Assembly (NCBI GenBank): GCA_964552565.1
Contig: CAZKGL010000001.1
Coordinates: 499,061 to 563,060, forward strand
Source: an uncultured Gammaproteobacteria bacterium
Lineage (GTDB): Bacteria > Patescibacteriota > Patescibacteriia > UBA9934
Length of the DNA stretch: 64,000 nucleotides
Reading direction: 5' to 3'
The notes under the pieces were generated by a model. That model had not been told where the DNA came from. It did not search any database and saw nothing but the letters and a program-made list of their open reading frames with translations. The position numbers were made by a program, and so were the translations under genes. Numbering within the stretch: position 1 is the first letter of the stretch; each line of letters begins with the position of its first letter. Positions 1 through 64,000 of this stretch are shown here, piece by piece.

Positions 1-1
1 G

Positions 2-613
2 ATCATCGGCACAATTAAGAAGCTGAACAAGCGCGACGACATCCACGGCATCCTTGTGCAGCTGCCGCTTCCGACGCAGAACGTCGACAAGGTCATCGCG
101 GCAATCGATTATAAAAAAGACGTTGACGGGTTCCACCCGGAAAATAGGAAGCTGCTCCTCGCAAACACCCCGAACCTCGTGCCGCCGGTCTCGCTCGCGG
201 TCATGCGCATGCTCCAGGCGAGCCGTTTGCCGCTCAACGGGAAGTCGGCGGTCATCCTCGGCAACAGCGCAATCTTCGCCGAGCCGATCATCGAGCTCAT
301 GAAAGAGGCGGGCGTCGAGGCGACGTTCCTGCCGCGCACCGCAACCGCGCTTGCCGCAAAAACGCGCGCCGCGGACATTCTCGTTGTCGCGGTCGGCGCA
401 CCGAACGCGCTGACGAAGGACATGGTGAAGGAAGGCGCGATCGTCATCGATGTCGGCACCAATAAAGTCGACGGCAAAGTCGTCGGCGATGCATCGCCGG
501 AACTCGTCGGCCACGCGGGCTTCATGAGCAAAGTCCCGGGCGGCGTCGGCCCGCTTACGGTCGCCTATCTCCTCTTTAACGTCATCAAAGCGATGGAAGT
601 GCAAGGGCGTTAG
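2..613 (+). CDS. folD: methylenetetrahydrofolate dehydrogenase/cyclohydrolase FolD, 5'-truncated by window edge
   Basis: frame open from nt 2 (..GILVQLPLP..); NAD(P)-binding GKSAVILGNSAIFAEP and C-terminal GGVGPLTVAYL typical of FolD. Confidence 0.85.
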   Translation: MIGTIKKLNKRDDIHGILVQLPLPTQNVDKVIAAIDYKKDVDGFHPENRKLLLANTPNLVPPVSLAVMRMLQASRLPLNGKSAVILGNSAIFAEPIIELMKEAGVEATFLPRTATALAAKTRAADILVVAVGAPNALTKDMVKEGAIVIDVGTNKVDGKVVGDASPELVGHAGFMSKVPGGVGPLTVAYLLFNVIKAMEVQGR

Positions 614-1746
614 CCGAAAAGCGCGAGGACGATGTTTGCAATGAAGACGAGCCCCGCGGACAACACGGCCCATCGCGGGACGAAGAGGGAGCGTTTCGCG
701 GTCTGCGGCTTTCGACGCAGTGTTTCGTAGGTCGCAATCAGGACGAGACCGGTGATGCCGATGAACACGCCGCCGGTGAAATCGATGACACCGATGAAAT
801 CGTCCGCGCCAACCATGACAAGGACCGGGGGGACGAACAGCGTCAGCGCCCAGGCCACCAGGTAGCGGAGACGGTAGTCGAACGCGTAGGTATTCGTCAT
901 GACCAGCGCGTGCGTCACGAACGCCGTCATGACCGTGCACATGCCGATCGCCGCGGCGATAAGCACGAATGCCGGGCCGAGCACGTCGGCGAGGCCGTGG
1001 ATCGTTTCCACCGAAGTCGCCTTCCCCGTCACGCCGACGACCGCAGTCACAAACACGAGGTAGAGGAGGCCGATAATGGCCATGCCGGCAAGGACGCTGC
1101 GCCGCAAGAGGTGCTTATGCCTGCCGAGCGCGTCGCGCATCTCGGGGACCGAGCCGAAGCCGGTGAACGCGAAAAGCGCAACGCCAAAGGGAAGGAAGAA
1201 CTTTTCCGGGTCGCCGGCGAGGGCGTAGTGGTCGATATCGATGTGCGGCGCGGCGAGGACGGCCAAGAGCGCCATGAGGCCGACGTAGGCGACAATGAGA
1301 TACTTCTGCAGCCGCGCGACGGTCGTCATGCCGCCGAACACGACAAGCGCGCCGAGGAAAAAGAACAGCGTGCGGTAGAACGCGACCGTCCCGCCGAGGA
1401 CCGGTGAGAACACTTGGTACGCGAAGCTGCCGCCGACGATGAGATACGCCGTCATGGCGCCGTACAGGCCGCCAAACAGGCCGACGGCCGCAAAGAACGC
1501 CCCGACGGGCCCCGCGTGCTCGCGAATAAGGCCGACGAAACGCGCGTGCCCTTTGGTGAGCACTGCCATGTCGGCGTACATGAGCACGGTAACCGCGCAG
1601 ACGACCGCGGAAAGCGCAAATGCCACCATGCCGACCCCAAACCCCGCCTGCGCGAAGACAAACGGCAAACCAAACATGCCTACGCCGACCACTTGCCCGA
1701 TCATCGGCCGCAGGCTCGCCCAAAACGCTTTTTTCGCATCCTCCAT
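610..1746 (-). CDS. APC-superfamily amino-acid transporter-like polytopic membrane protein
   Basis: 379 aa from internal Met MEDAKKAFWAS; ~11-12 hydrophobic helices; resembles Trp/Tyr-permease-type carriers; start uncertain. Confidence 0.55.
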   Translation of the reverse strand: MEDAKKAFWASLRPMIGQVVGVGMFGLPFVFAQAGFGVGMVAFALSAVVCAVTVLMYADMAVLTKGHARFVGLIREHAGPVGAFFAAVGLFGGLYGAMTAYLIVGGSFAYQVFSPVLGGTVAFYRTLFFFLGALVVFGGMTTVARLQKYLIVAYVGLMALLAVLAAPHIDIDHYALAGDPEKFFLPFGVALFAFTGFGSVPEMRDALGRHKHLLRRSVLAGMAIIGLLYLVFVTAVVGVTGKATSVETIHGLADVLGPAFVLIAAAIGMCTVMTAFVTHALVMTNTYAFDYRLRYLVAWALTLFVPPVLVMVGADDFIGVIDFTGGVFIGITGLVLIATYETLRRKPQTAKRSLFVPRWAVLSAGLVFIANIVLALFG

Positions 1747-1805
1747 ACCGCACCGATTATACCACGACGCTTTCCCCAGTCCGTCCACTTCCAGGCGCCA
1801 CCCCC

Positions 1806-3335
1806 ATGCGCTACGATGGCGGCGATATGTCGAGTGGAATGACGCGGGTCCCCCCGCACAATCTTGAAGCTGAGGAGTCGCTGCTCGGCGCAGTGCTTAT
1901 TGACCAGGAGACGCTGTTGAAAATCGGCGACCTGGTGAAGCCGGAGGATTTTTACAAGGACTCGCACCGCATCATCTTTGAAACGATGCTCGAACTTGCC
2001 GAACGCCACGACCCCATCGACATCCTGACCGTCGGCAACCGCTTGGAAGAAAAAAGCATCCTGAAGCAGGTCGGCGGGCGCACCGCGCTCGTCGAGCTGA
2101 CGAACACCGTGACGACGGCGGCGCACGTCGCGCACTACGCGGAGATCATCACGAAGAAAGCGCTCCTGCGGCGGCTGCTGCGCGCCGCGAGCGACATTAC
2201 CGAACTCGGCTACGACGAGACGCAGGACGCCGACCTCCTCATCGACGAGGCAGAGCAGAAGCTCTTTAACGTGTCGAGCAACGTCCATAAGACGAGTTTT
2301 GTCCCGCTGCGCTCGGTGCTGACGCAGGCGTTTGACCGGATCGACGAGCTGCACCGCGAGAAAGGCAAGCTGCGCGGCGTGCCGACCGGGTTCACCGGCC
2401 TCGACAACCTGCTGGCAGGCCTCCAGAAATCCGACCTCGTCATCCTCGCCGCCCGCCCGTCGGTCGGTAAAACGTCGTTCGCGCTCGACATCATGCGCTC
2501 GGTCGCGCTCCGCACCAAACAGCCGGTCGGGTTCTTCTCGCTCGAAATGAGCAAGGAACAGCTCGTCGACCGCCTCATTTGCGCCGAGGCCGGCGTCGAC
2601 CTCTGGAAGCTGCGCAACGGCCGCCTGTCCGACCACTCGGACGATTTTCCCCGCATCGGGGATGCGCTCGGCAAGCTCTCGGAGGCGCCGATTTACATTG
2701 ACGACTCGCCAATGGCGAACATTATGACCGTGCGCACGAAAGCGCGCCGCCTCCAGTCCGAACACGGCCTCTCGCTCATCGTCGTCGACTACTTGCAGCT
2801 CATGGAAGCGCGCAAGCAGACGGACAACCGCGTGCAAGAAGTCGCGGAGATTTCGCGCGGCTTGAAGCAGATCGCCCGCGAGCTCCAGGTGCCGGTCCTC
2901 GCCCTCGCGCAGCTCTCGCGTGCGGTAGAAAATGAAAAGCCGGCGATCCCGAAGCTTGCCCACCTCCGCGATTCGGGAAGCATCGAGCAGGACGCCGACG
3001 TCGTCATGTTCCTCTACCGCAAGGCCGCGGACCGCAACTACCAGCCCGACGAACTGACGCCCGAAGAAAAGAACGCGGCCGAAGTCCACGTCGCCAAGCA
3101 CCGCAACGGCCCGACGGGGATGGTAAAACTGTTCTGGGATGCGGCGCGCACGTCGTTCAAGAACCTCGACAAGGCGTATGGCGAGATGCCGGTGCCCATC
3201 GCCGCTGGCGGCGCCAAGCCTCCCGCGGATGCCACTGCCACCCTCCCCAGCCACCCTGCCACTCCGCCGGCAAACCCGAATGTCGGCCTGCCACCCGGCA
3301 TGCCGCCGAGGGGGTTTACACCGCCGCCACGGTAA
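1806..3335 (+). CDS. dnaB: replicative DNA helicase DnaB with Pro-rich C-terminal tail
   Basis: N-terminal LEAEESLLGAVL motif, Walker A ARPSVGKTSFAL, Walker B LIVVDYLQLM, RecA-like core; alternative starts 1827/1839. Confidence 0.9.
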   Translation: MRYDGGDMSSGMTRVPPHNLEAEESLLGAVLIDQETLLKIGDLVKPEDFYKDSHRIIFETMLELAERHDPIDILTVGNRLEEKSILKQVGGRTALVELTNTVTTAAHVAHYAEIITKKALLRRLLRAASDITELGYDETQDADLLIDEAEQKLFNVSSNVHKTSFVPLRSVLTQAFDRIDELHREKGKLRGVPTGFTGLDNLLAGLQKSDLVILAARPSVGKTSFALDIMRSVALRTKQPVGFFSLEMSKEQLVDRLICAEAGVDLWKLRNGRLSDHSDDFPRIGDALGKLSEAPIYIDDSPMANIMTVRTKARRLQSEHGLSLIVVDYLQLMEARKQTDNRVQEVAEISRGLKQIARELQVPVLALAQLSRAVENEKPAIPKLAHLRDSGSIEQDADVVMFLYRKAADRNYQPDELTPEEKNAAEVHVAKHRNGPTGMVKLFWDAARTSFKNLDKAYGEMPVPIAAGGAKPPADATATLPSHPATPPANPNVGLPPGMPPRGFTPPPR

Positions 3336-3413
3336 ATCCACACGCCGGATCCTGCTCGGCGTCACCCGGCGTTAGGTGACAAGCGCGCTTTTATTGGGTA
3401 ATATTGTCGCACT

Positions 3414-3719
3414 ATGTTCAACAAACTGAAGGAACTCAAAGACTTGCGCGACCAAGGAAAAAAGATGAAGGAAATGCTCGACGAGATCGTCGTCGTCGGC
3501 CAGGGCAGCCGCGGACAGGTCATGGTGACCTTGAACGGCAGCCACGACGTGCTTGGCGTGCAGATCGACGACGCCGTGGAGCGCGCGGCGATCGCCGTCG
3601 GCGTCAAGGAGGCGTTCGCGGACGCGAATAAGAAGCTGCAAACGGAACTCATGAAAAAGATGAAGGACATGGGCGGCCTGGGCGGCATCGGCGACATGAT
3701 GAAGAATATCGGCGGGTAA
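3414..3719 (+). CDS. ybaB: nucleoid-associated protein YbaB/EbfC
   Basis: ~100 aa, MFNKLKEL...GQGSRGQVMVTLNGSHDVLGVQID signature; conserved dnaX/ybaB/recR neighbourhood. Confidence 0.85.
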   Translation: MFNKLKELKDLRDQGKKMKEMLDEIVVVGQGSRGQVMVTLNGSHDVLGVQIDDAVERAAIAVGVKEAFADANKKLQTELMKKMKDMGGLGGIGDMMKNIGG

Positions 3720-3722
3720 GCC

Positions 3723-4322
3723 ATGCGCAAGTTCCCTACCCCAATCCATAATGCGATCGCTGCGCTGTCGCGGCTGCCCGGGGTCGGGCCGAAAACGGCG
3801 CTCCGGTATGCGTTCGCGCTTTTGCGGCTGCCGAAGCACGAACTCGAGGCGATCGCCGCGCACATCGCCGGGCTGCAGCACGTCGAGACCTGCGGCACAT
3901 GCTTTGCGTTTTCCGAACGGCGGACCTGCGAGATCTGCGGCGATCCGGCCCGCGACGCGCACCTGCTGTGCGTCGTCGCCGAGTCGCGCGACATCGCAAC
4001 CATCGAGGCGACGCATGCGTTTCGCGGGCGCTACTTCGTCCTCGGCGGCGCGTTGAACCCCATCGACGGCCACACGCCCGAGACGCTGCGCGTCGCGGAG
4101 CTCGTCGGCCGCCTCACCCTGCATCCGGAAATCAGTGAAATCATCCTCGCCTTCTCGCCCGACGTGCACGGGGAAACCACCATCCTCTACCTCGGCAAAC
4201 AGCTTGGCGCGCTCGGGCGAAAAACCACGCGTCTCGCCCGCGGGCTCCCTATCGGCGCGGATATCGAATACGCCGACGAGGTCACGCTCGCATCCGCATT
4301 GACGGGCCGTTCGGAAACATAA
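3723..4322 (+). CDS. recR: recombination protein RecR
   Basis: HhH N-terminus, C4 zinc finger CGTCFAFSERRTCEICGD, Toprim domain; 4-nt spacing after ybaB. Confidence 0.9.
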   Translation: MRKFPTPIHNAIAALSRLPGVGPKTALRYAFALLRLPKHELEAIAAHIAGLQHVETCGTCFAFSERRTCEICGDPARDAHLLCVVAESRDIATIEATHAFRGRYFVLGGALNPIDGHTPETLRVAELVGRLTLHPEISEIILAFSPDVHGETTILYLGKQLGALGRKTTRLARGLPIGADIEYADEVTLASALTGRSET

Positions 4323-4434
4323 CGCGGCACCACACCTGGACAGGGAGGTCTTTTTTTGTTACCGTCCACCCTCCTCTGTGGAGACGTATCCCCACATACC
4401 CATGCGGTGACACGCCTTCACGGAGGAACTCAGC

Positions 4435-5043
4435 ATGCCCATTTCGAGTGCAGCCATCCGCTTCGGTCTCATCGGCTTCTTGCGCGACCATGGCGTCATG
4501 CTCGACCAGGCCGCCCCGATCGCCCGCGTCCTCATGGCCATCAACGCGCGCGTCATCGCCAACCGGGTTCCGATGCTGCCTCGCAGCTTCCAGCACGCCG
4601 GGGAGATGATGGCGGCCATCAACGCCGCGCTGCCCCACCCGACGTGCCGGGAGGTGGACTACGTCAGCCCGCACGACGTCGCGTTCTCCGGCGTCCTCGC
4701 CCGGTGCCCGACGTTCGTGTGGGACGACATCCTCGAGCGGCGCTTCGCGACGCGCAGCCGCTTCTCGCGGTTCTCCCAGGCCGTCCCGTGCCTCGAGCGC
4801 GACATCGGCATCGCCATCCGCGCGGTGATGTCGGTGACGCTCACCCCGCCGCGCGTCGACCGCCTGTGGTTCGACTACGAGAGCGTGCTCCTGCACGCCA
4901 CCGCGCTCCTCGCGGTCCGCGACGACAGGGCGCCGGAGGACCGCGCGGCGCTCATGCCGCTCCTCGCGGTGCTGGCGCTGGCGCTCCCCATCGGGCCCGA
5001 CCCGGATGGCTCGGGGCGCTGGTACTGCGTCGTCGAGGAATAG
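4435..5043 (+). CDS. hypothetical protein
   Basis: 202-aa ORF in coding-like frame, no recognisable motif. Confidence 0.4.
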   Translation: MPISSAAIRFGLIGFLRDHGVMLDQAAPIARVLMAINARVIANRVPMLPRSFQHAGEMMAAINAALPHPTCREVDYVSPHDVAFSGVLARCPTFVWDDILERRFATRSRFSRFSQAVPCLERDIGIAIRAVMSVTLTPPRVDRLWFDYESVLLHATALLAVRDDRAPEDRAALMPLLAVLALALPIGPDPDGSGRWYCVVEE

Positions 5044-5085
5044 CCTCAGCCCCTTGACGGAGCCTCTGCTCCGTCGGGGGCTTCG

Positions 5086-5610
5086 TCATTGTAATGTGGA
5101 AAGAAAGACGCGCACCTGCTCAACCGCCGACGCCTTGCCTCCGGGCAAAAATGAGTTCACGACGACGAGATCCGGCCCAAGGTTGATGCGGTCGCGCGCC
5201 TCGTCCTCCTTGCGCCGCACCGGATCGGGATTCGGTTCGTAATGTTCGGGAATGATCTTGATGACGATGGGCGTGAAACCGTTCCGCCGCAAGTTGAGCA
5301 CGCCCTGCTCCACGAACGCCCCAACGCAAAAGCGGTGCGACGCCATTGCCGCATGGATGTCGGCACGCTGCGTGCCGTAATAGTTCGTCGCGTGCTCCAC
5401 GTGATGCGCGAATGCGTCCGCGGCGATGCGCCGCTCGAACTCCTCGCGGGAAATAAACTCATAATACACGGCGTCCTCATCGTCCCGCTGCGGGCGTGTG
5501 GTGACGGAACGAATGATCGTCACGTCGCCCGGCATCCGCGCGAGAAGCTCATCCATGATCGTCGTTTTTCCCGATTTACTCGGGCCGACAAAGGCGATCG
5601 CGTATCCCAT
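5086..5610 (-). CDS. gmk: guanylate kinase
   Basis: P-loop GPSKSGKTT and SVTTRPQRDDEDAVYYEFISREEF matching the Gmk TTRxxRxGExDGxxYxFVSxEEF motif; start at internal Met MGYAIAF. Confidence 0.65.
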   Translation of the reverse strand: MGYAIAFVGPSKSGKTTIMDELLARMPGDVTIIRSVTTRPQRDDEDAVYYEFISREEFERRIAADAFAHHVEHATNYYGTQRADIHAAMASHRFCVGAFVEQGVLNLRRNGFTPIVIKIIPEHYEPNPDPVRRKEDEARDRINLGPDLVVVNSFLPGGKASAVEQVRVFLSTLQ

Positions 5611-5645
5611 AGACGACCGCATTCTACCACAGCTATACTAGCCCC

Positions 5646-6836
5646 ATGCACCATCTTGTCCGCAACCTGTTGTTTGCCGTTTTTGTGGCCGCATTTGTGG
5701 TCGGCGCGCCGGTCGTCGTCCTCTATACCGCCGGCTACCGCTATAACCCCGTGAACGGGCTCGTCGTCCGTACGGGCGTGCTTTCGGTCGAGAGCGACCC
5801 CCGCGGCGCAGCCATCGCGCTCTCCGGCGAAACGACCGGCGAGAAGACGCCCTATATCTTCAACCGCGTCATGCCGGGCGACTACACCGTCGCGCTCAGC
5901 CGCGAAGGCTACCATACGTGGGAGCGGGAGGTGGCCGTTGCGAGCGGCGGAACGACGTACCTGAGCGACGTCGTCATGTTCCTCGACGAAGCGCCGGCGC
6001 TTGCCGCCGCGCTGCCGGAGGCGAGCCTTGCCGTGCCATCGGCCGACGGGAGGACGATCGCGCTCGTCGACCGCACCGAGCGCTCGGCGCGCATCTGGCT
6101 GTTTGACCCGGACGGGTCGTCGCAGCTCGACATGATTACCGAGTATCCCGCGAGGGCGAGCGACATGGTGTCGCTGACATGGAACGTCGACGCGACGCGG
6201 CTCACGCTGCACAACACGACGCAAGGGACGGCCGCGACCTTCACGACCGACGGCATCCTGCTCGCGGACGACGTACAGACGGATGCCGCCGCGCCGGTGG
6301 CGCTCGTCGCGAACGCCCAGGCGGTCGAGGTCTACGACGTGCGCGAGGGACGCACGCTCGTCGCGCTCCTGCCGCTCACGGAGTACCGCATTGCGGAAGC
6401 CGAAGACGGGACAGCGGTCATTGTCGGCGCAAACCACGCCATCTACGTCATCGACCTCGACGACGCCGACAACCCGATCGTCGTCAGCGCAAACGGCACC
6501 GCGTACGACTTCGACGCCGCCGCGCGACGCTTCGTGTGGACGGACGGCATTGAGTTGAATGCCGCGGACCTCGACACCGGCGAGCGGACGTTCATCACGC
6601 GCCAAAGCAACGCCATCATCGCGGTGGCGTGGTACCCCGAAAGCAATACCGTGCTCGTCGCGACGAACGACGACCTGCGCGCGTTCTCCCTGAACGACGG
6701 CGGAACGACGATTACCTCTTTGCTCGGCGACGCAACGATGTTCTCGTTCTCCCTTACCGAACACGCCGAATCCGCCTCCTTCTACGGCGAGTACGACGGC
6801 GTCCGCGGCGTGTTCATCCTCCCTCTCACCAAATAA
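5646..6836 (+). CDS. membrane-anchored PEGA-domain / beta-propeller-like protein
   Basis: N-terminal TM helix, PEGA-like segment (GETTGEKTPYIFNRVMPGDYTVALSREGYHTWEREVAV) followed by repetitive beta-rich region. Confidence 0.55.
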   Translation: MHHLVRNLLFAVFVAAFVVGAPVVVLYTAGYRYNPVNGLVVRTGVLSVESDPRGAAIALSGETTGEKTPYIFNRVMPGDYTVALSREGYHTWEREVAVASGGTTYLSDVVMFLDEAPALAAALPEASLAVPSADGRTIALVDRTERSARIWLFDPDGSSQLDMITEYPARASDMVSLTWNVDATRLTLHNTTQGTAATFTTDGILLADDVQTDAAAPVALVANAQAVEVYDVREGRTLVALLPLTEYRIAEAEDGTAVIVGANHAIYVIDLDDADNPIVVSANGTAYDFDAAARRFVWTDGIELNAADLDTGERTFITRQSNAIIAVAWYPESNTVLVATNDDLRAFSLNDGGTTITSLLGDATMFSFSLTEHAESASFYGEYDGVRGVFILPLTK

Positions 6837-6875
6837 GCTCGCGACGGCGGGGCGCGGTGGCCCCGCCTATTGTCG

Positions 6876-7022
6876 GCCGGGTGACGCCGAAGGGACGAGC
6901 GGTGCGTCGTTGGGCGGAGACGTTTGCGCCCAGCCGCAGGCGACGCGTCGCCGCTACGGCGTAGCGCAACTGCGGAGCACAACGACGTACCCGAGTCCCG
7001 ACCGAAGCGGCAGGACCCGGCC
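6876..7022. repeat. family-A intergenic repeat, long copy (CCGGGTGACGCCGA...GGCGGCAGGACCCGGCC)
   Basis: shares 5' and 3' ~17-nt termini (imperfect inverted repeats) with copies at 15156-15246 and 41335-41428; lies between convergent genes. Confidence 0.6.
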
Positions 7023-7029
7023 GTGTGGG

Positions 7030-7548
7030 TTAGTACAAAAACTGGAACGTCGCGAGCATGATACCGATCTCCTCGTCGGCGGCATCGTCGGTCACAATTG
7101 CAAACACGCGATCGTTGTACGACACGTAATACTCTTCGCGGCCGCTCAGGTGCGCGTATTTTATTGTCGGATACGCGGCAAACAAAAACTCGCTTTTCGT
7201 CACGCTGCCATCGCCGTCGAAGGTGGCGTCAATCGTCCCCAGCGCACGCGACTCTTCGCGCACGGTCAACTGCGTCTCTCCGTCGTCATCCACGATGGCA
7301 ACGCCGTCGTCGAGCGCCGCGACCGACCACGCGGCCGGATAGCCCATGCTCCACACGTCCGCGCCGTATGTCACCCACCCTTCATCAGGGAGTAACGCCG
7401 AGCGGAAGACGCGGTCGGACGCGGTTTCGCTCCTGGCGCGGGCGCCCTGGTCGCGACGGAGCACGACGAGCAGTACCGTAACGAACACGACGGCAACCAC
7501 AAGCGTCCCGATGGTCAGCCAGGACGGCAATTGGCGCAGATGGCGCAT
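7030..7548 (-). CDS. hypothetical membrane-anchored protein
   Basis: single N-terminal TM (LVVAVVFVTVLLVVL) then soluble domain. Confidence 0.4.
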   Translation of the reverse strand: MRHLRQLPSWLTIGTLVVAVVFVTVLLVVLRRDQGARARSETASDRVFRSALLPDEGWVTYGADVWSMGYPAAWSVAALDDGVAIVDDDGETQLTVREESRALGTIDATFDGDGSVTKSEFLFAAYPTIKYAHLSGREEYYVSYNDRVFAIVTDDAADEEIGIMLATFQFLY

Positions 7549-7557
7549 AGCAAAACG

Positions 7558-8418
7558 TTAGAGCCCGGACGCGATGGAGTCGGCGAGCGCGTCGCTGCGG
7601 CTGCGGAGTTTCGGAAGCTTGGTATTGACGAGCGCCGCGAACTTCGGCGCCTTGGCCGGACGCGGGAACGCGCTCGAGGGGACGGGGACGCGCGGCGTCG
7701 TGGTGCCGGTCAGCGCGAACACCTCTTCGGCGTATTCGAACATGGTGACCGGTTTCCCCTCGTTCACCACATGATACACGCCCGGTGCGACATCGTGCTC
7801 CACCATCCACAAGGTCGTTTCGGCGACGTCCTTCGTATAGGTCGGCATGCCGACTTCTTCATGCACGATGCGCAATTCCGGCTGCTCCTTTGCCAGGCGC
7901 ATCATGAGGGAGACAAAGCTTGGCTTTGACACGTCCGACATGCCGGCCGGGCCGAAAATTTTTGAGAGCCGGCAAATGAAATACGTCGCCCCGCTTTCGC
8001 GGACGAACCGCTCGCCGGCGGCCTTCGTTTCCCCGTACTTCGAGCACGGCGCTCCGGTCGGGTCGTCCTCCGTGTAGCCCTCCGGCTTGTCGCCGGCGAG
8101 GACGTAGTCGGTACTGTAGTGGACGAACAGGATGCCCGCCTTCGCCGCGGCCTCGGCGAGGTGCTTTGGGCCGAGGGCGTTCACGGCGTATGCGAGCGGA
8201 TACACTGCCGGATCCTCCACCTTGTCGACGAAGTTGTATGCGGCCGCGTTGATGATGCAATCCGGCTTCGTTTCGGCGACGAACCGCTGCACCGCGTCGT
8301 TGTCGGTGATGTCGAGCTCGCCGCGCTCCGTCGCGATGACCTCATGTCCTGCACGCGAAAATACGGCCGCAAGCTGCGTACCAAGATTGCCCCGCGCGCC
8401 AGTAAGGAGCACGATCAT
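7558..8418 (-). CDS. rmlD: dTDP-4-dehydrorhamnose reductase
   Basis: MIVLLTGARGNLG Rossmann N-terminus, RmlD-like length and YxxxK; operon with rmlC-rmlB. Confidence 0.85.
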   Translation of the reverse strand: MIVLLTGARGNLGTQLAAVFSRAGHEVIATERGELDITDNDAVQRFVAETKPDCIINAAAYNFVDKVEDPAVYPLAYAVNALGPKHLAEAAAKAGILFVHYSTDYVLAGDKPEGYTEDDPTGAPCSKYGETKAAGERFVRESGATYFICRLSKIFGPAGMSDVSKPSFVSLMMRLAKEQPELRIVHEEVGMPTYTKDVAETTLWMVEHDVAPGVYHVVNEGKPVTMFEYAEEVFALTGTTTPRVPVPSSAFPRPAKAPKFAALVNTKLPKLRSRSDALADSIASGL

Positions 8419-8421
8419 ACG

Positions 8422-8964
8422 CTAAAACGGCAAGTCAAGTTCGGCGAGTTTCGGCGCGGCCTGGTCGCGGGGAGAAAGGGTCGGCTCGCCCGCGAGCGGC
8501 CAGGGGACGTTGAGCTCGGGATCGTTCCAGGCGACGTTGCCGTCTCCCGCCTTGTCGTAGGTGTGCGTGCACTTGTAGAGCACCTCGCACTCCTCAAGCG
8601 CATAAAACCCGTGCGCAAACCCTGCGGGCATCCAAAGCATCTTCTTGTTCTCTGCCGAGAGCTCGATCGCGAAGTGGCGCATATATGTCGGCGACGCTTT
8701 CCGCAGGTCCACGGCGACGTCCCACACTTTGCCGCGGGTGCAGCGCACAAGCTTCCCCATCGGCTTCGGCGGCAATTGGAAATGCAGGCCGCGCAACACG
8801 CCCTTGACGGAGTAGGAATGGTTGTCTTGCGGAAACTCGGACGGAAGCCCGAGCGCGGCAAACTTGTCCGCGTTCCACACCTCGTAAAAAAATCCCCGGT
8901 CGTCGCTGAATACCTGCGGCTCGACCACAAGCAGTCCTTGGATGGGCGTCGGAGTTACGTTCAT
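8422..8964 (-). CDS. rmlC: dTDP-4-dehydrorhamnose 3,5-epimerase
   Basis: internal-Met start MNVTPTPIQGLLVVEPQVFSDDRGFF (cupin RmlC signature); ATGA overlap with rmlB stop. Confidence 0.85.
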   Translation of the reverse strand: MNVTPTPIQGLLVVEPQVFSDDRGFFYEVWNADKFAALGLPSEFPQDNHSYSVKGVLRGLHFQLPPKPMGKLVRCTRGKVWDVAVDLRKASPTYMRHFAIELSAENKKMLWMPAGFAHGFYALEECEVLYKCTHTYDKAGDGNVAWNDPELNVPWPLAGEPTLSPRDQAAPKLAELDLPF

Positions 8965-9971
8965 ACGGTTTGGCCGAATTGGCGCGCGTACCAATCGCGG
9001 TATGCCGCGCTGTTGCGGATGGCGCGCCACCATGACTCGTTCTTGCGGTACCATTCTACCATGTTGCGCAGGCCGTCCTCGAAGGTGAACTGCTGCTGCC
9101 AGCCGAGGTCGCGCATGATTTTCGACGGGTCGATGGCGTACCGGCGGTCCTGGCCCGGACGGTCCTTGATGTACGTGATCATGTTCTCGTTCAGCCCCAT
9201 GACGCGGACGAGCAGCATCGCCGTCTCGAGCATGGAGTATTCCGCATTGCCCCCCATCATGTACGTCTCACCCGTCGCCCCGCGCTCGAGGATGGCCAGC
9301 ACGCCGAGACCGTGGTCGCGGACGTGGATCCAATCGCGCACCTGGTGGCCGTCGCCGTGGATGTGGATCGGCTTGCCGTCGAGGAGGTTCGTAATGGAAA
9401 TGGAAAGATATTTCTCCGGGTACAAGTACGGCCCGTAGTTGTTCGTGCAGTTGGAAATCGTCCCGCGCAGACCGTGGGTGTGCACCGCGGCGCGGACAAG
9501 ATGGTCGCTCGCCGCCTTCGTCGCGCTGTACGGGTTGCGCGGGTCGTACGGCGTGGCTTCGTGGAACTTCGGGTCCGTCGGGCCAAGCGAACCGAATACC
9601 TCGTCAGTCGAGACGTGGTGAAACCGCTTCTGGTACTTCACGCACGCGTCGACGAGACGCTGCGTGCCGAGCACGTTCGTCAAGATGAACGGCTCGTTAT
9701 CCATGATGCTGCGGTCGACATGCGTCTCGGCCGCGAAGTTCACGACCGCGTCGGCGTCGCGCACCAGCGTTTCGACGAGCTCCTTGTCGACGATGGAGCC
9801 GTAAATGAACCTGTAGCGCGGGTGCGTTTGGATGTCGACCGTCGTCGCCAAATTGCCGGCGTACGTCAAGGCGTCGAGGTTCACCACCTCCCAGTCCGGC
9901 CGCTCCGCCAGAATGACTCGGATGAAATGCGACCCGATAAACCCGCAGCCGCCCGTGACCAGCACTTTCAT
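8961..9971 (-). CDS. rmlB: dTDP-glucose 4,6-dehydratase
   Basis: MKVLVTGGCGFIGSHF, YSATKAASD catalytic motif, SDR-extended fold. Confidence 0.9.
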   Translation of the reverse strand: MKVLVTGGCGFIGSHFIRVILAERPDWEVVNLDALTYAGNLATTVDIQTHPRYRFIYGSIVDKELVETLVRDADAVVNFAAETHVDRSIMDNEPFILTNVLGTQRLVDACVKYQKRFHHVSTDEVFGSLGPTDPKFHEATPYDPRNPYSATKAASDHLVRAAVHTHGLRGTISNCTNNYGPYLYPEKYLSISITNLLDGKPIHIHGDGHQVRDWIHVRDHGLGVLAILERGATGETYMMGGNAEYSMLETAMLLVRVMGLNENMITYIKDRPGQDRRYAIDPSKIMRDLGWQQQFTFEDGLRNMVEWYRKNESWWRAIRNSAAYRDWYARQFGQTV

Positions 9972-9995
9972 ACGCAAAAATTGGTACGACCCACC

Positions 9996-10559
9996 TTACC
10001 GTTTGGCCTTCAGCTGGTCAATAACCTCAAGAACGCGGGGTTTTGCCTGGCACCATGCGGCGACGGATTGCCCATCGGTGATTTCTCCCGCGTGGATCAT
10101 CCGGTCGACGTCATCGGGCGTCAGCAGCAGATGCTCGAACTCTTCCAGTTCATCCTGCTCCGATTCGATCGCCTGGAGGCCCCACGCAACGAAGATGTCC
10201 ATGGTCTCATTCACGATCCCGTTGCATGACGCGTGCTGGCCGACATGCTCAATATGGTCTGCGTGCATCTTCGCCTCTTCGGCAAATTCGCGGATCGCGG
10301 CGGGAAGCGGGTCTTGCCCTCCGCGCCCGCCCATTGGGAGCTCAATGCTCTCACGGGCAAAAAGCGGTCGGTATTGCTTTACCCACGGAATGGTTCCTTC
10401 AGCGGTGATCCCGATGACGCACGCACCACCAAGGCAATCACAAAAAAAGTAGTCGTGCTCCTTTCCCTTCGGTCCGATAAACCGCGCCTTGCAGTACTTC
10501 CAATACGGATTCTCGTGCAAAACCTCGACGGCAAGTTTTTTCCAGGGGGTCAGCGCCAT
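9996..10559 (-). CDS. NUDIX-family hydrolase
   Basis: Nudix-box-like GGRGGQDPLPAAIREFAEEAKM; start at MALTPWKK. Confidence 0.55.
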   Translation of the reverse strand: MALTPWKKLAVEVLHENPYWKYCKARFIGPKGKEHDYFFCDCLGGACVIGITAEGTIPWVKQYRPLFARESIELPMGGRGGQDPLPAAIREFAEEAKMHADHIEHVGQHASCNGIVNETMDIFVAWGLQAIESEQDELEEFEHLLLTPDDVDRMIHAGEITDGQSVAAWCQAKPRVLEVIDQLKAKR

Positions 10560-10560
10560 A

Positions 10561-10962
10561 CTACATGGCCGCACGAATCTTGTCGGCGACGGCCTTCAGC
10601 TCGTCTTGCGACGGGTGCGTCTTCACAAACGTGCGCTCCACGCCGTCCTTGCGCGGCATGATGTGCACATGGGTATGCATGACGTCCTGCCCGGCGGAAA
10701 GGCCGTGGTTCATGCCGAGGTTGTAGCCGCTGGCGCCAAGGCCGCGCATGATTGCCGGCGCGATCGCGTGCACGGTCGCCATGACCGCCACGGCGTCCTC
10801 GCGCGTCCCTTCGTTCAGGTTCGTCGCATGCGCCTTCGGCACGACAAGCGTATGGCCCTCGCTCACCGGGCCGATGTCGAGGAACGCGAAGGTCTTCTCG
10901 TCCTCGTACATCTTGTGGCACGGGATCTCGCCCGCGATGATCTTACAAAAGAGACAGTCCAT
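10561..10962 (-). CDS. HIT-family nucleotide hydrolase
   Basis: MDCLFCKIIAGEIP...HTHVHIMPR histidine triad. Confidence 0.85.
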   Translation of the reverse strand: MDCLFCKIIAGEIPCHKMYEDEKTFAFLDIGPVSEGHTLVVPKAHATNLNEGTREDAVAVMATVHAIAPAIMRGLGASGYNLGMNHGLSAGQDVMHTHVHIMPRKDGVERTFVKTHPSQDELKAVADKIRAAM

Positions 10963-10973
10963 AGTACGGCTAT

Positions 10974-11330
10974 CTAACGTGAGGATTCGTGTTCTGACAA
11001 GGCCTTCCGGGCGCACCAGGGCAACACGAGGCCGGCAAGCGCAAGCGGAAGGCGCAGGTCGCCGAACGGCTCCCCCTCGCGCCACAGCACGACGGCGAGG
11101 ACGATGCCGAGCGTGATCGCCAGGAGTGTGCCGAGGAAGGTGGACGACGGACGGTGGATGGTGGGATGGCTCCCCATCCACCCGATGGCGGCGACGAACG
11201 CAACGAGGGCGAGGAGATGCACCGAGAAGACGTTACTCACGAACCCCGGCGCGGCGTACTCGATGACGCCGAACACGCAATACGCGAGAAGCGCGGTGAA
11301 GAAGAGGGTTTTCCAAAGCCGGGTATGCAT
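10974..11330 (-). CDS. small polytopic membrane protein
   Basis: 118 aa, 3-4 hydrophobic helices. Confidence 0.4.
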   Translation of the reverse strand: MHTRLWKTLFFTALLAYCVFGVIEYAAPGFVSNVFSVHLLALVAFVAAIGWMGSHPTIHRPSSTFLGTLLAITLGIVLAVVLWREGEPFGDLRLPLALAGLVLPWCARKALSEHESSR

Positions 11331-11331
11331 A

Positions 11332-12804
11332 CTACCAAGGAGTCAGCGCGTGCCACATGCCGGCGGCGGCGCGGCGGAACGTCAACGGATCGCGGTGGAA
11401 GCGCAGCGTGATGTTCCGGATATCGACCTCCGCCCCATCGACCGCGATATCCGGCGCGGAGAGGATGAACGTGACGGCGCCGTCTTGCGCGGCCATGCTC
11501 GGGACGGCAAAGGTCGCGGTCGCGCGCCGCCAGCGCGCGTCAACCGCTTCCGGCGCTGCGTACTCCGCAAGGATGAAATCGATGCCGAGCGCGGCGAGGT
11601 CCGTGTGCACGGTGAGCCGCGCGGGATACGGGTTGAAAAACGCGGACTGCGCAAACGCGAAGAGGCCTTCGCCGGTAATCTTGATGTCGCCGACGGGGAC
11701 GGAACCGGATATGACGCCGGTATCGAGGATGCTCTGTTGGATCTTTTCATGGCTCGCCGGCAACGGGACGGTAAGGCGCCCGATCCGCACCTCCTGGGGC
11801 GAATCCGCATGGAACGTCTCGAACGTGAAGTGTTTCGCATCCGTGAAGAACGTCGTCCCGCGCGGCGCGGCAAGGTAGCCGACGTCGTCGCCGATATAGA
11901 TACGGTTCATGAACGTCGCATAGCGCTGGGTCGTCGCGATGCTGCGCCAAAAAATGTCGCTCGTCCCGGACAGCTCGATGGTGTACACGCCTTCGTCAAA
12001 GCCTTCCCCGCGGACCGCAACCGTCGTCAACGGACGAGAGACCTGGTTTTCGGTGCTGTTGCCGTCGTCGGAGAACCGCTCCTCCGCCACGACCTCCCCG
12101 TCTTCGTTCCAGACACGGATGACGCCTTCGTCCGGCCCGTACGTGCGGTTCATGTCCATGAACGCGAACGTGAACGAGAGCGCTTCGTCCTTGATGTACG
12201 TGACGATCTTGTGATAGCCGCGCAACGACACGTCGAACGTCTGCGTGCCGCCGAGCGGAGCGTAGTCGGGGTCGCGGTACGGCGCGTCGAGATCGGCGTG
12301 GTACGTCGCGATGCGGCTGCGCGCCGGGGGGTCGGCAAGAAAGTCATCGATGGAGGCGTACTCGTCCGCGCGCTGGAGGAGGACAAGCCCGTCGGACGCG
12401 AGGCGGCCCCACGCGCTCTCGTCGATGATGCGGTTCTCCACCGGCGCGAGGTCGTAGCTCTGCGCGTAGATGTCCGTCAGCGCGCCGAGTTCCAGGATGT
12501 CCTGGCCGCGGTTTGCGTACTCAAGCGTCACGTCGACGGACGTGAAGTCGTCGTCCGGAAGGTTGACGGAAAAATACGCGGGGTCGGCGACAAGCGTCAC
12601 GAACCCTCCCTCGTCGCTCTCTGGCGCCCGCTCCTGCGGCAAGATGCGGTTGATGTACGGCGATCGCTCCAGCGTCCCCGCGGAAACGGAGAACACCCCG
12701 CTCGGCGCAAGGTGGTACAGCCCGAGCACCAAGAGCACCACGAACGGCGTGGCGATGATGGCGGCATGGAGGATGCATTCACCAAGCGAGATGTGGAGTG
12801 CCAT
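11332..12804 (-). CDS. hypothetical secreted/membrane-anchored protein
   Basis: 490 aa, N-terminal TM (AIIATPFVVLLVLGLY), no motif recognised. Confidence 0.45.
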   Translation of the reverse strand: MALHISLGECILHAAIIATPFVVLLVLGLYHLAPSGVFSVSAGTLERSPYINRILPQERAPESDEGGFVTLVADPAYFSVNLPDDDFTSVDVTLEYANRGQDILELGALTDIYAQSYDLAPVENRIIDESAWGRLASDGLVLLQRADEYASIDDFLADPPARSRIATYHADLDAPYRDPDYAPLGGTQTFDVSLRGYHKIVTYIKDEALSFTFAFMDMNRTYGPDEGVIRVWNEDGEVVAEERFSDDGNSTENQVSRPLTTVAVRGEGFDEGVYTIELSGTSDIFWRSIATTQRYATFMNRIYIGDDVGYLAAPRGTTFFTDAKHFTFETFHADSPQEVRIGRLTVPLPASHEKIQQSILDTGVISGSVPVGDIKITGEGLFAFAQSAFFNPYPARLTVHTDLAALGIDFILAEYAAPEAVDARWRRATATFAVPSMAAQDGAVTFILSAPDIAVDGAEVDIRNITLRFHRDPLTFRRAAAGMWHALTPW

Positions 12805-12806
12805 AC

Positions 12807-14411
12807 TTACTCAACGGGCGTCATACGATAGAGGGCTTCGTCACCGACCGACGTCACGAAGTCGATGCGCAACCCGAGGCTGGCAAGCTTGTCGTTGTTC
12901 AAATAGTACAGGTCGGACGGCGGGAACGGGATGCCGAAATAGTACAACGGCGCGAGCGATGCGGCCTCCGGAAGGATAGCGTAGTTCTCTTCGCTCCGGA
13001 GCGGCTGGATGACGTGCCGGTACGGCCACAGGAACTTGTCCGCGCGGTCGACGACGATGATGGCATCGGTCTCGGTCTGCGCAAGGACCGCCTCTCGCTT
13101 CGCCGCGCTTTCACTCAGGACGGTACGCGTGCGCAGGAGCCCGTCGTCGCCGCCAAACATCGCCACCGCCGACAGCATGACGATGGCCGCGGCCGTCGTC
13201 ACCTGCATCGGGACGGTGCGGGCGAACGCGCCGACCGCGCGCGCCGCAAAGATGGTCGAGAGGACGAAGAGCGGCAGCCAGTAGCGCACGTGCGAATCGC
13301 CGAGCGTCACTGCGGCCGGGTCCGGATTGTCGTTGAAGGACCAGCTGCCGTAGACGACGCCGAGCCACGCGGCCAGCGCAAGCGTCAACACGGCGAGCAT
13401 GCGGAAATGCCCCTTCTTGTCCCGAAGGCTCATGACGATGCCCGCTGCGGCTAGGGCGGTCACCCACGGGTACAGCGACATGCCGAAATTCCACACGTTT
13501 TTCAGTATCGCCATCTCATGGATGCCGAAGGGGAACAGCATCGCGATGGCTTCCTCGGCCATCGAGGTTGGGGGGACCTCGGCGAGCGCGACGTGTCCGT
13601 CGCCCGGCGCCGCGCCGCCCGTGTCTTCGACGGTGTAGCCGTTCACGAACGGGCTGCCGTACAGGTCGGCGTTGACGGCGGCGTTGACCGCGAGCGGGAT
13701 GCAGGCAAAAAGGACAAGCGCGATCCACGGCGCAAGCCCCTTCACCTTCGCCCGGAACCGCCATGCAACACACACGACGGCCGCGCCGATCCACAGGACT
13801 TCTGACGTACGGAAGATGAGCGCGAGGCCGAGGAACAGCCCGGCGAGGGCAAGCTCGACCACGTGCGGCCGTGCGCCGCGGACATGGCGCGACAACGGCT
13901 GCGCGCATGCGGCCCATGCGGCAAGCATGAGGAACGCGACGAACCCGACGTTATGCATCATGGGCCGCGCGGCGTAGTACCACACCGCAGGATGCACGGC
14001 GGCAAGCACGGCCGCGAGAGAGGCGAACCGCGCGCTCCCCGTCATGCGCCGCATGAGGTCCCACCATGCCACAAGTGCCGCAACAAGGAGGAGCGGCGTG
14101 AGGTACTGCATGCCGGCATCGCCGACGATGCGGCCGAACATCCCGGCAAGCAACGGGAGCCCGAGAAAACTTCCCGGCACAATGTATGGCCCGACTGCGA
14201 CCGCGCTGCGCGGGTGGACGAGGCCGTCGAGCGCCTGCGTCACGCCGTCCGGGACGGCAAACGTCCCGTACGCGCGGAAACTCCGGGCAAACACGAAGTT
14301 TGCGTTTTCGTCCGGCGAGGGAAACGAAAACGGCACGCCGAACGACAGCCAAAGCAACGATACGCCATACAGCACGACGCCGAGGATCAGGAACACGTGG
14401 GTCCGGCGCAT
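12807..14411 (-). CDS. GT-C family (PMT/ArnT-like, GT39/83) glycosyltransferase
   Basis: start at internal Met MRRTHVFLILGVVLYG; many TM helices with periplasmic loops; adjacent to CDP-alcohol transferase and rml genes. Confidence 0.55.
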   Translation of the reverse strand: MRRTHVFLILGVVLYGVSLLWLSFGVPFSFPSPDENANFVFARSFRAYGTFAVPDGVTQALDGLVHPRSAVAVGPYIVPGSFLGLPLLAGMFGRIVGDAGMQYLTPLLLVAALVAWWDLMRRMTGSARFASLAAVLAAVHPAVWYYAARPMMHNVGFVAFLMLAAWAACAQPLSRHVRGARPHVVELALAGLFLGLALIFRTSEVLWIGAAVVCVAWRFRAKVKGLAPWIALVLFACIPLAVNAAVNADLYGSPFVNGYTVEDTGGAAPGDGHVALAEVPPTSMAEEAIAMLFPFGIHEMAILKNVWNFGMSLYPWVTALAAAGIVMSLRDKKGHFRMLAVLTLALAAWLGVVYGSWSFNDNPDPAAVTLGDSHVRYWLPLFVLSTIFAARAVGAFARTVPMQVTTAAAIVMLSAVAMFGGDDGLLRTRTVLSESAAKREAVLAQTETDAIIVVDRADKFLWPYRHVIQPLRSEENYAILPEAASLAPLYYFGIPFPPSDLYYLNNDKLASLGLRIDFVTSVGDEALYRMTPVE

Positions 14412-14413
14412 AC

Positions 14414-14992
14414 TCAGAGCGAGTACGTGATGGCGGCGACCGCACCGAACATCGTCGCAACGACGAGAACGATTTCTGCGACGGTCACCAGTCCAGAGAT
14501 CTGGAACATGATGCCAAGGAGGAGCAGCGTCATCGAACAGAACTGGAGCAGCATTTTCGTCTTCCCCCACCCATTCGCCATCATGATTGCGCGGTCCCTC
14601 TTCGCGCGGGCAAGCCATGACGCCATCGGCAGGAGGTCGAACAGCACGGCAGCCAACACGACGACCGGATGGAAGAATTTGAAGGCAAGCACGATAATGA
14701 CGAGCCCGATAAGGAGCTTGTCCGCGATCGGGTCGAACAGGATGCCCCACGGCGTGATTTGTTTGCGGACGCGCGCAAGCGACCCGTCGACCGCGTCCGT
14801 GAATGCGGTCAAAATGAAGAGCGGGACGCCGTACAGCAAGTTCCCCGTCGCGAGCAAATACACCACGACCGGCGTCAGCGCCATGCGCAACACCGTCACA
14901 TGGTTGGGCTTCACGCTTTCGGGGATGAACGGCAGCACGACGGCCCGCATGAGGTAGTCGTGCGGAAACAGCTTTGAGGGATCGCGTCCCAT
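14414..14992 (-). CDS. CDP-alcohol phosphatidyltransferase family protein
   Basis: DAVDGSLAR...G..FDPIADK signature (D-G-x2-A-R...G-x3-D-x3-D). Confidence 0.75.
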   Translation of the reverse strand: MGRDPSKLFPHDYLMRAVVLPFIPESVKPNHVTVLRMALTPVVVYLLATGNLLYGVPLFILTAFTDAVDGSLARVRKQITPWGILFDPIADKLLIGLVIIVLAFKFFHPVVVLAAVLFDLLPMASWLARAKRDRAIMMANGWGKTKMLLQFCSMTLLLLGIMFQISGLVTVAEIVLVVATMFGAVAAITYSL

Positions 14993-15015
14993 AGTGCTAT
15001 CATCATAGCAGATTT

Positions 15016-16965
15016 ATGGAGAAACTCCCGCTCCGCGCCTTTCTCTTCGTCGGCCTTGTCGCAATCCTTGGCAGCCTCTTGTATTACGCGCTTCCCGTCA
15101 CGCGGTTCGGGATCGCTGTGGTCATTGCGCTCGCAGCCGTCGGCGCGTGGATGACGCCGGGTGACGCCGAGGGAGGCCCCCGATGGGCGCGCAGGGAGCG
15201 ACAGCGACTCGAGCACCCAGCGGGGTCCGAGGCGGCAGGACCCGGCGTACGCCTTGGCCGGGCTTCATACGCCCTCGCCGTCATCGTCGTCCTCGCGCTC
15301 GCCGCATGGTGGAGCGCCATCACCCCGCATGCGATCACCGAGGCGGTGCGCTCCCCGTGGGGCATCGTGCCGCCGTTCGCCGTGGCAGCGCTTGGCGTCG
15401 CATTCTTTGCATTGCTTGTGCTCCTGACGAACCCGCCGACGCGGCTTGCCATCACGCTCTGCGCGGCGACGCTGTTCTCCGCGCTCGCGATGGCCGCGGT
15501 CGTGTACCCGCTTGGCCTTGGCTTCGACCCGTTCCTCCACCGCGCCACCATGGCACACATCGCGGAGTTTGGCACGATCACCCCCAAACCCTTGTACTAC
15601 ATCGGCGAGTACGCGCTTGCGCTTGCGCCGCACCTCCTTCTTGGCGTCCCGCTTGCGCTCATTGACCGCCTGCTCCTTCCCCTCATGGCCGCGGTCATGC
15701 TGACAGGGAGCGCGGTCATGGGCCTTGCGCCACTTGCGCACCGGAAGAGCGCCATTGCGGTCGCCGCACTGCTGTTCCTCCCGCTTGGCGCATTCATCAC
15801 GACGACGCCGCAAGGCATTGCGTACGTCCTCGCCGCGAGCGCGGTGTTACTCTCGTTTGCAGCCATCAATCGTGTCGTCCCGTTCGTCCTCGCCGTCGCC
15901 GCGCTCCTCACACATCCGTTCGCCGGCATCCCGGTCGTCCTGTACGTCGTCGCGTCCGCGGTCGTCGCCCGCGCGGCGTCCCCCGCGCTCCGCACTGCTG
16001 CGCTCGTGGCAACCCTTATCGCGGGCGTCGTCGCCATCCCGGCGGTCTTCGCGCTGCAAGCGGCGCGCAGCGGCCTGTCGCTCTCCTTCCATCCTGGAAA
16101 CCTCTTCGACATCTCACGCTGGCAAGAACTGGCGCTCGGCGGATTCTTCGCGAACCACTTCTCGTTCGCATACGACGCCCTCTACCTCGCGCTCGACAAC
16201 CTGCTGTGGTTCACGATCGCCGCCGCGGTCGTCGGCTCCCTCGCGCTTCGCCATGACGCGCAGCGCCGCGCCAACGCCGCGCTGCCCGCCATCCTCGCGG
16301 TCGCGATGGCGAGCAACTTCATCGCGCTCTCCATCCTGTTCGACTTCGACTTCCTCATTTCCTACGAACGCAGCGACTATGCGCTCCGCTCGCTCATGAT
16401 GACGCACATCTTCCTCCTGCCGCTTGCGGGCGCCGGCATCGCGTCGGTTGCACACCGCTTGCGGGAAAAGCCGCTCGTGCTGCGCGGCGCGTTCCTTGCC
16501 GCGCTCGCCGTCATCGGCATGGGCAACGTCTACGGCGCATATCCGCGCCACGACAACTATGCGCGGAGCGCGGGGTTCAATGTGAGCAAGGCGGATTTTG
16601 ACGCGGTAGACGCTATCGACGACAAAGCGGAAGGCGAGGACTATATCGTGCTTTCCAACCAGGCCACTGCCGCAGCCGCGGTCGAGGCATACGGCTTCAA
16701 GAAGTACTACCACGGCGACATCTTTTACTACCCCATCCCGACGGGCGGCGTCATGTACCAGCACTTCCTGACCATGGTCGACGAAGGCCCGACGCGCGAG
16801 ACGATGGACGCGGCGATGGACGTCGCGGGCGTCAACCTCGGGTTCTTTGCGGTGAGCGACTACTGGTGGCAGTCCGAACAGCTTATTGAAAACGCGAAAC
16901 GCATCGCGGACGACTGGTTCTCCGTCGGCGACGGGAGCGTGACCGTCTTCATCTTCCGGCAGTAA
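15016..16965 (+). CDS. large polytopic membrane protein (>=14 TM) with in-frame family-A repeat insertion
   Basis: 649-aa ORF; residues ~46-78 (TPGDAEGGPRWARRERQRLEHPAGSEAAGPGVRLG) are the translation of repeat copy B; real start could lie downstream of the repeat. Confidence 0.5.
   Translation: MEKLPLRAFLFVGLVAILGSLLYYALPVTRFGIAVVIALAAVGAWMTPGDAEGGPRWARRERQRLEHPAGSEAAGPGVRLGRASYALAVIVVLALAAWWSAITPHAITEAVRSPWGIVPPFAVAALGVAFFALLVLLTNPPTRLAITLCAATLFSALAMAAVVYPLGLGFDPFLHRATMAHIAEFGTITPKPLYYIGEYALALAPHLLLGVPLALIDRLLLPLMAAVMLTGSAVMGLAPLAHRKSAIAVAALLFLPLGAFITTTPQGIAYVLAASAVLLSFAAINRVVPFVLAVAALLTHPFAGIPVVLYVVASAVVARAASPALRTAALVATLIAGVVAIPAVFALQAARSGLSLSFHPGNLFDISRWQELALGGFFANHFSFAYDALYLALDNLLWFTIAAAVVGSLALRHDAQRRANAALPAILAVAMASNFIALSILFDFDFLISYERSDYALRSLMMTHIFLLPLAGAGIASVAHRLREKPLVLRGAFLAALAVIGMGNVYGAYPRHDNYARSAGFNVSKADFDAVDAIDDKAEGEDYIVLSNQATAAAAVEAYGFKKYYHGDIFYYPIPTGGVMYQHFLTMVDEGPTRETMDAAMDVAGVNLGFFAVSDYWWQSEQLIENAKRIADDWFSVGDGSVTVFIFRQ
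15156..15246. repeat. family-A repeat, copy B (in frame inside ORF 15016-16965)
   Basis: CCGGGTGACGCCGAGGGAGGCCCCC...GAGCACCCAGCGGGGTCCGAGGCGGCAGGACCCGGC; ~80% identical to copy at 41335-41428. Confidence 0.65.
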
Positions 16966-16966
16966 T

Positions 16967-17650
16967 ATGCGCCCGACGCGTGCATTCTGGTTCGGTATCG
17001 TCCCCGCACTGTTTCTCCAAGGCATCGGCGCGTATGCGTACTTTGTCCTGCTTGCTGACTCGCCCGCCGCGAGCCCGCTGTACGGTGCGGTGAAAATCCT
17101 CCTCGTCATCTGGCCGATTGTTTGGCTGAAGCTCGGCGCGCCGCTCCCGCGCTTCCGTCTTCCGTTCGACCGCCGCTCGATCGCGTACGGCCTCACTGCC
17201 GGACTCACGATGGCCGGCGCCATCGGTCTCTCCGCATGGTTCCAGTTTGATAATCTCGTACCGTTTGGGAATGCATTTTCAACAAAGGCCGACGACCTCT
17301 TTCCGCTGGCGTACTTTGTTCCTGTCGCGGTCGTCTTCAGCCTCGGCCACTCGTTATTCGAAGAGTATTTCTGGCGTTGGTTCGTGTTTGGAGGGCTTCG
17401 GACGCGAATGCCGGATGTCGCCGCGGCGTTCATCGGCAGCCTCGGGTTTACCATCCACCACATCGTCATTCTCAGCCAATTCTTCCCCGCCCCGCTCACC
17501 CTCCTGACGAGCGCGGGCGTATGTGTGGGCGGCCTCATCTGGTGTCATGCCTATCGCGCGACTGCAAGCCTGAGCGCCGGCTGGATAAGCCACGCACTCG
17601 TCGATGCGGCGATTTTCGGGGTCGGTTACGCAGTAATTTTTGCCAAATAG
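16967..17650 (+). CDS. CPBP (CAAX) family intramembrane metalloprotease
   Basis: EExxxR motif (FEEYFWRWF) and FxxxH (FTIHHIV) in TM helices. Confidence 0.7.
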   Translation: MRPTRAFWFGIVPALFLQGIGAYAYFVLLADSPAASPLYGAVKILLVIWPIVWLKLGAPLPRFRLPFDRRSIAYGLTAGLTMAGAIGLSAWFQFDNLVPFGNAFSTKADDLFPLAYFVPVAVVFSLGHSLFEEYFWRWFVFGGLRTRMPDVAAAFIGSLGFTIHHIVILSQFFPAPLTLLTSAGVCVGGLIWCHAYRATASLSAGWISHALVDAAIFGVGYAVIFAK

Positions 17651-17655
17651 TATTT

Positions 17656-17683
17656 GGAAGCTGAGCTTCGAAGCTCAGCTTCC
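17656..17683. repeat. REP element, 28-nt perfect palindrome GGAAGCTGAGCTTCGAAGCTCAGCTTCC (5' flank of RAYT)
   Basis: self-complementary; near-identical copies at 18442 and 49442. Confidence 0.8.
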
Positions 17684-17787
17684 AAGTTGTGGATACTTTT
17701 CTGAGATCGCTTGACGGGGGTCTTTGCATTTGAAAAACTGAAACTATCACTCCCCTCGCTCAAGGCGCGGGGCGTTTTATTTCGCGC

Positions 17788-18555
17788 GTGACTGAGAATA
17801 TGCGAAATGAACAGTTCACCATCGGCGGGTATTACCATATTTATAACCGCGGTGTAGACAAGAGGGATGTTTTTTGCGATCCAGATGATTATGAACGATT
17901 CGTTCGCTCGTTCATCTATCTCAATACGATGCCAACGCATGCATTCCCGCCAATCGCGCAGCTTACAACTCGACCTAACAATCAAGGCCACATCCATGTT
18001 CGCATCATGGCCTACGCGCTCATGCCAAACCATTTTCACTTCCTTATCGAACAAATAGGGGAGTTCGGGGTGACTGAATTCATGCATCGGCTTGGAACGA
18101 GTTACACAAAATATTTTAATCGCCGCTACGACAGATCTGGAAGGTTGTTTGAAAGTGAGTACAAAGTGGTTCCGATACAATCAGATGCGCATCTCTACCA
18201 CATCTCGCGATACATCCATCTGAACCCCCTTTCACTCTCCCCCGCCTCGCACAAACTAAAACGCTGTGCTGAAGACTGGAAACGGGCCGAGGAATTTCTT
18301 CTGCGGTATCCCTGGTCGAGCTACCGCAGCTATGTCGATCGGTGCACCGATGAAGTCAATCCTGACATGATATGGGACATGTTCTGTGGATCGACTGACT
18401 ACCGAGCATACATGCGCGAATGGTATTTATCTCCACAGTTCGGAAGCTCAGCTTCGAAGCTGAGCTTCCGACCGGGCATGGGGCAATTTTTGCCAAATAA
18501 CCGCTACAACTTGCAAAGAAACGACTTTTCTGCCTATCCTATGGCACCGTCCTAG
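17788..18555 (+). CDS. REP-associated tyrosine transposase (RAYT; IS200/IS605 TnpA-like Y1 HuH)
   Basis: HuH motif MPNHFHFLIE, catalytic Tyr motif SRYIHLNP, REP palindromes flanking; ORF reads through REP2 to 18555. Confidence 0.75.
   Translation: MTENMRNEQFTIGGYYHIYNRGVDKRDVFCDPDDYERFVRSFIYLNTMPTHAFPPIAQLTTRPNNQGHIHVRIMAYALMPNHFHFLIEQIGEFGVTEFMHRLGTSYTKYFNRRYDRSGRLFESEYKVVPIQSDAHLYHISRYIHLNPLSLSPASHKLKRCAEDWKRAEEFLLRYPWSSYRSYVDRCTDEVNPDMIWDMFCGSTDYRAYMREWYLSPQFGSSASKLSFRPGMGQFLPNNRYNLQRNDFSAYPMAPS
18442..18469. repeat. REP element GGAAGCTCAGCTTCGAAGCTGAGCTTCC (3' side of RAYT, inside its ORF)
   Basis: perfect palindrome, 2-nt variant of REP1 (central G/C swap). Confidence 0.8.
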
Positions 18556-18565
18556 GAGGTTCGTC

Positions 18566-19033
18566 ATGGCTGAGGAGGTGGAGAAGTCCGACATGCCCGC
18601 CCGGCAGACCAAGGCCGCGCGGGGGGTGGTGCGGCGCTACGGCGCCTCAATGGTCCGGCTCTTCGGGAACCTGTTCCCGGAGGAGAAGGACATGCTCGTC
18701 GTTCCGACGTCGCTGCCCGACCGCGGCACGCGCGCGTACGACCTCATGGAGGACCACCGCGCGCTCGGCGCCTACATCGGGGACAAGCTCCGATCGGCGC
18801 TGCACCGCGGGGCCTTCCCGCAGGACTGCACCCGGCCCATGAACGACCGGGAGCGCATCGTCCGCGGCCTCCTTCTCGCGAGCCGCGCCCACGACGTCGC
18901 GTTCTGGTCCGACGTCGCGCTCAGCAACATGCGGGCGACGGGCCGGGTCTTCCACGAGATCCAGAACGCCGCCTGCAAGGGCTGCCCGGTCCGCACCTGC
19001 GAGCACTGGCGCGCCAAGTCGCGCGCCGCCTAG
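18566..19033 (+). CDS. hypothetical protein downstream of RAYT
   Basis: strong SD (GGAGG) 7 nt upstream; 155 aa with C-terminal CKGCPVRTCEHW Cys cluster; no family recognised. Confidence 0.45.
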   Translation: MAEEVEKSDMPARQTKAARGVVRRYGASMVRLFGNLFPEEKDMLVVPTSLPDRGTRAYDLMEDHRALGAYIGDKLRSALHRGAFPQDCTRPMNDRERIVRGLLLASRAHDVAFWSDVALSNMRATGRVFHEIQNAACKGCPVRTCEHWRAKSRAA

Positions 19034-19086
19034 GGCTCGCCTCAAGAAAGCCCCCACCGCGCCGAGCGCGGAGGGGGCTTCTCATG

Positions 19087-19941
19087 TTATGCGAGGACCT
19101 TTTCTTTTTGCTCAAGCACCTCGGCGGCGAGTTCGATGAGCTCTTCAACACGGCTCTGCGGCAGTCCCGTCCGCCGCACGATGTCCTCAGTCTCATGCCG
19201 CGTCATGTCTTGGCACAAGATGAACCCGGCATTTGCGCATGCATGGAGCTCGTCGTCCGTCAGCCCGGCAAGCACGGTGACGGGGTAGAGTTTCGTTCCG
19301 TCGATCATGCTCGCCAACCCTTTGCCGTCCGGGTATTTCCAGCCGATCAGCCGCATCCCCTTGCACGTCCCGTAGCGCAGCGCGCGGTCGGAAAAGAGCC
19401 CGTTCGTGAGGATCCAGAACTCGTCAAAACGGGGACACAACTGCAATGCCGCGCCGTCGAGCAGGTCGAGATGCCGCGCGTACGAGGCCATCACGTCCTT
19501 GAGCCGCACGTGGTCGGTAAAACTATTGCGGAACTTGCACTCGATCGCGTAGGCGCGCTCGCCCTTCGTCGCGAGGACGTCGACCTCGTGGCGGACGCAT
19601 GCGCCCTGCAGCTCTTCCGGCAACTCCGTCTCATAGCCTTGCGTCCGCAAAAGGGCGGCGGTGTATTTTTCGAAAAGGAATCCGGCGGGTCCGAGACGCA
19701 GCAGCGCGTCACGCAGCGTATACCGGCACGCGACGCAGCGGTTCGTCGCGCGGAGCGCGCGTTCGACCAACGCGTAGATTTCGCGCGTCGAAGCCCCATC
19801 CTTTACCCGCGGCCGGACAAACTTCAACACGGCGGCGACGTCGTCGGCCTTGCCGCCGGCGCGGAAAATGCTCGCGCGGATTTTCTCCTCGTCAAACGGG
19901 ACGCGGTCGCCGCTCGACTTCACGATCATGGGCTGCGCCAC
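19087..19941 (-). CDS. ATP-cone domain fused to Mrr-like restriction endonuclease (PD-(D/E)XK)
   Basis: N-terminal ATP-cone (KSSGDRVPFDEEKIRASI), catalytic core EVDVLATKGERAYAIECKF. Confidence 0.65.
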   Translation of the reverse strand: MAQPMIVKSSGDRVPFDEEKIRASIFRAGGKADDVAAVLKFVRPRVKDGASTREIYALVERALRATNRCVACRYTLRDALLRLGPAGFLFEKYTAALLRTQGYETELPEELQGACVRHEVDVLATKGERAYAIECKFRNSFTDHVRLKDVMASYARHLDLLDGAALQLCPRFDEFWILTNGLFSDRALRYGTCKGMRLIGWKYPDGKGLASMIDGTKLYPVTVLAGLTDDELHACANAGFILCQDMTRHETEDIVRRTGLPQSRVEELIELAAEVLEQKEKVLA

Positions 19942-19947
19942 ATGGCG

Positions 19948-21126
19948 CTATTGTAGCACGACCGTCGCGAGCAATGCCCGTCCCTTCTCCTCCCACTCGG
20001 CCAAACCGAGTGTTTGCTTTTCCAAAATGTAATCCGCGACCAGTTGCACCGCGGCGTCGTTGTCCGTTGCGGCGTGTGCAGTGGCATATGCCTCGATGAA
20101 CGCGTAATGCAGCTCCTCGCGCACCGCATCGTCCTCCACTTGGCGCCAGGTCTCTTCGTCAACGACAAGTGCAGTGCCTTCCGCGGTCGTCAGCGCGTCG
20201 CGCAAATACGCGACCAACTCCGCCTGGACATCCCCGAGTGTGCGGTCCGACAGGTCGTCCTTGCTTAGGTAGGGACGGATGCGGTCAAGCAACGCGGCGA
20301 TCTGCGCGTCGGGATCTTCCAAATCGAGGTGGTAGTCGACCGTCTCGTAAAACGGCTTCATATCGTACGTCACCGCGCCGTCGCGGGACATGTCGGCCTT
20401 CGCCAAGCCCTCGTACAGCGCCCGCGCCGTCCCAAAATCCATGTCGGTCTCGACAAACGTGTACAGGACGTACTGCAGCGTGGCGCCGAGCGCCGCGTCC
20501 GGCGTCGCAAACCGCGCCAAGAGGTCGCCGACAAACACCGCCTGGTTGTGGCTGCGCTGCGGGTCGCCGATCTGGTAGCTCTGCCGATGCCGCAGCCATT
20601 GCAGCGTCGAGGTCGTCGGCAAATTGAGCGCGCGCAGCGATCCGAGGACTTGCGAGAACCCCGCAGTCACGATGTAGTCGGCCTGGACGCCGATGACGCG
20701 CTCGATCTGGTCGATGCCGTAATCGAGACCCGCATACCCGCATGCGTTTGCAATGTAGTATTCGTTCGGCGAGTAATTGCCCGGCGGGATATAGGCGTAC
20801 GTGCCGCGCGGCACCGACGTGATGCGCACCGTCCAGTCCGAGACGTTCACGGACGCCATGTGGATGGCGTCGCAATGCTGCTCCTTCCCTTCCTTGCGCG
20901 AATCGATGCCGAGCAACAGCACGTTGACCACGTCGTCCTCGCCGAACGGGACGGAATCCGCGGTGACGATGGCGCGCGTCCGCGCCGCAAGGACGTTGTC
21001 GACCACTTCGTCGATCGGCGGCGTCGCGGCCGTAATCTCTTGCGCGGGTTTGCGGAGCAGCAAATAGCCTCCCAAGACACATGCGAGGACCGCGAGCGTG
21101 ATAATGAAGGCGCGGCGAGGGGACAT
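19948..21126 (-). CDS. LytR-CpsA-Psr (LCP) family cell-envelope phosphotransferase
   Basis: N-terminal TM, NVLLLGIDSR...D...ITSVPRGTY LCP signature. Confidence 0.75.
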   Translation of the reverse strand: MSPRRAFIITLAVLACVLGGYLLLRKPAQEITAATPPIDEVVDNVLAARTRAIVTADSVPFGEDDVVNVLLLGIDSRKEGKEQHCDAIHMASVNVSDWTVRITSVPRGTYAYIPPGNYSPNEYYIANACGYAGLDYGIDQIERVIGVQADYIVTAGFSQVLGSLRALNLPTTSTLQWLRHRQSYQIGDPQRSHNQAVFVGDLLARFATPDAALGATLQYVLYTFVETDMDFGTARALYEGLAKADMSRDGAVTYDMKPFYETVDYHLDLEDPDAQIAALLDRIRPYLSKDDLSDRTLGDVQAELVAYLRDALTTAEGTALVVDEETWRQVEDDAVREELHYAFIEAYATAHAATDNDAAVQLVADYILEKQTLGLAEWEEKGRALLATVVLQ

Positions 21127-21129
21127 GGG

Positions 21130-22134
21130 TTATGCGGTCGGGATGGTCGATGCGAGGTGGTGCTGACCCTTTGCGCGGGCGAGGTTATGGCTCTTGCGGT
21201 CGGGGTATCGCGACGCGTCAAAGCCGAAATAGTTGTCACGGACGATATCGATGAGGAAGCGGCTCGCGAGCTCGAGCGCGATCTGTTTCGTCGCGCGCAG
21301 ATGCAGCACGCGGTCTTCGGGCGACGCCGCGACGCCGCGCCCCTCCGCGTAGCCCGCCTCCGCGGCGGCAAAAAGGGCGGCATCGAACGTCGCGTCGGGG
21401 TCGTCCTCGGCGGTCGGATTGCACCACGACCGGAAGGCGTCGCCAAGGTCAACCGCGGGGTAGTGCCAAAGGATCGTGTCGAAGTCGATGACGCCGACCG
21501 CGGCCCCGTCCGCGTCGAACACGATGTTCGAGATCTTCAGGTCGGCGTGGCTGACCTGCTTCCTGCCCGCATCGTCGCCGATGATGAGCGGCGGGAGCGT
21601 CGCGAGGATATCGTCCGCAATCGCCTTCGCCTCGTCCGGCAAGTCGTCCGCGATGCTGCGGAGCTCGTCGACAAAAAACGCGGTGTCGTGGAAATGCGGG
21701 ATGCTCCCCTTCGGCGTGTAGTCGAGCTCGGCCAGGTGCCGATGCATTTCGCCCACGATGCGCCCGGCGCTCCGCGCCATGTCCGGGCTCGCAAGCGCGT
21801 CGACGATGGTGCCGGCGATCCACGGATACACCCGCCATCGGTCGCCCGCGGCGTCGCGGACGAACAGCCCGCCGTCGCGCGTCGTCATGAGCGTCGGGAC
21901 CTTCATGCCGCGCATGGCGAGGAACGCGGTCACGACCTGCATGTCCCCCGCCGCAGCGTCCGGGATGACCTTGTGGATCTTCTGCAATACAAAATCGCCC
22001 CCTTCGGTCACCACGCGGTACGTGGTGTTAATGAGGCCGGTGCCGACCGGGACGACGGACTCGACGGTGCCGATGTCGTAGTGCGTGAGAATGTCCTTCG
22101 TATGCATAGCGTTTTTCTTTCTCTGTTTTAGCAC
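21130..22134 (-). CDS. aminoglycoside-phosphotransferase/choline-kinase-fold kinase
   Basis: catalytic loop HADLKISNIVFD and DFD metal-binding motif of APH-fold kinases. Confidence 0.6.
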   Translation of the reverse strand: MLKQRKKNAMHTKDILTHYDIGTVESVVPVGTGLINTTYRVVTEGGDFVLQKIHKVIPDAAAGDMQVVTAFLAMRGMKVPTLMTTRDGGLFVRDAAGDRWRVYPWIAGTIVDALASPDMARSAGRIVGEMHRHLAELDYTPKGSIPHFHDTAFFVDELRSIADDLPDEAKAIADDILATLPPLIIGDDAGRKQVSHADLKISNIVFDADGAAVGVIDFDTILWHYPAVDLGDAFRSWCNPTAEDDPDATFDAALFAAAEAGYAEGRGVAASPEDRVLHLRATKQIALELASRFLIDIVRDNYFGFDASRYPDRKSHNLARAKGQHHLASTIPTA

Positions 22135-22194
22135 TGCCGCAGCAAAAACAAAACCCCCCGCGGATGCAGGGAGTTTTGCTGATATTCACACGGT

Positions 22195-22479
22195 TTACAG
22201 GAGAGCCTCCTTCGCGGCTTTCCCGACGGCGAACTTGAGGACGGTCTTTGCCGGAATCTGGATCGTCGCACCGGTCGCCGGGTTGCGGCCCTGGCGGGCG
22301 GCGCGATGCTTCTTGGCGAGCTTGCCGAGGCCCGGGAGGACCACTTCGCCGGCGCGCTTCACTTCGCTGTACATGAGGCCGACCATGCCCTCCCACATGT
22401 CACCCGCCTGCTTCTTGCTGACACCCCACTTCTCTGAGAGTTCAGCGACGAGCTGGGACTTCGTAAGACGCTTTGCCAT
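22195..22479 (-). CDS. hup: DNA-binding protein HU
   Basis: 94 aa, MAKRLTKSQLV...RNPATGATIQIPAKTVLKF HU arm signature; AT-rich promoter upstream. Confidence 0.9.
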   Translation of the reverse strand: MAKRLTKSQLVAELSEKWGVSKKQAGDMWEGMVGLMYSEVKRAGEVVLPGLGKLAKKHRAARQGRNPATGATIQIPAKTVLKFAVGKAAKEALL

Positions 22480-22685
22480 ACATTTCCGTCGTAATGACGT
22501 AAAAAATTTTAATTACGCCGTAAATCGTAACATATTTAAAAAATCGAGGAAATAGTTATGCACATGGGCTATTTTTTATCGAGGGAACCCACCCTGAGGC
22601 GCATGCCGAAGGGTCCTGTAGCGAGTTTGACTGGCTGCGGACCCCTCGCCTACGCTCGGGGTGGTTTCCTTGTGTTTATCCGATG

Positions 22686-23630
22686 TTACGGCTGCAGCGC
22701 CTCTTCAGGACTGCCGCCGTCGACAGTGATTTCGACCGAGTAGTCGTCGCCCATCACCTCGTTGACCGTCTTCACGATCTGCTCACGGATCGCCGTCACG
22801 CGGCACGAGCCGCCTGCGTCGATCTCCGACGAAAAGTCGAGCGAGACCTTTGCGCCGTAATCGTTGACGTGGAGGCTGTTCAGCCGCACGCCGGCCGGGA
22901 TGCTCGACGCATAGCCGTCTGCGTCTTCCTCACTGGTCGCCCCTTCGAGAAGCGTCCAGATGGTGTGGGAGAGCGCGATGGCCGGAATCTCGCTGTCGAA
23001 GATGAACCGGTCGACGGCGTACACCGTGTCGCACTCGTTCCCCTCGCCCGCCATCTCGGCGTTCGTGAGGAAGATGCTCACCTCGCGGTCCTTGCCGAAG
23101 TACACCGGGATCGTCACCACGTTCTCCTCGCTGCCGTCGCGCGCCGAGGTGCTGAACACCTCGACCGTGCCGCGCTCGCCCGGCGTTGCCGAGTAATGCG
23201 CATAGATGACGAAGTCGCCATACTGGCCGATGTCCGGCGCATCCGCGGTCGTAAAGCCGCTGTCGAGCACGTCGCCCGACTCGTCCGTGAGCCGCCACTC
23301 GACCGTATTCTCAAAGACGCGGGCCTCGCCGACGATGACAAGCCAATGCGAACTGACGAACTGGTCCGGGTCCGGCAGCGTGACCTTCATATTCTCCGTG
23401 TCGCTCACGACCGCTTCGTCGCGCGCGGTGACGTCGTCGATGCCGTCGGCGTCCTCGTCTTCCTCGCTCGGCTTGCCGCCGTCCCCGCCGTTGCCGACGT
23501 CCGTATAGTCGTCACCCGTCCCGCTGCCGCCGTCGCCAAGACGGTCGCCGCCGATGGTTTGCGACCACACAAGGGCGCCGATGACGAGCACGGCGACGAT
23601 GGCGATGGCTGTCCAGAGTTTCTTATCCAT
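22686..23630 (-). CDS. GerMN-domain secreted protein
   Basis: N-terminal TM/signal, two GerMN-like repeats; approximate call. Confidence 0.5.
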   Translation of the reverse strand: MDKKLWTAIAIVAVLVIGALVWSQTIGGDRLGDGGSGTGDDYTDVGNGGDGGKPSEEDEDADGIDDVTARDEAVVSDTENMKVTLPDPDQFVSSHWLVIVGEARVFENTVEWRLTDESGDVLDSGFTTADAPDIGQYGDFVIYAHYSATPGERGTVEVFSTSARDGSEENVVTIPVYFGKDREVSIFLTNAEMAGEGNECDTVYAVDRFIFDSEIPAIALSHTIWTLLEGATSEEDADGYASSIPAGVRLNSLHVNDYGAKVSLDFSSEIDAGGSCRVTAIREQIVKTVNEVMGDDYSVEITVDGGSPEEALQP

Positions 23631-23641
23631 AGAAAAGAGGT

Positions 23642-24882
23642 TTATCGCGAATCGGGCGTCTCTGCAAGCGTCACCTCCACGTCGCGTTCTTCGCCGTCAT
23701 GGAGCACGCGCAAGGTCACCGTGTCGCCCGGCGACTTGTCGCGGAGCAGGATGTTGAGCGGCGTGTCTTCGGTCACCTCCTCGCCGTTGACCGCAAGGAT
23801 GATGTCGTTCTCCTCGATGTCGGCCTTGTCCGCAGGCGAGCCCGGGATGACCGCGAGCTGGTTGTTGTCGCCGCGGACGACGAGCGCGCCATGGTCGACC
23901 GAGAGGTTGTTCGCTTCGACGATCTCGTCGGTAATCGTCACGTAGCGCACGCCGAGGAACGGACGGATGATCTTGCCGAACTCGCGCATGTCGTCGACTG
24001 CGTCCTTCACGTCGTTCGACGGCAGCGCAAAGCCGATGTTCTCCGCGTACTGGCTCGCCGCGACGTTCACGCCGACGACAAACCCGTCGGTGTTGAGGAG
24101 CGGGCCGCCGCTGTTGCCGGAGTTGATGGCCGCGTCCGTCTGGATGACGTCCTGCAGGAGCTCGGATTCGTAGCCGCTGCTTGCGACCACGGTGCGAGAC
24201 AAGCCGGACACCACGCCGACGGAAACCGTGTTCGCAAACTCGCCGAGCGCGTTGCCGATGGCGATGACGGTCTGGCCCTGCTTGAGCGCGTCAGAGTCCG
24301 CGAACTCGAGGTACGGGAACGCGACGTCCGACTCGATCTTGAGGAGCGCGATGTCATAGCTGTCGCCGAGCGCGACGACGGTCGCTTCGTATTCATTGCC
24401 GTCGGTCGTGAACACGGTGTACGACGCCTCACGCACGTCGACGACGTGCTGGTTCGTCACGACGTAGCCGTCCGACGACACGATGAACCCGGAGCCGCTG
24501 CTCACTTCCTGTTCCTCCGTGCCGTTCTGGCGGTAGCGCGGAATGGAAAACCCATACCCGAAATCCTGGTAGTACTGCTCCATGATCGGCACGTCTTTCG
24601 TCGCGACGATCGACACGACGGCGGGGTTCACTTTTTCGACCACGTCGACGATGCTGTCGCTCTCTGCCGTACCGCTCACCGAGTACTCGTCCGACGGCTC
24701 GTCCCCGCCTGCGCCGATAAGGTCGCCGAAATCCCTCTCGCCGCCGAACAGGAGTACACCGCCGCCGATGGCGACGGCGAGCACGATGGCCGCGAGCGCG
24801 CCGAGGAAGCCGGCAATGAGGGACGGCGCAAGCGCGCGGACGGGACGAGTGGCTGAGGCTGGTGTCGTGTGCTGATCTTCCA
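23642..24882 (-). CDS. HtrA/DegP-type trypsin-like serine protease with PDZ domain
   Basis: His-Asp-Ser triad context (TNQHVV..., DIALLKI, GNSGGPL), C-terminal PDZ; start at MEDQHTT to avoid overlap with upstream gene. Confidence 0.8.
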
Positions 24883-24956
24883 TAGCAAAAGAAAGGCAAA
24901 GAATGAAAGAATCTGCGGTGAGCGCAGATATCATCATAGCAAAATACCCGGTTTTG

Positions 24957-25277
24957 TTACACTTTTCCGTAACGTTCGCGGATTTTTTCGAGGTTGAGCC
25001 GTGCGATGTCCGCAAGCGGAATGTGAAGCTCGGTGGCAAGTTGGGTGAGGTACCACAACACGTCGCCGAGTTCGTCGGCGACCCGTCGGCGGTCCTCCTG
25101 CGTCACATCCCCTTCGTGCTCCCGCCACATCTTTTTGACGACGTTCGCCACCTCGCCCGCTTCGCCTGCGAGGCCGAGCGTCGGGTAGATCGGGTTCTCA
25201 CCATGGCCCGGATACACGGCCGTCAACCGGCTCTCGCGCTGGTAGACCTCCCAGTCGGACATCTTCCCTTCTTCCAT
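24957..25277 (-). CDS. MazG-like all-alpha NTP pyrophosphohydrolase
   Basis: LAGEAGEVANVVKK...ELGDVLWYLTQLA EExxE/D motifs; start at internal Met MEEGKM. Confidence 0.7.
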   Translation of the reverse strand: MEEGKMSDWEVYQRESRLTAVYPGHGENPIYPTLGLAGEAGEVANVVKKMWREHEGDVTQEDRRRVADELGDVLWYLTQLATELHIPLADIARLNLEKIRERYGKV

Positions 25278-26283
25278 ATGAGATGCAATAACTCCCGTCC
25301 TTGTACACGACCTCGCCGTCGATCGCCACGTCGTCCGTAACCGCGAACACGTCGACGTGATACTTGCTCGAACGCTTCGGGAACCCCGGCTTCGCATAGA
25401 TGGTGTGCTTCTGGCCGAGCGAGAGGTGGATGCCGCACATGCGCTCGTAGCTGCCGATGTCGGTCAACCGGCGGTCGCGCGTCATGGCGCGGTTCAAGCC
25501 GAAGCCGAGCTCGCGCACCCACAGCTCCTCGTCCGCGCGGATCTGGTCGAGCACCTTCACAAACGATGCCGGCGCGCCGGGCGCGTCGACGATGATGCCC
25601 TTTTCGATACGTACAAGCACCGGTTCGTCCGGCACGATGACATGGAAGTCTGCATCGCCGAACGCAAAAAGCTTCGCGGCGCCGTTGACGCCCTCCATAC
25701 GCACCGGTTCGGTGAATACCTCGCCGATCGGGAATTGGCCACCGACGTTCTTCATGCCCGCGTAGTCGCCGATGTTCAGCTTCGCGTCCTCAAACGGCGT
25801 GTCGTACACGAGTTCCGCGCCCGCGCCGCGGAGCACGATACGCGACGCGGCGTCGATACGCGACTTCAGCGCCGGGCCGAGGGTGCGGTAATAGCCGGCG
25901 TCATACGCGAGCGCATCGATGTACGTCGGCCACTCCGCTTCCGGCATGCGCCCGAGGTGCGGATGCTCGATGACCTTCAGGCCGCGCGCAAACAGCTCGA
26001 GACGGAACCGGAACTCGTTCAGCCGGAAGCTTGACGACTGGACGAGCACTACAAGATCGCCCGCAGACAGGCGGTCGATGTGGGCGCGGACCTCCTCCGG
26101 GGACGTGGCGTTGAAATTGCACGCGATGGCTCCGGGGAGCGCCGCGCGGTACGCCTCGGCAAGGAGGCGCGCCAGGCCGCACTCGTCGTCATACACCAGT
26201 AAGGCCGGGCCGTCGGTGTGCCCGATGGCCTGCCTTACCGTGCTCATGACACTCTGCGCTGCCGCATCGGCGAGGGGATGCAT
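25198..26283 (-). CDS. M29-family (aminopeptidase T/AmpS-like) aminopeptidase
   Basis: full-length similarity pattern to thermophilic aminopeptidase family; 3' end overlaps MazG-like gene by ~80 nt in another frame (unresolved). Confidence 0.6.
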   Translation of the reverse strand: MHPLADAAAQSVMSTVRQAIGHTDGPALLVYDDECGLARLLAEAYRAALPGAIACNFNATSPEEVRAHIDRLSAGDLVVLVQSSSFRLNEFRFRLELFARGLKVIEHPHLGRMPEAEWPTYIDALAYDAGYYRTLGPALKSRIDAASRIVLRGAGAELVYDTPFEDAKLNIGDYAGMKNVGGQFPIGEVFTEPVRMEGVNGAAKLFAFGDADFHVIVPDEPVLVRIEKGIIVDAPGAPASFVKVLDQIRADEELWVRELGFGLNRAMTRDRRLTDIGSYERMCGIHLSLGQKHTIYAKPGFPKRSSKYHVDVFAVTDDVAIDGEVVYKDGSYCISYGRREDVRLGGLPAREPVDGRVSGPW

Positions 26284-26323
26284 ACCGGCGACAGCGTACC
26301 TGCTCGTCCCAAGTTCGGCAACG

Positions 26324-26665
26324 TTACGCGGCGTACACCTCTTCGTCTTCGCGGCGCGTCACGGTCATCTCGCTTCCGGCAAACGCATTGTAGAGCCACG
26401 AGACCAGGGCACCGAAGACGAGACCGTTCAAGAAGAGGACGGCGAGCGAGAGGATGAACCCGACCGCCGCGGTACCGCCATCAATCTGCGGGATGCCGAA
26501 GAGCGCGAGCGCACTCGAGCCGAAGATGAGGAACGACAGCAGGGCCATGACGACAAACGTAATGCCGATGGCCAGTGCCGACGCTTTCACATTCATCGTG
26601 TGCATACGACATTGGTGAAGAATAATCACCACCATCGTACCCCCGGCCCCGGGGCGCGCAAGCAC
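26324..26665 (-). CDS. small membrane protein
   Basis: 3 TM helices. Confidence 0.4.
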   Translation of the reverse strand: MLARPGAGGTMVVIILHQCRMHTMNVKASALAIGITFVVMALLSFLIFGSSALALFGIPQIDGGTAAVGFILSLAVLFLNGLVFGALVSWLYNAFAGSEMTVTRREDEEVYAA

Positions 26666-26671
26666 ATCGCG

Positions 26672-27040
26672 CTACGACTTCGGCGTGAAGTCGAGGGCGA
26701 GCGAGTTGATGCAGTAGCGGAGCCCCGTCGGCGCCGGGCCATCCGGGAACACGTGGCCGAGATGTGCGCCGCAGGAAGCGCACGTCACCTCGGTGCGCAC
26801 CATGCCGAGCGACGTGTCCTCGTGTGTCGTGACGTTTCCTTTGGCGACGACGTCGGCAAAGCTCGGCCAGCCGGTGCCGGAGTCAAACTTCGTACCGCTC
26901 GAGAACAGCGGCGTTCCGCAGTTCACGCAGACATACGTCCCCTCGTCATGGAAGTCGTAGTACTTGCCGCTGAACGGCGGCTCTGTGCCCTTCAGGAAAC
27001 AGATATTTTTCTGCTCGGGAGTAAGATTCGGATTCTGCAT
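26672..27040 (-). CDS. msrB: peptide-methionine (R)-S-oxide reductase MsrB
   Basis: two CxxC pairs (CVNCGTPLF..., [12 protein letters not shown]) and catalytic RYCINS. Confidence 0.9.
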
Positions 27041-27042
27041 AC

Positions 27043-27492
27043 CTACTCAAACTGCACGGGCACGATAAGCTCGTCGTCGTACTCGGGCAGGCCCGACGGG
27101 TTGTCCTTTGCGAGCACGAGGTAGCCCTCGGTCGTCCCTTCGGGAACGGTAAAATGCACCGTCGCCGAGAACGGAACAAAGTCCTCCGTCATCCATTCGT
27201 CCTCCGCCTGCGCGTACCCCTGGCCGATCTGGTCTCCATCCTCGTCCCACACAAAGACCGGGAAAGTCGCTTCGAAGTACCACGTCCCGCGCGCCTCGCC
27301 GGTGATGATGATCGGGCTCACAATGGCGGCGTTTTCCGCGGGCGACGTGACGAAAATGAGATCCGCCTTTTCGTCGGCGTTCCCGAGGTCGTCTGCAGGC
27401 GCAGGAGCCTGCGTGCATCCTGCACCGAGGAGGAGCAGTGCCGCTGCGGTGATGGCAAAGGAGATTTTCATAGTGATACAAGTATGCCACAA
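27043..27492 (-). CDS. lipoprotein, unknown function
   Basis: signal + lipobox LLGAGC. Confidence 0.5.
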
Positions 27493-27583
27493 GTAAGGAA
27501 AGTGCCCCGCACACTTCCCACCAGGCCCGAGAATGGTGAAATCTGCTGGAGAGGGCCTGAGGAAAGGGTGCGGAGCAAGCCTC

Positions 27584-29047
27584 CTAGTCGAAGTCGACGG
27601 GACCGGGGTCGGAGACGGCGCTCATGAAGAGGAACGTCGCGCCGCCGAGCGAACCCGTGAGGGACGCTGAGGGCGACGCCGCCGCCCAGTCCTCCATGCC
27701 GTCGCCGTTCATGTCGCCGACCGCCGCGACCGTCTTGCCGCGGAAGTCGTACGCCGCGTCGCCGGCCGTGTAGCCGTACGCGTCGACGCCGAGCTCCATG
27801 CTGCCCGCGATCGGGCCGAGCACGAGGTACGCGTGGCCGGCGTCCACGATGCCGTCGTGGTCCGCGTTCGTGGCACCGACGATGAGGTCGGTCGCGCCGT
27901 CGCCGTCGTGGTCGAGCGTCGCGACGCTGCCGCCGGCGAAGTCCCCCAGCTCCTCCCCGCGGAGCACGGCCAGGGGCTCCGCATCGTCCGCGGCCGTGAG
28001 CGGGGCGCCGATGACGACGACCGCGCCCCTGTCCTCCTCCATGCCGGGAACGCCGACCACGAGGTCGAGCGTCCCGTCGCCATCGACGTCCGTCGCGGCG
28101 AGGCTCGCGCCGAAGCGCTCCGCCGGATGGCTGGCCGCCCAGTCCCTGTCCGCATCGGCGGCGGCGATCTCCCCGGCCCCGCCGGAGAAGACGTACACGG
28201 TGCCGCCGTCCGGATCCTCGGCCGAGACGTTCGGCGAGGACGTGACGATCTCGTCCGTGCCGTCGGCGTCGAGGTCGGCCATGAGGAGCGCGGTGCCCAT
28301 CATGTCGCCCAAGTCCGCGCCGTGGATCGTCGCGACCGGCGCGCCGAGGCCGGTGGCGCTGCCGAGCGTCACCGTGACCGCGCCGCCGTTCGAGAGCGGG
28401 GCGCTTGCCGCGAGGTCGTCGACCCCGTCGGCGTTCACGTCACCGACCGCGACCTTCCAGCCGAACCGGCTGTCGTCGTTGTCGATGGAGATGCGCTGCG
28501 CCCCGGAGAGGAGCACATCGCCCTCCTGCGTGCCGTACAGGATGTACGCGACGCCGCCCATGACGCCGCCGATGTTCGCGTACGGCGCGCCGACCACGAG
28601 GTCGTTGACGCCGTCCGCGTTGACGTCGCCCTGCGCGAGGCTCGAACCCGCGCCGTCGCCGCCCATCTCGCCGTAGATGCGGAGCGTGGACGCCGCGGTG
28701 AGCTCGTTGCCATCCGTGAGCGGGCCGTGCACGAGGTAGGCCATGCCCGCCGGCGCGTCGATGACGGTGTGCGCGGTGTCGTCCGGGTCGTAGCCCGGCG
28801 CACCGACGTACAGGTCACCGTAGCCGTCGGCGTTCACGTCGCCGGCCGCCATGAGCGCGAAGCCGGAGAACCGGTGCGCGTCGCCGACGAGCTGCGCGTC
28901 GCTGTCGAGCGCGATCGGCTCCGCGGCAGCGTCACCGTCCGTGTCGTCCGTCCCCCCACTCCCCCCGTTGTCCTCTTCCCTGTCGCCACCGTCCGGCACG
29001 GGGCGGATGCACCCGGCGATCGACAAGAAGAGCAGCCCCCTCAGCAT
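27584..29047 (-). CDS. FG-GAP repeat (integrin-alpha-like beta-propeller) lipoprotein
   Basis: repeated GDVNADGxxDLxVGAP units; lipoprotein signal from MLRGLLFLSIAGC. Confidence 0.7.
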   Translation of the reverse strand: MLRGLLFLSIAGCIRPVPDGGDREEDNGGSGGTDDTDGDAAAEPIALDSDAQLVGDAHRFSGFALMAAGDVNADGYGDLYVGAPGYDPDDTAHTVIDAPAGMAYLVHGPLTDGNELTAASTLRIYGEMGGDGAGSSLAQGDVNADGVNDLVVGAPYANIGGVMGGVAYILYGTQEGDVLLSGAQRISIDNDDSRFGWKVAVGDVNADGVDDLAASAPLSNGGAVTVTLGSATGLGAPVATIHGADLGDMMGTALLMADLDADGTDEIVTSSPNVSAEDPDGGTVYVFSGGAGEIAAADADRDWAASHPAERFGASLAATDVDGDGTLDLVVGVPGMEEDRGAVVVIGAPLTAADDAEPLAVLRGEELGDFAGGSVATLDHDGDGATDLIVGATNADHDGIVDAGHAYLVLGPIAGSMELGVDAYGYTAGDAAYDFRGKTVAAVGDMNGDGMEDWAAASPSASLTGSLGGATFLFMSAVSDPGPVDFD

Positions 29048-29267
29048 ACAGTCCCCCTTTTCTGAGCCCGAAGCGGACTCATGGCCACCTTGTCCCCGCC
29101 GGGCCAAGTTGTCGAGGCAGACTCCAAAAACATCGCTTGGTTGAGCGATATTCCACGTATGGCCTGTGCATACCTGGGCTTTTCATTTTCTGGCGAACCT
29201 TTTGCGCAGACGACCCGGCACTACGAAGGGTCCGACCCCTTCCGGTGGCCGGGTCCTTCTATTATTT

Positions 29268-29327
29268 GCAACATAACCATCCAGAGGAGCGTAAGCGACG
29301 AAGGATCCCTCGCTTCACTCGGGATGG
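29268..29327. repeat. degenerate short copy of family-B palindromic element
   Basis: AACCATCCAGAGGAGCG...GGATCCCTCGCTTCACTCGGGATGG; directly downstream of TspO stop. Confidence 0.45.
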
Positions 29328-29349
29328 GAACTGCTTCTTGCCACGCAAG

Positions 29350-29745
29350 TTAATTGAGCGCGTACAATGCGCCATTCAGGTATGTGGCGAAACTCACCCA
29401 TACGAAGTACGGTGCAAGGAGCCATGCGGCAAGTTTGTCGACGCGGACAAACGCCATGATAGTGAAAAGGATGGCGAACCATAGCCCGATGATGACGACG
29501 AACGCGATGTCCGGGCGGTGCAAGCCGAAGAAAATGGGCGACCATGCAAGGTTCAGTGTGAGCTGCACCGCAAACATGCCAAGCGCATGGCTGCGTTTCG
29601 CTGTACGTTTCGCAACCCATACTCGCACCGCTGCGACCGCCATCAACGTGTAGAGCACGGCCCACACCGGGCCGAACACCTCACCCGGCGGCGTCAGCGC
29701 AGGTTTTGTCAGCGTGGCATACCACGCAAGTCCTTCCTCCGTCAT
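29350..29745 (-). CDS. tspO: TspO/MBR tryptophan-rich sensory protein
   Basis: 5-TM, Trp-rich, WxPxF-like motifs characteristic of TspO. Confidence 0.75.
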   Translation of the reverse strand: MTEEGLAWYATLTKPALTPPGEVFGPVWAVLYTLMAVAAVRVWVAKRTAKRSHALGMFAVQLTLNLAWSPIFFGLHRPDIAFVVIIGLWFAILFTIMAFVRVDKLAAWLLAPYFVWVSFATYLNGALYALN

Positions 29746-29751
29746 ATGTGA

Positions 29752-30054
29752 TTATGCAATCGCAAGTTCTAACGGCTTCACCTGTCGCTTAATCGCTTTT
29801 CCAGAGGCCTTTTGTTCTACAAGAAGATCGTACCGCGACTGTAAATTGAGCCAAAACTCTGCAGAGGTACCAAAATATTCAGACAACCGGAGCGCGGTAT
29901 CCGCAGTCACTGCACGGTCGCCATGCACGATTTCGTTAATCCTTCGGCGTGGCACGCCAATATCGTTCGCGAGTTTATATTGGGTAATTCCCATCGGCTT
30001 CAAAAACTCCTCTTCCAGAATTTCTCCCGGGTGGATAAACATTGCCTCACTCAT
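29752..30054 (-). CDS. higA: HigA-family XRE-HTH antitoxin
   Basis: HPGEILEEEFLKPMGITQYKLANDIGVPRRRINEIVHGDRAVTADTALRLSEYFGTSAEFWLNLQSRYDL is the canonical HigA signature. Confidence 0.8.
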   Translation of the reverse strand: MSEAMFIHPGEILEEEFLKPMGITQYKLANDIGVPRRRINEIVHGDRAVTADTALRLSEYFGTSAEFWLNLQSRYDLLVEQKASGKAIKRQVKPLELAIA

Positions 30055-30092
30055 ACCAATTTTTTTACTCGTCGCGAATTACTCTAATGATA

Positions 30093-30827
30093 CTACATAT
30101 CAAGCCGGGCGATTTCCTGAGTATACGCACAGAATTCACAATCTTCCGCCGCCTTCGGGATCTTCGATGAACGCAAACACGTGCGCATGGCCATGAGTGC
30201 GCCGTCGACCCACGAGTCGTCGCCTTTGTACTTCAACAACTTCACTTTGAATTCCAGCCTCCCGTCGAATGCCGCGAGATCGGTGCGACCGTTGACGTAG
30301 ACGAAGTATCCAGTGTCCGACACCCTGAATCCGTTCCTGCGGAGCAGCCACTGGTACACCTCCATCTGGCGCTTGTAGCCCATTTGCCATTCGCTATCGA
30401 GGTTTACCTCGCCGTCTTTGCTCGTCGCTTTGTAATCGACGACGATGAGCTCGCCCTTTTTGTTCACCCAGATGTCATCGACCGCGCCGGTCACGAGGAA
30501 CCCGCTCCTCGTGTGCACAAACTGCACGCCCTTAAAATTCTCCCGCCACACGTCCATGAGCTCGTGCGAAAACGGTACGGCGTTCACCTTGTACTCCGCC
30601 ATGAGCGGGTGCGCGGTCTTCGCGACGCGATGCACGTCGAACTCCTTCTTGAGGAGCGCATCAACGGCCTTGTTCAAGTTGAACGGCGGCCCACTCGGCC
30701 TCCCAATCCCCAAGCGCCTATCCAAATAAAAGCACCGCTTACAATCGATGAACAACTCAATCTTCGACCTACTCACCTTGTACGGCGTCTTCGCCTTGGG
30801 GTCGTAGAGATTCCGCGTGCGGGGCAT
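30093..30827 (-). CDS. Cas4/RecB-like PD-(D/E)XK nuclease with 4-Cys (Fe-S) cluster
   Basis: N-terminal CxxC (CKRC), motif III VVDYK, QxxxY (QMEVYQ), C-terminal CEFC; start at MPRTRNLY. Confidence 0.65.
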   Translation of the reverse strand: MPRTRNLYDPKAKTPYKVSRSKIELFIDCKRCFYLDRRLGIGRPSGPPFNLNKAVDALLKKEFDVHRVAKTAHPLMAEYKVNAVPFSHELMDVWRENFKGVQFVHTRSGFLVTGAVDDIWVNKKGELIVVDYKATSKDGEVNLDSEWQMGYKRQMEVYQWLLRRNGFRVSDTGYFVYVNGRTDLAAFDGRLEFKVKLLKYKGDDSWVDGALMAMRTCLRSSKIPKAAEDCEFCAYTQEIARLDM

Positions 30828-30899
30828 ACATTTGGTTAAGCCCAAGATGAAACTCATGCGGGCATGCTGACGAGTCTTAGACCTCCGAGGAACGTCAAA

Positions 30900-31124
30900 T
30901 TATTGATCTAATTGGATCTCCCACCTGTCCTCCTGAGAAAGTTTATATTCGTCCATGATCTCGTTGAGCTTTCGGGCGATCTCGTGACGGCGCATCAGTT
31001 TTTCTGGGTCAATATGGTTGAACACTATAGGCACACCGGGAACCATGTCACGGGCAGACATAGCTGTTTCACGTTTCAGTGTCTTCCATTCTTGGAGAAT
31101 TTGATCAAATTGCTGCTGATCCAT
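30900..31124 (-). CDS. hypothetical 74-aa protein downstream of res
   Basis: 10 nt after res stop; low-G+C codon usage like the island. Confidence 0.4.
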   Translation of the reverse strand: MDQQQFDQILQEWKTLKRETAMSARDMVPGVPIVFNHIDPEKLMRRHEIARKLNEIMDEYKLSQEDRWEIQLDQ

Positions 31125-31133
31125 ATTGGCATG

Positions 31134-33812
31134 CTAGTCATGGTTTACAAAGGCCCTAATACACTCAGCGAAAGTCTTTGGACGAAACTTTTCCCACTCC
31201 TCCTGCTTCACGTATAGCATTTTGTATTCTGTTCCCGCCTTTAGATTGTTTACATCGTCACACCACTGCCGAAGCCGTGCGATCTTCCGCGAATCGTCGA
31301 GATCCTCCCTGCCCTTCGTCTCGATAATATAGACTGTGTCATCTGCCAGCTTCACGAAAAAGTCCGGATAATAATAGGCGATGCTCCCGTCCGCATTCTT
31401 ATAATCGATACGGAATTGGACTTCGTAATAGTTTTTTGCGAATGAAACCACATCCTCACAATCATCGAGAAATTTTCCGAATTCGAGTTCAAGATGGCTA
31501 TCGCCAACAATCTTGTTGAAGACGCTCTTCTTTGGAGTGATGTATTCGTTCTTATCACTAACAAACGGCCGGGCTTGGCTGATCTTGATGTAGTTACGTA
31601 CTTCCGCCTCTCCTTTATCAATAACGGTAAGATCATTGATTGCCTTTTTGAAGGTCTCCTCAATGGTCCTACGCGCTTCAATTTCCGATAGGTTACGGAC
31701 TAGGTTAGAGTCCTCAAGATCGACCGTTTGACCAAAGAGACGGTCGCACACAAAATCTCGTACTAATGGGAACAGCTGATCAAAGCCACTGACCATGCGA
31801 AGTTCACGCATGATGCCCTGCGTGTAGAATCCGATGGCATTTCGCCAGTCGGGCATTACACCTTCTGGAAGCTCAACGATGTGATCAGTTTCCCCGGTTA
31901 CAATTTTCTTGAAGACTATTTCGCGTTGCTCTTGCGCGGTGAATTGCTTGTATTCTACCGGCCTAAACTCTAGATGAGTAACATCAATGTCAGAGATGTT
32001 TTTATATTCTCGAAAAATACGTGGAGACAGGACAGGAAGTTGAATATCGAGCTTCTCAATATCCTTCTTAAGATTTTCATGATCGATCTCAACGATGACC
32101 GGCGCAACGGCGCTTGAATCCCTGTCCATTCGCCGCGTCTGCAGTTCCACACCCTCTGCCTTAATCGACTCAACGAAATCCATGAACGCGGGGGTGCCGA
32201 TAACGCTGACGTATTCCTCAACTCCTCTACCGAAGTACATGAGCCGCAAACCGCGACCAAGCGTTTGCTCAGGAAGGATGTTGCTTTTTGACGCGAACGC
32301 GCGAAGGCCAACGATCGTGGTCACGTTTCGTACGTCCCAGCCCTCTTTCAACATGAGAACCGAAACGACAGCAAGATACGGGCTCTCAAAGCTATCTAGT
32401 TCATTCGATTCCCGACGGAGTTTATCGAGCTCCTCTTTATCCTTATGCTGAATGGTCTCCTTAATTTCGCCAGAGCGATTTGTGTGAATCGTTAATATCT
32501 TCCCTGCGAGTTCTGGGAAGTTTTGCTCGAGGTGCTGAGCGACCGCGTCACAGTTCGTGGTGTCATCAGTCATGACGAAGAGTACCGCTTTTTTTCCAGT
32601 CTTCAGGTGCTGCTCGTATGCTTTACGCCATTCGATAACACCGAGGTGGAGATATTCGCGGTAGCGCTCAATAAAGTTACTACTCTCAACCTCGTTGAGC
32701 TTCGCACGACTCGCCTGGTCCGGAAGAACCGGATGTTTTACGACGTTTTGATGGATCGCCTCAACAAGAGGATAATCGCAGACGGTTTGCACGAAGATCT
32801 CGCCACGCTCATTCTTCGGCGTTGCGGTAACGTCGATCTGCAATGACAACGCACGACCTTTCATCTTCAGGCGGTTTGAGATGTCTTCAATTGATTTAAA
32901 CCATGCGAGCTTCTCGTCGTGAATATGATGCGCCTCATCGTTGAGAACCATGAGCTCATCTACCTCACGCACAATGTCACCGAGATCAACGCCCGAGTTG
33001 GTCGTTTTCGTAACAGGACGGTCTCCCAAAAAATAATCAGTCGTGTTTTCATCCTCAAAAGTCGCCGCCTGGACGTCGCGATCGTACACACGATGAATGT
33101 TCGTCAGGAAGATATTTCCACTCGGAGAGACACCGCTCACTTCGTCCTGCAGGTGCACCGTAACCTGAAAATCATCCTGCCAGTTTTGCCCCTCGTAGCC
33201 ATTATCAGGAAGAATGGGATCGCCAAAGAAAATCTTGCATCCCTCAAAGTCTCCTTTGATGCGATCCAAAACGATGATGTTGGGTGCAATCAACAAAAAG
33301 TTCTTCGACATCAACGAATCCGGTTCGTAAATGCGATGGAAGTAACTCCATGCAATAAGCAGGCTCAACACTTTTGTCTTGCCCGCGCCCGTCGCAAGTT
33401 TCAAAACAAAACGCGGCCAGGCTTCCTTAAACATGCTTCCCGACACACGGCCCGAACTGTCGTACCGCAACAGGTCATGTGGAGCCCGTGCGCCGGCGAC
33501 TTCATAAAGGTAAATCGCTGTCTCTACAGCTTCACGCTGAGCAAAGTAATACCTGAATGTCTTTGCAACGCCATCAACCCAATCGACATGATCTTCAAGA
33601 AACCACCAACGCAGGAGCGCACGAGTCGTCGGACTCGCGCCTTTGTAATCGTTATCGCGCCACTCCTTCACCAACTTTCGCACCTCAGGCACGAGCGGCG
33701 GCATGAGTTTCTCCCACTTCGATTCTCGCAACGCCTCATCAGCCGGAAACCATCGGGTTTTCGGATCGAGGATTGCGTAGGGATCTTTTGGGAAACCAGG
33801 ATGGAGGGCCAT
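31134..33812 (-). CDS. res: type III restriction enzyme Res subunit (SF2 helicase + C-terminal PD-(D/E)XK)
   Basis: motif I LATGAGKTKV, motif II LNDEAHH, C-terminal nuclease PDFFV...YIIETKG. Confidence 0.85.
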   Translation of the reverse strand: MALHPGFPKDPYAILDPKTRWFPADEALRESKWEKLMPPLVPEVRKLVKEWRDNDYKGASPTTRALLRWWFLEDHVDWVDGVAKTFRYYFAQREAVETAIYLYEVAGARAPHDLLRYDSSGRVSGSMFKEAWPRFVLKLATGAGKTKVLSLLIAWSYFHRIYEPDSLMSKNFLLIAPNIIVLDRIKGDFEGCKIFFGDPILPDNGYEGQNWQDDFQVTVHLQDEVSGVSPSGNIFLTNIHRVYDRDVQAATFEDENTTDYFLGDRPVTKTTNSGVDLGDIVREVDELMVLNDEAHHIHDEKLAWFKSIEDISNRLKMKGRALSLQIDVTATPKNERGEIFVQTVCDYPLVEAIHQNVVKHPVLPDQASRAKLNEVESSNFIERYREYLHLGVIEWRKAYEQHLKTGKKAVLFVMTDDTTNCDAVAQHLEQNFPELAGKILTIHTNRSGEIKETIQHKDKEELDKLRRESNELDSFESPYLAVVSVLMLKEGWDVRNVTTIVGLRAFASKSNILPEQTLGRGLRLMYFGRGVEEYVSVIGTPAFMDFVESIKAEGVELQTRRMDRDSSAVAPVIVEIDHENLKKDIEKLDIQLPVLSPRIFREYKNISDIDVTHLEFRPVEYKQFTAQEQREIVFKKIVTGETDHIVELPEGVMPDWRNAIGFYTQGIMRELRMVSGFDQLFPLVRDFVCDRLFGQTVDLEDSNLVRNLSEIEARRTIEETFKKAINDLTVIDKGEAEVRNYIKISQARPFVSDKNEYITPKKSVFNKIVGDSHLELEFGKFLDDCEDVVSFAKNYYEVQFRIDYKNADGSIAYYYPDFFVKLADDTVYIIETKGREDLDDSRKIARLRQWCDDVNNLKAGTEYKMLYVKQEEWEKFRPKTFAECIRAFVNHD

Positions 33813-33814
33813 AG

Positions 33815-34108
33815 CTAGATGTCAAGTAATCTTGTCTGGAGATCATAAATTTCATCTTCCAGCTCTCTTCGTAACTCAGTTATTTCTGATGATTGATTGA
33901 TATGCGCAAACATAACGTCTATAGCAGCCAATCCGACAGTAAAGACGAATGCAACAACAACACCAATGATTATTTGCATGCTCAAATTTTTCTGATCTTT
34001 TAACTCTTCTTTTAGCGTAGCGAATTCTATGTAAAAAACCGATTCTGCTATCGCCTGGTCCAGCGGTACAAACCCCTTCAGTTCATCGTCAATAACGTGT
34101 CGTGGCAT
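33815..34108 (-). CDS. small single-TM coiled-coil protein between mod and res
   Basis: 97 aa; TM IIIGVVVAFVFTVGLAAIDVMFA; start overlaps upstream stop, stop 3 nt before res start. Confidence 0.5.
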   Translation of the reverse strand: MPRHVIDDELKGFVPLDQAIAESVFYIEFATLKEELKDQKNLSMQIIIGVVVAFVFTVGLAAIDVMFAHINQSSEITELRRELEDEIYDLQTRLLDI

Positions 34109-34109
34109 A

Positions 34110-34331
34110 TTAAATCTTCAGAAAGCCCTTAATCTCAACCACGCCACCGTGTTCTTCAGCTGCGATATCTAAGTTTTTATATCGATGAAAATCCACACCA
34201 GCGAACGCGACACCTGGACCAAACGTAAAGCCTGGACCAAATTCGATGCCGCTTACCTTGATCCTGAGTTTCGGAGTCAGGCTGCCGTCTGGCAAAATAT
34301 CAAATACCTCTCTGAAGCTGTATCTTTTCAT
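34110..34331 (-). CDS. small Gly-rich 73-aa protein between mod and res
   Basis: tightly coupled (5-nt gap after mod stop); GIEFGPGFTFGPGVAFAGVDF. Confidence 0.45.
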   Translation of the reverse strand: MKRYSFREVFDILPDGSLTPKLRIKVSGIEFGPGFTFGPGVAFAGVDFHRYKNLDIAAEEHGGVVEIKGFLKI

Positions 34332-34336
34332 AGTTC

Positions 34337-36619
34337 CTAGATCATTATCTCAACAACTCTGGTGGTATCGTTCCCAAAAATGTCGATTACTTTCACTGCG
34401 ACCTTACGCCGACCCGGCACGCACTGTACTGCAACTGATGTTAATTCAAGCTCGCGATCTTTACGAGTGCGGAAAGATTGCCATTCGTTTTCGAAAATAT
34501 ACTGGCCAGTCCATTCTTCGTCATAGTCAACCTTTGTCGCCTGCTCGAGTTCTACGGAGCCGTCAAGCATGATTTGTTTTGCCACCACGTCTTCCGCAGT
34601 GCGTACGATCTCTTTCTTGCTTTCGTAATTGAAGTCGACAGCCCAATAATCGATCCAGTCAGTCCATTTACCCGTCATTATTTCACGTGTGATAATTTCT
34701 GTTTGCTTATCTTTAGTCAACTTAATGAGATTGCCATCCTGCAAAACGATCTTCGATCCCCCACCCTTGATGTTTTCTTCGATTTCCGCGAGATCGTCTT
34801 GGTTGTAAAAAACCTTAAAATTCGCAAGCTCTATAGCGAGCTTATTCTTCTTTACAATCGGATTCACCTCAACGAACGCGAGATCGTAGAATTTCACCTG
34901 TCCGCGCTCAACGGCGCGCTTGTCGAAAACTTCGTTCGGAATCGTTTTAAACTGAAGGTCGATGCCATTGTTTTTTGCGACATCGGCATCCATGCCCATT
35001 TCCCAGCCAAAGCCGAGGACGTCCGCTTTCGTTATACCTTTTTCACGACATTCTGCGATTACCGACTCAACGAGCGAATGCGAGACTGGAAACTCGATCG
35101 GACCAATAGCAACAAGCCGATCGCGCTTCTTTCCAACAAAATTTCTGAAACCGTTTACCGGCTCAGCCTTATATGCTGAGAGAATAAGTGACCTAAAGTC
35201 ATCTTCTTTTTTACGGCGTAGCTGCTCCTTTTCTTCCGCTCGCAAGTCACCATCGACGTTTACAAATTGCTTGCGTTCGTATTTACCAAGGTTGAGAATT
35301 TCAAACGCACGATACGACTGACCCTCTTTCTTCAACTGTCGTTGCACTGCAATCATTCGCTTACGAGATGCGTGAATGCCGAAGCGTCCAAGGTCACTGC
35401 CAATCCATTTACGGTCCAACTTTTCAGAAACAGCTAAAGTCGTCCCTGAGCCGATGAAAAAATCAGCGACAATGTCTCCGTTGTTCGTTGAGGCTTGGAT
35501 AATTCGTTCAAGAAGAGCACTGGGCTTCTGAGTCGGATAGCCAGTATCTTCAACTCCGCGCACCATCGGAATGTCACTCCATAAATTTTGAACGATCATT
35601 CCCGGCCACTCATCCAAGAATTCCTTACGATAAATCAAAGAACCATTTTCTGGAAAATATAGCCTACCCTCCTCATCCCACTTACACATTTTTTCCTTAG
35701 TGACTGCCCATCCGTTTTTTGGTGGCTTCCTTCCTTTGTATTCATACCGTAGCGTCGGTCGTGGTGCCGGATTCGCCATGTTATTAATTCTGTATCGCCG
35801 ACCGCCCTCGTCAATTTTATTAAAAATATCTAACAGCTCATCGGTATTATCACTTTTGTTAAATTGTTCATTGAAAATAAACTGCTCACTTTTGGAATAG
35901 AAAAGTATGGTGTCGGTCTGAGTGCGAAAACTTCCTGCGATGCTAGTTCCACCGGTTCGTCGTTTCCAAATTATCTCCGATTGGAAATTTTCAGAACCGA
36001 ATATTTCATCAAGGATCAACCTCATGTAGGAATTCACTCGCCAATCACAGTGAACATAAATCGAGCCGTTATCGGCAAGTAAATCGTGCATGAGCCTTAA
36101 TCGCTCGTAAATCATCGAAATAAAGCTATCCGCTCCTCTTCCCCACGTATCACGATAGGCTACCTCCTCGATGATGCTCGGTTTTTTTGTAAACTCCTCC
36201 CCACCAATCTCAATGTTCATCGAAAAATCTGCACCGACATCGAATGGTGGATCGATGTAGATCAGCTTAATGCCACCTTGGGCTTCGATTTCCTTCCGCA
36301 AAGGGCCATTCTTGAGTGCAGAGAGAATCAGCTTATTGTCTCCCCAGATAAGTTTATTCGTCCAGCCCTTAGCCTGCCGACCAGAAAGATCAAAAAGATT
36401 CTGCTGCAACTTCACTTCTCGCTCACTGCGGGGCTCGTCGATATGTTCGATTGACTGAAACGGGAGCACGACGTTCATAACCTCGTCGGTCTTGCCGTTC
36501 CAAACCAACTCAACCTGGCGATTATCGCCAAACAGTAAAAACCGATATTTGTCCGGCAAGGGTTTCCCTTGCTCGAGCATCCTCGTGATATCGCGAATTT
36601 CGTTCGGTTGAAGCTGCAT
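34337..36619 (-). CDS. mod: type III R-M Mod subunit (N6-adenine DNA methyltransferase, 760 aa)
   Basis: DPPF motif IV (LIYIDPPFDVG), AdoMet motif I region, large C-terminal extension. Confidence 0.85.
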   Translation of the reverse strand: MQLQPNEIRDITRMLEQGKPLPDKYRFLLFGDNRQVELVWNGKTDEVMNVVLPFQSIEHIDEPRSEREVKLQQNLFDLSGRQAKGWTNKLIWGDNKLILSALKNGPLRKEIEAQGGIKLIYIDPPFDVGADFSMNIEIGGEEFTKKPSIIEEVAYRDTWGRGADSFISMIYERLRLMHDLLADNGSIYVHCDWRVNSYMRLILDEIFGSENFQSEIIWKRRTGGTSIAGSFRTQTDTILFYSKSEQFIFNEQFNKSDNTDELLDIFNKIDEGGRRYRINNMANPAPRPTLRYEYKGRKPPKNGWAVTKEKMCKWDEEGRLYFPENGSLIYRKEFLDEWPGMIVQNLWSDIPMVRGVEDTGYPTQKPSALLERIIQASTNNGDIVADFFIGSGTTLAVSEKLDRKWIGSDLGRFGIHASRKRMIAVQRQLKKEGQSYRAFEILNLGKYERKQFVNVDGDLRAEEKEQLRRKKEDDFRSLILSAYKAEPVNGFRNFVGKKRDRLVAIGPIEFPVSHSLVESVIAECREKGITKADVLGFGWEMGMDADVAKNNGIDLQFKTIPNEVFDKRAVERGQVKFYDLAFVEVNPIVKKNKLAIELANFKVFYNQDDLAEIEENIKGGGSKIVLQDGNLIKLTKDKQTEIITREIMTGKWTDWIDYWAVDFNYESKKEIVRTAEDVVAKQIMLDGSVELEQATKVDYDEEWTGQYIFENEWQSFRTRKDRELELTSVAVQCVPGRRKVAVKVIDIFGNDTTRVVEIMI

Positions 36620-36623
36620 ATAC

Positions 36624-37358
36624 TTATTTCAGGAGATCCCAGGCAACCAAGTAAGAGGTGACGTCGTGTTCCATATTCCCAAGGTACACCTTCCCATCGC
36701 GAATTTTAATGTTTACGCGATAGCGTGTGCCGTTGCTGACAGGAAGTATAGCGCGTTCACGCACCTTTTGCTCAATGACGTGATATGGAAGAACTACGAA
36801 CTTCGTGGCCTCTTCTCCATGCAAAACAAAGACGTAATACACGTTCCCCGAGCCGTGACGATCAAAAGAAACCTTGCGGATATCGAAGACAAAGATGTTA
36901 AACCGATTGATGTTCGACGTCTTCACCTGGATGCCGAACAGCTTGTTGTCCTTGGTCGCGATGATATCTAAGCCAGTATCGACGCTCATGATGCTGGCGT
37001 TATAGCCAAGAAACAAAAGCTCGGCACAAACCGCATGCTCACCAGCCTTACCCGTACAGCCGCTGTCGATCGCAAGTTTTTCAACAATTGCTTTCTCTGC
37101 TGGCGTTTCTGGCGTCTCTTCCACCTTTTCGACCGTCTGGTTGCCACTCAAGTCATACACGCCGGGACCAACACGCTTAAACGCTGAATGCTTTTTCTTT
37201 GCATCAGTGGAAAGCCGCGCACTCATTGTCATTTCTGGCGTCGCTCCGTTCGTCTCCAAGAGGCCCCACTCGAGCGCAAGCTCGGTAATGCGCGCATAGT
37301 GAAGTGGTTCCCCCGCGCGCTTTAGCACTTCGGCTGCTGCCTGCTTAAAGGAGTTCAT
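36624..37358 (-). CDS. HARE-HTH domain fused to PD-(D/E)XK-like nuclease domain
   Basis: N-terminal FKQAAAEVLKRAGEPLHYARITELALEWGL (HARE-HTH), C-terminal E...D(TGLDII)...IQVK; start at MNSFKQ. Confidence 0.55.
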   Translation of the reverse strand: MNSFKQAAAEVLKRAGEPLHYARITELALEWGLLETNGATPEMTMSARLSTDAKKKHSAFKRVGPGVYDLSGNQTVEKVEETPETPAEKAIVEKLAIDSGCTGKAGEHAVCAELLFLGYNASIMSVDTGLDIIATKDNKLFGIQVKTSNINRFNIFVFDIRKVSFDRHGSGNVYYVFVLHGEEATKFVVLPYHVIEQKVRERAILPVSNGTRYRVNIKIRDGKVYLGNMEHDVTSYLVAWDLLK

Positions 37359-37360
37359 AT

Positions 37361-37786
37361 CTACGAGTTGAAGGGCAAGCCCGCACCGTCCTCGAGTTTC
37401 CCATCCCACCCCTCCGCCCTCTTTTGCACGTCCGCAAAACACACTTCGTCGTGCTCACCTTCTTTTTTGTCACACTCCTTTGCATGGTCGCGTTCGGCCA
37501 AGCGTTCGGCAAGGAGCGGCCAGAATTCGTCCTCGGCAACCGCGTGGAGCGCCGCGTCTGCGTCGTCGAAGAACGCGTCGGTCCAATGGTCCTCGTCCTG
37601 CGTATCCGGGGGAAACGTCATGCCGAAGTCTTCCGCGCGATCCATGAGTTGTTCCCACAGCTCCGCAAGCTCTTCGTCGAGCTTGTCGCCGCGCAGCCGC
37701 GCGACGTGTTCGTCAAGCACGATCGCCGCCGCAACTGCGCGCGTGAGAGACAAATAGTGTTTTGTGTGTAGTGTCAAATCAGCCAT
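37361..37786 (-). CDS. highly acidic 141-aa protein (candidate DNA-mimic/regulator)
   Basis: ~27% Asp+Glu, start MADLTLHTKHY; stop abuts start of HARE-HTH nuclease gene; higher G+C than neighbours. Confidence 0.45.
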   Translation of the reverse strand: MADLTLHTKHYLSLTRAVAAAIVLDEHVARLRGDKLDEELAELWEQLMDRAEDFGMTFPPDTQDEDHWTDAFFDDADAALHAVAEDEFWPLLAERLAERDHAKECDKKEGEHDEVCFADVQKRAEGWDGKLEDGAGLPFNS

Positions 37787-37913
37787 AGAGCAGGTCGAGC
37801 GTATCCCTTTTTCCCCATCTGTACAATCCTTGACAACCCTCCCTTTTGTGCTATGCTCGGGTTGTGTCACCACGAAAAGACCCCCTGCAGGTTCCGTCCT
37901 GCCGGGGTGCTTT

Positions 37914-38399
37914 TCATTTCGAGCGGTACTGAAGCTTCTCCTTGAGCGCATCAATGCCCGCCAGGCGCGACTTCGCAGCTTTCTTGAGCAGCCCGGAGTA
38001 GCGACGGCTGTTTGGCACAAGGACGACGCGGAGCTTTTCGAGAGCATCAAGATGCCGCACAAGGCAAGAAAAATCGCCATCACCGCTTACGATAACTGCC
38101 TGGTCATATTCGCCGAGGTCGATCATTGCCTGGAGCACGAGCTCGGCATCGATATTCCCCTTCAGGCGGCCGTCGCTATCGGGAATTGTCGGCTTAAAGA
38201 CGAGGACGAAACCCGCCTCCTGGAGATGTTGGTAAAGACTGTTATTGCCCGGGACAAACCCGATGAAGTAGTACGCCTTTGTGACGCCGTAATGTTCCTT
38301 GAGGTAGATGCGAAAACGGCGATGGTTGATCTTCCAACCAAGGTCCCGCAACGCCATTGTGACGTTGTTGCCATCGATAAATGCGTAGTTGCTTGCCAT
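37914..38399 (-). CDS. NYN-domain (LabA/DUF88-like) nuclease
   Basis: AFIDGNNV...IVSGDGDF acidic residues of PIN/NYN fold. Confidence 0.7.
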   Translation of the reverse strand: MASNYAFIDGNNVTMALRDLGWKINHRRFRIYLKEHYGVTKAYYFIGFVPGNNSLYQHLQEAGFVLVFKPTIPDSDGRLKGNIDAELVLQAMIDLGEYDQAVIVSGDGDFSCLVRHLDALEKLRVVLVPNSRRYSGLLKKAAKSRLAGIDALKEKLQYRSK

Positions 38400-38406
38400 A
38401 GCATTG

Positions 38407-38430
38407 GGGTCCCTCCTGTCGTCGGGATGG
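38407..38430. repeat. family-B element, right-arm half copy
   Basis: GGGGTCCCTCCTGTCGTCGGGATGG between NYN start and MazG-like stop. Confidence 0.45.
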
Positions 38431-38432
38431 GT

Positions 38433-38783
38433 TTAGAGCTCCGTATATTTCTTGTGGTTGCCGTAGGACTTGTCGACGGGATACTTCAGTGCGGCCTTCT
38501 CGAGCTTTGCCGGCAACGCGGTCGCAAGGTCGATGTCGAGGTCATGCGCAAGGAGCAGCACCCAGTACAACACGTCCGCGAGTTCGTCCGCGACGTCTTC
38601 TTTGTGTGTCGCAAGATACTGGGCGAGTTCGTCACCATTCTTCCACTGGAAGTGCTCGAGGAACTCACTCGCCTCGAGGTTCAGCGAGATGGCGCAGTCT
38701 TTGGGGTTGTGGAACTGCTTCCAGTTGCGCGCCTCGCGGAAATCGATGAGGCGTTGCGTCAGCTCGTGGATGATGTCGCTCAT
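38433..38783 (-). CDS. MazG-like nucleotide pyrophosphohydrolase
   Basis: EASEFLEHF...ELADVLYWVLLLAHDL EExxE/ExxD motifs. Confidence 0.7.
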   Translation of the reverse strand: MSDIIHELTQRLIDFREARNWKQFHNPKDCAISLNLEASEFLEHFQWKNGDELAQYLATHKEDVADELADVLYWVLLLAHDLDIDLATALPAKLEKAALKYPVDKSYGNHKKYTEL

Positions 38784-39310
38784 AGGATGTGGAGGGCGTT
38801 CGCCTGGCGGCGGAGTACGCGGTAGTTCGGGATCGCCTTTGCGACGAGCGCCCAGAACTGCGCCGAGTGGTTGAAGGCGCCGATATGGCAGAGTTCGTGG
38901 ACGACGAGATAATCCTGCAACGGTTGGGGCAAAAAGACAATGCGGTAGTTAAAGGAGAGGTCGCCGCGGCGGTTGCAGCTTCCCCAGCGGGAGCGCTGGT
39001 TGCGGATGCCGACCTTGCCGACCCGGAAACCGTACATGGGCTGGAAATGCCCTAAACGCGCCGTCACCAGCGCCAGGGCGGCCTTTTTGTGCGCCGCGTA
39101 CTCCTCCGGGGTCCCATCGCCGGCACCGCGGCGCGGCAACGCCGCAAGCGTTGCTTGCGTCTGCGCGATCCATGGCGCCTTTTCGCACACAAACGCGTCG
39201 ATCACGCGGAGGCTTACGCGATATGGCGCAGTCACCGACACCGTCCCGTCGACGCGGACGCGAATCCGGATGCTGCGGGAACGGCGCATTTTGCGGACCG
39301 TGTATTCCAT
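38780..39310 (-). CDS. DUF45/WLM-type zinc metallohydrolase (YgjP-like, R-M associated)
   Basis: HExxH in LVVHELCHIGAFNHS; start at internal Met MEYTVRKMRRSRSIRIRV; overlaps MazG-like by 4 nt. Confidence 0.7.
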   Translation of the reverse strand: MEYTVRKMRRSRSIRIRVRVDGTVSVTAPYRVSLRVIDAFVCEKAPWIAQTQATLAALPRRGAGDGTPEEYAAHKKAALALVTARLGHFQPMYGFRVGKVGIRNQRSRWGSCNRRGDLSFNYRIVFLPQPLQDYLVVHELCHIGAFNHSAQFWALVAKAIPNYRVLRRQANALHIL

Positions 39311-39334
39311 GGGCAAAATAGTAGCACAATCCAC

Positions 39335-39362
39335 ATTGACGGATGCGCTGAGATCGGTATAC
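39335..39362 (+). promoter_or_regulatory. sigma70-like promoter TTGACG-16-TATACT
   Basis: read directly; ~50 nt upstream of small PA-rich ORF. Confidence 0.5.
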
Positions 39363-39412
39363 TTCCGGTGGTCTTTGCGAAGGCCGCCTCGTTTATTCTT
39401 AACACCATCACT

Positions 39413-39538
39413 ATGATGAACGACGGCGAGAACACCATGGCCCCGGCAATGGATCCGGGTACCCCGGCTCCGGCTCCGGCCGAACCGGAAGCTCCGGCAG
39501 AAGAAACGGCTCCCGCAGAGGAGACCCCGGCGGCGTAA
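39413..39538 (+). CDS. 41-aa Pro/Ala/Glu-rich peptide (MMNDGENTMAPAMDPGTPAPAPAEPEAPAEETAPAEETPAA)
   Basis: own promoter and intrinsic terminator; opposite strand to flanking genes. Confidence 0.4.
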   Translation: MMNDGENTMAPAMDPGTPAPAPAEPEAPAEETAPAEETPAA

Positions 39539-39556
39539 TGCCTTCGAACAAAAAAA

Positions 39557-39575
39557 CCGCGCATGCGGTTTTTTT
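39557..39575. terminator. bidirectional intrinsic terminator (CCGCGCATGCGG + T7 / A7)
   Basis: hairpin flanked by A-run and T-run between convergent ORFs. Confidence 0.7.
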
Positions 39576-39576
39576 G

Positions 39577-39828
39577 TTATCCCTTCACGAAAAATGCCGC
39601 GGCGAACGCCCCAAACACCAGGGTATAGCACACGACGAGCGCCAAGAGCCATGGCCGGACGCCGCGGCCGCCCATGCGCGCCTTGATGCCGAAAACGACG
39701 CCAGCGGCAGCAAGAAACCCTGCGCTAAGGAGAAACAGGCCTATCCAGAGCATAGCCGCCCCATTTTCCCATTCATGCACAGGAGCTGTCCAGAAAACCC
39801 TTGCAATTGCTGAGGTATTGCCGGACAA
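39577..39828 (-). CDS. small 2-TM membrane protein
   Basis: 83 aa hydrophobic. Confidence 0.4.
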   Translation of the reverse strand: MSGNTSAIARVFWTAPVHEWENGAAMLWIGLFLLSAGFLAAAGVVFGIKARMGGRGVRPWLLALVVCYTLVFGAFAAAFFVKG

Positions 39829-39841
39829 TAAAGGCAGTTAA

Positions 39842-40117
39842 TTGCTTAATGCAACGCATATGGTCTGGGGAAAAATCAAGGAGGCGCTCGGTTGGGGCGA
39901 GCCGAAAAAGGCAGGGACGGAAATCCGGGCGAACGTCGGCATGGATACCAAGCAGTACGAGGCGGGGATGGGCATGAGCGGCCCGGAATGGGAAGCAAAG
40001 GAAGCGGCAGAGGCGAAGGCGCCGGAAGTGGCGGCGGAAAAGCTCGCGGAGCTTTCTGCGGAGGACGACGATAAGACCGAAGAGGTAGAAATGCCCCACA
40101 CCGGCACCAATGGCTAA
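39842..40117 (+). CDS. hypothetical 91-aa acidic protein upstream of SPFH gene
   Basis: co-directional with SPFH protein, 45-nt gap. Confidence 0.4.
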   Translation: MLNATHMVWGKIKEALGWGEPKKAGTEIRANVGMDTKQYEAGMGMSGPEWEAKEAAEAKAPEVAAEKLAELSAEDDDKTEEVEMPHTGTNG

Positions 40118-40162
40118 GCCCAGATTTGACGGGAGCCCCGCTCCCGTCTTTGATAGCCCTAT

Positions 40163-40897
40163 ATGTATTATTTCCTCATAGTCCTCTTCATCCTGTTCCT
40201 TGCCACGCTCCGCCAGGTCAACCAGTACGAACGCGGCGTGAAGTTCACCATGGGCCGCTACACCGGCCTTGTGAACCCAGGCTGGCGCATGGTCATCCCC
40301 GTGTTCCAGTTCATGCGCAAAGTCGACATGCGCCTCAAGGCCGTCGACGTCCCGCCGCAAGACGCGATTACCAAGGACAACGTCTCGGTGAAGGTGAACG
40401 CGGTCATCTACTACAAAATCATTGACGCGCCGAAGTCGGTGCTTGAAGTCGAGCACATCCATTGGGCAGTGCTCCAGCTGGCACAGACGACGATGCGCAA
40501 CGTGGTCGGCGAAGTCATGCTGAACGACCTCCTCTCGCAGCGCCAGCAGCTCTCCGAGCGCATCGAGCAACTCGTCGACGAGCAGACGGCCGGCTGGGGC
40601 GTCGAAGTGGCGACCGCGGAACTCAAGGACATCAACCTGCCGCCGGACATGATCCGCACCATCGCGAAGACCGCGGAGGCGGAACGCGAACGCCAGGCGG
40701 TCATCATCAATTCGGAAGGCGAAGTCATCGCCGCGGAAAACTTGGCGAAGGCCGCAGGCATCCTCGCCGCGAACCCGGGCGCGCTGCACCTGCGTACGCT
40801 CAACTCCATCAACGACATCTCGAGCGACCAGTCGAACACGGTCGTCTTCACGGTGCCGCTCGAAATCCTCAAGGCGTTCGAGGGATTCAAGAAATAA
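40163..40897 (+). CDS. SPFH/band-7 (stomatin/HflK-like) membrane protein
   Basis: N-terminal TM, band-7 core, coiled coil. Confidence 0.8.
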   Translation: MYYFLIVLFILFLATLRQVNQYERGVKFTMGRYTGLVNPGWRMVIPVFQFMRKVDMRLKAVDVPPQDAITKDNVSVKVNAVIYYKIIDAPKSVLEVEHIHWAVLQLAQTTMRNVVGEVMLNDLLSQRQQLSERIEQLVDEQTAGWGVEVATAELKDINLPPDMIRTIAKTAEAERERQAVIINSEGEVIAAENLAKAAGILAANPGALHLRTLNSINDISSDQSNTVVFTVPLEILKAFEGFKK

Positions 40898-40905
40898 CCC
40901 CCTAG

Positions 40906-40962
40906 CCCCCATAAATGGGGGTAGCCTCGGGGAAGCCAAACCCCCTCCATTTATGGAGGGGG
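40906..40962. terminator. twin hairpins CCCCCATAAATGGGGG / CCCCCTCCATTTATGGAGGGGG between convergent genes
   Basis: read directly after SPFH stop. Confidence 0.6.
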
Positions 40963-40973
40963 CTCGGGGGTGG

Positions 40974-41325
40974 TCAATGCTCACTCCACAAGAGAAGAAG
41001 GCGCGACGCAAAGCCGCCCTTCTTTTCTTTTTGGGCTTGGCAGATTTCCAAAAACTCTTCGCGCGTCACGCCAAGCGCAAGCAACAGCCCGTCGATGACG
41101 GCTTCGACATCGGCAAGTTCGCGAAGCGCGTCCTCGCGGCCGTCCGCAGTGGCGGCCTCCGCGGCTTCTTCCTGCAGCTTCTGCCGGAGCTGCGCGACAA
41201 ACTGGGCGTCGTCGACAATCACGTCGGTCGCAAACGTGACGCCCTTCGCGCGCATCACCTCCGGCACCTTGTCGCGGATGAGCTTGTTATATACCACCCT
41301 TCCTGCCGGATATTGTTTGTCCATA
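40974..41325 (-). CDS. MazG/HisE-like NTP pyrophosphohydrolase
   Basis: all-alpha EAAEAA...ELADVEAVIDGL motif; start at internal Met MDKQYPAG. Confidence 0.55.
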
Positions 41326-41334
41326 CATGAGGGG

Positions 41335-41428
41335 CCGGGTGACGCCGAGCAGGTCCCCTGCTTGGGCGCGCAGACGAGTCCGACGAGTCGAGCACCCAAC
41401 AGGGTGCGAAGGCGGCAGGACCCGGCCG
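41335..41428. repeat. family-A repeat, copy A (fills cls-mazG intergenic gap)
   Basis: GCCGGGTGACGCCGAGCAGGTCCCCTGCTTGGGCGCGCAG...GAGCACCCAACAGGGTGCGAAGGCGGCAGGACCCGGCC. Confidence 0.65.
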
Positions 41429-41429
41429 G

Positions 41430-42707
41430 TTAGAATTGTTCGGCAAACAATGCCGCAAACGCCTCTTTGCATCGCCACCACCACGAGCGCTTCTTCCAGG
41501 ATGTGAGCGTTACTTCCTTGGCGCGGCGCAGGTCGCGGGCGAACGCGTCACCTAACCGCTTCGCCAACCCGGTGTCAAGCATGGCAATGACGTTCTCCTC
41601 GTTGAGCTCTTTGCTGCGCACATCGATGTTCGCGCTGCCGACGACCGACCACGCGCCGTCGACGACGACAAATTTGCTGTGCACCATGGTCGGCTGGAAC
41701 TCGTAAATGCGGACGCCGTCCTTCAGCATCTCCTCGTAGTAATACCGCCCGGCCCACAACACCGGCGGGACGTCGATGTGTTCGTTCGGCACGATGACGC
41801 GCACCTCGACCCCTTCGCGCGCTTTTGCACGGAGCGCGGCGCGGATGTGGTGGTCCGGGACGAAGTACGGGTTTTCGATGCTGATGCGTTTCGTCGCGCC
41901 CATAAACGACAGCCAGAACAGCGTGCGGATGGGATGGATATCGTCGGTCGGCGCGGAGGCGACGCTCAAAAACGGCACGCTCCCCTTCTCCGCCCGCCGC
42001 GGGTAATAGGCGTCGCCCACAAGGATCTCCCCGGTCGCCGAGGTCCACATTTGCACGAACGCCGCTTGGAGCCGCAGCGCCATGACGCCGGTCGTCTGCA
42101 CCATCATGTCGCGCCAATGCTCCGGGTTTTCCGCATTCCCCGACCACTCGTCGCCGATCGACACGCCGCCCGTGTATGCCACCGTTCCGTCAATGACGAT
42201 GGAGCGCCGGTGGTTGCGGCGGTGGTAGCGCGAGAGTTTGCCGAACTCGAACTTGCGGAACCATGCGACGTGGCCGCCCGCGGCCTCAAGCGTGATGAAC
42301 TTGTCTTCGGGCGCAAGGATGCCGCCCATGCTGTCCAAGAAAACGCGGACCTCCACGCCCTCATGCGCCTTCGCGGTCAAGATCTCGAGCAATTGGTCCG
42401 ACAGCTTCCCGTCCTTCCAAATAAACGTCATGACGTGGATGTGGTGCGTCGCCGCGCGCATCGCGGCGAACATGGACGCGAAAATTTCATTGCCGTTGTT
42501 CAGCACGTCGACCGGCGACCCCATGTCGACCGCCGTCCCCGTGAGCGCGGACAGCGCCGCGAGGAACTGCGGCGACCCTACGACGACGTCGTCCGTGCAC
42601 GTCAATTCATTAGGCCGCTTGCCCCACGACGCAAACAGGGTGACCAGCACATAAGCCAGTACCCACGCCCCGACGATAATTGCCAACACGACCCACCACG
42701 CGCCCAT
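41430..42707 (-). CDS. cls: cardiolipin synthase (two PLD/HKD domains)
   Basis: N-terminal TMs; two HxK(x4)D motifs (HVMTFIWKDGK..., HSKFVVVDGAWSVVGSANID). Confidence 0.8.
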   Translation of the reverse strand: MGAWWVVLAIIVGAWVLAYVLVTLFASWGKRPNELTCTDDVVVGSPQFLAALSALTGTAVDMGSPVDVLNNGNEIFASMFAAMRAATHHIHVMTFIWKDGKLSDQLLEILTAKAHEGVEVRVFLDSMGGILAPEDKFITLEAAGGHVAWFRKFEFGKLSRYHRRNHRRSIVIDGTVAYTGGVSIGDEWSGNAENPEHWRDMMVQTTGVMALRLQAAFVQMWTSATGEILVGDAYYPRRAEKGSVPFLSVASAPTDDIHPIRTLFWLSFMGATKRISIENPYFVPDHHIRAALRAKAREGVEVRVIVPNEHIDVPPVLWAGRYYYEEMLKDGVRIYEFQPTMVHSKFVVVDGAWSVVGSANIDVRSKELNEENVIAMLDTGLAKRLGDAFARDLRRAKEVTLTSWKKRSWWWRCKEAFAALFAEQF

Positions 42708-42730
42708 AGTACAGTGGTCATCTCACGTTT

Positions 42731-43111
42731 TTATGGTTCTGTCACCTGCGTCACCGCAAACGGGCTGAGGGTGACCGTGGCACGCATGGACCGCGTCATG
42801 CTCTGGTCCGTCAGCGACACCACGACCTCGCGCTGGCCCGCGACCGGCGTCGTCACCGTAAGCGCACAGGTCGCGTCCCCGGTCGTCACGGAGGCCGGCG
42901 CGAAATCGTTGTCCTTCTGCAACTGGATCAGCACCTCCTCGAGGCAGCCGGACGCCTTGGCCCGGACGGTCTGGGCGATGCGCGTTTCGTTCGCGTCGAC
43001 GAAGCTGTTGATGCTGCCGCGCACCAGCACGGCGAGCGCGCCTAAACTCACGCTCCCGAGGATGAGCACGATGAACAGCATGGCGATGCCGCGTTGATGG
43101 TGCGTACGCAT
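42731..43111 (-). CDS. minor pilin/pseudopilin-like protein
   Basis: N-terminal hydrophobic prepilin-like helix (QRGIAMLFIVLILG); lacks Glu+5. Confidence 0.5.
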   Translation of the reverse strand: MRTHHQRGIAMLFIVLILGSVSLGALAVLVRGSINSFVDANETRIAQTVRAKASGCLEEVLIQLQKDNDFAPASVTTGDATCALTVTTPVAGQREVVVSLTDQSMTRSMRATVTLSPFAVTQVTEP

Positions 43112-43112
43112 A

Positions 43113-43676
43113 TCAATTCTCGATCGTGTGGGGTGAAAGGGCGATGGTGGTGTCGCCACTGAAGGTCGCGGAGCGGAGCGCGTCGGTCGTCGGCGCGACC
43201 ATCGCCGTGTCGAGGCTGATCCTGAGCCCGGTCAAGATGCCCGAGGAGTCGCGCACGGTCGACACCTGCCACGTCGTCACGTCGATCTCGCCATCCGTCA
43301 GCCATACCGCGGGACCCGCGCCGGTCTGCATGCGCAACCGCCGGACGTTCTGCGTCCCGCCCGGGAACGACACCGCGACCGTCGGGCAGTCGATCACCAC
43401 GGTCGTCCCGCTGGCGTCCTGGAAACGCAGCGTACTCGGATTCGCGCCGAGCGTGGACGTGCTCGTCGTCACGGCGTCCGAGGCAGTGAGTGCGATCTGG
43501 AGTTCGGAAAACACCATGCCCGCCGTCTGCTCCATGCGCGTCCGCGCGTCAAACAACAGCTCCTCGCCATGCAGCTGCAACACAAACGTCACCATGCTCG
43601 GCAAGATAATCATCATGAGGCCGATATACAGCACGGTTTCGAGGAGCGTGATGCCGTGGAGAGTCGGGCGGCGCAT
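43113..43676 (-). CDS. type IV minor pilin (prepilin-type N-terminus)
   Basis: G-ITLLE-TVLYIGLMMII class-III signal with Glu+5. Confidence 0.65.
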   Translation of the reverse strand: MRRPTLHGITLLETVLYIGLMMIILPSMVTFVLQLHGEELLFDARTRMEQTAGMVFSELQIALTASDAVTTSTSTLGANPSTLRFQDASGTTVVIDCPTVAVSFPGGTQNVRRLRMQTGAGPAVWLTDGEIDVTTWQVSTVRDSSGILTGLRISLDTAMVAPTTDALRSATFSGDTTIALSPHTIEN

Positions 43677-43677
43677 A

Positions 43678-44541
43678 TTAGTCGGGACAGAATTCCGGCG
43701 AGGTCCACGATGACGCGTCGGTAAACGTCACCGTCATCGTCAAACAGGTGTCTTCCATGTTGATGTCGAACTGCCCCTTGTTCACTTCGCCGGTGCCGCC
43801 GGGAGGGACGGTGAAATCCTGGATGTCCATCTGTTCGCCGGACGTCAGGTTATGGAGCGGCGTCCCCGGCCCGGACGACGACCATACCTTCGTCGTGTCC
43901 ATAAAGAGCTGGCTCATGGTCGCGCCGTTCGTCCACGTGAACGCGATCGTGTTGACGGTCGCGGCGTTCCCGCCGGTATTCGTAAACCACAGGTCGCGCA
44001 ACTGCTTGCCGCCGCTCCATTCCGCGCCCTCGACCGCCCAGGTGACCGACGTCGCCATCGTCGCGCCGAAACAGCTCCCCTGCGGGTCGTCCCAGCGGGT
44101 GCGGAGCGCGCGGCTCGTCACGGTATGGCTGCGACCCGCGACATCGGTCCACGTCACGTCGCTCACCAACATGCGGCTGTCGTCGTCTACCGTGCCGCCG
44201 CTCGCCACCACAAGGCAGCCGGCGTCGCGCTGCACCGTCTGTACCCGCACGGTGCGCGTCATGCCGTCCGGCAGCGCCTGCGGACCGGACGTGCCGAGCG
44301 TCCATCGCCCGCTTGCAAAGGTCAACGAGCCGGTTTCCGTCGTCGTCAGATCGGCGAAGGCGATCGTCTGCAGCGCGGCAAGCCCCTCGTTCATGTTCCA
44401 GACGGCGCGCGTGATCTCTTCGGCGCGGTCGCTGGACGAATTCGCGGCGATGGCGAGGGTGACGAGACCGCCCAAATACGCCGCCGCAATACCGACGACG
44501 ACCAACGCTTCCAAGATGACTGCGCCTTTCGGGATCCGCAT
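43678..44541 (-). CDS. type IV pilin-like protein, 287 aa
   Basis: KG-AVILE-ALVVVGIAAAY prepilin N-terminus. Confidence 0.6.
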   Translation of the reverse strand: MRIPKGAVILEALVVVGIAAAYLGGLVTLAIAANSSSDRAEEITRAVWNMNEGLAALQTIAFADLTTTETGSLTFASGRWTLGTSGPQALPDGMTRTVRVQTVQRDAGCLVVASGGTVDDDSRMLVSDVTWTDVAGRSHTVTSRALRTRWDDPQGSCFGATMATSVTWAVEGAEWSGGKQLRDLWFTNTGGNAATVNTIAFTWTNGATMSQLFMDTTKVWSSSGPGTPLHNLTSGEQMDIQDFTVPPGGTGEVNKGQFDINMEDTCLTMTVTFTDASSWTSPEFCPD

Positions 44542-44542
44542 A

Positions 44543-45043
44543 TTATCGTACGGGAATACCGTTGCTCCCGACCGTCACCGTGCTTGACGCGCCGAACCAT
44601 TCGAGCGCGAGCGAGCCGTATTGCGCCGTCGTGCCGGTGTGCGTCACAAAGACGACCTCGTGGCTGTTCGACATGTCCGGGGCGCCGCCACTGAAGTCGA
44701 CCGACGTGAAGCGGATGTCGGGGCTCACGCTGAGGACGATATCCTTGCTCGTGTCGCGCGTCGCGTAGCTCGCGCCGGAAAACACGGTGATGGACGACGT
44801 GACCCGCGTGACCTCGTCATACGGGATGTACACGCCCCACGACGTGCCGGAGTGGCCGTTGCGCGCCCGGCGCGCCGCGAGCGCGACGGCGTTGACCACC
44901 TCGCGGTCCGTCGCCACCGTTGCGGCCGCGATTTGGAAACGCGAGAACGCGAAGGCGGACATCGCAAAGACGGCGAGGAGGATCCCCACGACGATGACGA
45001 CTTCGATGAGGGTGATGCCGCGCGGCACATTAAATCGTTCCAA
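44543..45043 (-). CDS. type IV minor pilin
   Basis: RG-ITLIE-VVIVVGILLAVF prepilin signature. Confidence 0.7.
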   Translation of the reverse strand: MERFNVPRGITLIEVVIVVGILLAVFAMSAFAFSRFQIAAATVATDREVVNAVALAARRARNGHSGTSWGVYIPYDEVTRVTSSITVFSGASYATRDTSKDIVLSVSPDIRFTSVDFSGGAPDMSNSHEVVFVTHTGTTAQYGSLALEWFGASSTVTVGSNGIPVR

Positions 45044-46154
45044 TAACCTTATAAATCGGCGTGATGATGGAGAACGCGAGCACGCCGACCATGACGCCGA
45101 TCAGCACGATAAGGAGCGGCTCGAGCAGCGTCGTCGCGTTCTTCGTCGCTTCGTCGACCTCCTGTTCGTAAAAGCCCGCAAGGTAGATACACATGTCGCC
45201 GAGCGTCCCCGTCTCCTCGCCGACGCGGATAAGCCGGAGCGCAATCGGCGGCACAAGGCGCGGCGACCCCGCGAGCGCGTCGGCGATGGTGCTGCCGTGC
45301 GCGATGGTCGTCAGCACCTTCTCGAACAACCGCTGGTAGTGGACGTTTTTCATGACCGAGATCGTCACGGGCAGCGCGTCGTTGATGGGCATGCCGCTCC
45401 CCAGCAGCGTGCCGAGGAGGCGGGTGCAGCGCGCAAGGTTCGCGTTCCGCGCAATCGTCCCGACGACGGGGAACCGGAGCGTCACCCAGTGCGTGAACGG
45501 CTTCACGAACGGCAGGGTGCGCAGGAACATGAACCCGACGGACGCGGCGATGAGGAGGACAAGGAGCAGCGGCCCATGGTTGCCGATGATGCCGGAGATC
45601 CACAAGAGCGCGACGGTCGTGGGCGGCAGCGGGACGTCGAGCGAATCGAAGAGCTTCGTGATATTCGGCAGGATAAACACGACAATGCCGGTCGTCACAA
45701 GGACGGCAGAGACGAGCACGATCGACGGGTACATCATCGCGCCGCGGATCTTTTGGCGCAGCTCGTGCTCCTTCTGCATCTGCCCGGCGAGCTGTTCGAA
45801 GTTCCCCTGCAGCGTGCCGGACGCTTCGCCGGCGCGGATGAGGTTGACGTAGATGCTCGAAAAGATGTGCGGGAAGTCCTCGAGGCCGTCGGCGAGCGTC
45901 TTGCCGCTCGTCACCGCCGCCTTCAGCGAACTGAGCACGGTCTTCAGCGGCCCCTTCGCCTGTTGCAAGAGGATATCGAGCGCGTCGTCGATCGGAAGCC
46001 CGGAACGCAAGAGCACGGAGAGATACTTGGTGAGGAGCAGCTGTTCGGTGTGCGACAGGCGGACCTGGAGCCGGGTCACCAACGAAACCCTGCGCCGGCC
46101 GGGGGCCGTCGCGAGCTTCTTTTCTGCGGGTTGTGCGGCAACGGCTTCCCCCAT
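45030..46154 (-). CDS. pilC: type IV pilus assembly platform protein PilC/GspF
   Basis: duplicated GspF domains, 3 TM; start at internal Met MGEAVAAQ (ATGA overlap with pilB). Confidence 0.8.
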   Translation of the reverse strand: MGEAVAAQPAEKKLATAPGRRRVSLVTRLQVRLSHTEQLLLTKYLSVLLRSGLPIDDALDILLQQAKGPLKTVLSSLKAAVTSGKTLADGLEDFPHIFSSIYVNLIRAGEASGTLQGNFEQLAGQMQKEHELRQKIRGAMMYPSIVLVSAVLVTTGIVVFILPNITKLFDSLDVPLPPTTVALLWISGIIGNHGPLLLVLLIAASVGFMFLRTLPFVKPFTHWVTLRFPVVGTIARNANLARCTRLLGTLLGSGMPINDALPVTISVMKNVHYQRLFEKVLTTIAHGSTIADALAGSPRLVPPIALRLIRVGEETGTLGDMCIYLAGFYEQEVDEATKNATTLLEPLLIVLIGVMVGVLAFSIITPIYKVIGTI

Positions 46155-46156
46155 AG

Positions 46157-47515
46157 CTATTCTTGCATGACGCGAACGAGCTCTTCGATCGTCGTCTGCT
46201 TCGCGATGACCTTGCGCGCGCCGTCTTCGACGACGGTCGTCATCCCCTCCTTGCGCGCCTGCGCTTCGATGTCGTCGCTCGACGCCCGAGTGACGATGAG
46301 CCGCTGGATTTCCGGCGAGTTCTCGAGGACCTCGTAGATGCCGACGCGGCCGCGGTAGCCGCTTTCGCCGCACTTCGCGCACTTCCCCGGCTTCGCGACC
46401 TCGATCGTCTGCGCGTCGCGGAACAGCGCGTCGACCGTTTCTTTGCTGAAGAGCTTCTCGGCGTCCGCGCGGGCGAGCTGCTCCGTGGTCATGCAGTCCT
46501 CGCAGACGCGCCGCACGAGGCGCTGCGCGATGGCGCAAATGAACGTCGATGCGATGAGGAACGGCTCGACGCCCATGTCGATGAGGCGCGGGATGGTCGT
46601 CGCGGAGTTGTTCGTGTGGAGCGTCGACAGGAGCTTGTGGCCGGTCATCGCGGCGTTCACGGCGATCTTCGCCGTTTCCTGGTCGCGGATTTCACCGACC
46701 ATGATGATGTCCGGGTCTTGGCGCAAAAGCGCGCGCAGCCCGGTGGCGAACGTCAGCTTCGCCACGTGGTCGACTTGGCTTTGGTTCGTGCCGGGAATTT
46801 CGAACTCGACCGGGTCTTCAATGGTGGCGACGTTCACTTCGCGCGTGTTGAGCACCTCCAAGATGGCGTAGATGGAGGTGGTCTTGCCGCTCCCGGTCGG
46901 GCCGGTGGCGAGGATCATGCCCCACGGCTTGCGGATGGCGCGCTGCACGCGTGCGAGGTCCTCTTCGGAAAACCCCAGCTGTTCGAGGGTGAGTTGGTGC
47001 GACTGGCTAGAGAGGAGGCGGAGGACCGCTTTTTCGCCGAGCGCGGTCGGGATGACGGACACGCGGACATCGACATCGCCGAGCGGACTTGTAAACTTGA
47101 AACGGCCGTCTTGCGGCGCGTGGTGCTCGTCGGTGCGCATCCGCGTCAGGATTTTCAGGCGGGCGATGACGCGGGCATGGAGCTCGGGCGCAACCGTGTA
47201 CTGGTCGTGCAGGATGCCGTCCACGCGGATGCGGACGACCGCTTCTTCCTTCCAGGGCTCGAGGTGCACGTCAGACGCACGGCTGGCGTGCGCGAATATC
47301 ATGAGCTGCTCGAACAGCTTGACTGCCGAGTCCTCCTTTGCGTGCGCGCCCGTCGCTTTGGCGATGAGGTCTTCGATCTCCTCCTTTGTGGGAAGTTTCA
47401 CCGAAGGATCCGGTTGCACCGCCGCCTTCGCGGCCGGCTTCGCGGGCGTTGCCGCAGGAACGTCAGCAATCGCGGCGGGCGCGTCGGCAACCGCTGCTCC
47501 TTTTTTCTTGGGCAT
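46157..47515 (-). CDS. pilB: type IV pilus assembly ATPase PilB/GspE
   Basis: Walker A GPTGSGKTT, Asp-box, His-box, tetracysteine motif; N-terminal low-complexity tail. Confidence 0.9.
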   Translation of the reverse strand: MPKKKGAAVADAPAAIADVPAATPAKPAAKAAVQPDPSVKLPTKEEIEDLIAKATGAHAKEDSAVKLFEQLMIFAHASRASDVHLEPWKEEAVVRIRVDGILHDQYTVAPELHARVIARLKILTRMRTDEHHAPQDGRFKFTSPLGDVDVRVSVIPTALGEKAVLRLLSSQSHQLTLEQLGFSEEDLARVQRAIRKPWGMILATGPTGSGKTTSIYAILEVLNTREVNVATIEDPVEFEIPGTNQSQVDHVAKLTFATGLRALLRQDPDIIMVGEIRDQETAKIAVNAAMTGHKLLSTLHTNNSATTIPRLIDMGVEPFLIASTFICAIAQRLVRRVCEDCMTTEQLARADAEKLFSKETVDALFRDAQTIEVAKPGKCAKCGESGYRGRVGIYEVLENSPEIQRLIVTRASSDDIEAQARKEGMTTVVEDGARKVIAKQTTIEELVRVMQE

Positions 47516-47656
47516 AGACGGAATGTCATGCGCATTTTACCGCATCACCCCATGCAACGACGATGTACATGTCCACACCGCGCTCGACGTTGCGGCGCGC
47601 GCGACGGTATACTGTGGGAAACGCGCGAAAAAGCGTACTAACAATTTTTTTGCACT

Positions 47657-48133
47657 ATGCAAAAGACTCAGCGAGGATTTACGCTCATGGAACTGCTCAT
47701 CGTCATTGCGGTCATCATCGTGCTTGCCGCGGCGGTGTTCGTCGCCCTTAACCCGGCGAAGCGCTTCCAGGATTCGCGCAACGCACGCCGCTCGAGCGAC
47801 GTCGCCGCGATCGTTGCAGGGTTGAAGACCGACCAGGTGGACAACGGCGGCACGTATCTCGCGTCCGTCGCCGCGCTGACCGTCGACACCGAATACCAGA
47901 TCGGCACGGCGGGTGCGGGCTGCGACAGCGGCTGTACCGCGGTGACGACCGAGGCGGCCTGCGCTGACCTCACCGGCCTCGTCACGGAAGGCTACCTCGG
48001 CAGCGTGCCGATGGACCCGTCGTCGGGCACGGCTGCAGAGACGGACTACTACATCATCCGCAACACGAGCGGCACCATCACGGTCGGCGCCTGCGATGCA
48101 GAAGGTGGCTCGACCGTCACCCTTTCGCGCTAA
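47657..48133 (+). CDS. type IV major pilin
   Basis: QRG-FTLMELLIVIAVIIVLAAAVF class-III leader, divergent from pilB. Confidence 0.85.
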   Translation: MQKTQRGFTLMELLIVIAVIIVLAAAVFVALNPAKRFQDSRNARRSSDVAAIVAGLKTDQVDNGGTYLASVAALTVDTEYQIGTAGAGCDSGCTAVTTEAACADLTGLVTEGYLGSVPMDPSSGTAAETDYYIIRNTSGTITVGACDAEGGSTVTLSR

Positions 48134-48144
48134 ACACCACACAG

Positions 48145-48178
48145 ACAAAAAACCCGCCGGTTGTACGGCGGGTTTTTT
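48145..48178. terminator. bidirectional intrinsic terminator A8-CCCGCCGG...CCGGCGGG-T6
   Basis: serves pilin (+) and tRNA-Tyr (-). Confidence 0.75.
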
Positions 48179-48263
48179 GGTGGGTCGGGAAGGGATCGAA
48201 CCTTCGAAGGCGTAAGCCAGCAGATTTACAGTCTGCCCCGTTTGACCACTTCGGTACCGACCC
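48178..48263 (-). tRNA. tRNA-Tyr(GTA), 86 nt with long variable arm, CCA encoded
   Basis: GGGTCGG acceptor, anticodon loop CTGTAAA, TTCGATC T-loop; close to E. coli tRNA-Tyr. Confidence 0.85.
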
Positions 48264-48311
48264 GGGAGGCTTCGCGGCATTATTCTGCCGCATGCCTGAA
48301 ACTTTTTCAAG

Positions 48312-48387
48312 TGGAGCCGGTGGTCGGATTTGAACCGACGGCCTGCTGTTTACAAAACAGCTGCTCTCACCCCTGAGCTACACCGGC
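48312..48387 (-). tRNA. tRNA-Thr(TGT), 76 nt, CCA encoded
   Basis: GCCGGTG/CACCGGC acceptor, anticodon stem-loop GCTGT-TTTGTAA-ACAGC, T-loop TTCAAAT. Confidence 0.8.
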
Positions 48388-48482
48388 GCGGGCTAAAGAA
48401 TAGCAAAGAAACGCGGTTTTCGCAAGCAATTCGGGTTTACATATGGCGAAGCCCAGGCGCGATGCCTGGGCCAAGCCTCCTT

Positions 48483-49319
48483 TCAGTAGAACGTCGCGCG
48501 GTAGTCGCTCCAGTCGTAGGTGCACTGCACCTTGAGCGCGGTCCGCGTCGCGTGGTTGTGGTACGTGAAGTGCAGGTCGTTGCTGCCGATGCCGTCCCGC
48601 TTCCAGTCGACGATCTCGTTCGTCGACGCCGCGTAGGGAGCTTCGGGATCGCCCGTGCGCCGCATGAGCGCGAGGCCGAGCCCGTCGACGAGGAGCACGT
48701 CGTCCTCGGCCATGACGCTCGTGTAGTGCTGCGCCGCGTCGTCGGGAACGAGCTCGCGGCCGTTCACGAGCGCGATCCAGCCGCCCACGTACGACCACGG
48801 CTCGGGGTCGCCCTCTTCCTCGTCCGTGTGCGGGTCGAGTCCGTACAGCTCGCCCTCGCGGCAATTGTAGTACTGCTCACCGGCCGCGACATGCATCGCG
48901 ACGTCGACCACGTCCGTCTCCTCGTCCACCTCGGTTTCGAACGGGACCATCACCAGGCGGTGGTAGTCGTTGACGATGAGCGGGTAGAAATCCTCGGTGT
49001 ACCCGTCCTCGTCCGGGAAGTACGGGTGCGCGAGGTCGGACTGCGTGACCTCGGGCCCGATGACGATGCGCACCGCGCCGGTGCCCACCGCGAACGTCGC
49101 GTGCGTTTCGCCCACCGCGAGTACGTCGCCGTCCCGGTACAGCGTGAGCGGCAGCGGGTGCGACTCGACCGTCCCGACACGCGGAACGACCGACAGCGTC
49201 GCGGTCGGCGATTCATACGGCTCTTCCGCCGCCGCCGTGTCGTCGCCGATGTCCGGCAAACCGGTTTCCTTGCCGGCGCCGTCCACACACCCCATCATCA
49301 CGAGCATCATGCCCCCCAT
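48483..49319 (-). CDS. lipoprotein, unknown function
   Basis: start MGGMMLVMMGC with GGGGGGA SD; the 470-aa track ORF is an upstream read-through across REP3. Confidence 0.5.
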   Translation of the reverse strand: MGGMMLVMMGCVDGAGKETGLPDIGDDTAAAEEPYESPTATLSVVPRVGTVESHPLPLTLYRDGDVLAVGETHATFAVGTGAVRIVIGPEVTQSDLAHPYFPDEDGYTEDFYPLIVNDYHRLVMVPFETEVDEETDVVDVAMHVAAGEQYYNCREGELYGLDPHTDEEEGDPEPWSYVGGWIALVNGRELVPDDAAQHYTSVMAEDDVLLVDGLGLALMRRTGDPEAPYAASTNEIVDWKRDGIGSNDLHFTYHNHATRTALKVQCTYDWSDYRATFY

Positions 49320-49441
49320 GTCATCCCCCCCAGGCAGGCACACGTCCCGCCACCTCATCCATGGCATACCGGAGGGGAATGTCAAGGAATCCTGCAAAAT
49401 GCGATGAAAACAAAAAAATACGCACGCCATCCCGAGCACTC

Positions 49442-49469
49442 GGAAGCTCAGCTTCGAAGCTGAGCTTCC
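49442..49469. repeat. orphan REP element GGAAGCTCAGCTTCGAAGCTGAGCTTCC
   Basis: identical to REP2; intergenic between DUF2231 gene stop and lipoprotein start. Confidence 0.8.
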
Positions 49470-49510
49470 GATGTCGTTTGCTGCGTTCGTGGGTGGGGTA
49501 CACCGACCGA

Positions 49511-49993
49511 CTATTCTCCGATAAGGATGTCGTAGATAACCCGCGCTGCGGGATCGATGTCCGGTCCGTAGATCATTGTGCCGCCAAGCGCGCCCGTAAC
49601 CGTCACGAAGACGAGACCGAGGACGGCGAGCGGGACCGCGACCGCGGGGCGCAGGATGAACGCCGCCGCGCGCACCAGCCGCGCCGGGGCTTGGGCTTTC
49701 AGGATGACGACGACGTGCGCGGCCGCGAGGAGCGCGAAGCACAGCAACGTGTACAACGCAAAGTCGCCGTGGACGTCGAGCAGCTTCGGCACCTCCCCGT
49801 CGATGCCCTGTTCTTGGATCCACCCGGTAAAGAATGTGGGAACCGCGGCAAGGGCGCCGAGGATGGCGAACCCGGCCTTCATGGGGAACCACCACGACTG
49901 CTTCGTCACCGCCGGCACGCGCGCAATCTCAATGACGGCGTACACCGTGAGCAGCGCGATCGGGAAGTGGACGAGGATCGGATGGAGGTTCAC
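49511..49993 (-). CDS. DUF2231-like membrane protein
   Basis: 4 TM, MNLHPILVHFPIALL start typical of the family; often next to cupredoxins. Confidence 0.5.
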   Translation of the reverse strand: MNLHPILVHFPIALLTVYAVIEIARVPAVTKQSWWFPMKAGFAILGALAAVPTFFTGWIQEQGIDGEVPKLLDVHGDFALYTLLCFALLAAAHVVVILKAQAPARLVRAAAFILRPAVAVPLAVLGLVFVTVTGALGGTMIYGPDIDPAARVIYDILIGE

Positions 49994-49999
49994 ACGCCC

Positions 50000-50536
50000 C
50001 TACTCTTCAACAACCAGCGTGCCCTTCATGCCCATGGCACGGTGGCTGCCGACCGAGCAGTAATACTCGAAGCTTCCCGCCGTGTCGGCGACGAACTCGA
50101 TCGTTTCCGACGCGCCTGCCGACAACTTCTGCGTTGCGGCGTTGAACTCGTCGATCTTCCAGTCATGGAATCCTTCCGCGTTCGTGAAGACGATGCGGAC
50201 CGTGTCGCCCTTCTTGACCGTGAGGCTCGTCTCCGAAAATGCGAAGTTGTTCCCGGTCACCGCAAACTCGCGCACGGTCGGTTCCGCAGCATCCCCGACG
50301 ATGATATTCGCAGTGCCGTCAGCGCCCACGTCAATCTCGATCGTCGCCCCGGCCGGGTCGTCCTCGCCCTCGACGACCATCTCCTCCGCGTCCGACGTCG
50401 TGCCATCTTCTTCAATCACCGGCATGGTCGCGGACGTGCCCGCGTCGACCGAGGTGTCCGTCGTGGATTCAGCAGCGCAACCGGCGCCGGCAAGCAAAAG
50501 GAGCGAGGCAACAATGAGTGACGTACGCATACACAC
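50000..50536 (-). CDS. plastocyanin/azurin-type cupredoxin lipoprotein
   Basis: lipobox LAGAGC; type-1 Cu ligands H...C..H..M (HDW...YYCSVGSHRAMGM). Confidence 0.75.
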   Translation of the reverse strand: MCMRTSLIVASLLLLAGAGCAAESTTDTSVDAGTSATMPVIEEDGTTSDAEEMVVEGEDDPAGATIEIDVGADGTANIIVGDAAEPTVREFAVTGNNFAFSETSLTVKKGDTVRIVFTNAEGFHDWKIDEFNAATQKLSAGASETIEFVADTAGSFEYYCSVGSHRAMGMKGTLVVEE

Positions 50537-50592
50537 GATTTCAAGAATAACCTGGCCTATTGTACCTCGTCAGAACGGATGGGCAATGGCGG

Positions 50593-51705
50593 TTATTCCA
50601 CAGCCCCCGCCAGCCGCTCCGCGTTCTTGTACGCGTACTTTTCTTGGACGTCGGGGTCCAGCCGCCCAATGAACGCCCGGGCGTAGTCGGTCAGCAACAA
50701 TCCCGTCTCGCTGTCGAGCGACCAGTCCGAACTCCACCCGCGGTCGGTGCCCCAAAGTACTTGGTCCTGATGCGCTTCGATGAATGCGCTCCACGTCGCA
50801 ATGTCTTCATCGAGCAATGGCTCGTAATCCTCGAAGTGCGCGAAGAACGCATCCCTCCCCACTTCCGGGCGCAACAGGAAGTCGTCGCCGTACAGTTCGT
50901 CGACGCCGTAATACACGTTCGGATGGTTGTCGAGGATCTCGCCCACCGCGTCGAGGTCCTGGTGCCCGTCGTCCTCGTAGACGACGAGCTGGTCGCCGTG
51001 GAAAATAAAGTTGATGTCGGGGTACATCTCCGCCGCGCGTTCGAGGTTGTCCTGGTGGCCGACGCCGAGATGGACGTACACAAGGAGGTTGTTATCCGCG
51101 ACGACCGGGTAGATCTCCAGCATGCGCGGATCGTCCGGCGGGAGTTCGGGAGCGCCGCCGTTGCGGGCGTACAGGCCGATTTCGCCATAGCCCTCGAAGA
51201 GGCCCGGCGCGATGGCGAGCATGGTTTCGAGCGTCGCCGCGTCGACCGTCGGGAAGCCGTCCGGGCGGTCGTCGCTGTCAGGCGGCATAATGAACGGGAC
51301 GAACTGGTCGGGGTAGCGCTCCATGGTGCGCGCCGCGACCTCGACCATCGGCTCGGCCATGTCCTTCCAGACGCTGAAGAAGCCGAAGACCTTGTCCGTC
51401 CCCTCGGTCGCAAACGTACAGGCGATGCTGTCCATGGTGAGGTTCACGCCAAGGATCGGCCGCTCCTCAAGGTCGCCGGGCAGCGCGAGGTTGACCGGAC
51501 CGTCAGGGATCGCCGGGATGTGGATGTGCGTGTCCCACAATGGCCCGGTGTAGGAGCCCTCCGGATACTCGCGGACGAGTTCCGGACAGTCGACGTCCGT
51601 AAATGCGGCATCAACGCGGTCACGGCTCGCAAGCAAACCAACGACGATGACGAAGAGCGCGAGCCACACGATTGCGACCGCGCCTTTGAGAAGCATACGT
51701 TTCAT
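50593..51705 (-). CDS. secreted amidohydrolase-superfamily (TIM-barrel metal hydrolase) protein
   Basis: signal/TM, HIHI metal-binding start of barrel; stop overlaps next gene. Confidence 0.55.
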   Translation of the reverse strand: MKRMLLKGAVAIVWLALFVIVVGLLASRDRVDAAFTDVDCPELVREYPEGSYTGPLWDTHIHIPAIPDGPVNLALPGDLEERPILGVNLTMDSIACTFATEGTDKVFGFFSVWKDMAEPMVEVAARTMERYPDQFVPFIMPPDSDDRPDGFPTVDAATLETMLAIAPGLFEGYGEIGLYARNGGAPELPPDDPRMLEIYPVVADNNLLVYVHLGVGHQDNLERAAEMYPDINFIFHGDQLVVYEDDGHQDLDAVGEILDNHPNVYYGVDELYGDDFLLRPEVGRDAFFAHFEDYEPLLDEDIATWSAFIEAHQDQVLWGTDRGWSSDWSLDSETGLLLTDYARAFIGRLDPDVQEKYAYKNAERLAGAVE

Positions 51706-51974
51706 ACGGGAAGTGCGATAATCTCCGGCTGTTCCTTTCCTGCATGATACACGCGGACGCTTGCGCCGTCCTCCGCGAGCTCGACCTTTGTCACTCCGCT
51801 CGAGCCGCCGCCTTCCCAGCCCGGTCCGCCCTTATATTCGCTGGATGATTCCCCGGAAAACGTCATGACGACTTCCCCGGTCTCTTCATTGATGACGTCC
51901 CACGCACGATCGATCTCAAGCTCATAGAGATCACCGTGCTCGTGTTCGCGTGGTTGGATGCGATAGGTGGGCAT
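51702..51974 (-). CDS. hypothetical 90-aa protein
   Basis: between HExxH gene and amidohydrolase, overlapping stops/starts. Confidence 0.4.
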   Translation of the reverse strand: MPTYRIQPREHEHGDLYELEIDRAWDVINEETGEVVMTFSGESSSEYKGGPGWEGGGSSGVTKVELAEDGASVRVYHAGKEQPEIIALPV

Positions 51975-51980
51975 AGCGTA

Positions 51981-52700
51981 TTACGGGACAAGCGTCGTTC
52001 CAGCCTTCTGCACCGCGACGAGAATCGCGTCCGTGAGCGCGTCAACGTCGGGATATGCGCCGGCCGCATACTTTTTCGCAAGCGTCCGGACGATTCGCGC
52101 ATGTTCAGGATAGCCCATCGACGGTTCGCGGAAGACGCGCACCCAGCCCGGGGAGTTTTGCACGACAGTGTTGAAGATTTCCGAAACGTGCCAGACGAAA
52201 AAGTTATGCTTCTTTGCGCGGTACTTCGGGAAACGCGCGTAAAAATAGTCGTAGAACATGAAGTGCAGCAATTCGTGGGCGATGACGACCGTCACGTAGC
52301 GGAGGTTGTTATGCTCGAAAGGAATCTGGAACGTCTTGTCGTCCAGAAAACGCGGGTACATGGCCCACAGCGTGCCGTAGGCGGTGTACTTCCCCTTCGG
52401 CCACGGACGCCCGGGGAAAAGCCGCGCGACGAGCGCGAAGTACCGGGCTTCGACCTTGCGCCACCGGACCTCGTGCCGCGCCAGCCGCGTTGCGAGCCAT
52501 TCCGGTTCGGCGTACTGCTCGCGGACGAAGCGGTTGAAAGCGTTTTCGTCGTATAGCTTCTCACGAAGCTCCGGCCATTTTGAGAAAAATGCCCATTCCA
52601 AGTTGCGACCGCCGGAGTACTTCGCCTCTTTGACGAAGCCTTTTGCGGTGTCGAGGTCTTTTGTTTTGCTGACGCGGAAGGTGACGTGCGGATAGCGCAT
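51981..52700 (-). CDS. HExxH-motif protein (putative zinc hydrolase/peptidase) in RiPP cluster
   Basis: real gene is the C-terminal 240 aa of the 711-aa track ORF (start MRYPHVTF); VVIAHELLHFMFYDYFY. Confidence 0.5.
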   Translation of the reverse strand: MRYPHVTFRVSKTKDLDTAKGFVKEAKYSGGRNLEWAFFSKWPELREKLYDENAFNRFVREQYAEPEWLATRLARHEVRWRKVEARYFALVARLFPGRPWPKGKYTAYGTLWAMYPRFLDDKTFQIPFEHNNLRYVTVVIAHELLHFMFYDYFYARFPKYRAKKHNFFVWHVSEIFNTVVQNSPGWVRVFREPSMGYPEHARIVRTLAKKYAAGAYPDVDALTDAILVAVQKAGTTLVP

Positions 52701-52762
52701 AAAAATGTAAAGGGGACGCGTCGAACGCGTCCCCTCAAGGGTAGCAGGTTGCTTCTGGCCGC

Positions 52763-54130
52763 TCAACCGGTCGCCGCCCGCTGGTTCTCGAACGCGTCCC
52801 AGAGGAGCCACTCGAGCGTGCGCTGGCTGTGCGCGCAGGCGCGCTCGTCGCGCAGGAAGCGGTCGCCGTGCTTGAGCTCGACGCTCGCCGGGCAGCCCCC
52901 GCCGCAGATGCCGAGCGCCGGACACGCCCGGCAGGCGGGCATGGTGAAGGGCGAGCGCTCGCGCCACTCGCCGAACAGCCGCTCGAGCAGGTCGTCGTGG
53001 TTGTCGTCGTAGACCGAGGCCGGGAAGTACGTGCGCGGCTTCACGAAGTCCTGGCAGACCCCGATCCGCCCGTCCGGCGCGATGACGAGCTGGTTGCCGA
53101 CCACGCCGCAGTCGGCGTACATCGGCCGCTGGTCGACGAACGCACGTGCCTTGCGCATGACGCGTTCCTCGTAGAAGCCGCGCGCGCGGAAGCGCTGGAA
53201 CGCGACGATCTGGCACTCGACCGCACGGCGGTAGTAATCCTCCGGCAGGGCGAGGTGCGGCGTGAAGTGCAGGAGGTTGAGACTGATGCCCTGCGCCTGC
53301 GCGAACTCGCCCTCGGTGAAGAAGTCGAGGACTTCGTCGAAGCGCGCGATGGCCTCGGGCGTGAGGGTGACCGACAGGCCGACCTCGACGCCGTGCGCGC
53401 GCAGCATCCGGAAGGCGCTGGTGATCTTGTCCATGACCGGCACCCCGGGACGCTTCGCGACGCGGTAGCGCTCGGTCACCTGCCGCGGGCCGTCGACCGA
53501 CAGCCCCACCGTCACGCCGTGCTGCGCGAACAGCCGCGCATCGGCTTCGGTGAGGAGCACGCCGTTCGTGACCATGGTGACGACCGTCGAGCCAGGCAGC
53601 GCGCCGCGTTCCTTGAGCTCGGCCACGTAGCGCACCGTCTCGTAGACCGCGTGACGGTTCACGAGCGGCTCGCCGCCGTAGAGGTGCACGACCTTCTTCA
53701 TGGCGGGGTTGCCGTGGCGCGCCGTCATGGCGGCGAACAGGTCGAGCGACGCCCGCACGGTCTCGTGGGTCATGCGCGTCGTTCGGAAGTCGCTGGCCAC
53801 GCCCGGCGTCTCCTCGAAGCAGTACGTGCACCGCAGGTTGCAGCCGTCGGTGACGAGGAGGTAGAGAAGCTCGAGGCTGATGGCCGAACGGAGCGCGGCG
53901 TACGTCTGCGCGAAGAGCGCGTCGTCGTCCGCGTCCGCGTCGACGAGCATGCCGAGGCTCCGCAGCCCCTCGGACACGTCGGGGTCGTCCGGCGCGCCGT
54001 TGACGGCGATCTGCCGCGTGATGGCCGCGAAGTCCGCCGAAGCGAGGTACGCGACCTGCAGCGTGAGCGTGTGGAAGAGCGCGACGACGCCGTCGCGCTC
54101 GAACGGGTGACACCACCGAGAGAGACGCAT
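52763..54130 (-). CDS. radical SAM / SPASM-domain peptide maturase with N-terminal RRE-like domain
   Basis: CxxxCxxC (DGCNLRCTYCFEE) ~100 aa from N-terminus, C-terminal SPASM Cys cluster (CRACPALGICGGGCPA); start at internal Met MRLSRW with GGAGG SD. Confidence 0.8.
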   Translation of the reverse strand: MRLSRWCHPFERDGVVALFHTLTLQVAYLASADFAAITRQIAVNGAPDDPDVSEGLRSLGMLVDADADDDALFAQTYAALRSAISLELLYLLVTDGCNLRCTYCFEETPGVASDFRTTRMTHETVRASLDLFAAMTARHGNPAMKKVVHLYGGEPLVNRHAVYETVRYVAELKERGALPGSTVVTMVTNGVLLTEADARLFAQHGVTVGLSVDGPRQVTERYRVAKRPGVPVMDKITSAFRMLRAHGVEVGLSVTLTPEAIARFDEVLDFFTEGEFAQAQGISLNLLHFTPHLALPEDYYRRAVECQIVAFQRFRARGFYEERVMRKARAFVDQRPMYADCGVVGNQLVIAPDGRIGVCQDFVKPRTYFPASVYDDNHDDLLERLFGEWRERSPFTMPACRACPALGICGGGCPASVELKHGDRFLRDERACAHSQRTLEWLLWDAFENQRAATG

Positions 54131-54139
54131 CGTGCCTCC

Positions 54140-54176
54140 AAAAAAGTGACGAGGGGGCCGGCAGACGGTCCCCCTC
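54140..54176 (-). terminator. attenuator hairpin (GAGGGGGACCGUCUGCCGGCCCCCUC) + U6 between precursor and maturase
   Basis: 7-bp GC stem, U-tract overlaps maturase SD. Confidence 0.6.
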
Positions 54177-54195
54177 GAGGTTGATCCCACCCCCG

Positions 54196-54306
54196 CTAGC
54201 AGCGGGTGCAGGAGGTGAAGCAGCAGTCGACGAAGTCGCGCCCCGGCTTGGGGACGGACCCGAGGACCTTCGTACGCGCGGAACGGGACAGGACGAGCAC
54301 CTTCAC
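54196..54306 (-). CDS. 36-aa Cys-rich RiPP precursor peptide (ranthipeptide/SCIFF-like): MKVLVLSRSARTKVLGSVPKPGRDFVDCCFTSCTRC
   Basis: GTG start 4 nt after GGAGG; 5 Cys in last 10 residues; immediately upstream of rSAM-SPASM; not in ORF track (too short). Confidence 0.7.
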   Translation of the reverse strand: MKVLVLSRSARTKVLGSVPKPGRDFVDCCFTSCTRC

Positions 54307-54362
54307 GGGACCTCCGGACGCGGAACGCAACGCAGGAGCGCGTGCGTATCCGGCCGAACACT

Positions 54363-54390
54363 ACTATACGGTGAATTCCGGCGGTGTCAA
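54363..54390 (-). promoter_or_regulatory. sigma70 promoter TTGACA-16-TATAGT driving RiPP operon, with adjacent 7-bp inverted repeat GCGCGTC-T-GACGCGC
   Basis: read directly on minus strand ~50 nt upstream of precursor start. Confidence 0.6.
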
Positions 54391-54457
54391 TTGCGCGTCT
54401 GACGCGCAGCGCGGCCGAATTCGGGATTGATCATAGCGCACCGAGTATTCCACGCGC

Positions 54458-54787
54458 CTACTTCATACGGTTCCAGATCTTCTCGTATGCATCCGCAACG
54501 GTTTCGGGAGCCCAGATGTAGACGAGGTACCCGCCCTCTTCGGACTCGATGTACAGTTTCGATTGCTCATCCGAAAGCTTCACGGTAGTGATCGGCGAAC
54601 CTCCCGCTTCGAGGTATTTGAAGAACTGTTGAAAATCAAACTCCACAAACTGACGCCAATATTCGCCCTCAGCAAAACGGCATTTGCCGGTCAGTGCGCG
54701 ATCCGCTTCTTCGCACACGGCAAGAATACCGGGGATATCTTTTTCATTGATCGCGGCAATAATGCGGTCGGTGACATGAGCAACCAT
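54458..54787 (-). CDS. NTF2/SnoaL-like small protein
   Basis: 109 aa from internal Met MVAHVTDRII; low-G+C islet. Confidence 0.4.
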   Translation of the reverse strand: MVAHVTDRIIAAINEKDIPGILAVCEEADRALTGKCRFAEGEYWRQFVEFDFQQFFKYLEAGGSPITTVKLSDEQSKLYIESEEGGYLVYIWAPETVADAYEKIWNRMK

Positions 54788-54965
54788 ACGAAAATAGTGA
54801 TAATGCCATGCCGTACATGCACATGGTATAAGGAACGACCCTGCGCGTCTATTGCTCGGCCCAAGGAGGCCGCATTTTGCCCCCAACGAAAATACCGCTG
54901 CATCAGCGGTATTTTTGCGGCACGGCATCGCGAGCCAAGCGAGAACTCTTGCAACAACGGTGTGA

Positions 54966-55304
54966 TCACCCGTTTCCGCAATTCTTGCCGACAACCTTTT
55001 CGTTGACATCAAAATAGACTTCCAGTCCACCATCCCAATCCGGAAGGTCATACAGCCACCCTGACGTTATCTGCTGCTCCAGTTCACCTTGACCAAAGCG
55101 ATCGCCGCCGAGCTCCTCCTTTACTACTTTTTCATCAGGTTGCCCAAGTACCTCCGCTACCTCCTCTGCCGTCATTTCGTTTTCAATGCGATCGAAGTCT
55201 GGGTAAGTACAAGCGAACCTGTTGTCCGAAATTCGTTGATAGCCCAGATACACCGCGATACCGACGAGTAGAGCCACGGTAATTCCGATTGCGGTCGCTT
55301 TCAT
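54966..55304 (-). CDS. small membrane-anchored protein
   Basis: N-terminal TM MKATAIGITVALLVGIAVYLGY. Confidence 0.45.
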   Translation of the reverse strand: MKATAIGITVALLVGIAVYLGYQRISDNRFACTYPDFDRIENEMTAEEVAEVLGQPDEKVVKEELGGDRFGQGELEQQITSGWLYDLPDWDGGLEVYFDVNEKVVGKNCGNG

Positions 55305-55437
55305 AGCATCTCTTATTTTCCACGATGCTATCAGATCATCACGTAAAGTTCTATGCCCTCGTGGCCCAAACTAAAGATTTTATTCTTACTAGCAGAATCT
55401 TTTGTGGCGGCCTTAGTGCACGACCTGAGAACTCTTG

Positions 55438-55845
55438 CTACGTTAAATCCGTGAATGGATTCCATGCAACTTCCCAAACGTGACCGTCGAGATCTTCGAA
55501 GTAGCCAGAATATCCGCCCCAAAATGTGTCTTGCGCTGGACGAATAATTTTTGCTCCTTGGCTGACAACTTCAGCAAACACGGCGTCGACTTTTTCTTTG
55601 GATCCGACATTGTGCCCGAGTGTAATGCCCGAGAAAGCACCTCGCCCCTTTTCTTTTCCAGCGTCTTCTGCGAGTTTTTCGTAAGGGAAGAGGGCGACTT
55701 TTGTTCCTTCAGTATCAAACATGACGAAATCGTCGCCATCTCCGCTCAGAATAGAAAATTCGAGCGAGGTATAAAATTGCGTTGCGCGAGGAATGTCTTC
55801 GACCCCTAAGGTAATGAGGCTAACTTTTGGTTTCATATACATCAA
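55438..55845 (-). CDS. VOC/glyoxalase-bleomycin-resistance fold protein
   Basis: paired beta-alpha-beta-beta-beta modules, ~130 aa. Confidence 0.6.
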   Translation of the reverse strand: MMYMKPKVSLITLGVEDIPRATQFYTSLEFSILSGDGDDFVMFDTEGTKVALFPYEKLAEDAGKEKGRGAFSGITLGHNVGSKEKVDAVFAEVVSQGAKIIRPAQDTFWGGYSGYFEDLDGHVWEVAWNPFTDLT

Positions 55846-56117
55846 TCTATGAATCGATAATGGAGCCGTTTGAATGTGAGCTCAAGCTGAGCCTTTAGCT
55901 GTCCGCGTCCTTTGCCGCCTTTTAAAAACTTCTCGCGTCGCTTTGCTTCTTGTTCCGTGGGGTACGCCTCGTAATAAATGAGTTCGAGAGGACGTCGGTG
56001 CATTGTCGCTGCCACAAGCCCCTTCGAATGACGATCGAAACGTTCCATCACATCCGAAGAATAACCGATGTAAAGCTTCCCATCTTGTTTGCTGTAGAGA
56101 ACATACGTGAAGAACAT
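55842..56117 (-). CDS. GIY-YIG nuclease-family protein
   Basis: MFFTYVLYSKQDGKLYIGYSSDVMERFDRH = GIY-YIG core; alt start 56171; track start 56279 is TTG. Confidence 0.7.
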   Translation of the reverse strand: MFFTYVLYSKQDGKLYIGYSSDVMERFDRHSKGLVAATMHRRPLELIYYEAYPTEQEAKRREKFLKGGKGRGQLKAQLELTFKRLHYRFID

Positions 56118-56295
56118 AGTCTGTTTATTGTAACGCAAAACGAGCCGCGATGGCTCGTTTTGGCTACTCATGTGACCTGAGTTTGCGCACTCGCTTGGCG
56201 AGGTGGGTCCGCTGAGCGGACCTATCCACCCAGCATCGCTGGGGTACAGCCAACGCTTAGCGTTGGCCATTGTGCACAAACCCAGCTCAGCTGGG

Positions 56296-56370
56296 TGGCA
56301 GGGACGCAGGGATTCGAACCCTGAATAACGGTTTTGGAGACCGTTGTGATAGCCATTTCACTACATCCCT
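56296..56370 (-). tRNA. tRNA-Trp(CCA), 75 nt, CCA encoded
   Basis: AGGGATG/CGTCCCT acceptor, anticodon loop CTCCAAA, T-loop TTCGAAT; close to E. coli tRNA-Trp. Confidence 0.85.
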
Positions 56371-56430
56371 CCGTTTCGATTGTCGGGCAAAGTATACGGG
56401 AAACCGGAGGTTTTGTAAATACAGAAGACA

Positions 56431-57042
56431 CTACCCGCCGGGACGGGTAGTGCCAGTGCCTTGCGCGCGTTCGCACAGGGCATCGAAGAGCGCGATGAGC
56501 TCGGGGTGTTCGAGGATGGGCTCGGTCGTGAAGAAGAACTCCGCGGCGATGACCTGGTGCCCCTGCTCCTCGTAGCACACCGCCTGGATGCACGCCTCCA
56601 GCTTGTCGAGCTGGTGCAGCACCTGCGCCTCGGGCGTCGCGCCGTCCTCGAAGGCGCGCCACATGGCGTACATGCGCCCGCCCCACTCGCCGAGCGGCAG
56701 GAGAATCTCCCGCATGGCGGCATCCTCCAGGCGCCGCTTCTCCGCCTTTACCCGCGCCTTCTCATCGGGACCGAGCGTATCGGTGACGATGTCTTCGGTC
56801 AGGCTTTCGGCGAGGTCGTGCAAGAGCGCCATCTGCACCGTGACGAGCGGATCGAGCCCCAGGCGGTCCGCCATGAGGAGCGCGAACATCGCCAGGCTCC
56901 AGCTGTGGTCCGCGACGCTCTCGGCGCCGGGGACGCGGCGCGTCTTGTACGTGTGTGCATCCGGGAACTCCTTGTTCCAGCCGGCGCGCGCCGTGCGCTT
57001 GAGCGCCTCGATGCGCATCATGAACACGAGGACGTTGTGCAT
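56431..57042 (-). CDS. HD-domain phosphohydrolase (YfbR-like 5'-deoxynucleotidase)
   Basis: H..HD motif (ADHSWSLAMFALL), LHDLAE. Confidence 0.7.
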   Translation of the reverse strand: MHNVLVFMMRIEALKRTARAGWNKEFPDAHTYKTRRVPGAESVADHSWSLAMFALLMADRLGLDPLVTVQMALLHDLAESLTEDIVTDTLGPDEKARVKAEKRRLEDAAMREILLPLGEWGGRMYAMWRAFEDGATPEAQVLHQLDKLEACIQAVCYEEQGHQVIAAEFFFTTEPILEHPELIALFDALCERAQGTGTTRPGG

Positions 57043-57107
57043 GCTCACCTCCAAAGCGCACCATTCGTACCAATCTGTACGCGGCATGTCAACGCAGCGG
57101 CGCACAT

Positions 57108-57617
57108 TTGCCCGACCGGGAAACGCGTGGCATGCTCGCGTATATGGCCCTCGAGATCATCGTCGCAATCCTCCTCGTCCTGTGCCTCGTCATGGCGTGC
57201 ATCCCGACGCTCCCCGGCATCCCGCTCATGTTCGTCACCACGCTCGTATATGGGCTCGTCGACGGCTTCCAGACGATGCCCGCGTGGTGGCTTGCAGTGT
57301 TCGGCGGTATTACGGTCCTGTCGATGCTCGTCGATACCTTCTCCGGCATGCTCGGGGCAAAGCTCGGCGGCGCAAGCCGGCGCTCGCTCCTTGCCGGCAT
57401 GGCGGGCCTCTTCATCGGCCTTCTCTTTTTCCCGCCGCTCGGCCCGTTCATCGGGCTCTTCCTCGGCGTGCTCATCGCGGAAATCGTCCAAGCGAAGGAC
57501 CATGCGAAGGCCATCAAAGCCGCTGCCTCGTCGCTTGCCGCCGCCATCGTCGGGACGCTGACGAACATCACCCTCGCCCTCGCGTACGTCGTGACGTTCC
57601 TGATTGTGGTGTTTTAG
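57108..57617 (+). CDS. DUF456-family membrane protein
   Basis: 4 TM, Gly-rich helices. Confidence 0.5.
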   Translation: MPDRETRGMLAYMALEIIVAILLVLCLVMACIPTLPGIPLMFVTTLVYGLVDGFQTMPAWWLAVFGGITVLSMLVDTFSGMLGAKLGGASRRSLLAGMAGLFIGLLFFPPLGPFIGLFLGVLIAEIVQAKDHAKAIKAAASSLAAAIVGTLTNITLALAYVVTFLIVVF

Positions 57618-58387
57618 TGTTTCAATCCGTATCCCCTCTTGAGCAGCCGGAGGTTCACAGTCCACATCGCCACGATGACGACAAAAAGGATGCCGGCGGA
57701 AAGCCACGGGTTGAACGCGCCCGTGCCGTAAAAGCCGTAACGGAACCCGTCGACCATGTAGACGATTGGGTTGAACTTCGAAATGCTCTGCCATGGTTCC
57801 GGCAACGACGCCACCGAGTAGAACACGCCGCCGAGGTAGGTGAGCGGCGTGAGGATGAAATTGCTGAAGAGCGTCGTGTCGTCGAACGACTTCGCGAACA
57901 TGCCGTTAAAGAACCCGGCAAGCGCAAACACGAGGCCGGTGAGGACGGCGAAAATGACGATGACGAACGGGTGCTCGATGGACGGCCGCGTGAACAGCGT
58001 ACTGACGCCGACGACAAGGCTGCCGGTGAGGAGTCCGCGCGCAAGGCCGCCGGTAATGAAGCCGCTGAGGATCGTCGTGCTTGTCATCGGCGATACGAGC
58101 ATTTCTTCGATGCTCCGTCCGAACTTGTTGCCGTAGAACGAGCCGACGACGTTCGCGAAGGAGTTCTGGATGACGGTCATCATGACGAGGCCGGGGACGA
58201 TGAACGCCATGTACGGAACGCCGTCGATCGCGCCGACCCGGGACCCGATGAACGTGCCGAAGACGAGGAAGTACAGCGACTGCGTGATGATCGGCGGAAG
58301 GAGCGTCTGTTTCCAAATACGGAAGACGCGCCCGACTTCCGTGCGGACGATCGTTTGGTATGCGACCCAGTTCGTTGCGAAACTCAT
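57614..58387 (-). CDS. ABC-2 type transporter permease
   Basis: 6 TM, ABC-2 signature region; overlaps ATPase gene stop. Confidence 0.75.
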   Translation of the reverse strand: MSFATNWVAYQTIVRTEVGRVFRIWKQTLLPPIITQSLYFLVFGTFIGSRVGAIDGVPYMAFIVPGLVMMTVIQNSFANVVGSFYGNKFGRSIEEMLVSPMTSTTILSGFITGGLARGLLTGSLVVGVSTLFTRPSIEHPFVIVIFAVLTGLVFALAGFFNGMFAKSFDDTTLFSNFILTPLTYLGGVFYSVASLPEPWQSISKFNPIVYMVDGFRYGFYGTGAFNPWLSAGILFVVIVAMWTVNLRLLKRGYGLKH

Positions 58388-59295
58388 ACGCGTTTGCCGA
58401 CCACGTCCATGAAGAGTTGTTCGAGACGGTTCGTGCTCGGACGGATGTCGCGCACCGCCATGCCGGATGCCGCAACCGCGGCGAGGAGCGGCTGCAAATC
58501 GTCGGGACCTGCAATGACGGCCTCGAACGTGTCGTCGTCAATGCGCCGCGTCGAAACCGCGGGAAGCGATGCGATGTTCTTCATCGCGTCGACGGTCACG
58601 AGGTACGACTGTTTCTCGAGCGAGGCGACGATGCTGCGCACGCTGCCTTCGCGGACGATACGCCCGTGGTCGATAATGGCCATGGTGCGGCACATCTGCT
58701 CCACCTCCTCAAGATAGTGCGTCGTGAGGAGCACCGTCGTCCCGTTGGCGTTCAACGTGCGGAGGTACTCCCACATGCCATGGCGCAGTTCGACGTCGAC
58801 GCCCGCCGTCGGTTCGTCGAGGATGAGCAGCTTCGGCTTGTGCACAAGGGCGCGGGCGATCATGAGGCGGCGCTTCATGCCGCCGGACAGGGCACGCGAC
58901 GGCGCGTTGCGCTTGTCGGTGAGCCCGAGCGTCTCGAGCAATTCGTCGACCCTGCCTTTTGCTTCGGCGCGGGAGACGCCGTAGTACCCGGCTTGGCCGA
59001 GGATGATGTTCTGCACGGATTCGAAAATGTTGAAATTGAATTCTTGCGGCACGATGCCGATTGACGCGCGCACGCCCTCCGGGTCGGCATCGAGATCCTT
59101 GCCGAAGACCGACACGCTGCCGCCGGACTTCACGACGAGGCCGCACAAGATGTTGATGAACGTCGTCTTCCCCGCCCCATTCGGGCCGAGGAGCGCGAAA
59201 AAGTCGCCCTCGGCGACAGCGAGCGACACGCCGTCGAGCGCCTTGGTGCCCTTGGCGTATTGTTTTGTGACCGATGTTGCGGAAATGGCGTCCAT
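58384..59295 (-). CDS. ABC transporter ATP-binding protein
   Basis: Walker A GPNGAGKTT, signature LSGGMKRRL, Walker B LLILDEPT; start at internal Met MDAISATS. Confidence 0.85.
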   Translation of the reverse strand: MDAISATSVTKQYAKGTKALDGVSLAVAEGDFFALLGPNGAGKTTFINILCGLVVKSGGSVSVFGKDLDADPEGVRASIGIVPQEFNFNIFESVQNIILGQAGYYGVSRAEAKGRVDELLETLGLTDKRNAPSRALSGGMKRRLMIARALVHKPKLLILDEPTAGVDVELRHGMWEYLRTLNANGTTVLLTTHYLEEVEQMCRTMAIIDHGRIVREGSVRSIVASLEKQSYLVTVDAMKNIASLPAVSTRRIDDDTFEAVIAGPDDLQPLLAAVAASGMAVRDIRPSTNRLEQLFMDVVGKRV

Positions 59296-59397
59296 AGACA
59301 ATACGACAGAGTGTACCCTGCGGATGCGTGGATTGACAAAACAGGCCGTTCCGCGCAGAATTCTTGGAAGAATCTTGGCATCCTTATCGCACTCCGT

Positions 59398-59922
59398 ATG
59401 AACCTCCACGCACTTCCGGCAGGCAAGGACGCGCCGCGCGACATCAACGTGTTCATCGAGATCCCGCACGGATCGTCCGTAAAATACGAGATCGACTACG
59501 ACAGCGGCTGCCTGTTTGCCGACCGCTTCCTGCACACGCAGATGACCTACCCTGCGAACTACGGCTTCATCCCCTCGACGAAGTCGGGCGATGGCGACGC
59601 CGTCGACTGCCTCGTCGTCACCGAGTCGCCGCTCCTGCCGGCGTCCGTCATCCGTTGCCGCCCGATCGGCGTGCTGAAGATGGAAGACGAGAGCGGGACG
59701 GATGAGAAGCTGATCGCAGTGCCGCACGATAAGGTGAACCCGTACTTCAAGAACGTGAAAAGCTGGGAAGACCTTCCGGAGATCCTCACGAAGAAAATCG
59801 AGCACTTCTTCACGCATTACAAAGATCTTGAGCCGAACAAGTGGGTAAAAGTGCTCGGCTGGGGCGGCCCGGACGAGGCGATGACATTCATCGAAGAAGG
59901 CCTACAACGCGTCAACGGCTAA
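59398..59922 (+). CDS. ppa: inorganic pyrophosphatase
   Basis: family-I PPase motifs (INVFIEIPHGSSVKYEID, DGDAVDCLVV, DEKLIAVPHD). Confidence 0.85.
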   Translation: MNLHALPAGKDAPRDINVFIEIPHGSSVKYEIDYDSGCLFADRFLHTQMTYPANYGFIPSTKSGDGDAVDCLVVTESPLLPASVIRCRPIGVLKMEDESGTDEKLIAVPHDKVNPYFKNVKSWEDLPEILTKKIEHFFTHYKDLEPNKWVKVLGWGGPDEAMTFIEEGLQRVNG

Positions 59923-59949
59923 CACAAAAGCACTCCGCGGCGACGCGGG

Positions 59950-60477
59950 GTGTTTTTGTGTATGCTAGAGTATGTCCGCGAGGTGGACATGCCGACGAAC
60001 GCCGTATGGCGCACGTGGCCCGTCACGTGCGCAATCATCCTCATCGCCGCGAGCTACCTCGCGACGCGAAATACCATCAGCTGGCCGGTGCTGTTCGGCG
60101 ACAAGCAGGTCGCGATGTTCGACCTGTGGTCGCTGCAACACTTCCTCACCGGCATTCTTATTGGATGGTTCGCCGTCCGGCACCCGTCGCCCGTGGTCGC
60201 CACGATCGGCCTTGCCTACGCGTGGGAGGCGCTCGAATGGTTCATGGAGGACGGCGGCATGGGCGCACGGATTGCGTCCTGGAAGGCCGGCAACGAGCAC
60301 TGGGCGAACCGCTGCATCGGCGACCCCGCCATGGTGTCGCTCGGCGCGATGCTCTCCATGCGTCAACCGCGCGTCCTGTGGGCTGCGCTTCCCTGCGCCG
60401 TCGGGTGGCTCGCCGTCAACGCGCTCGCGAAGGACTGCATGACGGTCCAAAAACACCTTCTCGCGCTGCTCCCGTAG
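59950..60477 (+). CDS. membrane protein, unknown function
   Basis: 4-5 TM helices. Confidence 0.45.
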   Translation: MFLCMLEYVREVDMPTNAVWRTWPVTCAIILIAASYLATRNTISWPVLFGDKQVAMFDLWSLQHFLTGILIGWFAVRHPSPVVATIGLAYAWEALEWFMEDGGMGARIASWKAGNEHWANRCIGDPAMVSLGAMLSMRQPRVLWAALPCAVGWLAVNALAKDCMTVQKHLLALLP

Positions 60478-60504
60478 CCCCGCACCGAAGACCCCTCGTC
60501 TCGG

Positions 60505-60996
60505 ATGCGGGGCGCTTCGTACTTGTCTGTAGAGGCCGGTTGGCATACCATCCGTGCGCCAGGCGGATCCCCCACCCCCCGCCTTCCGGAGGTCTCCTTG
60601 TCCCGTCCCACCAAGAAGCCGAACGTCGCGTCCATCACCACCCGCCGCAAGCGCGCCACGAAGAACGCCCAGGCGCGCTTCCCCGGCCGGCCGCTCGCCT
60701 ACCTGGGCGGCGTGCTCCACTTCATGGATGCGGAGCCGCCCGTGCGGGTTCCGGACACGCCGGTCATCCTGCGCGAGGGTGCGGAGGACACGGGCCTCGC
60801 GGCCGCCCGCAAGAACGGCTGCCGCGCCGTGCCGCACTCGCCCGTCATCGTGAAGGGCAACCGGCGCTCCGTGAGCCCGAAGCGGCAGACGACCACCTCC
60901 GCGCCCCGCAAGGATCCGTTCTCCGATTCGTTCCGCGACCCGTGGGCCAGCCGCTACAGCGGTGAGGTCGGCGACGTCTTCGGAAGCCGGTGGTGA
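60505..60996 (+). CDS. basic hypothetical protein
   Basis: 163 aa Arg/Lys-rich; followed by GC hairpin terminator. Confidence 0.35.
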   Translation: MRGASYLSVEAGWHTIRAPGGSPTPRLPEVSLSRPTKKPNVASITTRRKRATKNAQARFPGRPLAYLGGVLHFMDAEPPVRVPDTPVILREGAEDTGLAAARKNGCRAVPHSPVIVKGNRRSVSPKRQTTTSAPRKDPFSDSFRDPWASRYSGEVGDVFGSRW

Positions 60997-61057
60997 ACTC
61001 GCGTCCCCGCGCCAATGAAGGACCCCGCGTCCTCGTGGCGCGGGGTTCTTCGTCTCT

Positions 61058-61095
61058 GTATCGAAAAAACATCCGGCCGGATGTTTTTTCGATAC
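61058..61095. repeat. 38-nt perfect palindrome GTATCGAAAAAACATCCGGCCGGATGTTTTTTCGATAC
   Basis: read directly; intergenic upstream of HAD hydrolase gene. Confidence 0.7.
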
Positions 61096-61181
61096 GGCAC
61101 GTCGGCAACTATTATCTCGCGACCGTGAGTTTTTTTGTTCCCGTATGTTCCCAACAAACGAAAAATGCTACCATCCCCGGT

Positions 61182-61832
61182 ATGCAATGCAACGTCGTCA
61201 TCTTCGATTTTGACGGGACGCTCGCCGACACCATGACGGCGATGCTTGCGATATACAACGACGTCGCGCCGCGGTTCGGCTGCACGCCGATCGACCTCGA
61301 TGACGTCGAAACAATCCGCTCACAGCGGCCGCAAGAAATCATGCACCGCTACGGCGTCACGCTGTGGAAACTCCCCTTCCTCGCGTTCGTCATCCAGTCG
61401 CGGTTCAAGAAACGCGCGTCGTCCGTGCGGCCGCACAACGGCATCCCCGAGGCGCTCCGCGCGCTCAAGGAACGCGGCGCCACGCTCGGCGTCCTCACCT
61501 CGAACTCCGGCGCGAACGTCCGCGCGTTCTTGCGCGAACAAAGTTTGGACGACGTTTTCGATTTCGTCGTGTCGTACCGCAACCTCTTCGGCAAGGACCG
61601 CGCATTACGGCGCATCATGCGCCACCGCGGCATCGACGCGGTGTCCGTCGCGTATGTCGGCGACGAAACCCGCGACATGGAAGCTGCGCGCCGCGCCGGC
61701 GTCTTGGGCATCGCGGTCACGTGGGGGTTCCAAAACCGGGACGCGTTCAACCGGGTGCATCCGGATGTCATCGTCGACGCGCCGTCCCAACTCATCGACA
61801 TGCTCACGCTCGGTGAGAGGTCGCACAAATGA
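61182..61832 (+). CDS. HAD-superfamily phosphatase (PGP-like)
   Basis: motif I VVIFDFDGTLADT, motif III/IV VAYVGDETRD; start at internal Met MQCNVV. Confidence 0.75.
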   Translation: MQCNVVIFDFDGTLADTMTAMLAIYNDVAPRFGCTPIDLDDVETIRSQRPQEIMHRYGVTLWKLPFLAFVIQSRFKKRASSVRPHNGIPEALRALKERGATLGVLTSNSGANVRAFLREQSLDDVFDFVVSYRNLFGKDRALRRIMRHRGIDAVSVAYVGDETRDMEAARRAGVLGIAVTWGFQNRDAFNRVHPDVIVDAPSQLIDMLTLGERSHK

Positions 61833-61835
61833 AAA

Positions 61836-61911
61836 CCATCCCGAGGCGGCTGCCGAGGGACCTAGAGAAACGCCGATGAGCGTTCTAGGTCCCTCCTGGC
61901 GTCGGGATGGT
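61836..61911. repeat. family-B ~75-nt palindromic element (CCATCCCGAGGCGG..GAGGGACCTAGAG..CTCTAGGTCCCTC..CGTCGGGATGG)
   Basis: occupies exactly the gap between convergent stop codons; second copy at 63456. Confidence 0.7.
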
Positions 61912-62786
61912 CACGTGAGCGTGAAGTCGTCGATGACCCAGATGTCGGTCGGGAGGTCGACCGGCCGGCTGCAGGTCGTGTTGACGTAAACCGCGAGCGG
62001 CCACCGCCGGCCCGCCGCGCGGGCGAGCTCGTACCAGGCGACGACGTTGGCGGGTTCGTTGTCCATGAAGCCGACGACGTAGGGCTTGCCGCCCGGCATC
62101 GTCTCGCGGAACCACCCGGCCTTGAACGCCGCGTCCGGCATGGCGAAGCTCGGCTTGCACACCAGCATGTCGCGCGGGAGGTTGTCACGGATGAGCGCGC
62201 GCTCGGTCCCCTCGCGCATCCCTTCCGGGAACTCGCCGCCCTCCTCGGGTTCGTGCCGGCCGGTGAGATGCAGGACCTTCGCGCCCTGTTGCTTGACCTG
62301 CCAGAGCACCTGCGCGACGCCGGGAACGAGGCGGTCGGCCATGACGCCCGCGTTCGAGAAGAACCCGGTGCGCCAGTGCGCGAGCCACGACTGCCGCAGC
62401 TCGGACCGGTGCTCGATGACGTGCCCGCGGGTGACGTGGTCCCAGTTGTCCTCCGGCAGGTAGAACGGCCGGCGGCGGTTGTCGAAGAGCTCGGCGACCT
62501 CGACCATCATGCGCTCGTACCCGGGGTGGAACCGCAGGTGCGCGGTGAGGAAGCTGCGCAGCAGCAGCGCGGTGCGGCCGGTGTCGTAGACGACGCCGTC
62601 GACGTCGGTCGCGAAGGCGATGTCCTCCTGGAGCACGCCGAGATGGATGGCGGCCTCGACCGCGAGGCGGACCTTGGCGATGAACGAGACGGCGCTGATG
62701 CGCTGGCGGTCGGGGTTGAAGCGCCCCTTCATGGGGTGGTCGTCGTGGACGCGAATGAGCATGGGCAGTACCTCCGAAACCCGCAC
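61911..62786 (-). CDS. HAD-like hydrolase family protein
   Basis: DVDGVVYDT motif I-like, downstream K and DNE motifs; weak. Confidence 0.45.
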   Translation of the reverse strand: MRVSEVLPMLIRVHDDHPMKGRFNPDRQRISAVSFIAKVRLAVEAAIHLGVLQEDIAFATDVDGVVYDTGRTALLLRSFLTAHLRFHPGYERMMVEVAELFDNRRRPFYLPEDNWDHVTRGHVIEHRSELRQSWLAHWRTGFFSNAGVMADRLVPGVAQVLWQVKQQGAKVLHLTGRHEPEEGGEFPEGMREGTERALIRDNLPRDMLVCKPSFAMPDAAFKAGWFRETMPGGKPYVVGFMDNEPANVVAWYELARAAGRRWPLAVYVNTTCSRPVDLPTDIWVIDDFTLT

Positions 62787-62825
62787 CAGTATGACGAAAC
62801 TGTGCTAGTATGTCAACGTTTTCCT

Positions 62826-63431
62826 ATGCGCTGGACCGCGGACGAACGTCGACAATTGGGACGGCTCACCACCCCTGCAAAAATCCAGGACTTTTTAAAC
62901 GCGCTCCCGTTCCACGCCGTCCCGGACAACGACACCTGCATGTCGCCGCGGCGGGTGTTGCGCGAGAAGACGGCGCAGTGCATGGAGGGCGCGATGTTCG
63001 CTGCGGCGGCGCTGCGCTTCCACGGGTACCCGCCGCTCGTACTTGACCTCGAGGCGGAAAAAGATGACGCCGACCACGTGGTCGCCGTGTTTCGGGATCG
63101 CGGGTGCTGGGGCGCGATTTCCAAAACCAACCACGCGGTACTCCGCTACCGCGAACCGGTCTACCGCAGCGTCCGCGAGCTCGTCATGTCGTTTTTCCAC
63201 GAGTACTTCCTCAACAACGGCAAAAAGACGCTGCGCGCGTATTCGCTGCCCGTGGACTTGTCGCGTTTCGATACGCAGGGGTGGATGACGAGCGAGGATG
63301 ACGTCTGGTACATCCCGGAATACCTCGTCGACGTCCGCCACTACCCCATCCTCACGCCCCACCAGCGCCGCAGCCTCAGAAAAGCGGATGCGATTGAAAT
63401 CGCGGCGGGGAAGATTACTGAGTGGCGGTAA
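62826..63431 (+). CDS. hypothetical protein (Cys/His-containing, transglutaminase-like fold possible)
   Basis: start at internal Met MRWTADERRQ; upstream 190 aa of track ORF is antisense artefact. Confidence 0.4.
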   Translation: MRWTADERRQLGRLTTPAKIQDFLNALPFHAVPDNDTCMSPRRVLREKTAQCMEGAMFAAAALRFHGYPPLVLDLEAEKDDADHVVAVFRDRGCWGAISKTNHAVLRYREPVYRSVRELVMSFFHEYFLNNGKKTLRAYSLPVDLSRFDTQGWMTSEDDVWYIPEYLVDVRHYPILTPHQRRSLRKADAIEIAAGKITEWR

Positions 63432-63455
63432 GAACGAGCTCGGTTTACACATGAA

Positions 63456-63529
63456 CCATCCCGAGGCGGATGCCGAGGGACCCAGAAAACGCTGATGGGC
63501 GTTCGAGGTCCCTCCTCACGTCGGGATGG
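63456..63529. repeat. family-B palindromic element, copy 2
   Basis: ~88% identical to 61836-61911; again between convergent gene ends. Confidence 0.7.
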
Positions 63530-63551
63530 TTCTTCATTTTCTCCTCAAGTG

Positions 63552-64000
63552 TTATTTCTCTGCCCGAGCAAGCAATCCCGTCGAAAGAATCCTTCCAAAC
63601 ACTTCATCTTTGCTGCCCTCCGCATTCACGGTGTGCCAGCGCGTCGAGAAGCGGTCGTGCCGGCCGAGATACTCGTAGCCAAGGCGACAGCGCGCAAAAA
63701 ACTCGGGCGGGAACTTTTCAAACTTATCGCCGGCGGCGTCAAACGTGCGCGCCATCGCAACCGCGGGGTCGAGGTCGAGGTACACGACGGCGTCCGGAAG
63801 GTACTGCCCGACCGCGGGTTCGTTGATGCGCCAAATCGCATCAAACCCGAGCTGGTGGCCGAAGCCCTGCCACGCGACACTCGTCAGGAAGCTGCGGTCC
63901 GCCACAACAATGCCGCCGCGCTCAAGCACGGGCGCGACAACGGAGCGGAGCGACTGCGCCCGGGCAGCAGCGAAGAGGTACGTTTCGCACACCGGGTCCA
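63552..64000 (-). CDS. tmk: thymidylate kinase, C-terminal part (gene continues beyond window)
   Basis: LID/DRxxxx region and C-terminal Tmk-like helices (..VVADRSFLTSVAWQG..). Confidence 0.6.
   Translation of the reverse strand, partial: DPVCETYLFAAARAQSLRSVVAPVLERGGIVVADRSFLTSVAWQGFGHQLGFDAIWRINEPAVGQYLPDAVVYLDLDPAVAMARTFDAAGDKFEKFPPEFFARCRLGYEYLGRHDRFSTRWHTVNAEGSKDEVFGRILSTGLLARAEK

Follow-up and report, generated by a model that had tools for sequence, protein, structure and literature searches.

The closest curated family to the radical-SAM (rSAM) maturase described here is FibroRumin (TIGR04136), a family curated in silico (NCBIfam holds the maturase and a 'FibroRumin family radical SAM-modified Cys-rich RiPP') whose name was not found in the literature searched. 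The match is the best to any curated family and is full length (residues 3–446 against positions 1–453 of a 458-position profile, E 1.5e-70), but at 238 bits it falls below the 400-bit cut-off. Both systems have a small Cys-rich precursor immediately 5′ of an RRE-rSAM-SPASM enzyme, but FibroRumin precursors carry seven or eight cysteines in CxC and CxxC runs and an acidic tail (CIGQCTGCMCSCRCSCSGKNYEDD...), whereas the core in Patescibacteria has four, in CC[YF]TSCTRC, at or near the C-terminus, and the FibroRumin peptide model does not match the precursor. In the FibroRumin example that we inspected, on a Campylobacter plasmid (28% identity to our maturase), the HExxH protein of the Patescibacteria cassette is replaced as partner by a double-ATPase of 698 aa that on visual inspection resembles UvrA.

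Among the SCIFF systems (ScfA-ScfB; CteA/CteB, Tte1186a/Tte1186) is the closest solved structure to the maturase, that of CteB. They share with the cassette the order of precursor then maturase, a core that is not hypervariable but strongly conserved throughout a lineage, a minimal unit without a dedicated transporter, and the pentad C-x-T-S-C, present in the bona fide SCIFF peptide ...CQTSCQSACKTSCG... and the place where SCIFF carries its Cys-to-Thr thioether (PMC8326336), which joins Cys32 to Thr34 or Thr37 (PMC8326336, PMC8172795). They differ in that the maturase scores 92.7 bits with the ScfB model, whose cut-off is 425, the Patescibacteria peptide has four cysteines instead of six, lacks the GGCGxC part and matches neither the SCIFF model nor any other NCBIfam model, even at E 10, the SCIFF example inspected was without an HExxH partner, and SCIFF ranges over Clostridia and Bacilli, not Patescibacteria. 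Of the other ranthipeptide and sactipeptide synthases, PapB (freyrasin) is the second-best curated match (118 bits; cut-off 340). Such enzymes likewise apply rSAM/SPASM chemistry to Cys-containing cores, but the targets of PapB are C-x3-D repeats (PMC8172795), of which the Patescibacteria core has none.

For the HExxH protein, the closest known proteins are zincin/gluzincin metallopeptidases (the catalytic domain of M1 aminopeptidases, thermolysin) and the alpha-KG-HExxH oxygenases ChlH and PflC, the latter resembling it also in being genetically coupled to an rSAM/SPASM maturase. It differs from all of these as a stand-alone protein of about 240 aa that by sequence belongs to no Pfam, NCBIfam or PDB family and forms a family of its own of about 700 clusters (at 50% identity).

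A compact three-gene cassette

How, then, is the Patescibacteria locus built? Read directly on the minus strand from 5′ to 3′, it consists of a promoter, a 36-aa ORF, a hairpin with a U-tract, the rSAM/SPASM gene and the HExxH gene (Table 1). Precursor, maturase and HExxH protein make up a compact RiPP operon, as the first-pass annotation had claimed, and no transporter, immunity gene or further tailoring gene lies within the conserved unit. Its near-consensus promoter, its GGAGG-GTG precursor ORF and its account of the maturase (a CxxxCxxC motif, room for an RRE and a SPASM Cys cluster) are likewise upheld, and the HExxH protein that it placed in the operon proves to be a constant partner (the only other conserved neighbour, present at 35 of 38 loci, the remainder being truncated). 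The overlapping stops and starts that it saw among the rSAM, HExxH and 90-aa frames are absent: a 62-nt spacer containing hairpin 2 follows the rSAM gene, and 6 nt separate the HExxH gene from the 90-aa ORF.

Table 1. Features of the locus; positions are those of the window, the whole 64,000-nt stretch of DNA analysed
Feature	Position	Strand	Basis or remark
Sigma-70-type promoter: TTGACA 54390-54385, 16-nt spacer, TATAGT 54368-54363	54363..54390	(-)	11/12 match
Precursor Shine-Dalgarno (SD) GGAGG, 4 nt 5′ of GTG	54311..54315	(-)	Direct sequence reading
Precursor gene, 36 aa; GTG at 54306, TAG at 54198-54196	54196..54306	(-)	Unannotated; conserved
Terminator-like hairpin 1: 8-bp GC stem and inner stem, TCAC, T6	54140..54177	(-)	Sequence and fold
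Radical-SAM/SPASM maturase, 455 aa	52763..54130	(-)	Pfam Radical_SAM, NCBIfam, AF2, fold match
Terminator-like hairpin 2: 12-bp stem, 8 GC pairs, T-rich tail reaching HExxH ATG	52701..52736	(-)	Fold, z = -3.87
HExxH protein, 239 aa, cytoplasmic, zincin-like	51981..52700	(-)	Fold and motif
90-aa orphan ORF	51974-51702	(-)	Outside conserved unit
Amidohydro_2 protein	51705-50593	(-)	Pfam; outside conserved unit
Cupredoxin	50536-50000	(-)	Pfam; outside conserved unit
DUF2231	49993-49511	(-)	Pfam; outside conserved unit

The small ORF (MKVLVLSRSARTKVLGSVPKPGRDFVDCCFTSCTRC), which has a leader motif R-x-K-V-L-G and ends in the core CCFTSCTRC, is a genuine conserved precursor gene, because an equivalent ORF lies immediately 5′ of the maturase orthologue at 18 of 19 genome loci (the exception, L018, is truncated 5′) and because a metagenome scan that started from the peptide gave 15 loci, all 15 with the maturase directly downstream; the adjacency thus emerges from either query. 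At protein level the small ORF is preserved at every untruncated locus, and its core consensus CC[YF]T[ST]C[TM]RC is retained while synonymous codons vary freely (all four for Thr, TCN and AGC for Ser, CGN and AGR for Arg), so selection acts on the protein. Among 25 DNA-distinct cores of the CC type, three of the four cysteines are invariant, and the fourth is missing only in L005, which lacks the last one. The [YF]-T-[ST] stretch, with its aromatic residue, also fits a three-residue cyclophane motif.

The regulatory layout, that is, the promoter and both hairpins, recurs together with the small ORF at orthologous loci, in host genomes of 30–54% GC. The precursor promoter is the best of three promoter-like sites in the 6.5 kb from 49000 to 55500 (1.1 expected), and 16 of 30 orthologous loci have a match of at least 10 of 12 positions 5′ of the precursor; among control windows the rate is 7.6%. 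Hairpin 1 has arms CGAGGGGG (54177-54170) and CCCCCTCG (54157-54150), followed by TCAC and TTTTTT (54145-54140). The annotation had it overlapping the next SD; hairpin and U-tract are there, and their position is conserved, but the U-tract abuts the maturase SD (GGAGG, 54139-54135; ATG at 54130) and does not overlap it. Taken alone, this region is no more stable than shuffled sequence (z = -0.63, unexceptional for GC-rich sequence), so the case for the hairpin comes from its conserved position: a hairpin and U-tract of unrelated sequence stand in the same place at most orthologous loci. Hairpin 2 (52736-52710) is the stronger, none of 200 shuffles folding as well, and an equivalent with a U-tract abutting the start codon was found at about 15 of 17 orthologous loci. 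No SD is visible for the HExxH gene.

On balance we favour the reading that this is a self-contained RiPP cassette with attenuated expression, in which the maturase forms thioethers and the HExxH enzyme serves as peptidase. The strong, constitutive-type promoter would give a short precursor-encoding transcript, and the two hairpins in series would pass progressively less RNA to the maturase and then to the HExxH gene, so that substrate would exceed enzymes.

The maturase and its probable cross-link

The 455-aa protein is an rSAM/SPASM enzyme of the peptide-maturase type, and not an anSME; its highest-scoring NCBIfam matches are all to peptide maturases. It has the motif C97-x3-C101-x2-C104 and a complete seven-cysteine SPASM motif (C341, C359, C400, C403, C409, C413, C432), the cysteines being invariant, and its AF2 model (pLDDT 93.9) shows an N-terminal beta3-alpha3 RRE-like domain (about residues 1–85). 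The best fold match is CteB (5wgg), which aligns along the whole protein, RRE and all (Foldseek E 4e-21, TMq 0.73; 18% identity), and TigE also aligns full length. These nearest structural relatives, at 17–19% identity, differ in reaction (thioether formation in CteB, cyclopropane formation in TigE), so homology does not by itself fix the reaction of the maturase.

A cross-linker of the Cys-rich peptide is the most likely role. The RRE-like domain would bind the leader at the conserved R-x-K-V-L-G region, and 5′-deoxyadenosyl radical chemistry, with the SPASM auxiliary clusters, would cross-link the nearly invariant core. Ranthipeptide-like thioether chemistry is a reasonable inference from the Cys-rich core, the C-x-T-S-C pentad and the CteB-like fold; the product would most likely carry one or more Cys-to-Thr thioether bridges, and by analogy with SCIFF the foremost candidate for the acceptor is the Thr, itself invariant, that lies two positions past the second Cys.

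The same cassette might instead house a maturase of another kind, making a triceptide-type cyclophane at [YF]-T-[ST], or performing C-C or C-O cross-linking, epimerization or cyclopropanation, with the cysteines binding metal or forming disulfides in the product. Only Y or F occurs at the aromatic position and the Thr that follows it is invariant, the cyclophane maturases YhhB, FxsB, AmcB and GrrM each give a significant NCBIfam match (62–77 bits), ChlB is among both the fold and the sequence matches, and TigE, as close as CteB, is a cyclopropyl synthase. Against this, the maturases of thioether and Cys-rich peptides score higher (FibroRumin, PapB and SCIFF), the core cysteines are hardly ever lost, and the pentad coincides with the SCIFF cross-link site. 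Moreover, only seven invariant SPASM cysteines are available for two clusters, a number that points to an open iron site where a substrate thiol could bind, as in CteB. Non-thioether chemistry is a possibility that we regard as real, if unlikely.

The HExxH protein

The invariant residues of the HExxH protein are H142-E143-x-x-H146, S173-E174, N177 and P198-x-H200, and its fold is that of a zincin, M1-like. Fold and motif make it most likely a zinc peptidase, which in the cytoplasm would remove the leader and any follower. It might otherwise be one of the zincin-like alpha-KG-HExxH enzymes, non-haem oxygenases that use Fe(II) and alpha-ketoglutarate, and hydroxylate or oxidatively cleave the cross-linked peptide, since enzymes of that kind occur alongside rSAM/SPASM maturases or as fusions with them, and for a long time carried mistaken metallopeptidase annotations (PMC12636437). 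His200 could then provide a third ligand, with the invariant R117 and K122 as a possible 2-oxoacid anchor. Several observations make us doubt this: none of 30 family members matches TIGR04267 (= IPR026337), even at E 10; the weak sequence matches are to zincin peptidase families (SprT, DUF3267, DUF5700); E174, 28 residues past H146, fits the third ligand of a gluzincin; and nothing else in the cassette is a peptidase candidate. The oxygenase chemistry also requires O2, and many Patescibacteria are anaerobes. We consider an oxygenase unlikely and continue to prefer the peptidase.

The extent of the unit

In the first-pass annotation the amidohydrolase, cupredoxin lipoprotein and DUF2231 genes had suggested a possible link to copper, redox or envelope function, and a longer operon, in which the peptide acts with them in envelope copper/redox handling, would be in keeping with their co-directional, tight packing (the 6-nt gap past the HExxH gene is followed by an ATGA overlap of 90-aa ORF and amidohydrolase at 51705-51702, the only overlap) and with the ability of Cys-rich peptides to bind copper. 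The comparative data largely refute it: none of the four tail genes, the 90-aa ORF included, has a homologue in 34 orthologous loci (L001–L019 and L048–L062). In L065, the closest relative, a cupredoxin (46% identical) does recur no more than 2 kb away, but behind DUF456 and two unknown genes (one on the opposite strand), and with no homologue of the 90-aa ORF or the amidohydrolase there or at any other locus compared; DUF2231 would not be detectable on this contig, which stops at the cupredoxin. Local synteny among close relatives would yield such a resemblance, and a separate promoter-like site (50586-50559) precedes the cupredoxin gene. The copper/redox link is thus unsupported and very improbable, and the amidohydrolase, cupredoxin and DUF2231 genes are bystanders.

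Finally, the idea that the rSAM enzyme is an anSME-type maturase whose protein substrate is encoded at another locus, with the small ORF no more than a chance frame, can draw on significant matches to TIGR03942 (95 bits) and PDB 4k37 (E 2e-24), but these span only residues ~95–435, leaving the RRE-like domain uncovered, and fall far under the 349-bit cut-off and below the leading peptide maturases, no sulfatase is nearby, and conservation of the small ORF beside the maturase, with residues invariant under codon change, rules it out.

The locus is thus a genuine peptide natural-product locus of the rSAM-modified Cys-rich RiPP kind that lies outside every curated family: none covers the peptide or the HExxH protein, and none matches the maturase above its cut-off. 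The cassette is present in many ultra-small CPR/Patescibacteria and, as far as has been seen, is known only from Patescibacteria.

The precursor gene and the cassette that it heads

The short open reading frame (ORF) immediately upstream of the radical-SAM gene in the window is a gene. Because such peptides are largely missing from gene calls (of three inspected loci that extend over the peptide gene, only one has it annotated), their co-occurrence with the maturase was tested at the DNA level. Scanning a single genome for each species gave 19 orthologous loci (L001-L019; genome GC 30-54%). In 18 of them the maturase gene is directly preceded by a small ORF with a C-terminal Cys-rich core, and the exception (L018) is cut off at its 5' end. 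In a reverse test, metagenome contigs were scanned with the back-translated core alone, and the maturase gene lay immediately downstream in all 15 of the 15 loci recovered, with the HExxH gene after it wherever the locus was of sufficient length. Both the conservation of the small ORF and its co-occurrence with the maturase, named as checks when a ranthipeptide-like RiPP operon was proposed in the first-pass annotation, are thus borne out.

The aligned peptides have in common a leader motif, ..V-P-x4-R-x-K-V-L-G.., and a core, CC[YF]T[ST]C[TM]RC, and R11, C28, C29, T31, C33, R35 and C36 are unchanged in 13 precursor sequences; the most distant locus, L019, has a different core (C-x2-C-x3-C-x2-C). 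The nine core codons occur in 25 distinct DNA versions, in which the residues are constant and the codons are not (all four Thr codons occur, Ser is encoded by TCN and AGC, and Arg by CGN and AGR), which indicates selection on the protein and not on RNA; given this codon-level variation, we rejected the reading of the ORF as a cis-RNA that is not a gene. The window holds no known RNA families besides three tRNAs. Six orthologous precursors matched no NCBIfam family at E <= 10, and a 44-aa, TTG-start version of the precursor gave no word-sharing candidate in a collection of 5.8 billion proteins.

Features of the cassette and its surroundings (window positions, except for the last row, which gives positions in locus L046)
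Feature	Position	Strand	Remarks
Promoter	TTGACA 54390-54385; TATAGT 54368-54363	minus	16-nt spacing; 11/12 consensus
SD and start of precursor gene	GGAGG 54315-54311; GTG 54306	minus	
Precursor ORF	stop 54198-54196	minus	36 aa, MKVLVLSRSARTKVLGSVPKPGRDFVDCCFTSCTRC
Hairpin 1	54177-54150	minus	GC-rich; then TCAC and T6 (54145-54140)
Radical-SAM protein gene	ATG 54130, end 52763	minus	455 aa; GGAGG
Hairpin 2 and T-tract	52736-52701	minus	z = -3.87; stronger than hairpin 1
HExxH protein gene	52700-51981	minus	239 aa
Low-GC island with type III restriction-modification pair	29000-38000		892-aa ResIII helicase with endonuclease domain; 760-aa N6/N4 methylase
tRNA-Trp	56296-56370	minus	
GIY-YIG nuclease	55842-56279		low-GC islet
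Glyoxalase/VOC protein	55438-55845		low-GC islet
Two ORFs without family	54966-55304; 54458-55051		low-GC islet
tRNA-Thr, tRNA-Tyr	48178-48387		other side of region
PilC-like membrane protein	45030-46538	minus	
PilB/GspE-like ATPase	46157-47515	minus	
Prepilin	47657-48133	plus	N-terminus GFTLMELLIV
Two further radical-SAM genes	8530-9624; 11375-12778		

Promoter, Shine-Dalgarno (SD) sequence, small ORF, hairpin and radical-SAM gene are all to be read on the minus strand where the first-pass annotation had placed them, whereas the overlaps that it described among the radical-SAM, HExxH and 90-aa ORFs are not there: a 62-nt spacer containing hairpin 2 parts the radical-SAM gene from the HExxH gene, 6 nt lie between the HExxH stop and the start of the 90-aa ORF, and the sole overlap (ATGA) joins the stop of the 90-aa ORF to the Amidohydro_2 start codon. 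The whole cassette occupies about 2.4 kb, and the window has one copy of the precursor gene.

Both junctions of the cassette carry a GC-rich hairpin and U-tract at conserved positions. Between the precursor and maturase genes, a GC hairpin with U-tract, of unrelated sequence, is present in most loci (in the window, hairpin 1 alone is no more stable than shuffles; z = -0.63), and between the maturase and HExxH genes about 15 of 17 loci have a hairpin whose U-tract leads directly into the ATG. These are the two highest-ranked terminator-like sites on the cassette strand in 11 kb of L005, in which the precursor promoter is a perfect TTGACA-17-TATAAT, and hairpin 2 ranks first among such sites in L012. 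Of 30 loci, 16 have a promoter match of at least 10/12 ahead of the precursor gene, compared with 7.6% of control windows; a 6.5-kb part of the window has three promoter-like sites (shuffles give 1.1), and that of the precursor is the best match among them. Stepwise attenuation, a logic familiar from other peptide operons, is plausible from this layout: the precursor would be abundant, the maturase less so and the HExxH protein least. In most orthologous loci, as in the window, the U-tract of hairpin 2 ends exactly at the HExxH ATG, leaving no space for an SD sequence.

When the flanking ORFs of 38 loci were clustered all against all, only the maturase (38) and the HExxH protein (35) were found in common, the remaining large clusters being antisense shadows of these two genes; the flanks themselves vary by locus (NusA/YidC, integrase/AbiEii, T4SS parts). 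In the genome loci the maturase gene comes first and the HExxH gene second (18 of 18), except in the distant L019, where the HExxH gene is the upstream one. A link to copper or redox functions, earlier suggested by the genes downstream in the window, is unsupported and we reject it: the 90-aa ORF, amidohydrolase, cupredoxin and DUF2231 genes have no homologue in 34 orthologous loci (L001-L019 and L048-L062). In the closest relative, L065 (53% GC), where the HExxH protein is 77% identical to that of the window, a 46% identical cupredoxin (2653-3162) lies 1.7 kb downstream of the cassette, but a DUF456 gene and two unknown genes lie between them, the 90-aa ORF and the amidohydrolase are absent, and the contig stops at the cupredoxin, putting DUF2231 outside its reach. 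This looks like local synteny, not linkage. No transporter is conserved across the compared loci; an 'ABC' cluster in the all-against-all comparison reflected generic ATPase similarity, and an MsbA-like exporter adjoins the cassette only in L003 and L052.

The 90-aa ORF (MPTYRIQPREHEHGDLYELE..., 51702-51974) has no family, no visible SD sequence and no homologue at related loci; it is annotated as a gene in an independent assembly of the window organism. Elsewhere in the window, the low-GC island at 29000-38000 (45-53% versus about 63% outside it) encodes PD-(D/E)XK nucleases and a HARE-HTH protein besides its restriction-modification pair; it is probably a defence island gained by horizontal transfer. 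A low-GC islet (54458-56370; about 48%) lies between tRNA-Trp and the promoter of the cassette, and type IV pilus genes, recognized from their translations only, adjoin the region (45030-48133).

The maturase and its HExxH partner

The maturase has hundreds of relatives. Identity to it is 43-69% among the best 120, setting aside the window's own protein, of which an 838,942-bp contig carries an identical copy, and every taxon-specific source name points to Patescibacteria. It is annotated in databases as a 'radical SAM protein'. Pfam recognizes only Radical_SAM (PF04055, 68 bits against a 29.5-bit cut-off) and Fer4_12. In an alignment of 28 homologues, the SAM-binding [4Fe-4S] motif CxxxCxxC is unchanged (C97-x3-C101-x2-C104), as is the full SPASM pattern (tested as CX9-15GX4C ... 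CX2CX5CX3C ... C), consisting of C341-x12-G354-x4-C359, C400-x2-C403-x5-C409-x3-C413 and C432. The Pfam SPASM model scored below threshold on the window protein and is recorded for three of its homologues (P0076, P0097 and P0099). In the AlphaFold (AF2) model (pLDDT 93.9) the N-terminal domain has strands at 7-12, 15-20 and 25-30 and helices at 31-44, 50-58 and 66-82, a predicted fold of the PqqD-like RRE type (three strands, three helices), with no match of the maturase to Pfam PqqD. The closest solved structure found by Foldseek was the SCIFF thioether synthase CteB (E 4e-21, TM 0.73), aligned at full length over 476 columns, with TigE beside it and then anSME, ChlB and SuiB. We therefore place the protein in the rSAM/SPASM/RRE maturase superfamily.

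The best NCBIfam match, over the full length, was to the FibroRumin-system peptide maturase (TIGR04136; 238.3 bits against a 400-bit cut-off), followed by PapB (118), DynA (97), the nif11-type maturase (97), anSME (95), CbpB and QhpD (94), and SCIFF ScfB (93), with many more peptide maturases lower down. Identity with anSME was rejected, the match being limited to residues 95-432 and far below the 349-bit cut-off of TIGR03942; the extra RRE-like domain of the model and the lack of a sulfatase in the neighbourhood also speak against it. The choice between anSME and a peptide maturase had been named beforehand as a refutation test, and the SPASM pattern, RRE-type domain, CteB-like fold and family scores together favour the peptide maturase. 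In L046 (Candidatus Azambacteria, GCA_001774215.1), the 5 kb downstream of the cassette hold two more radical-SAM genes, one with a weak SPASM match and the other encoding a 467-aa protein like the maturase, and these may represent a second peptide-modification system.

The third protein is annotated as 'hypothetical', as are all its relatives, and its family spans about 700 clusters at 50% identity. Sequence searches of Pfam, NCBIfam and the PDB gave no match for the protein; phmmer and hmmsearch comparisons of the protein or its family with the PDB gave only noise (ferritin, phage gateway proteins; E > 0.05), and longer or distant family members showed no informative fused domain in Pfam. 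Its invariant residues include H142-E143-x-x-H146, S173-E174, N177, P198 and H200. In the predicted structure, HExxH lies on the active-site helix of a zincin fold, and the invariant E174, 28 residues past H146 and a candidate third zinc ligand, is on the next long helix (163-181). A function as leader peptidase is favoured, since weak matches of the family are to putative zincin peptidases (SprT, DUF3267, DUF5700) and no member matched the alpha-KG-HExxH model TIGR04267/IPR026337 even at E 10. These same results count against an Fe(II)/alpha-KG oxygenase, a rival that is nevertheless a live one, as HExxH proteins paired with radical-SAM maturases have proved to be such oxygenases and not proteases (PMC12636437). 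The family is wider than the cassette: weak second copies, 26-28% identical over 100-145 aa, occur in L007 (1355-1645, minus strand), L009 (9193-9597) and L048 (2575-2868).

Likely chemistry and comparison with known systems

The precursor core is short and Cys-dense, with four Cys among nine residues. Since the nearest structural relatives of the maturase carry out differing reactions, at less than 20% identity, its reaction cannot be read from homology. A bona fide SCIFF sequence that we inspected reads ...CQTSCQSACKTSCG..., and from our own count on it, together with what we take to be the CteA numbering, the SCIFF thioether presumably falls within the C-x-T-S-C-x unit. The patescibacterial core has the SCIFF pentad in the form C-[YF]-T-S-C, with an invariant Thr; in SCIFF, Cys32 is joined by the thioether to the C-gamma of Thr34 in vivo and to Thr37 in vitro (PMC8326336, PMC8172795). 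By analogy, the most likely product of the maturase would be a thioether from Cys to Thr, given the shared pentad, a fold like that of CteB and seven SPASM cysteines that never vary; we give this roughly an even chance. Ranthipeptides are defined by a bond from a Cys sulfur to the beta or gamma carbon of a second residue, and sactipeptides by a bond to its alpha carbon. A cyclophane link to the aromatic residue of a three-residue motif also fits, the [YF] position of the core always being aromatic.

The nearest curated system is FibroRumin, represented by a Campylobacter plasmid whose maturase is 28% identical to that of the window. The precursors of that example, with 7-8 Cys and an acidic tail, are quite unlike the cassette core, and the partner is a large ATPase. 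With a maturase below the TIGR04136 cut-off and a precursor unmatched by the Cys-rich RiPP model, the cassette falls outside FibroRumin; nor does it belong to SCIFF (maturase 92.7 bits against a 425-bit ScfB cut-off; a precursor with four Cys, not six, and no model match), from whose precursors only the C-x-T-S-C pentad is common to both, or to PapB. In the literature searched, there was neither an account of the cassette system or its core sequence nor a paper that mentions FibroRumin. We rate the cassette as encoding a radical-SAM-modified, Cys-rich RiPP with a precursor family and maturase clade of its own, and a new partner family.

Distribution and possible role

When about 186,000 species genomes were scanned by pattern, the cassette turned up in 19 species, and as far as seen it is limited to Patescibacteria, among which it is patchily spread: the three-gene unit recurs across several lineages, mostly missed by annotation. 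Two full cassettes (L007 and L008) are in metagenome-assembled genomes labelled 'uncultured Gammaproteobacteria' (33-39% GC), labels that may stem from errors in binning or classification; otherwise these would be the sole instances outside Patescibacteria; the other carriers with a specific taxon label are all Patescibacteria, and three are labelled merely 'bacterium'. Patescibacteria have tiny genomes. Surveys have reported biosynthetic clusters to be scarce or absent in them, and the few that occur have no known role (PMC9765116, PMC11613949).

Genes for sensor histidine kinases closely precede the precursor gene on the same strand in several lineages: L006 (1744-3357), L012 (2840-4576), L051 (40-2772) and L009 (2-1966). 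Those of L006 and L051 have a HisKA_7TM domain, that of L012 resembles the L006 protein over its full length, and that of L009 is of the GAF type. L001 has a kinase and an apparent receiver-domain ORF (from its N-terminal sequence, by eye) on the opposite strand (2208-3855), and there is no histidine kinase beside the cassette in the window. Such adjacency may be a lead to a regulatory or signalling link.

What might the product do? The core hardly varies, even between distant classes, and this speaks for a conserved molecular target and not for a bacteriocin shaped by an arms race. Together with the absence of export and immunity genes, it argues against a classical bacteriocin; a conserved target, signal or cofactor-like role fits better, and a similar argument has been made for SCIFF (PMC8326336). 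In its fullest form, that the cassette makes a lineage-specific, non-antibiotic, ranthipeptide-like signal or cofactor-like factor of these ultra-small episymbiotic bacteria, we regard the proposal as rather improbable. In its favour are the almost constant nine-residue core, the lack of an attached transporter or immunity gene, the repeated presence of 7TM-type kinases next to the cassette (L006, L012, L051) and an HExxH partner, outside all Pfam and NCBIfam models, that could carry out a new reaction in place of simple leader removal. A cassette of about 2.4 kb with a defined nine-residue core is very tractable for heterologous expression, which would reveal what reaction is catalysed by the maturase clade to which FibroRumin belongs, and what the HExxH family, with its roughly 700 sequence clusters, does.
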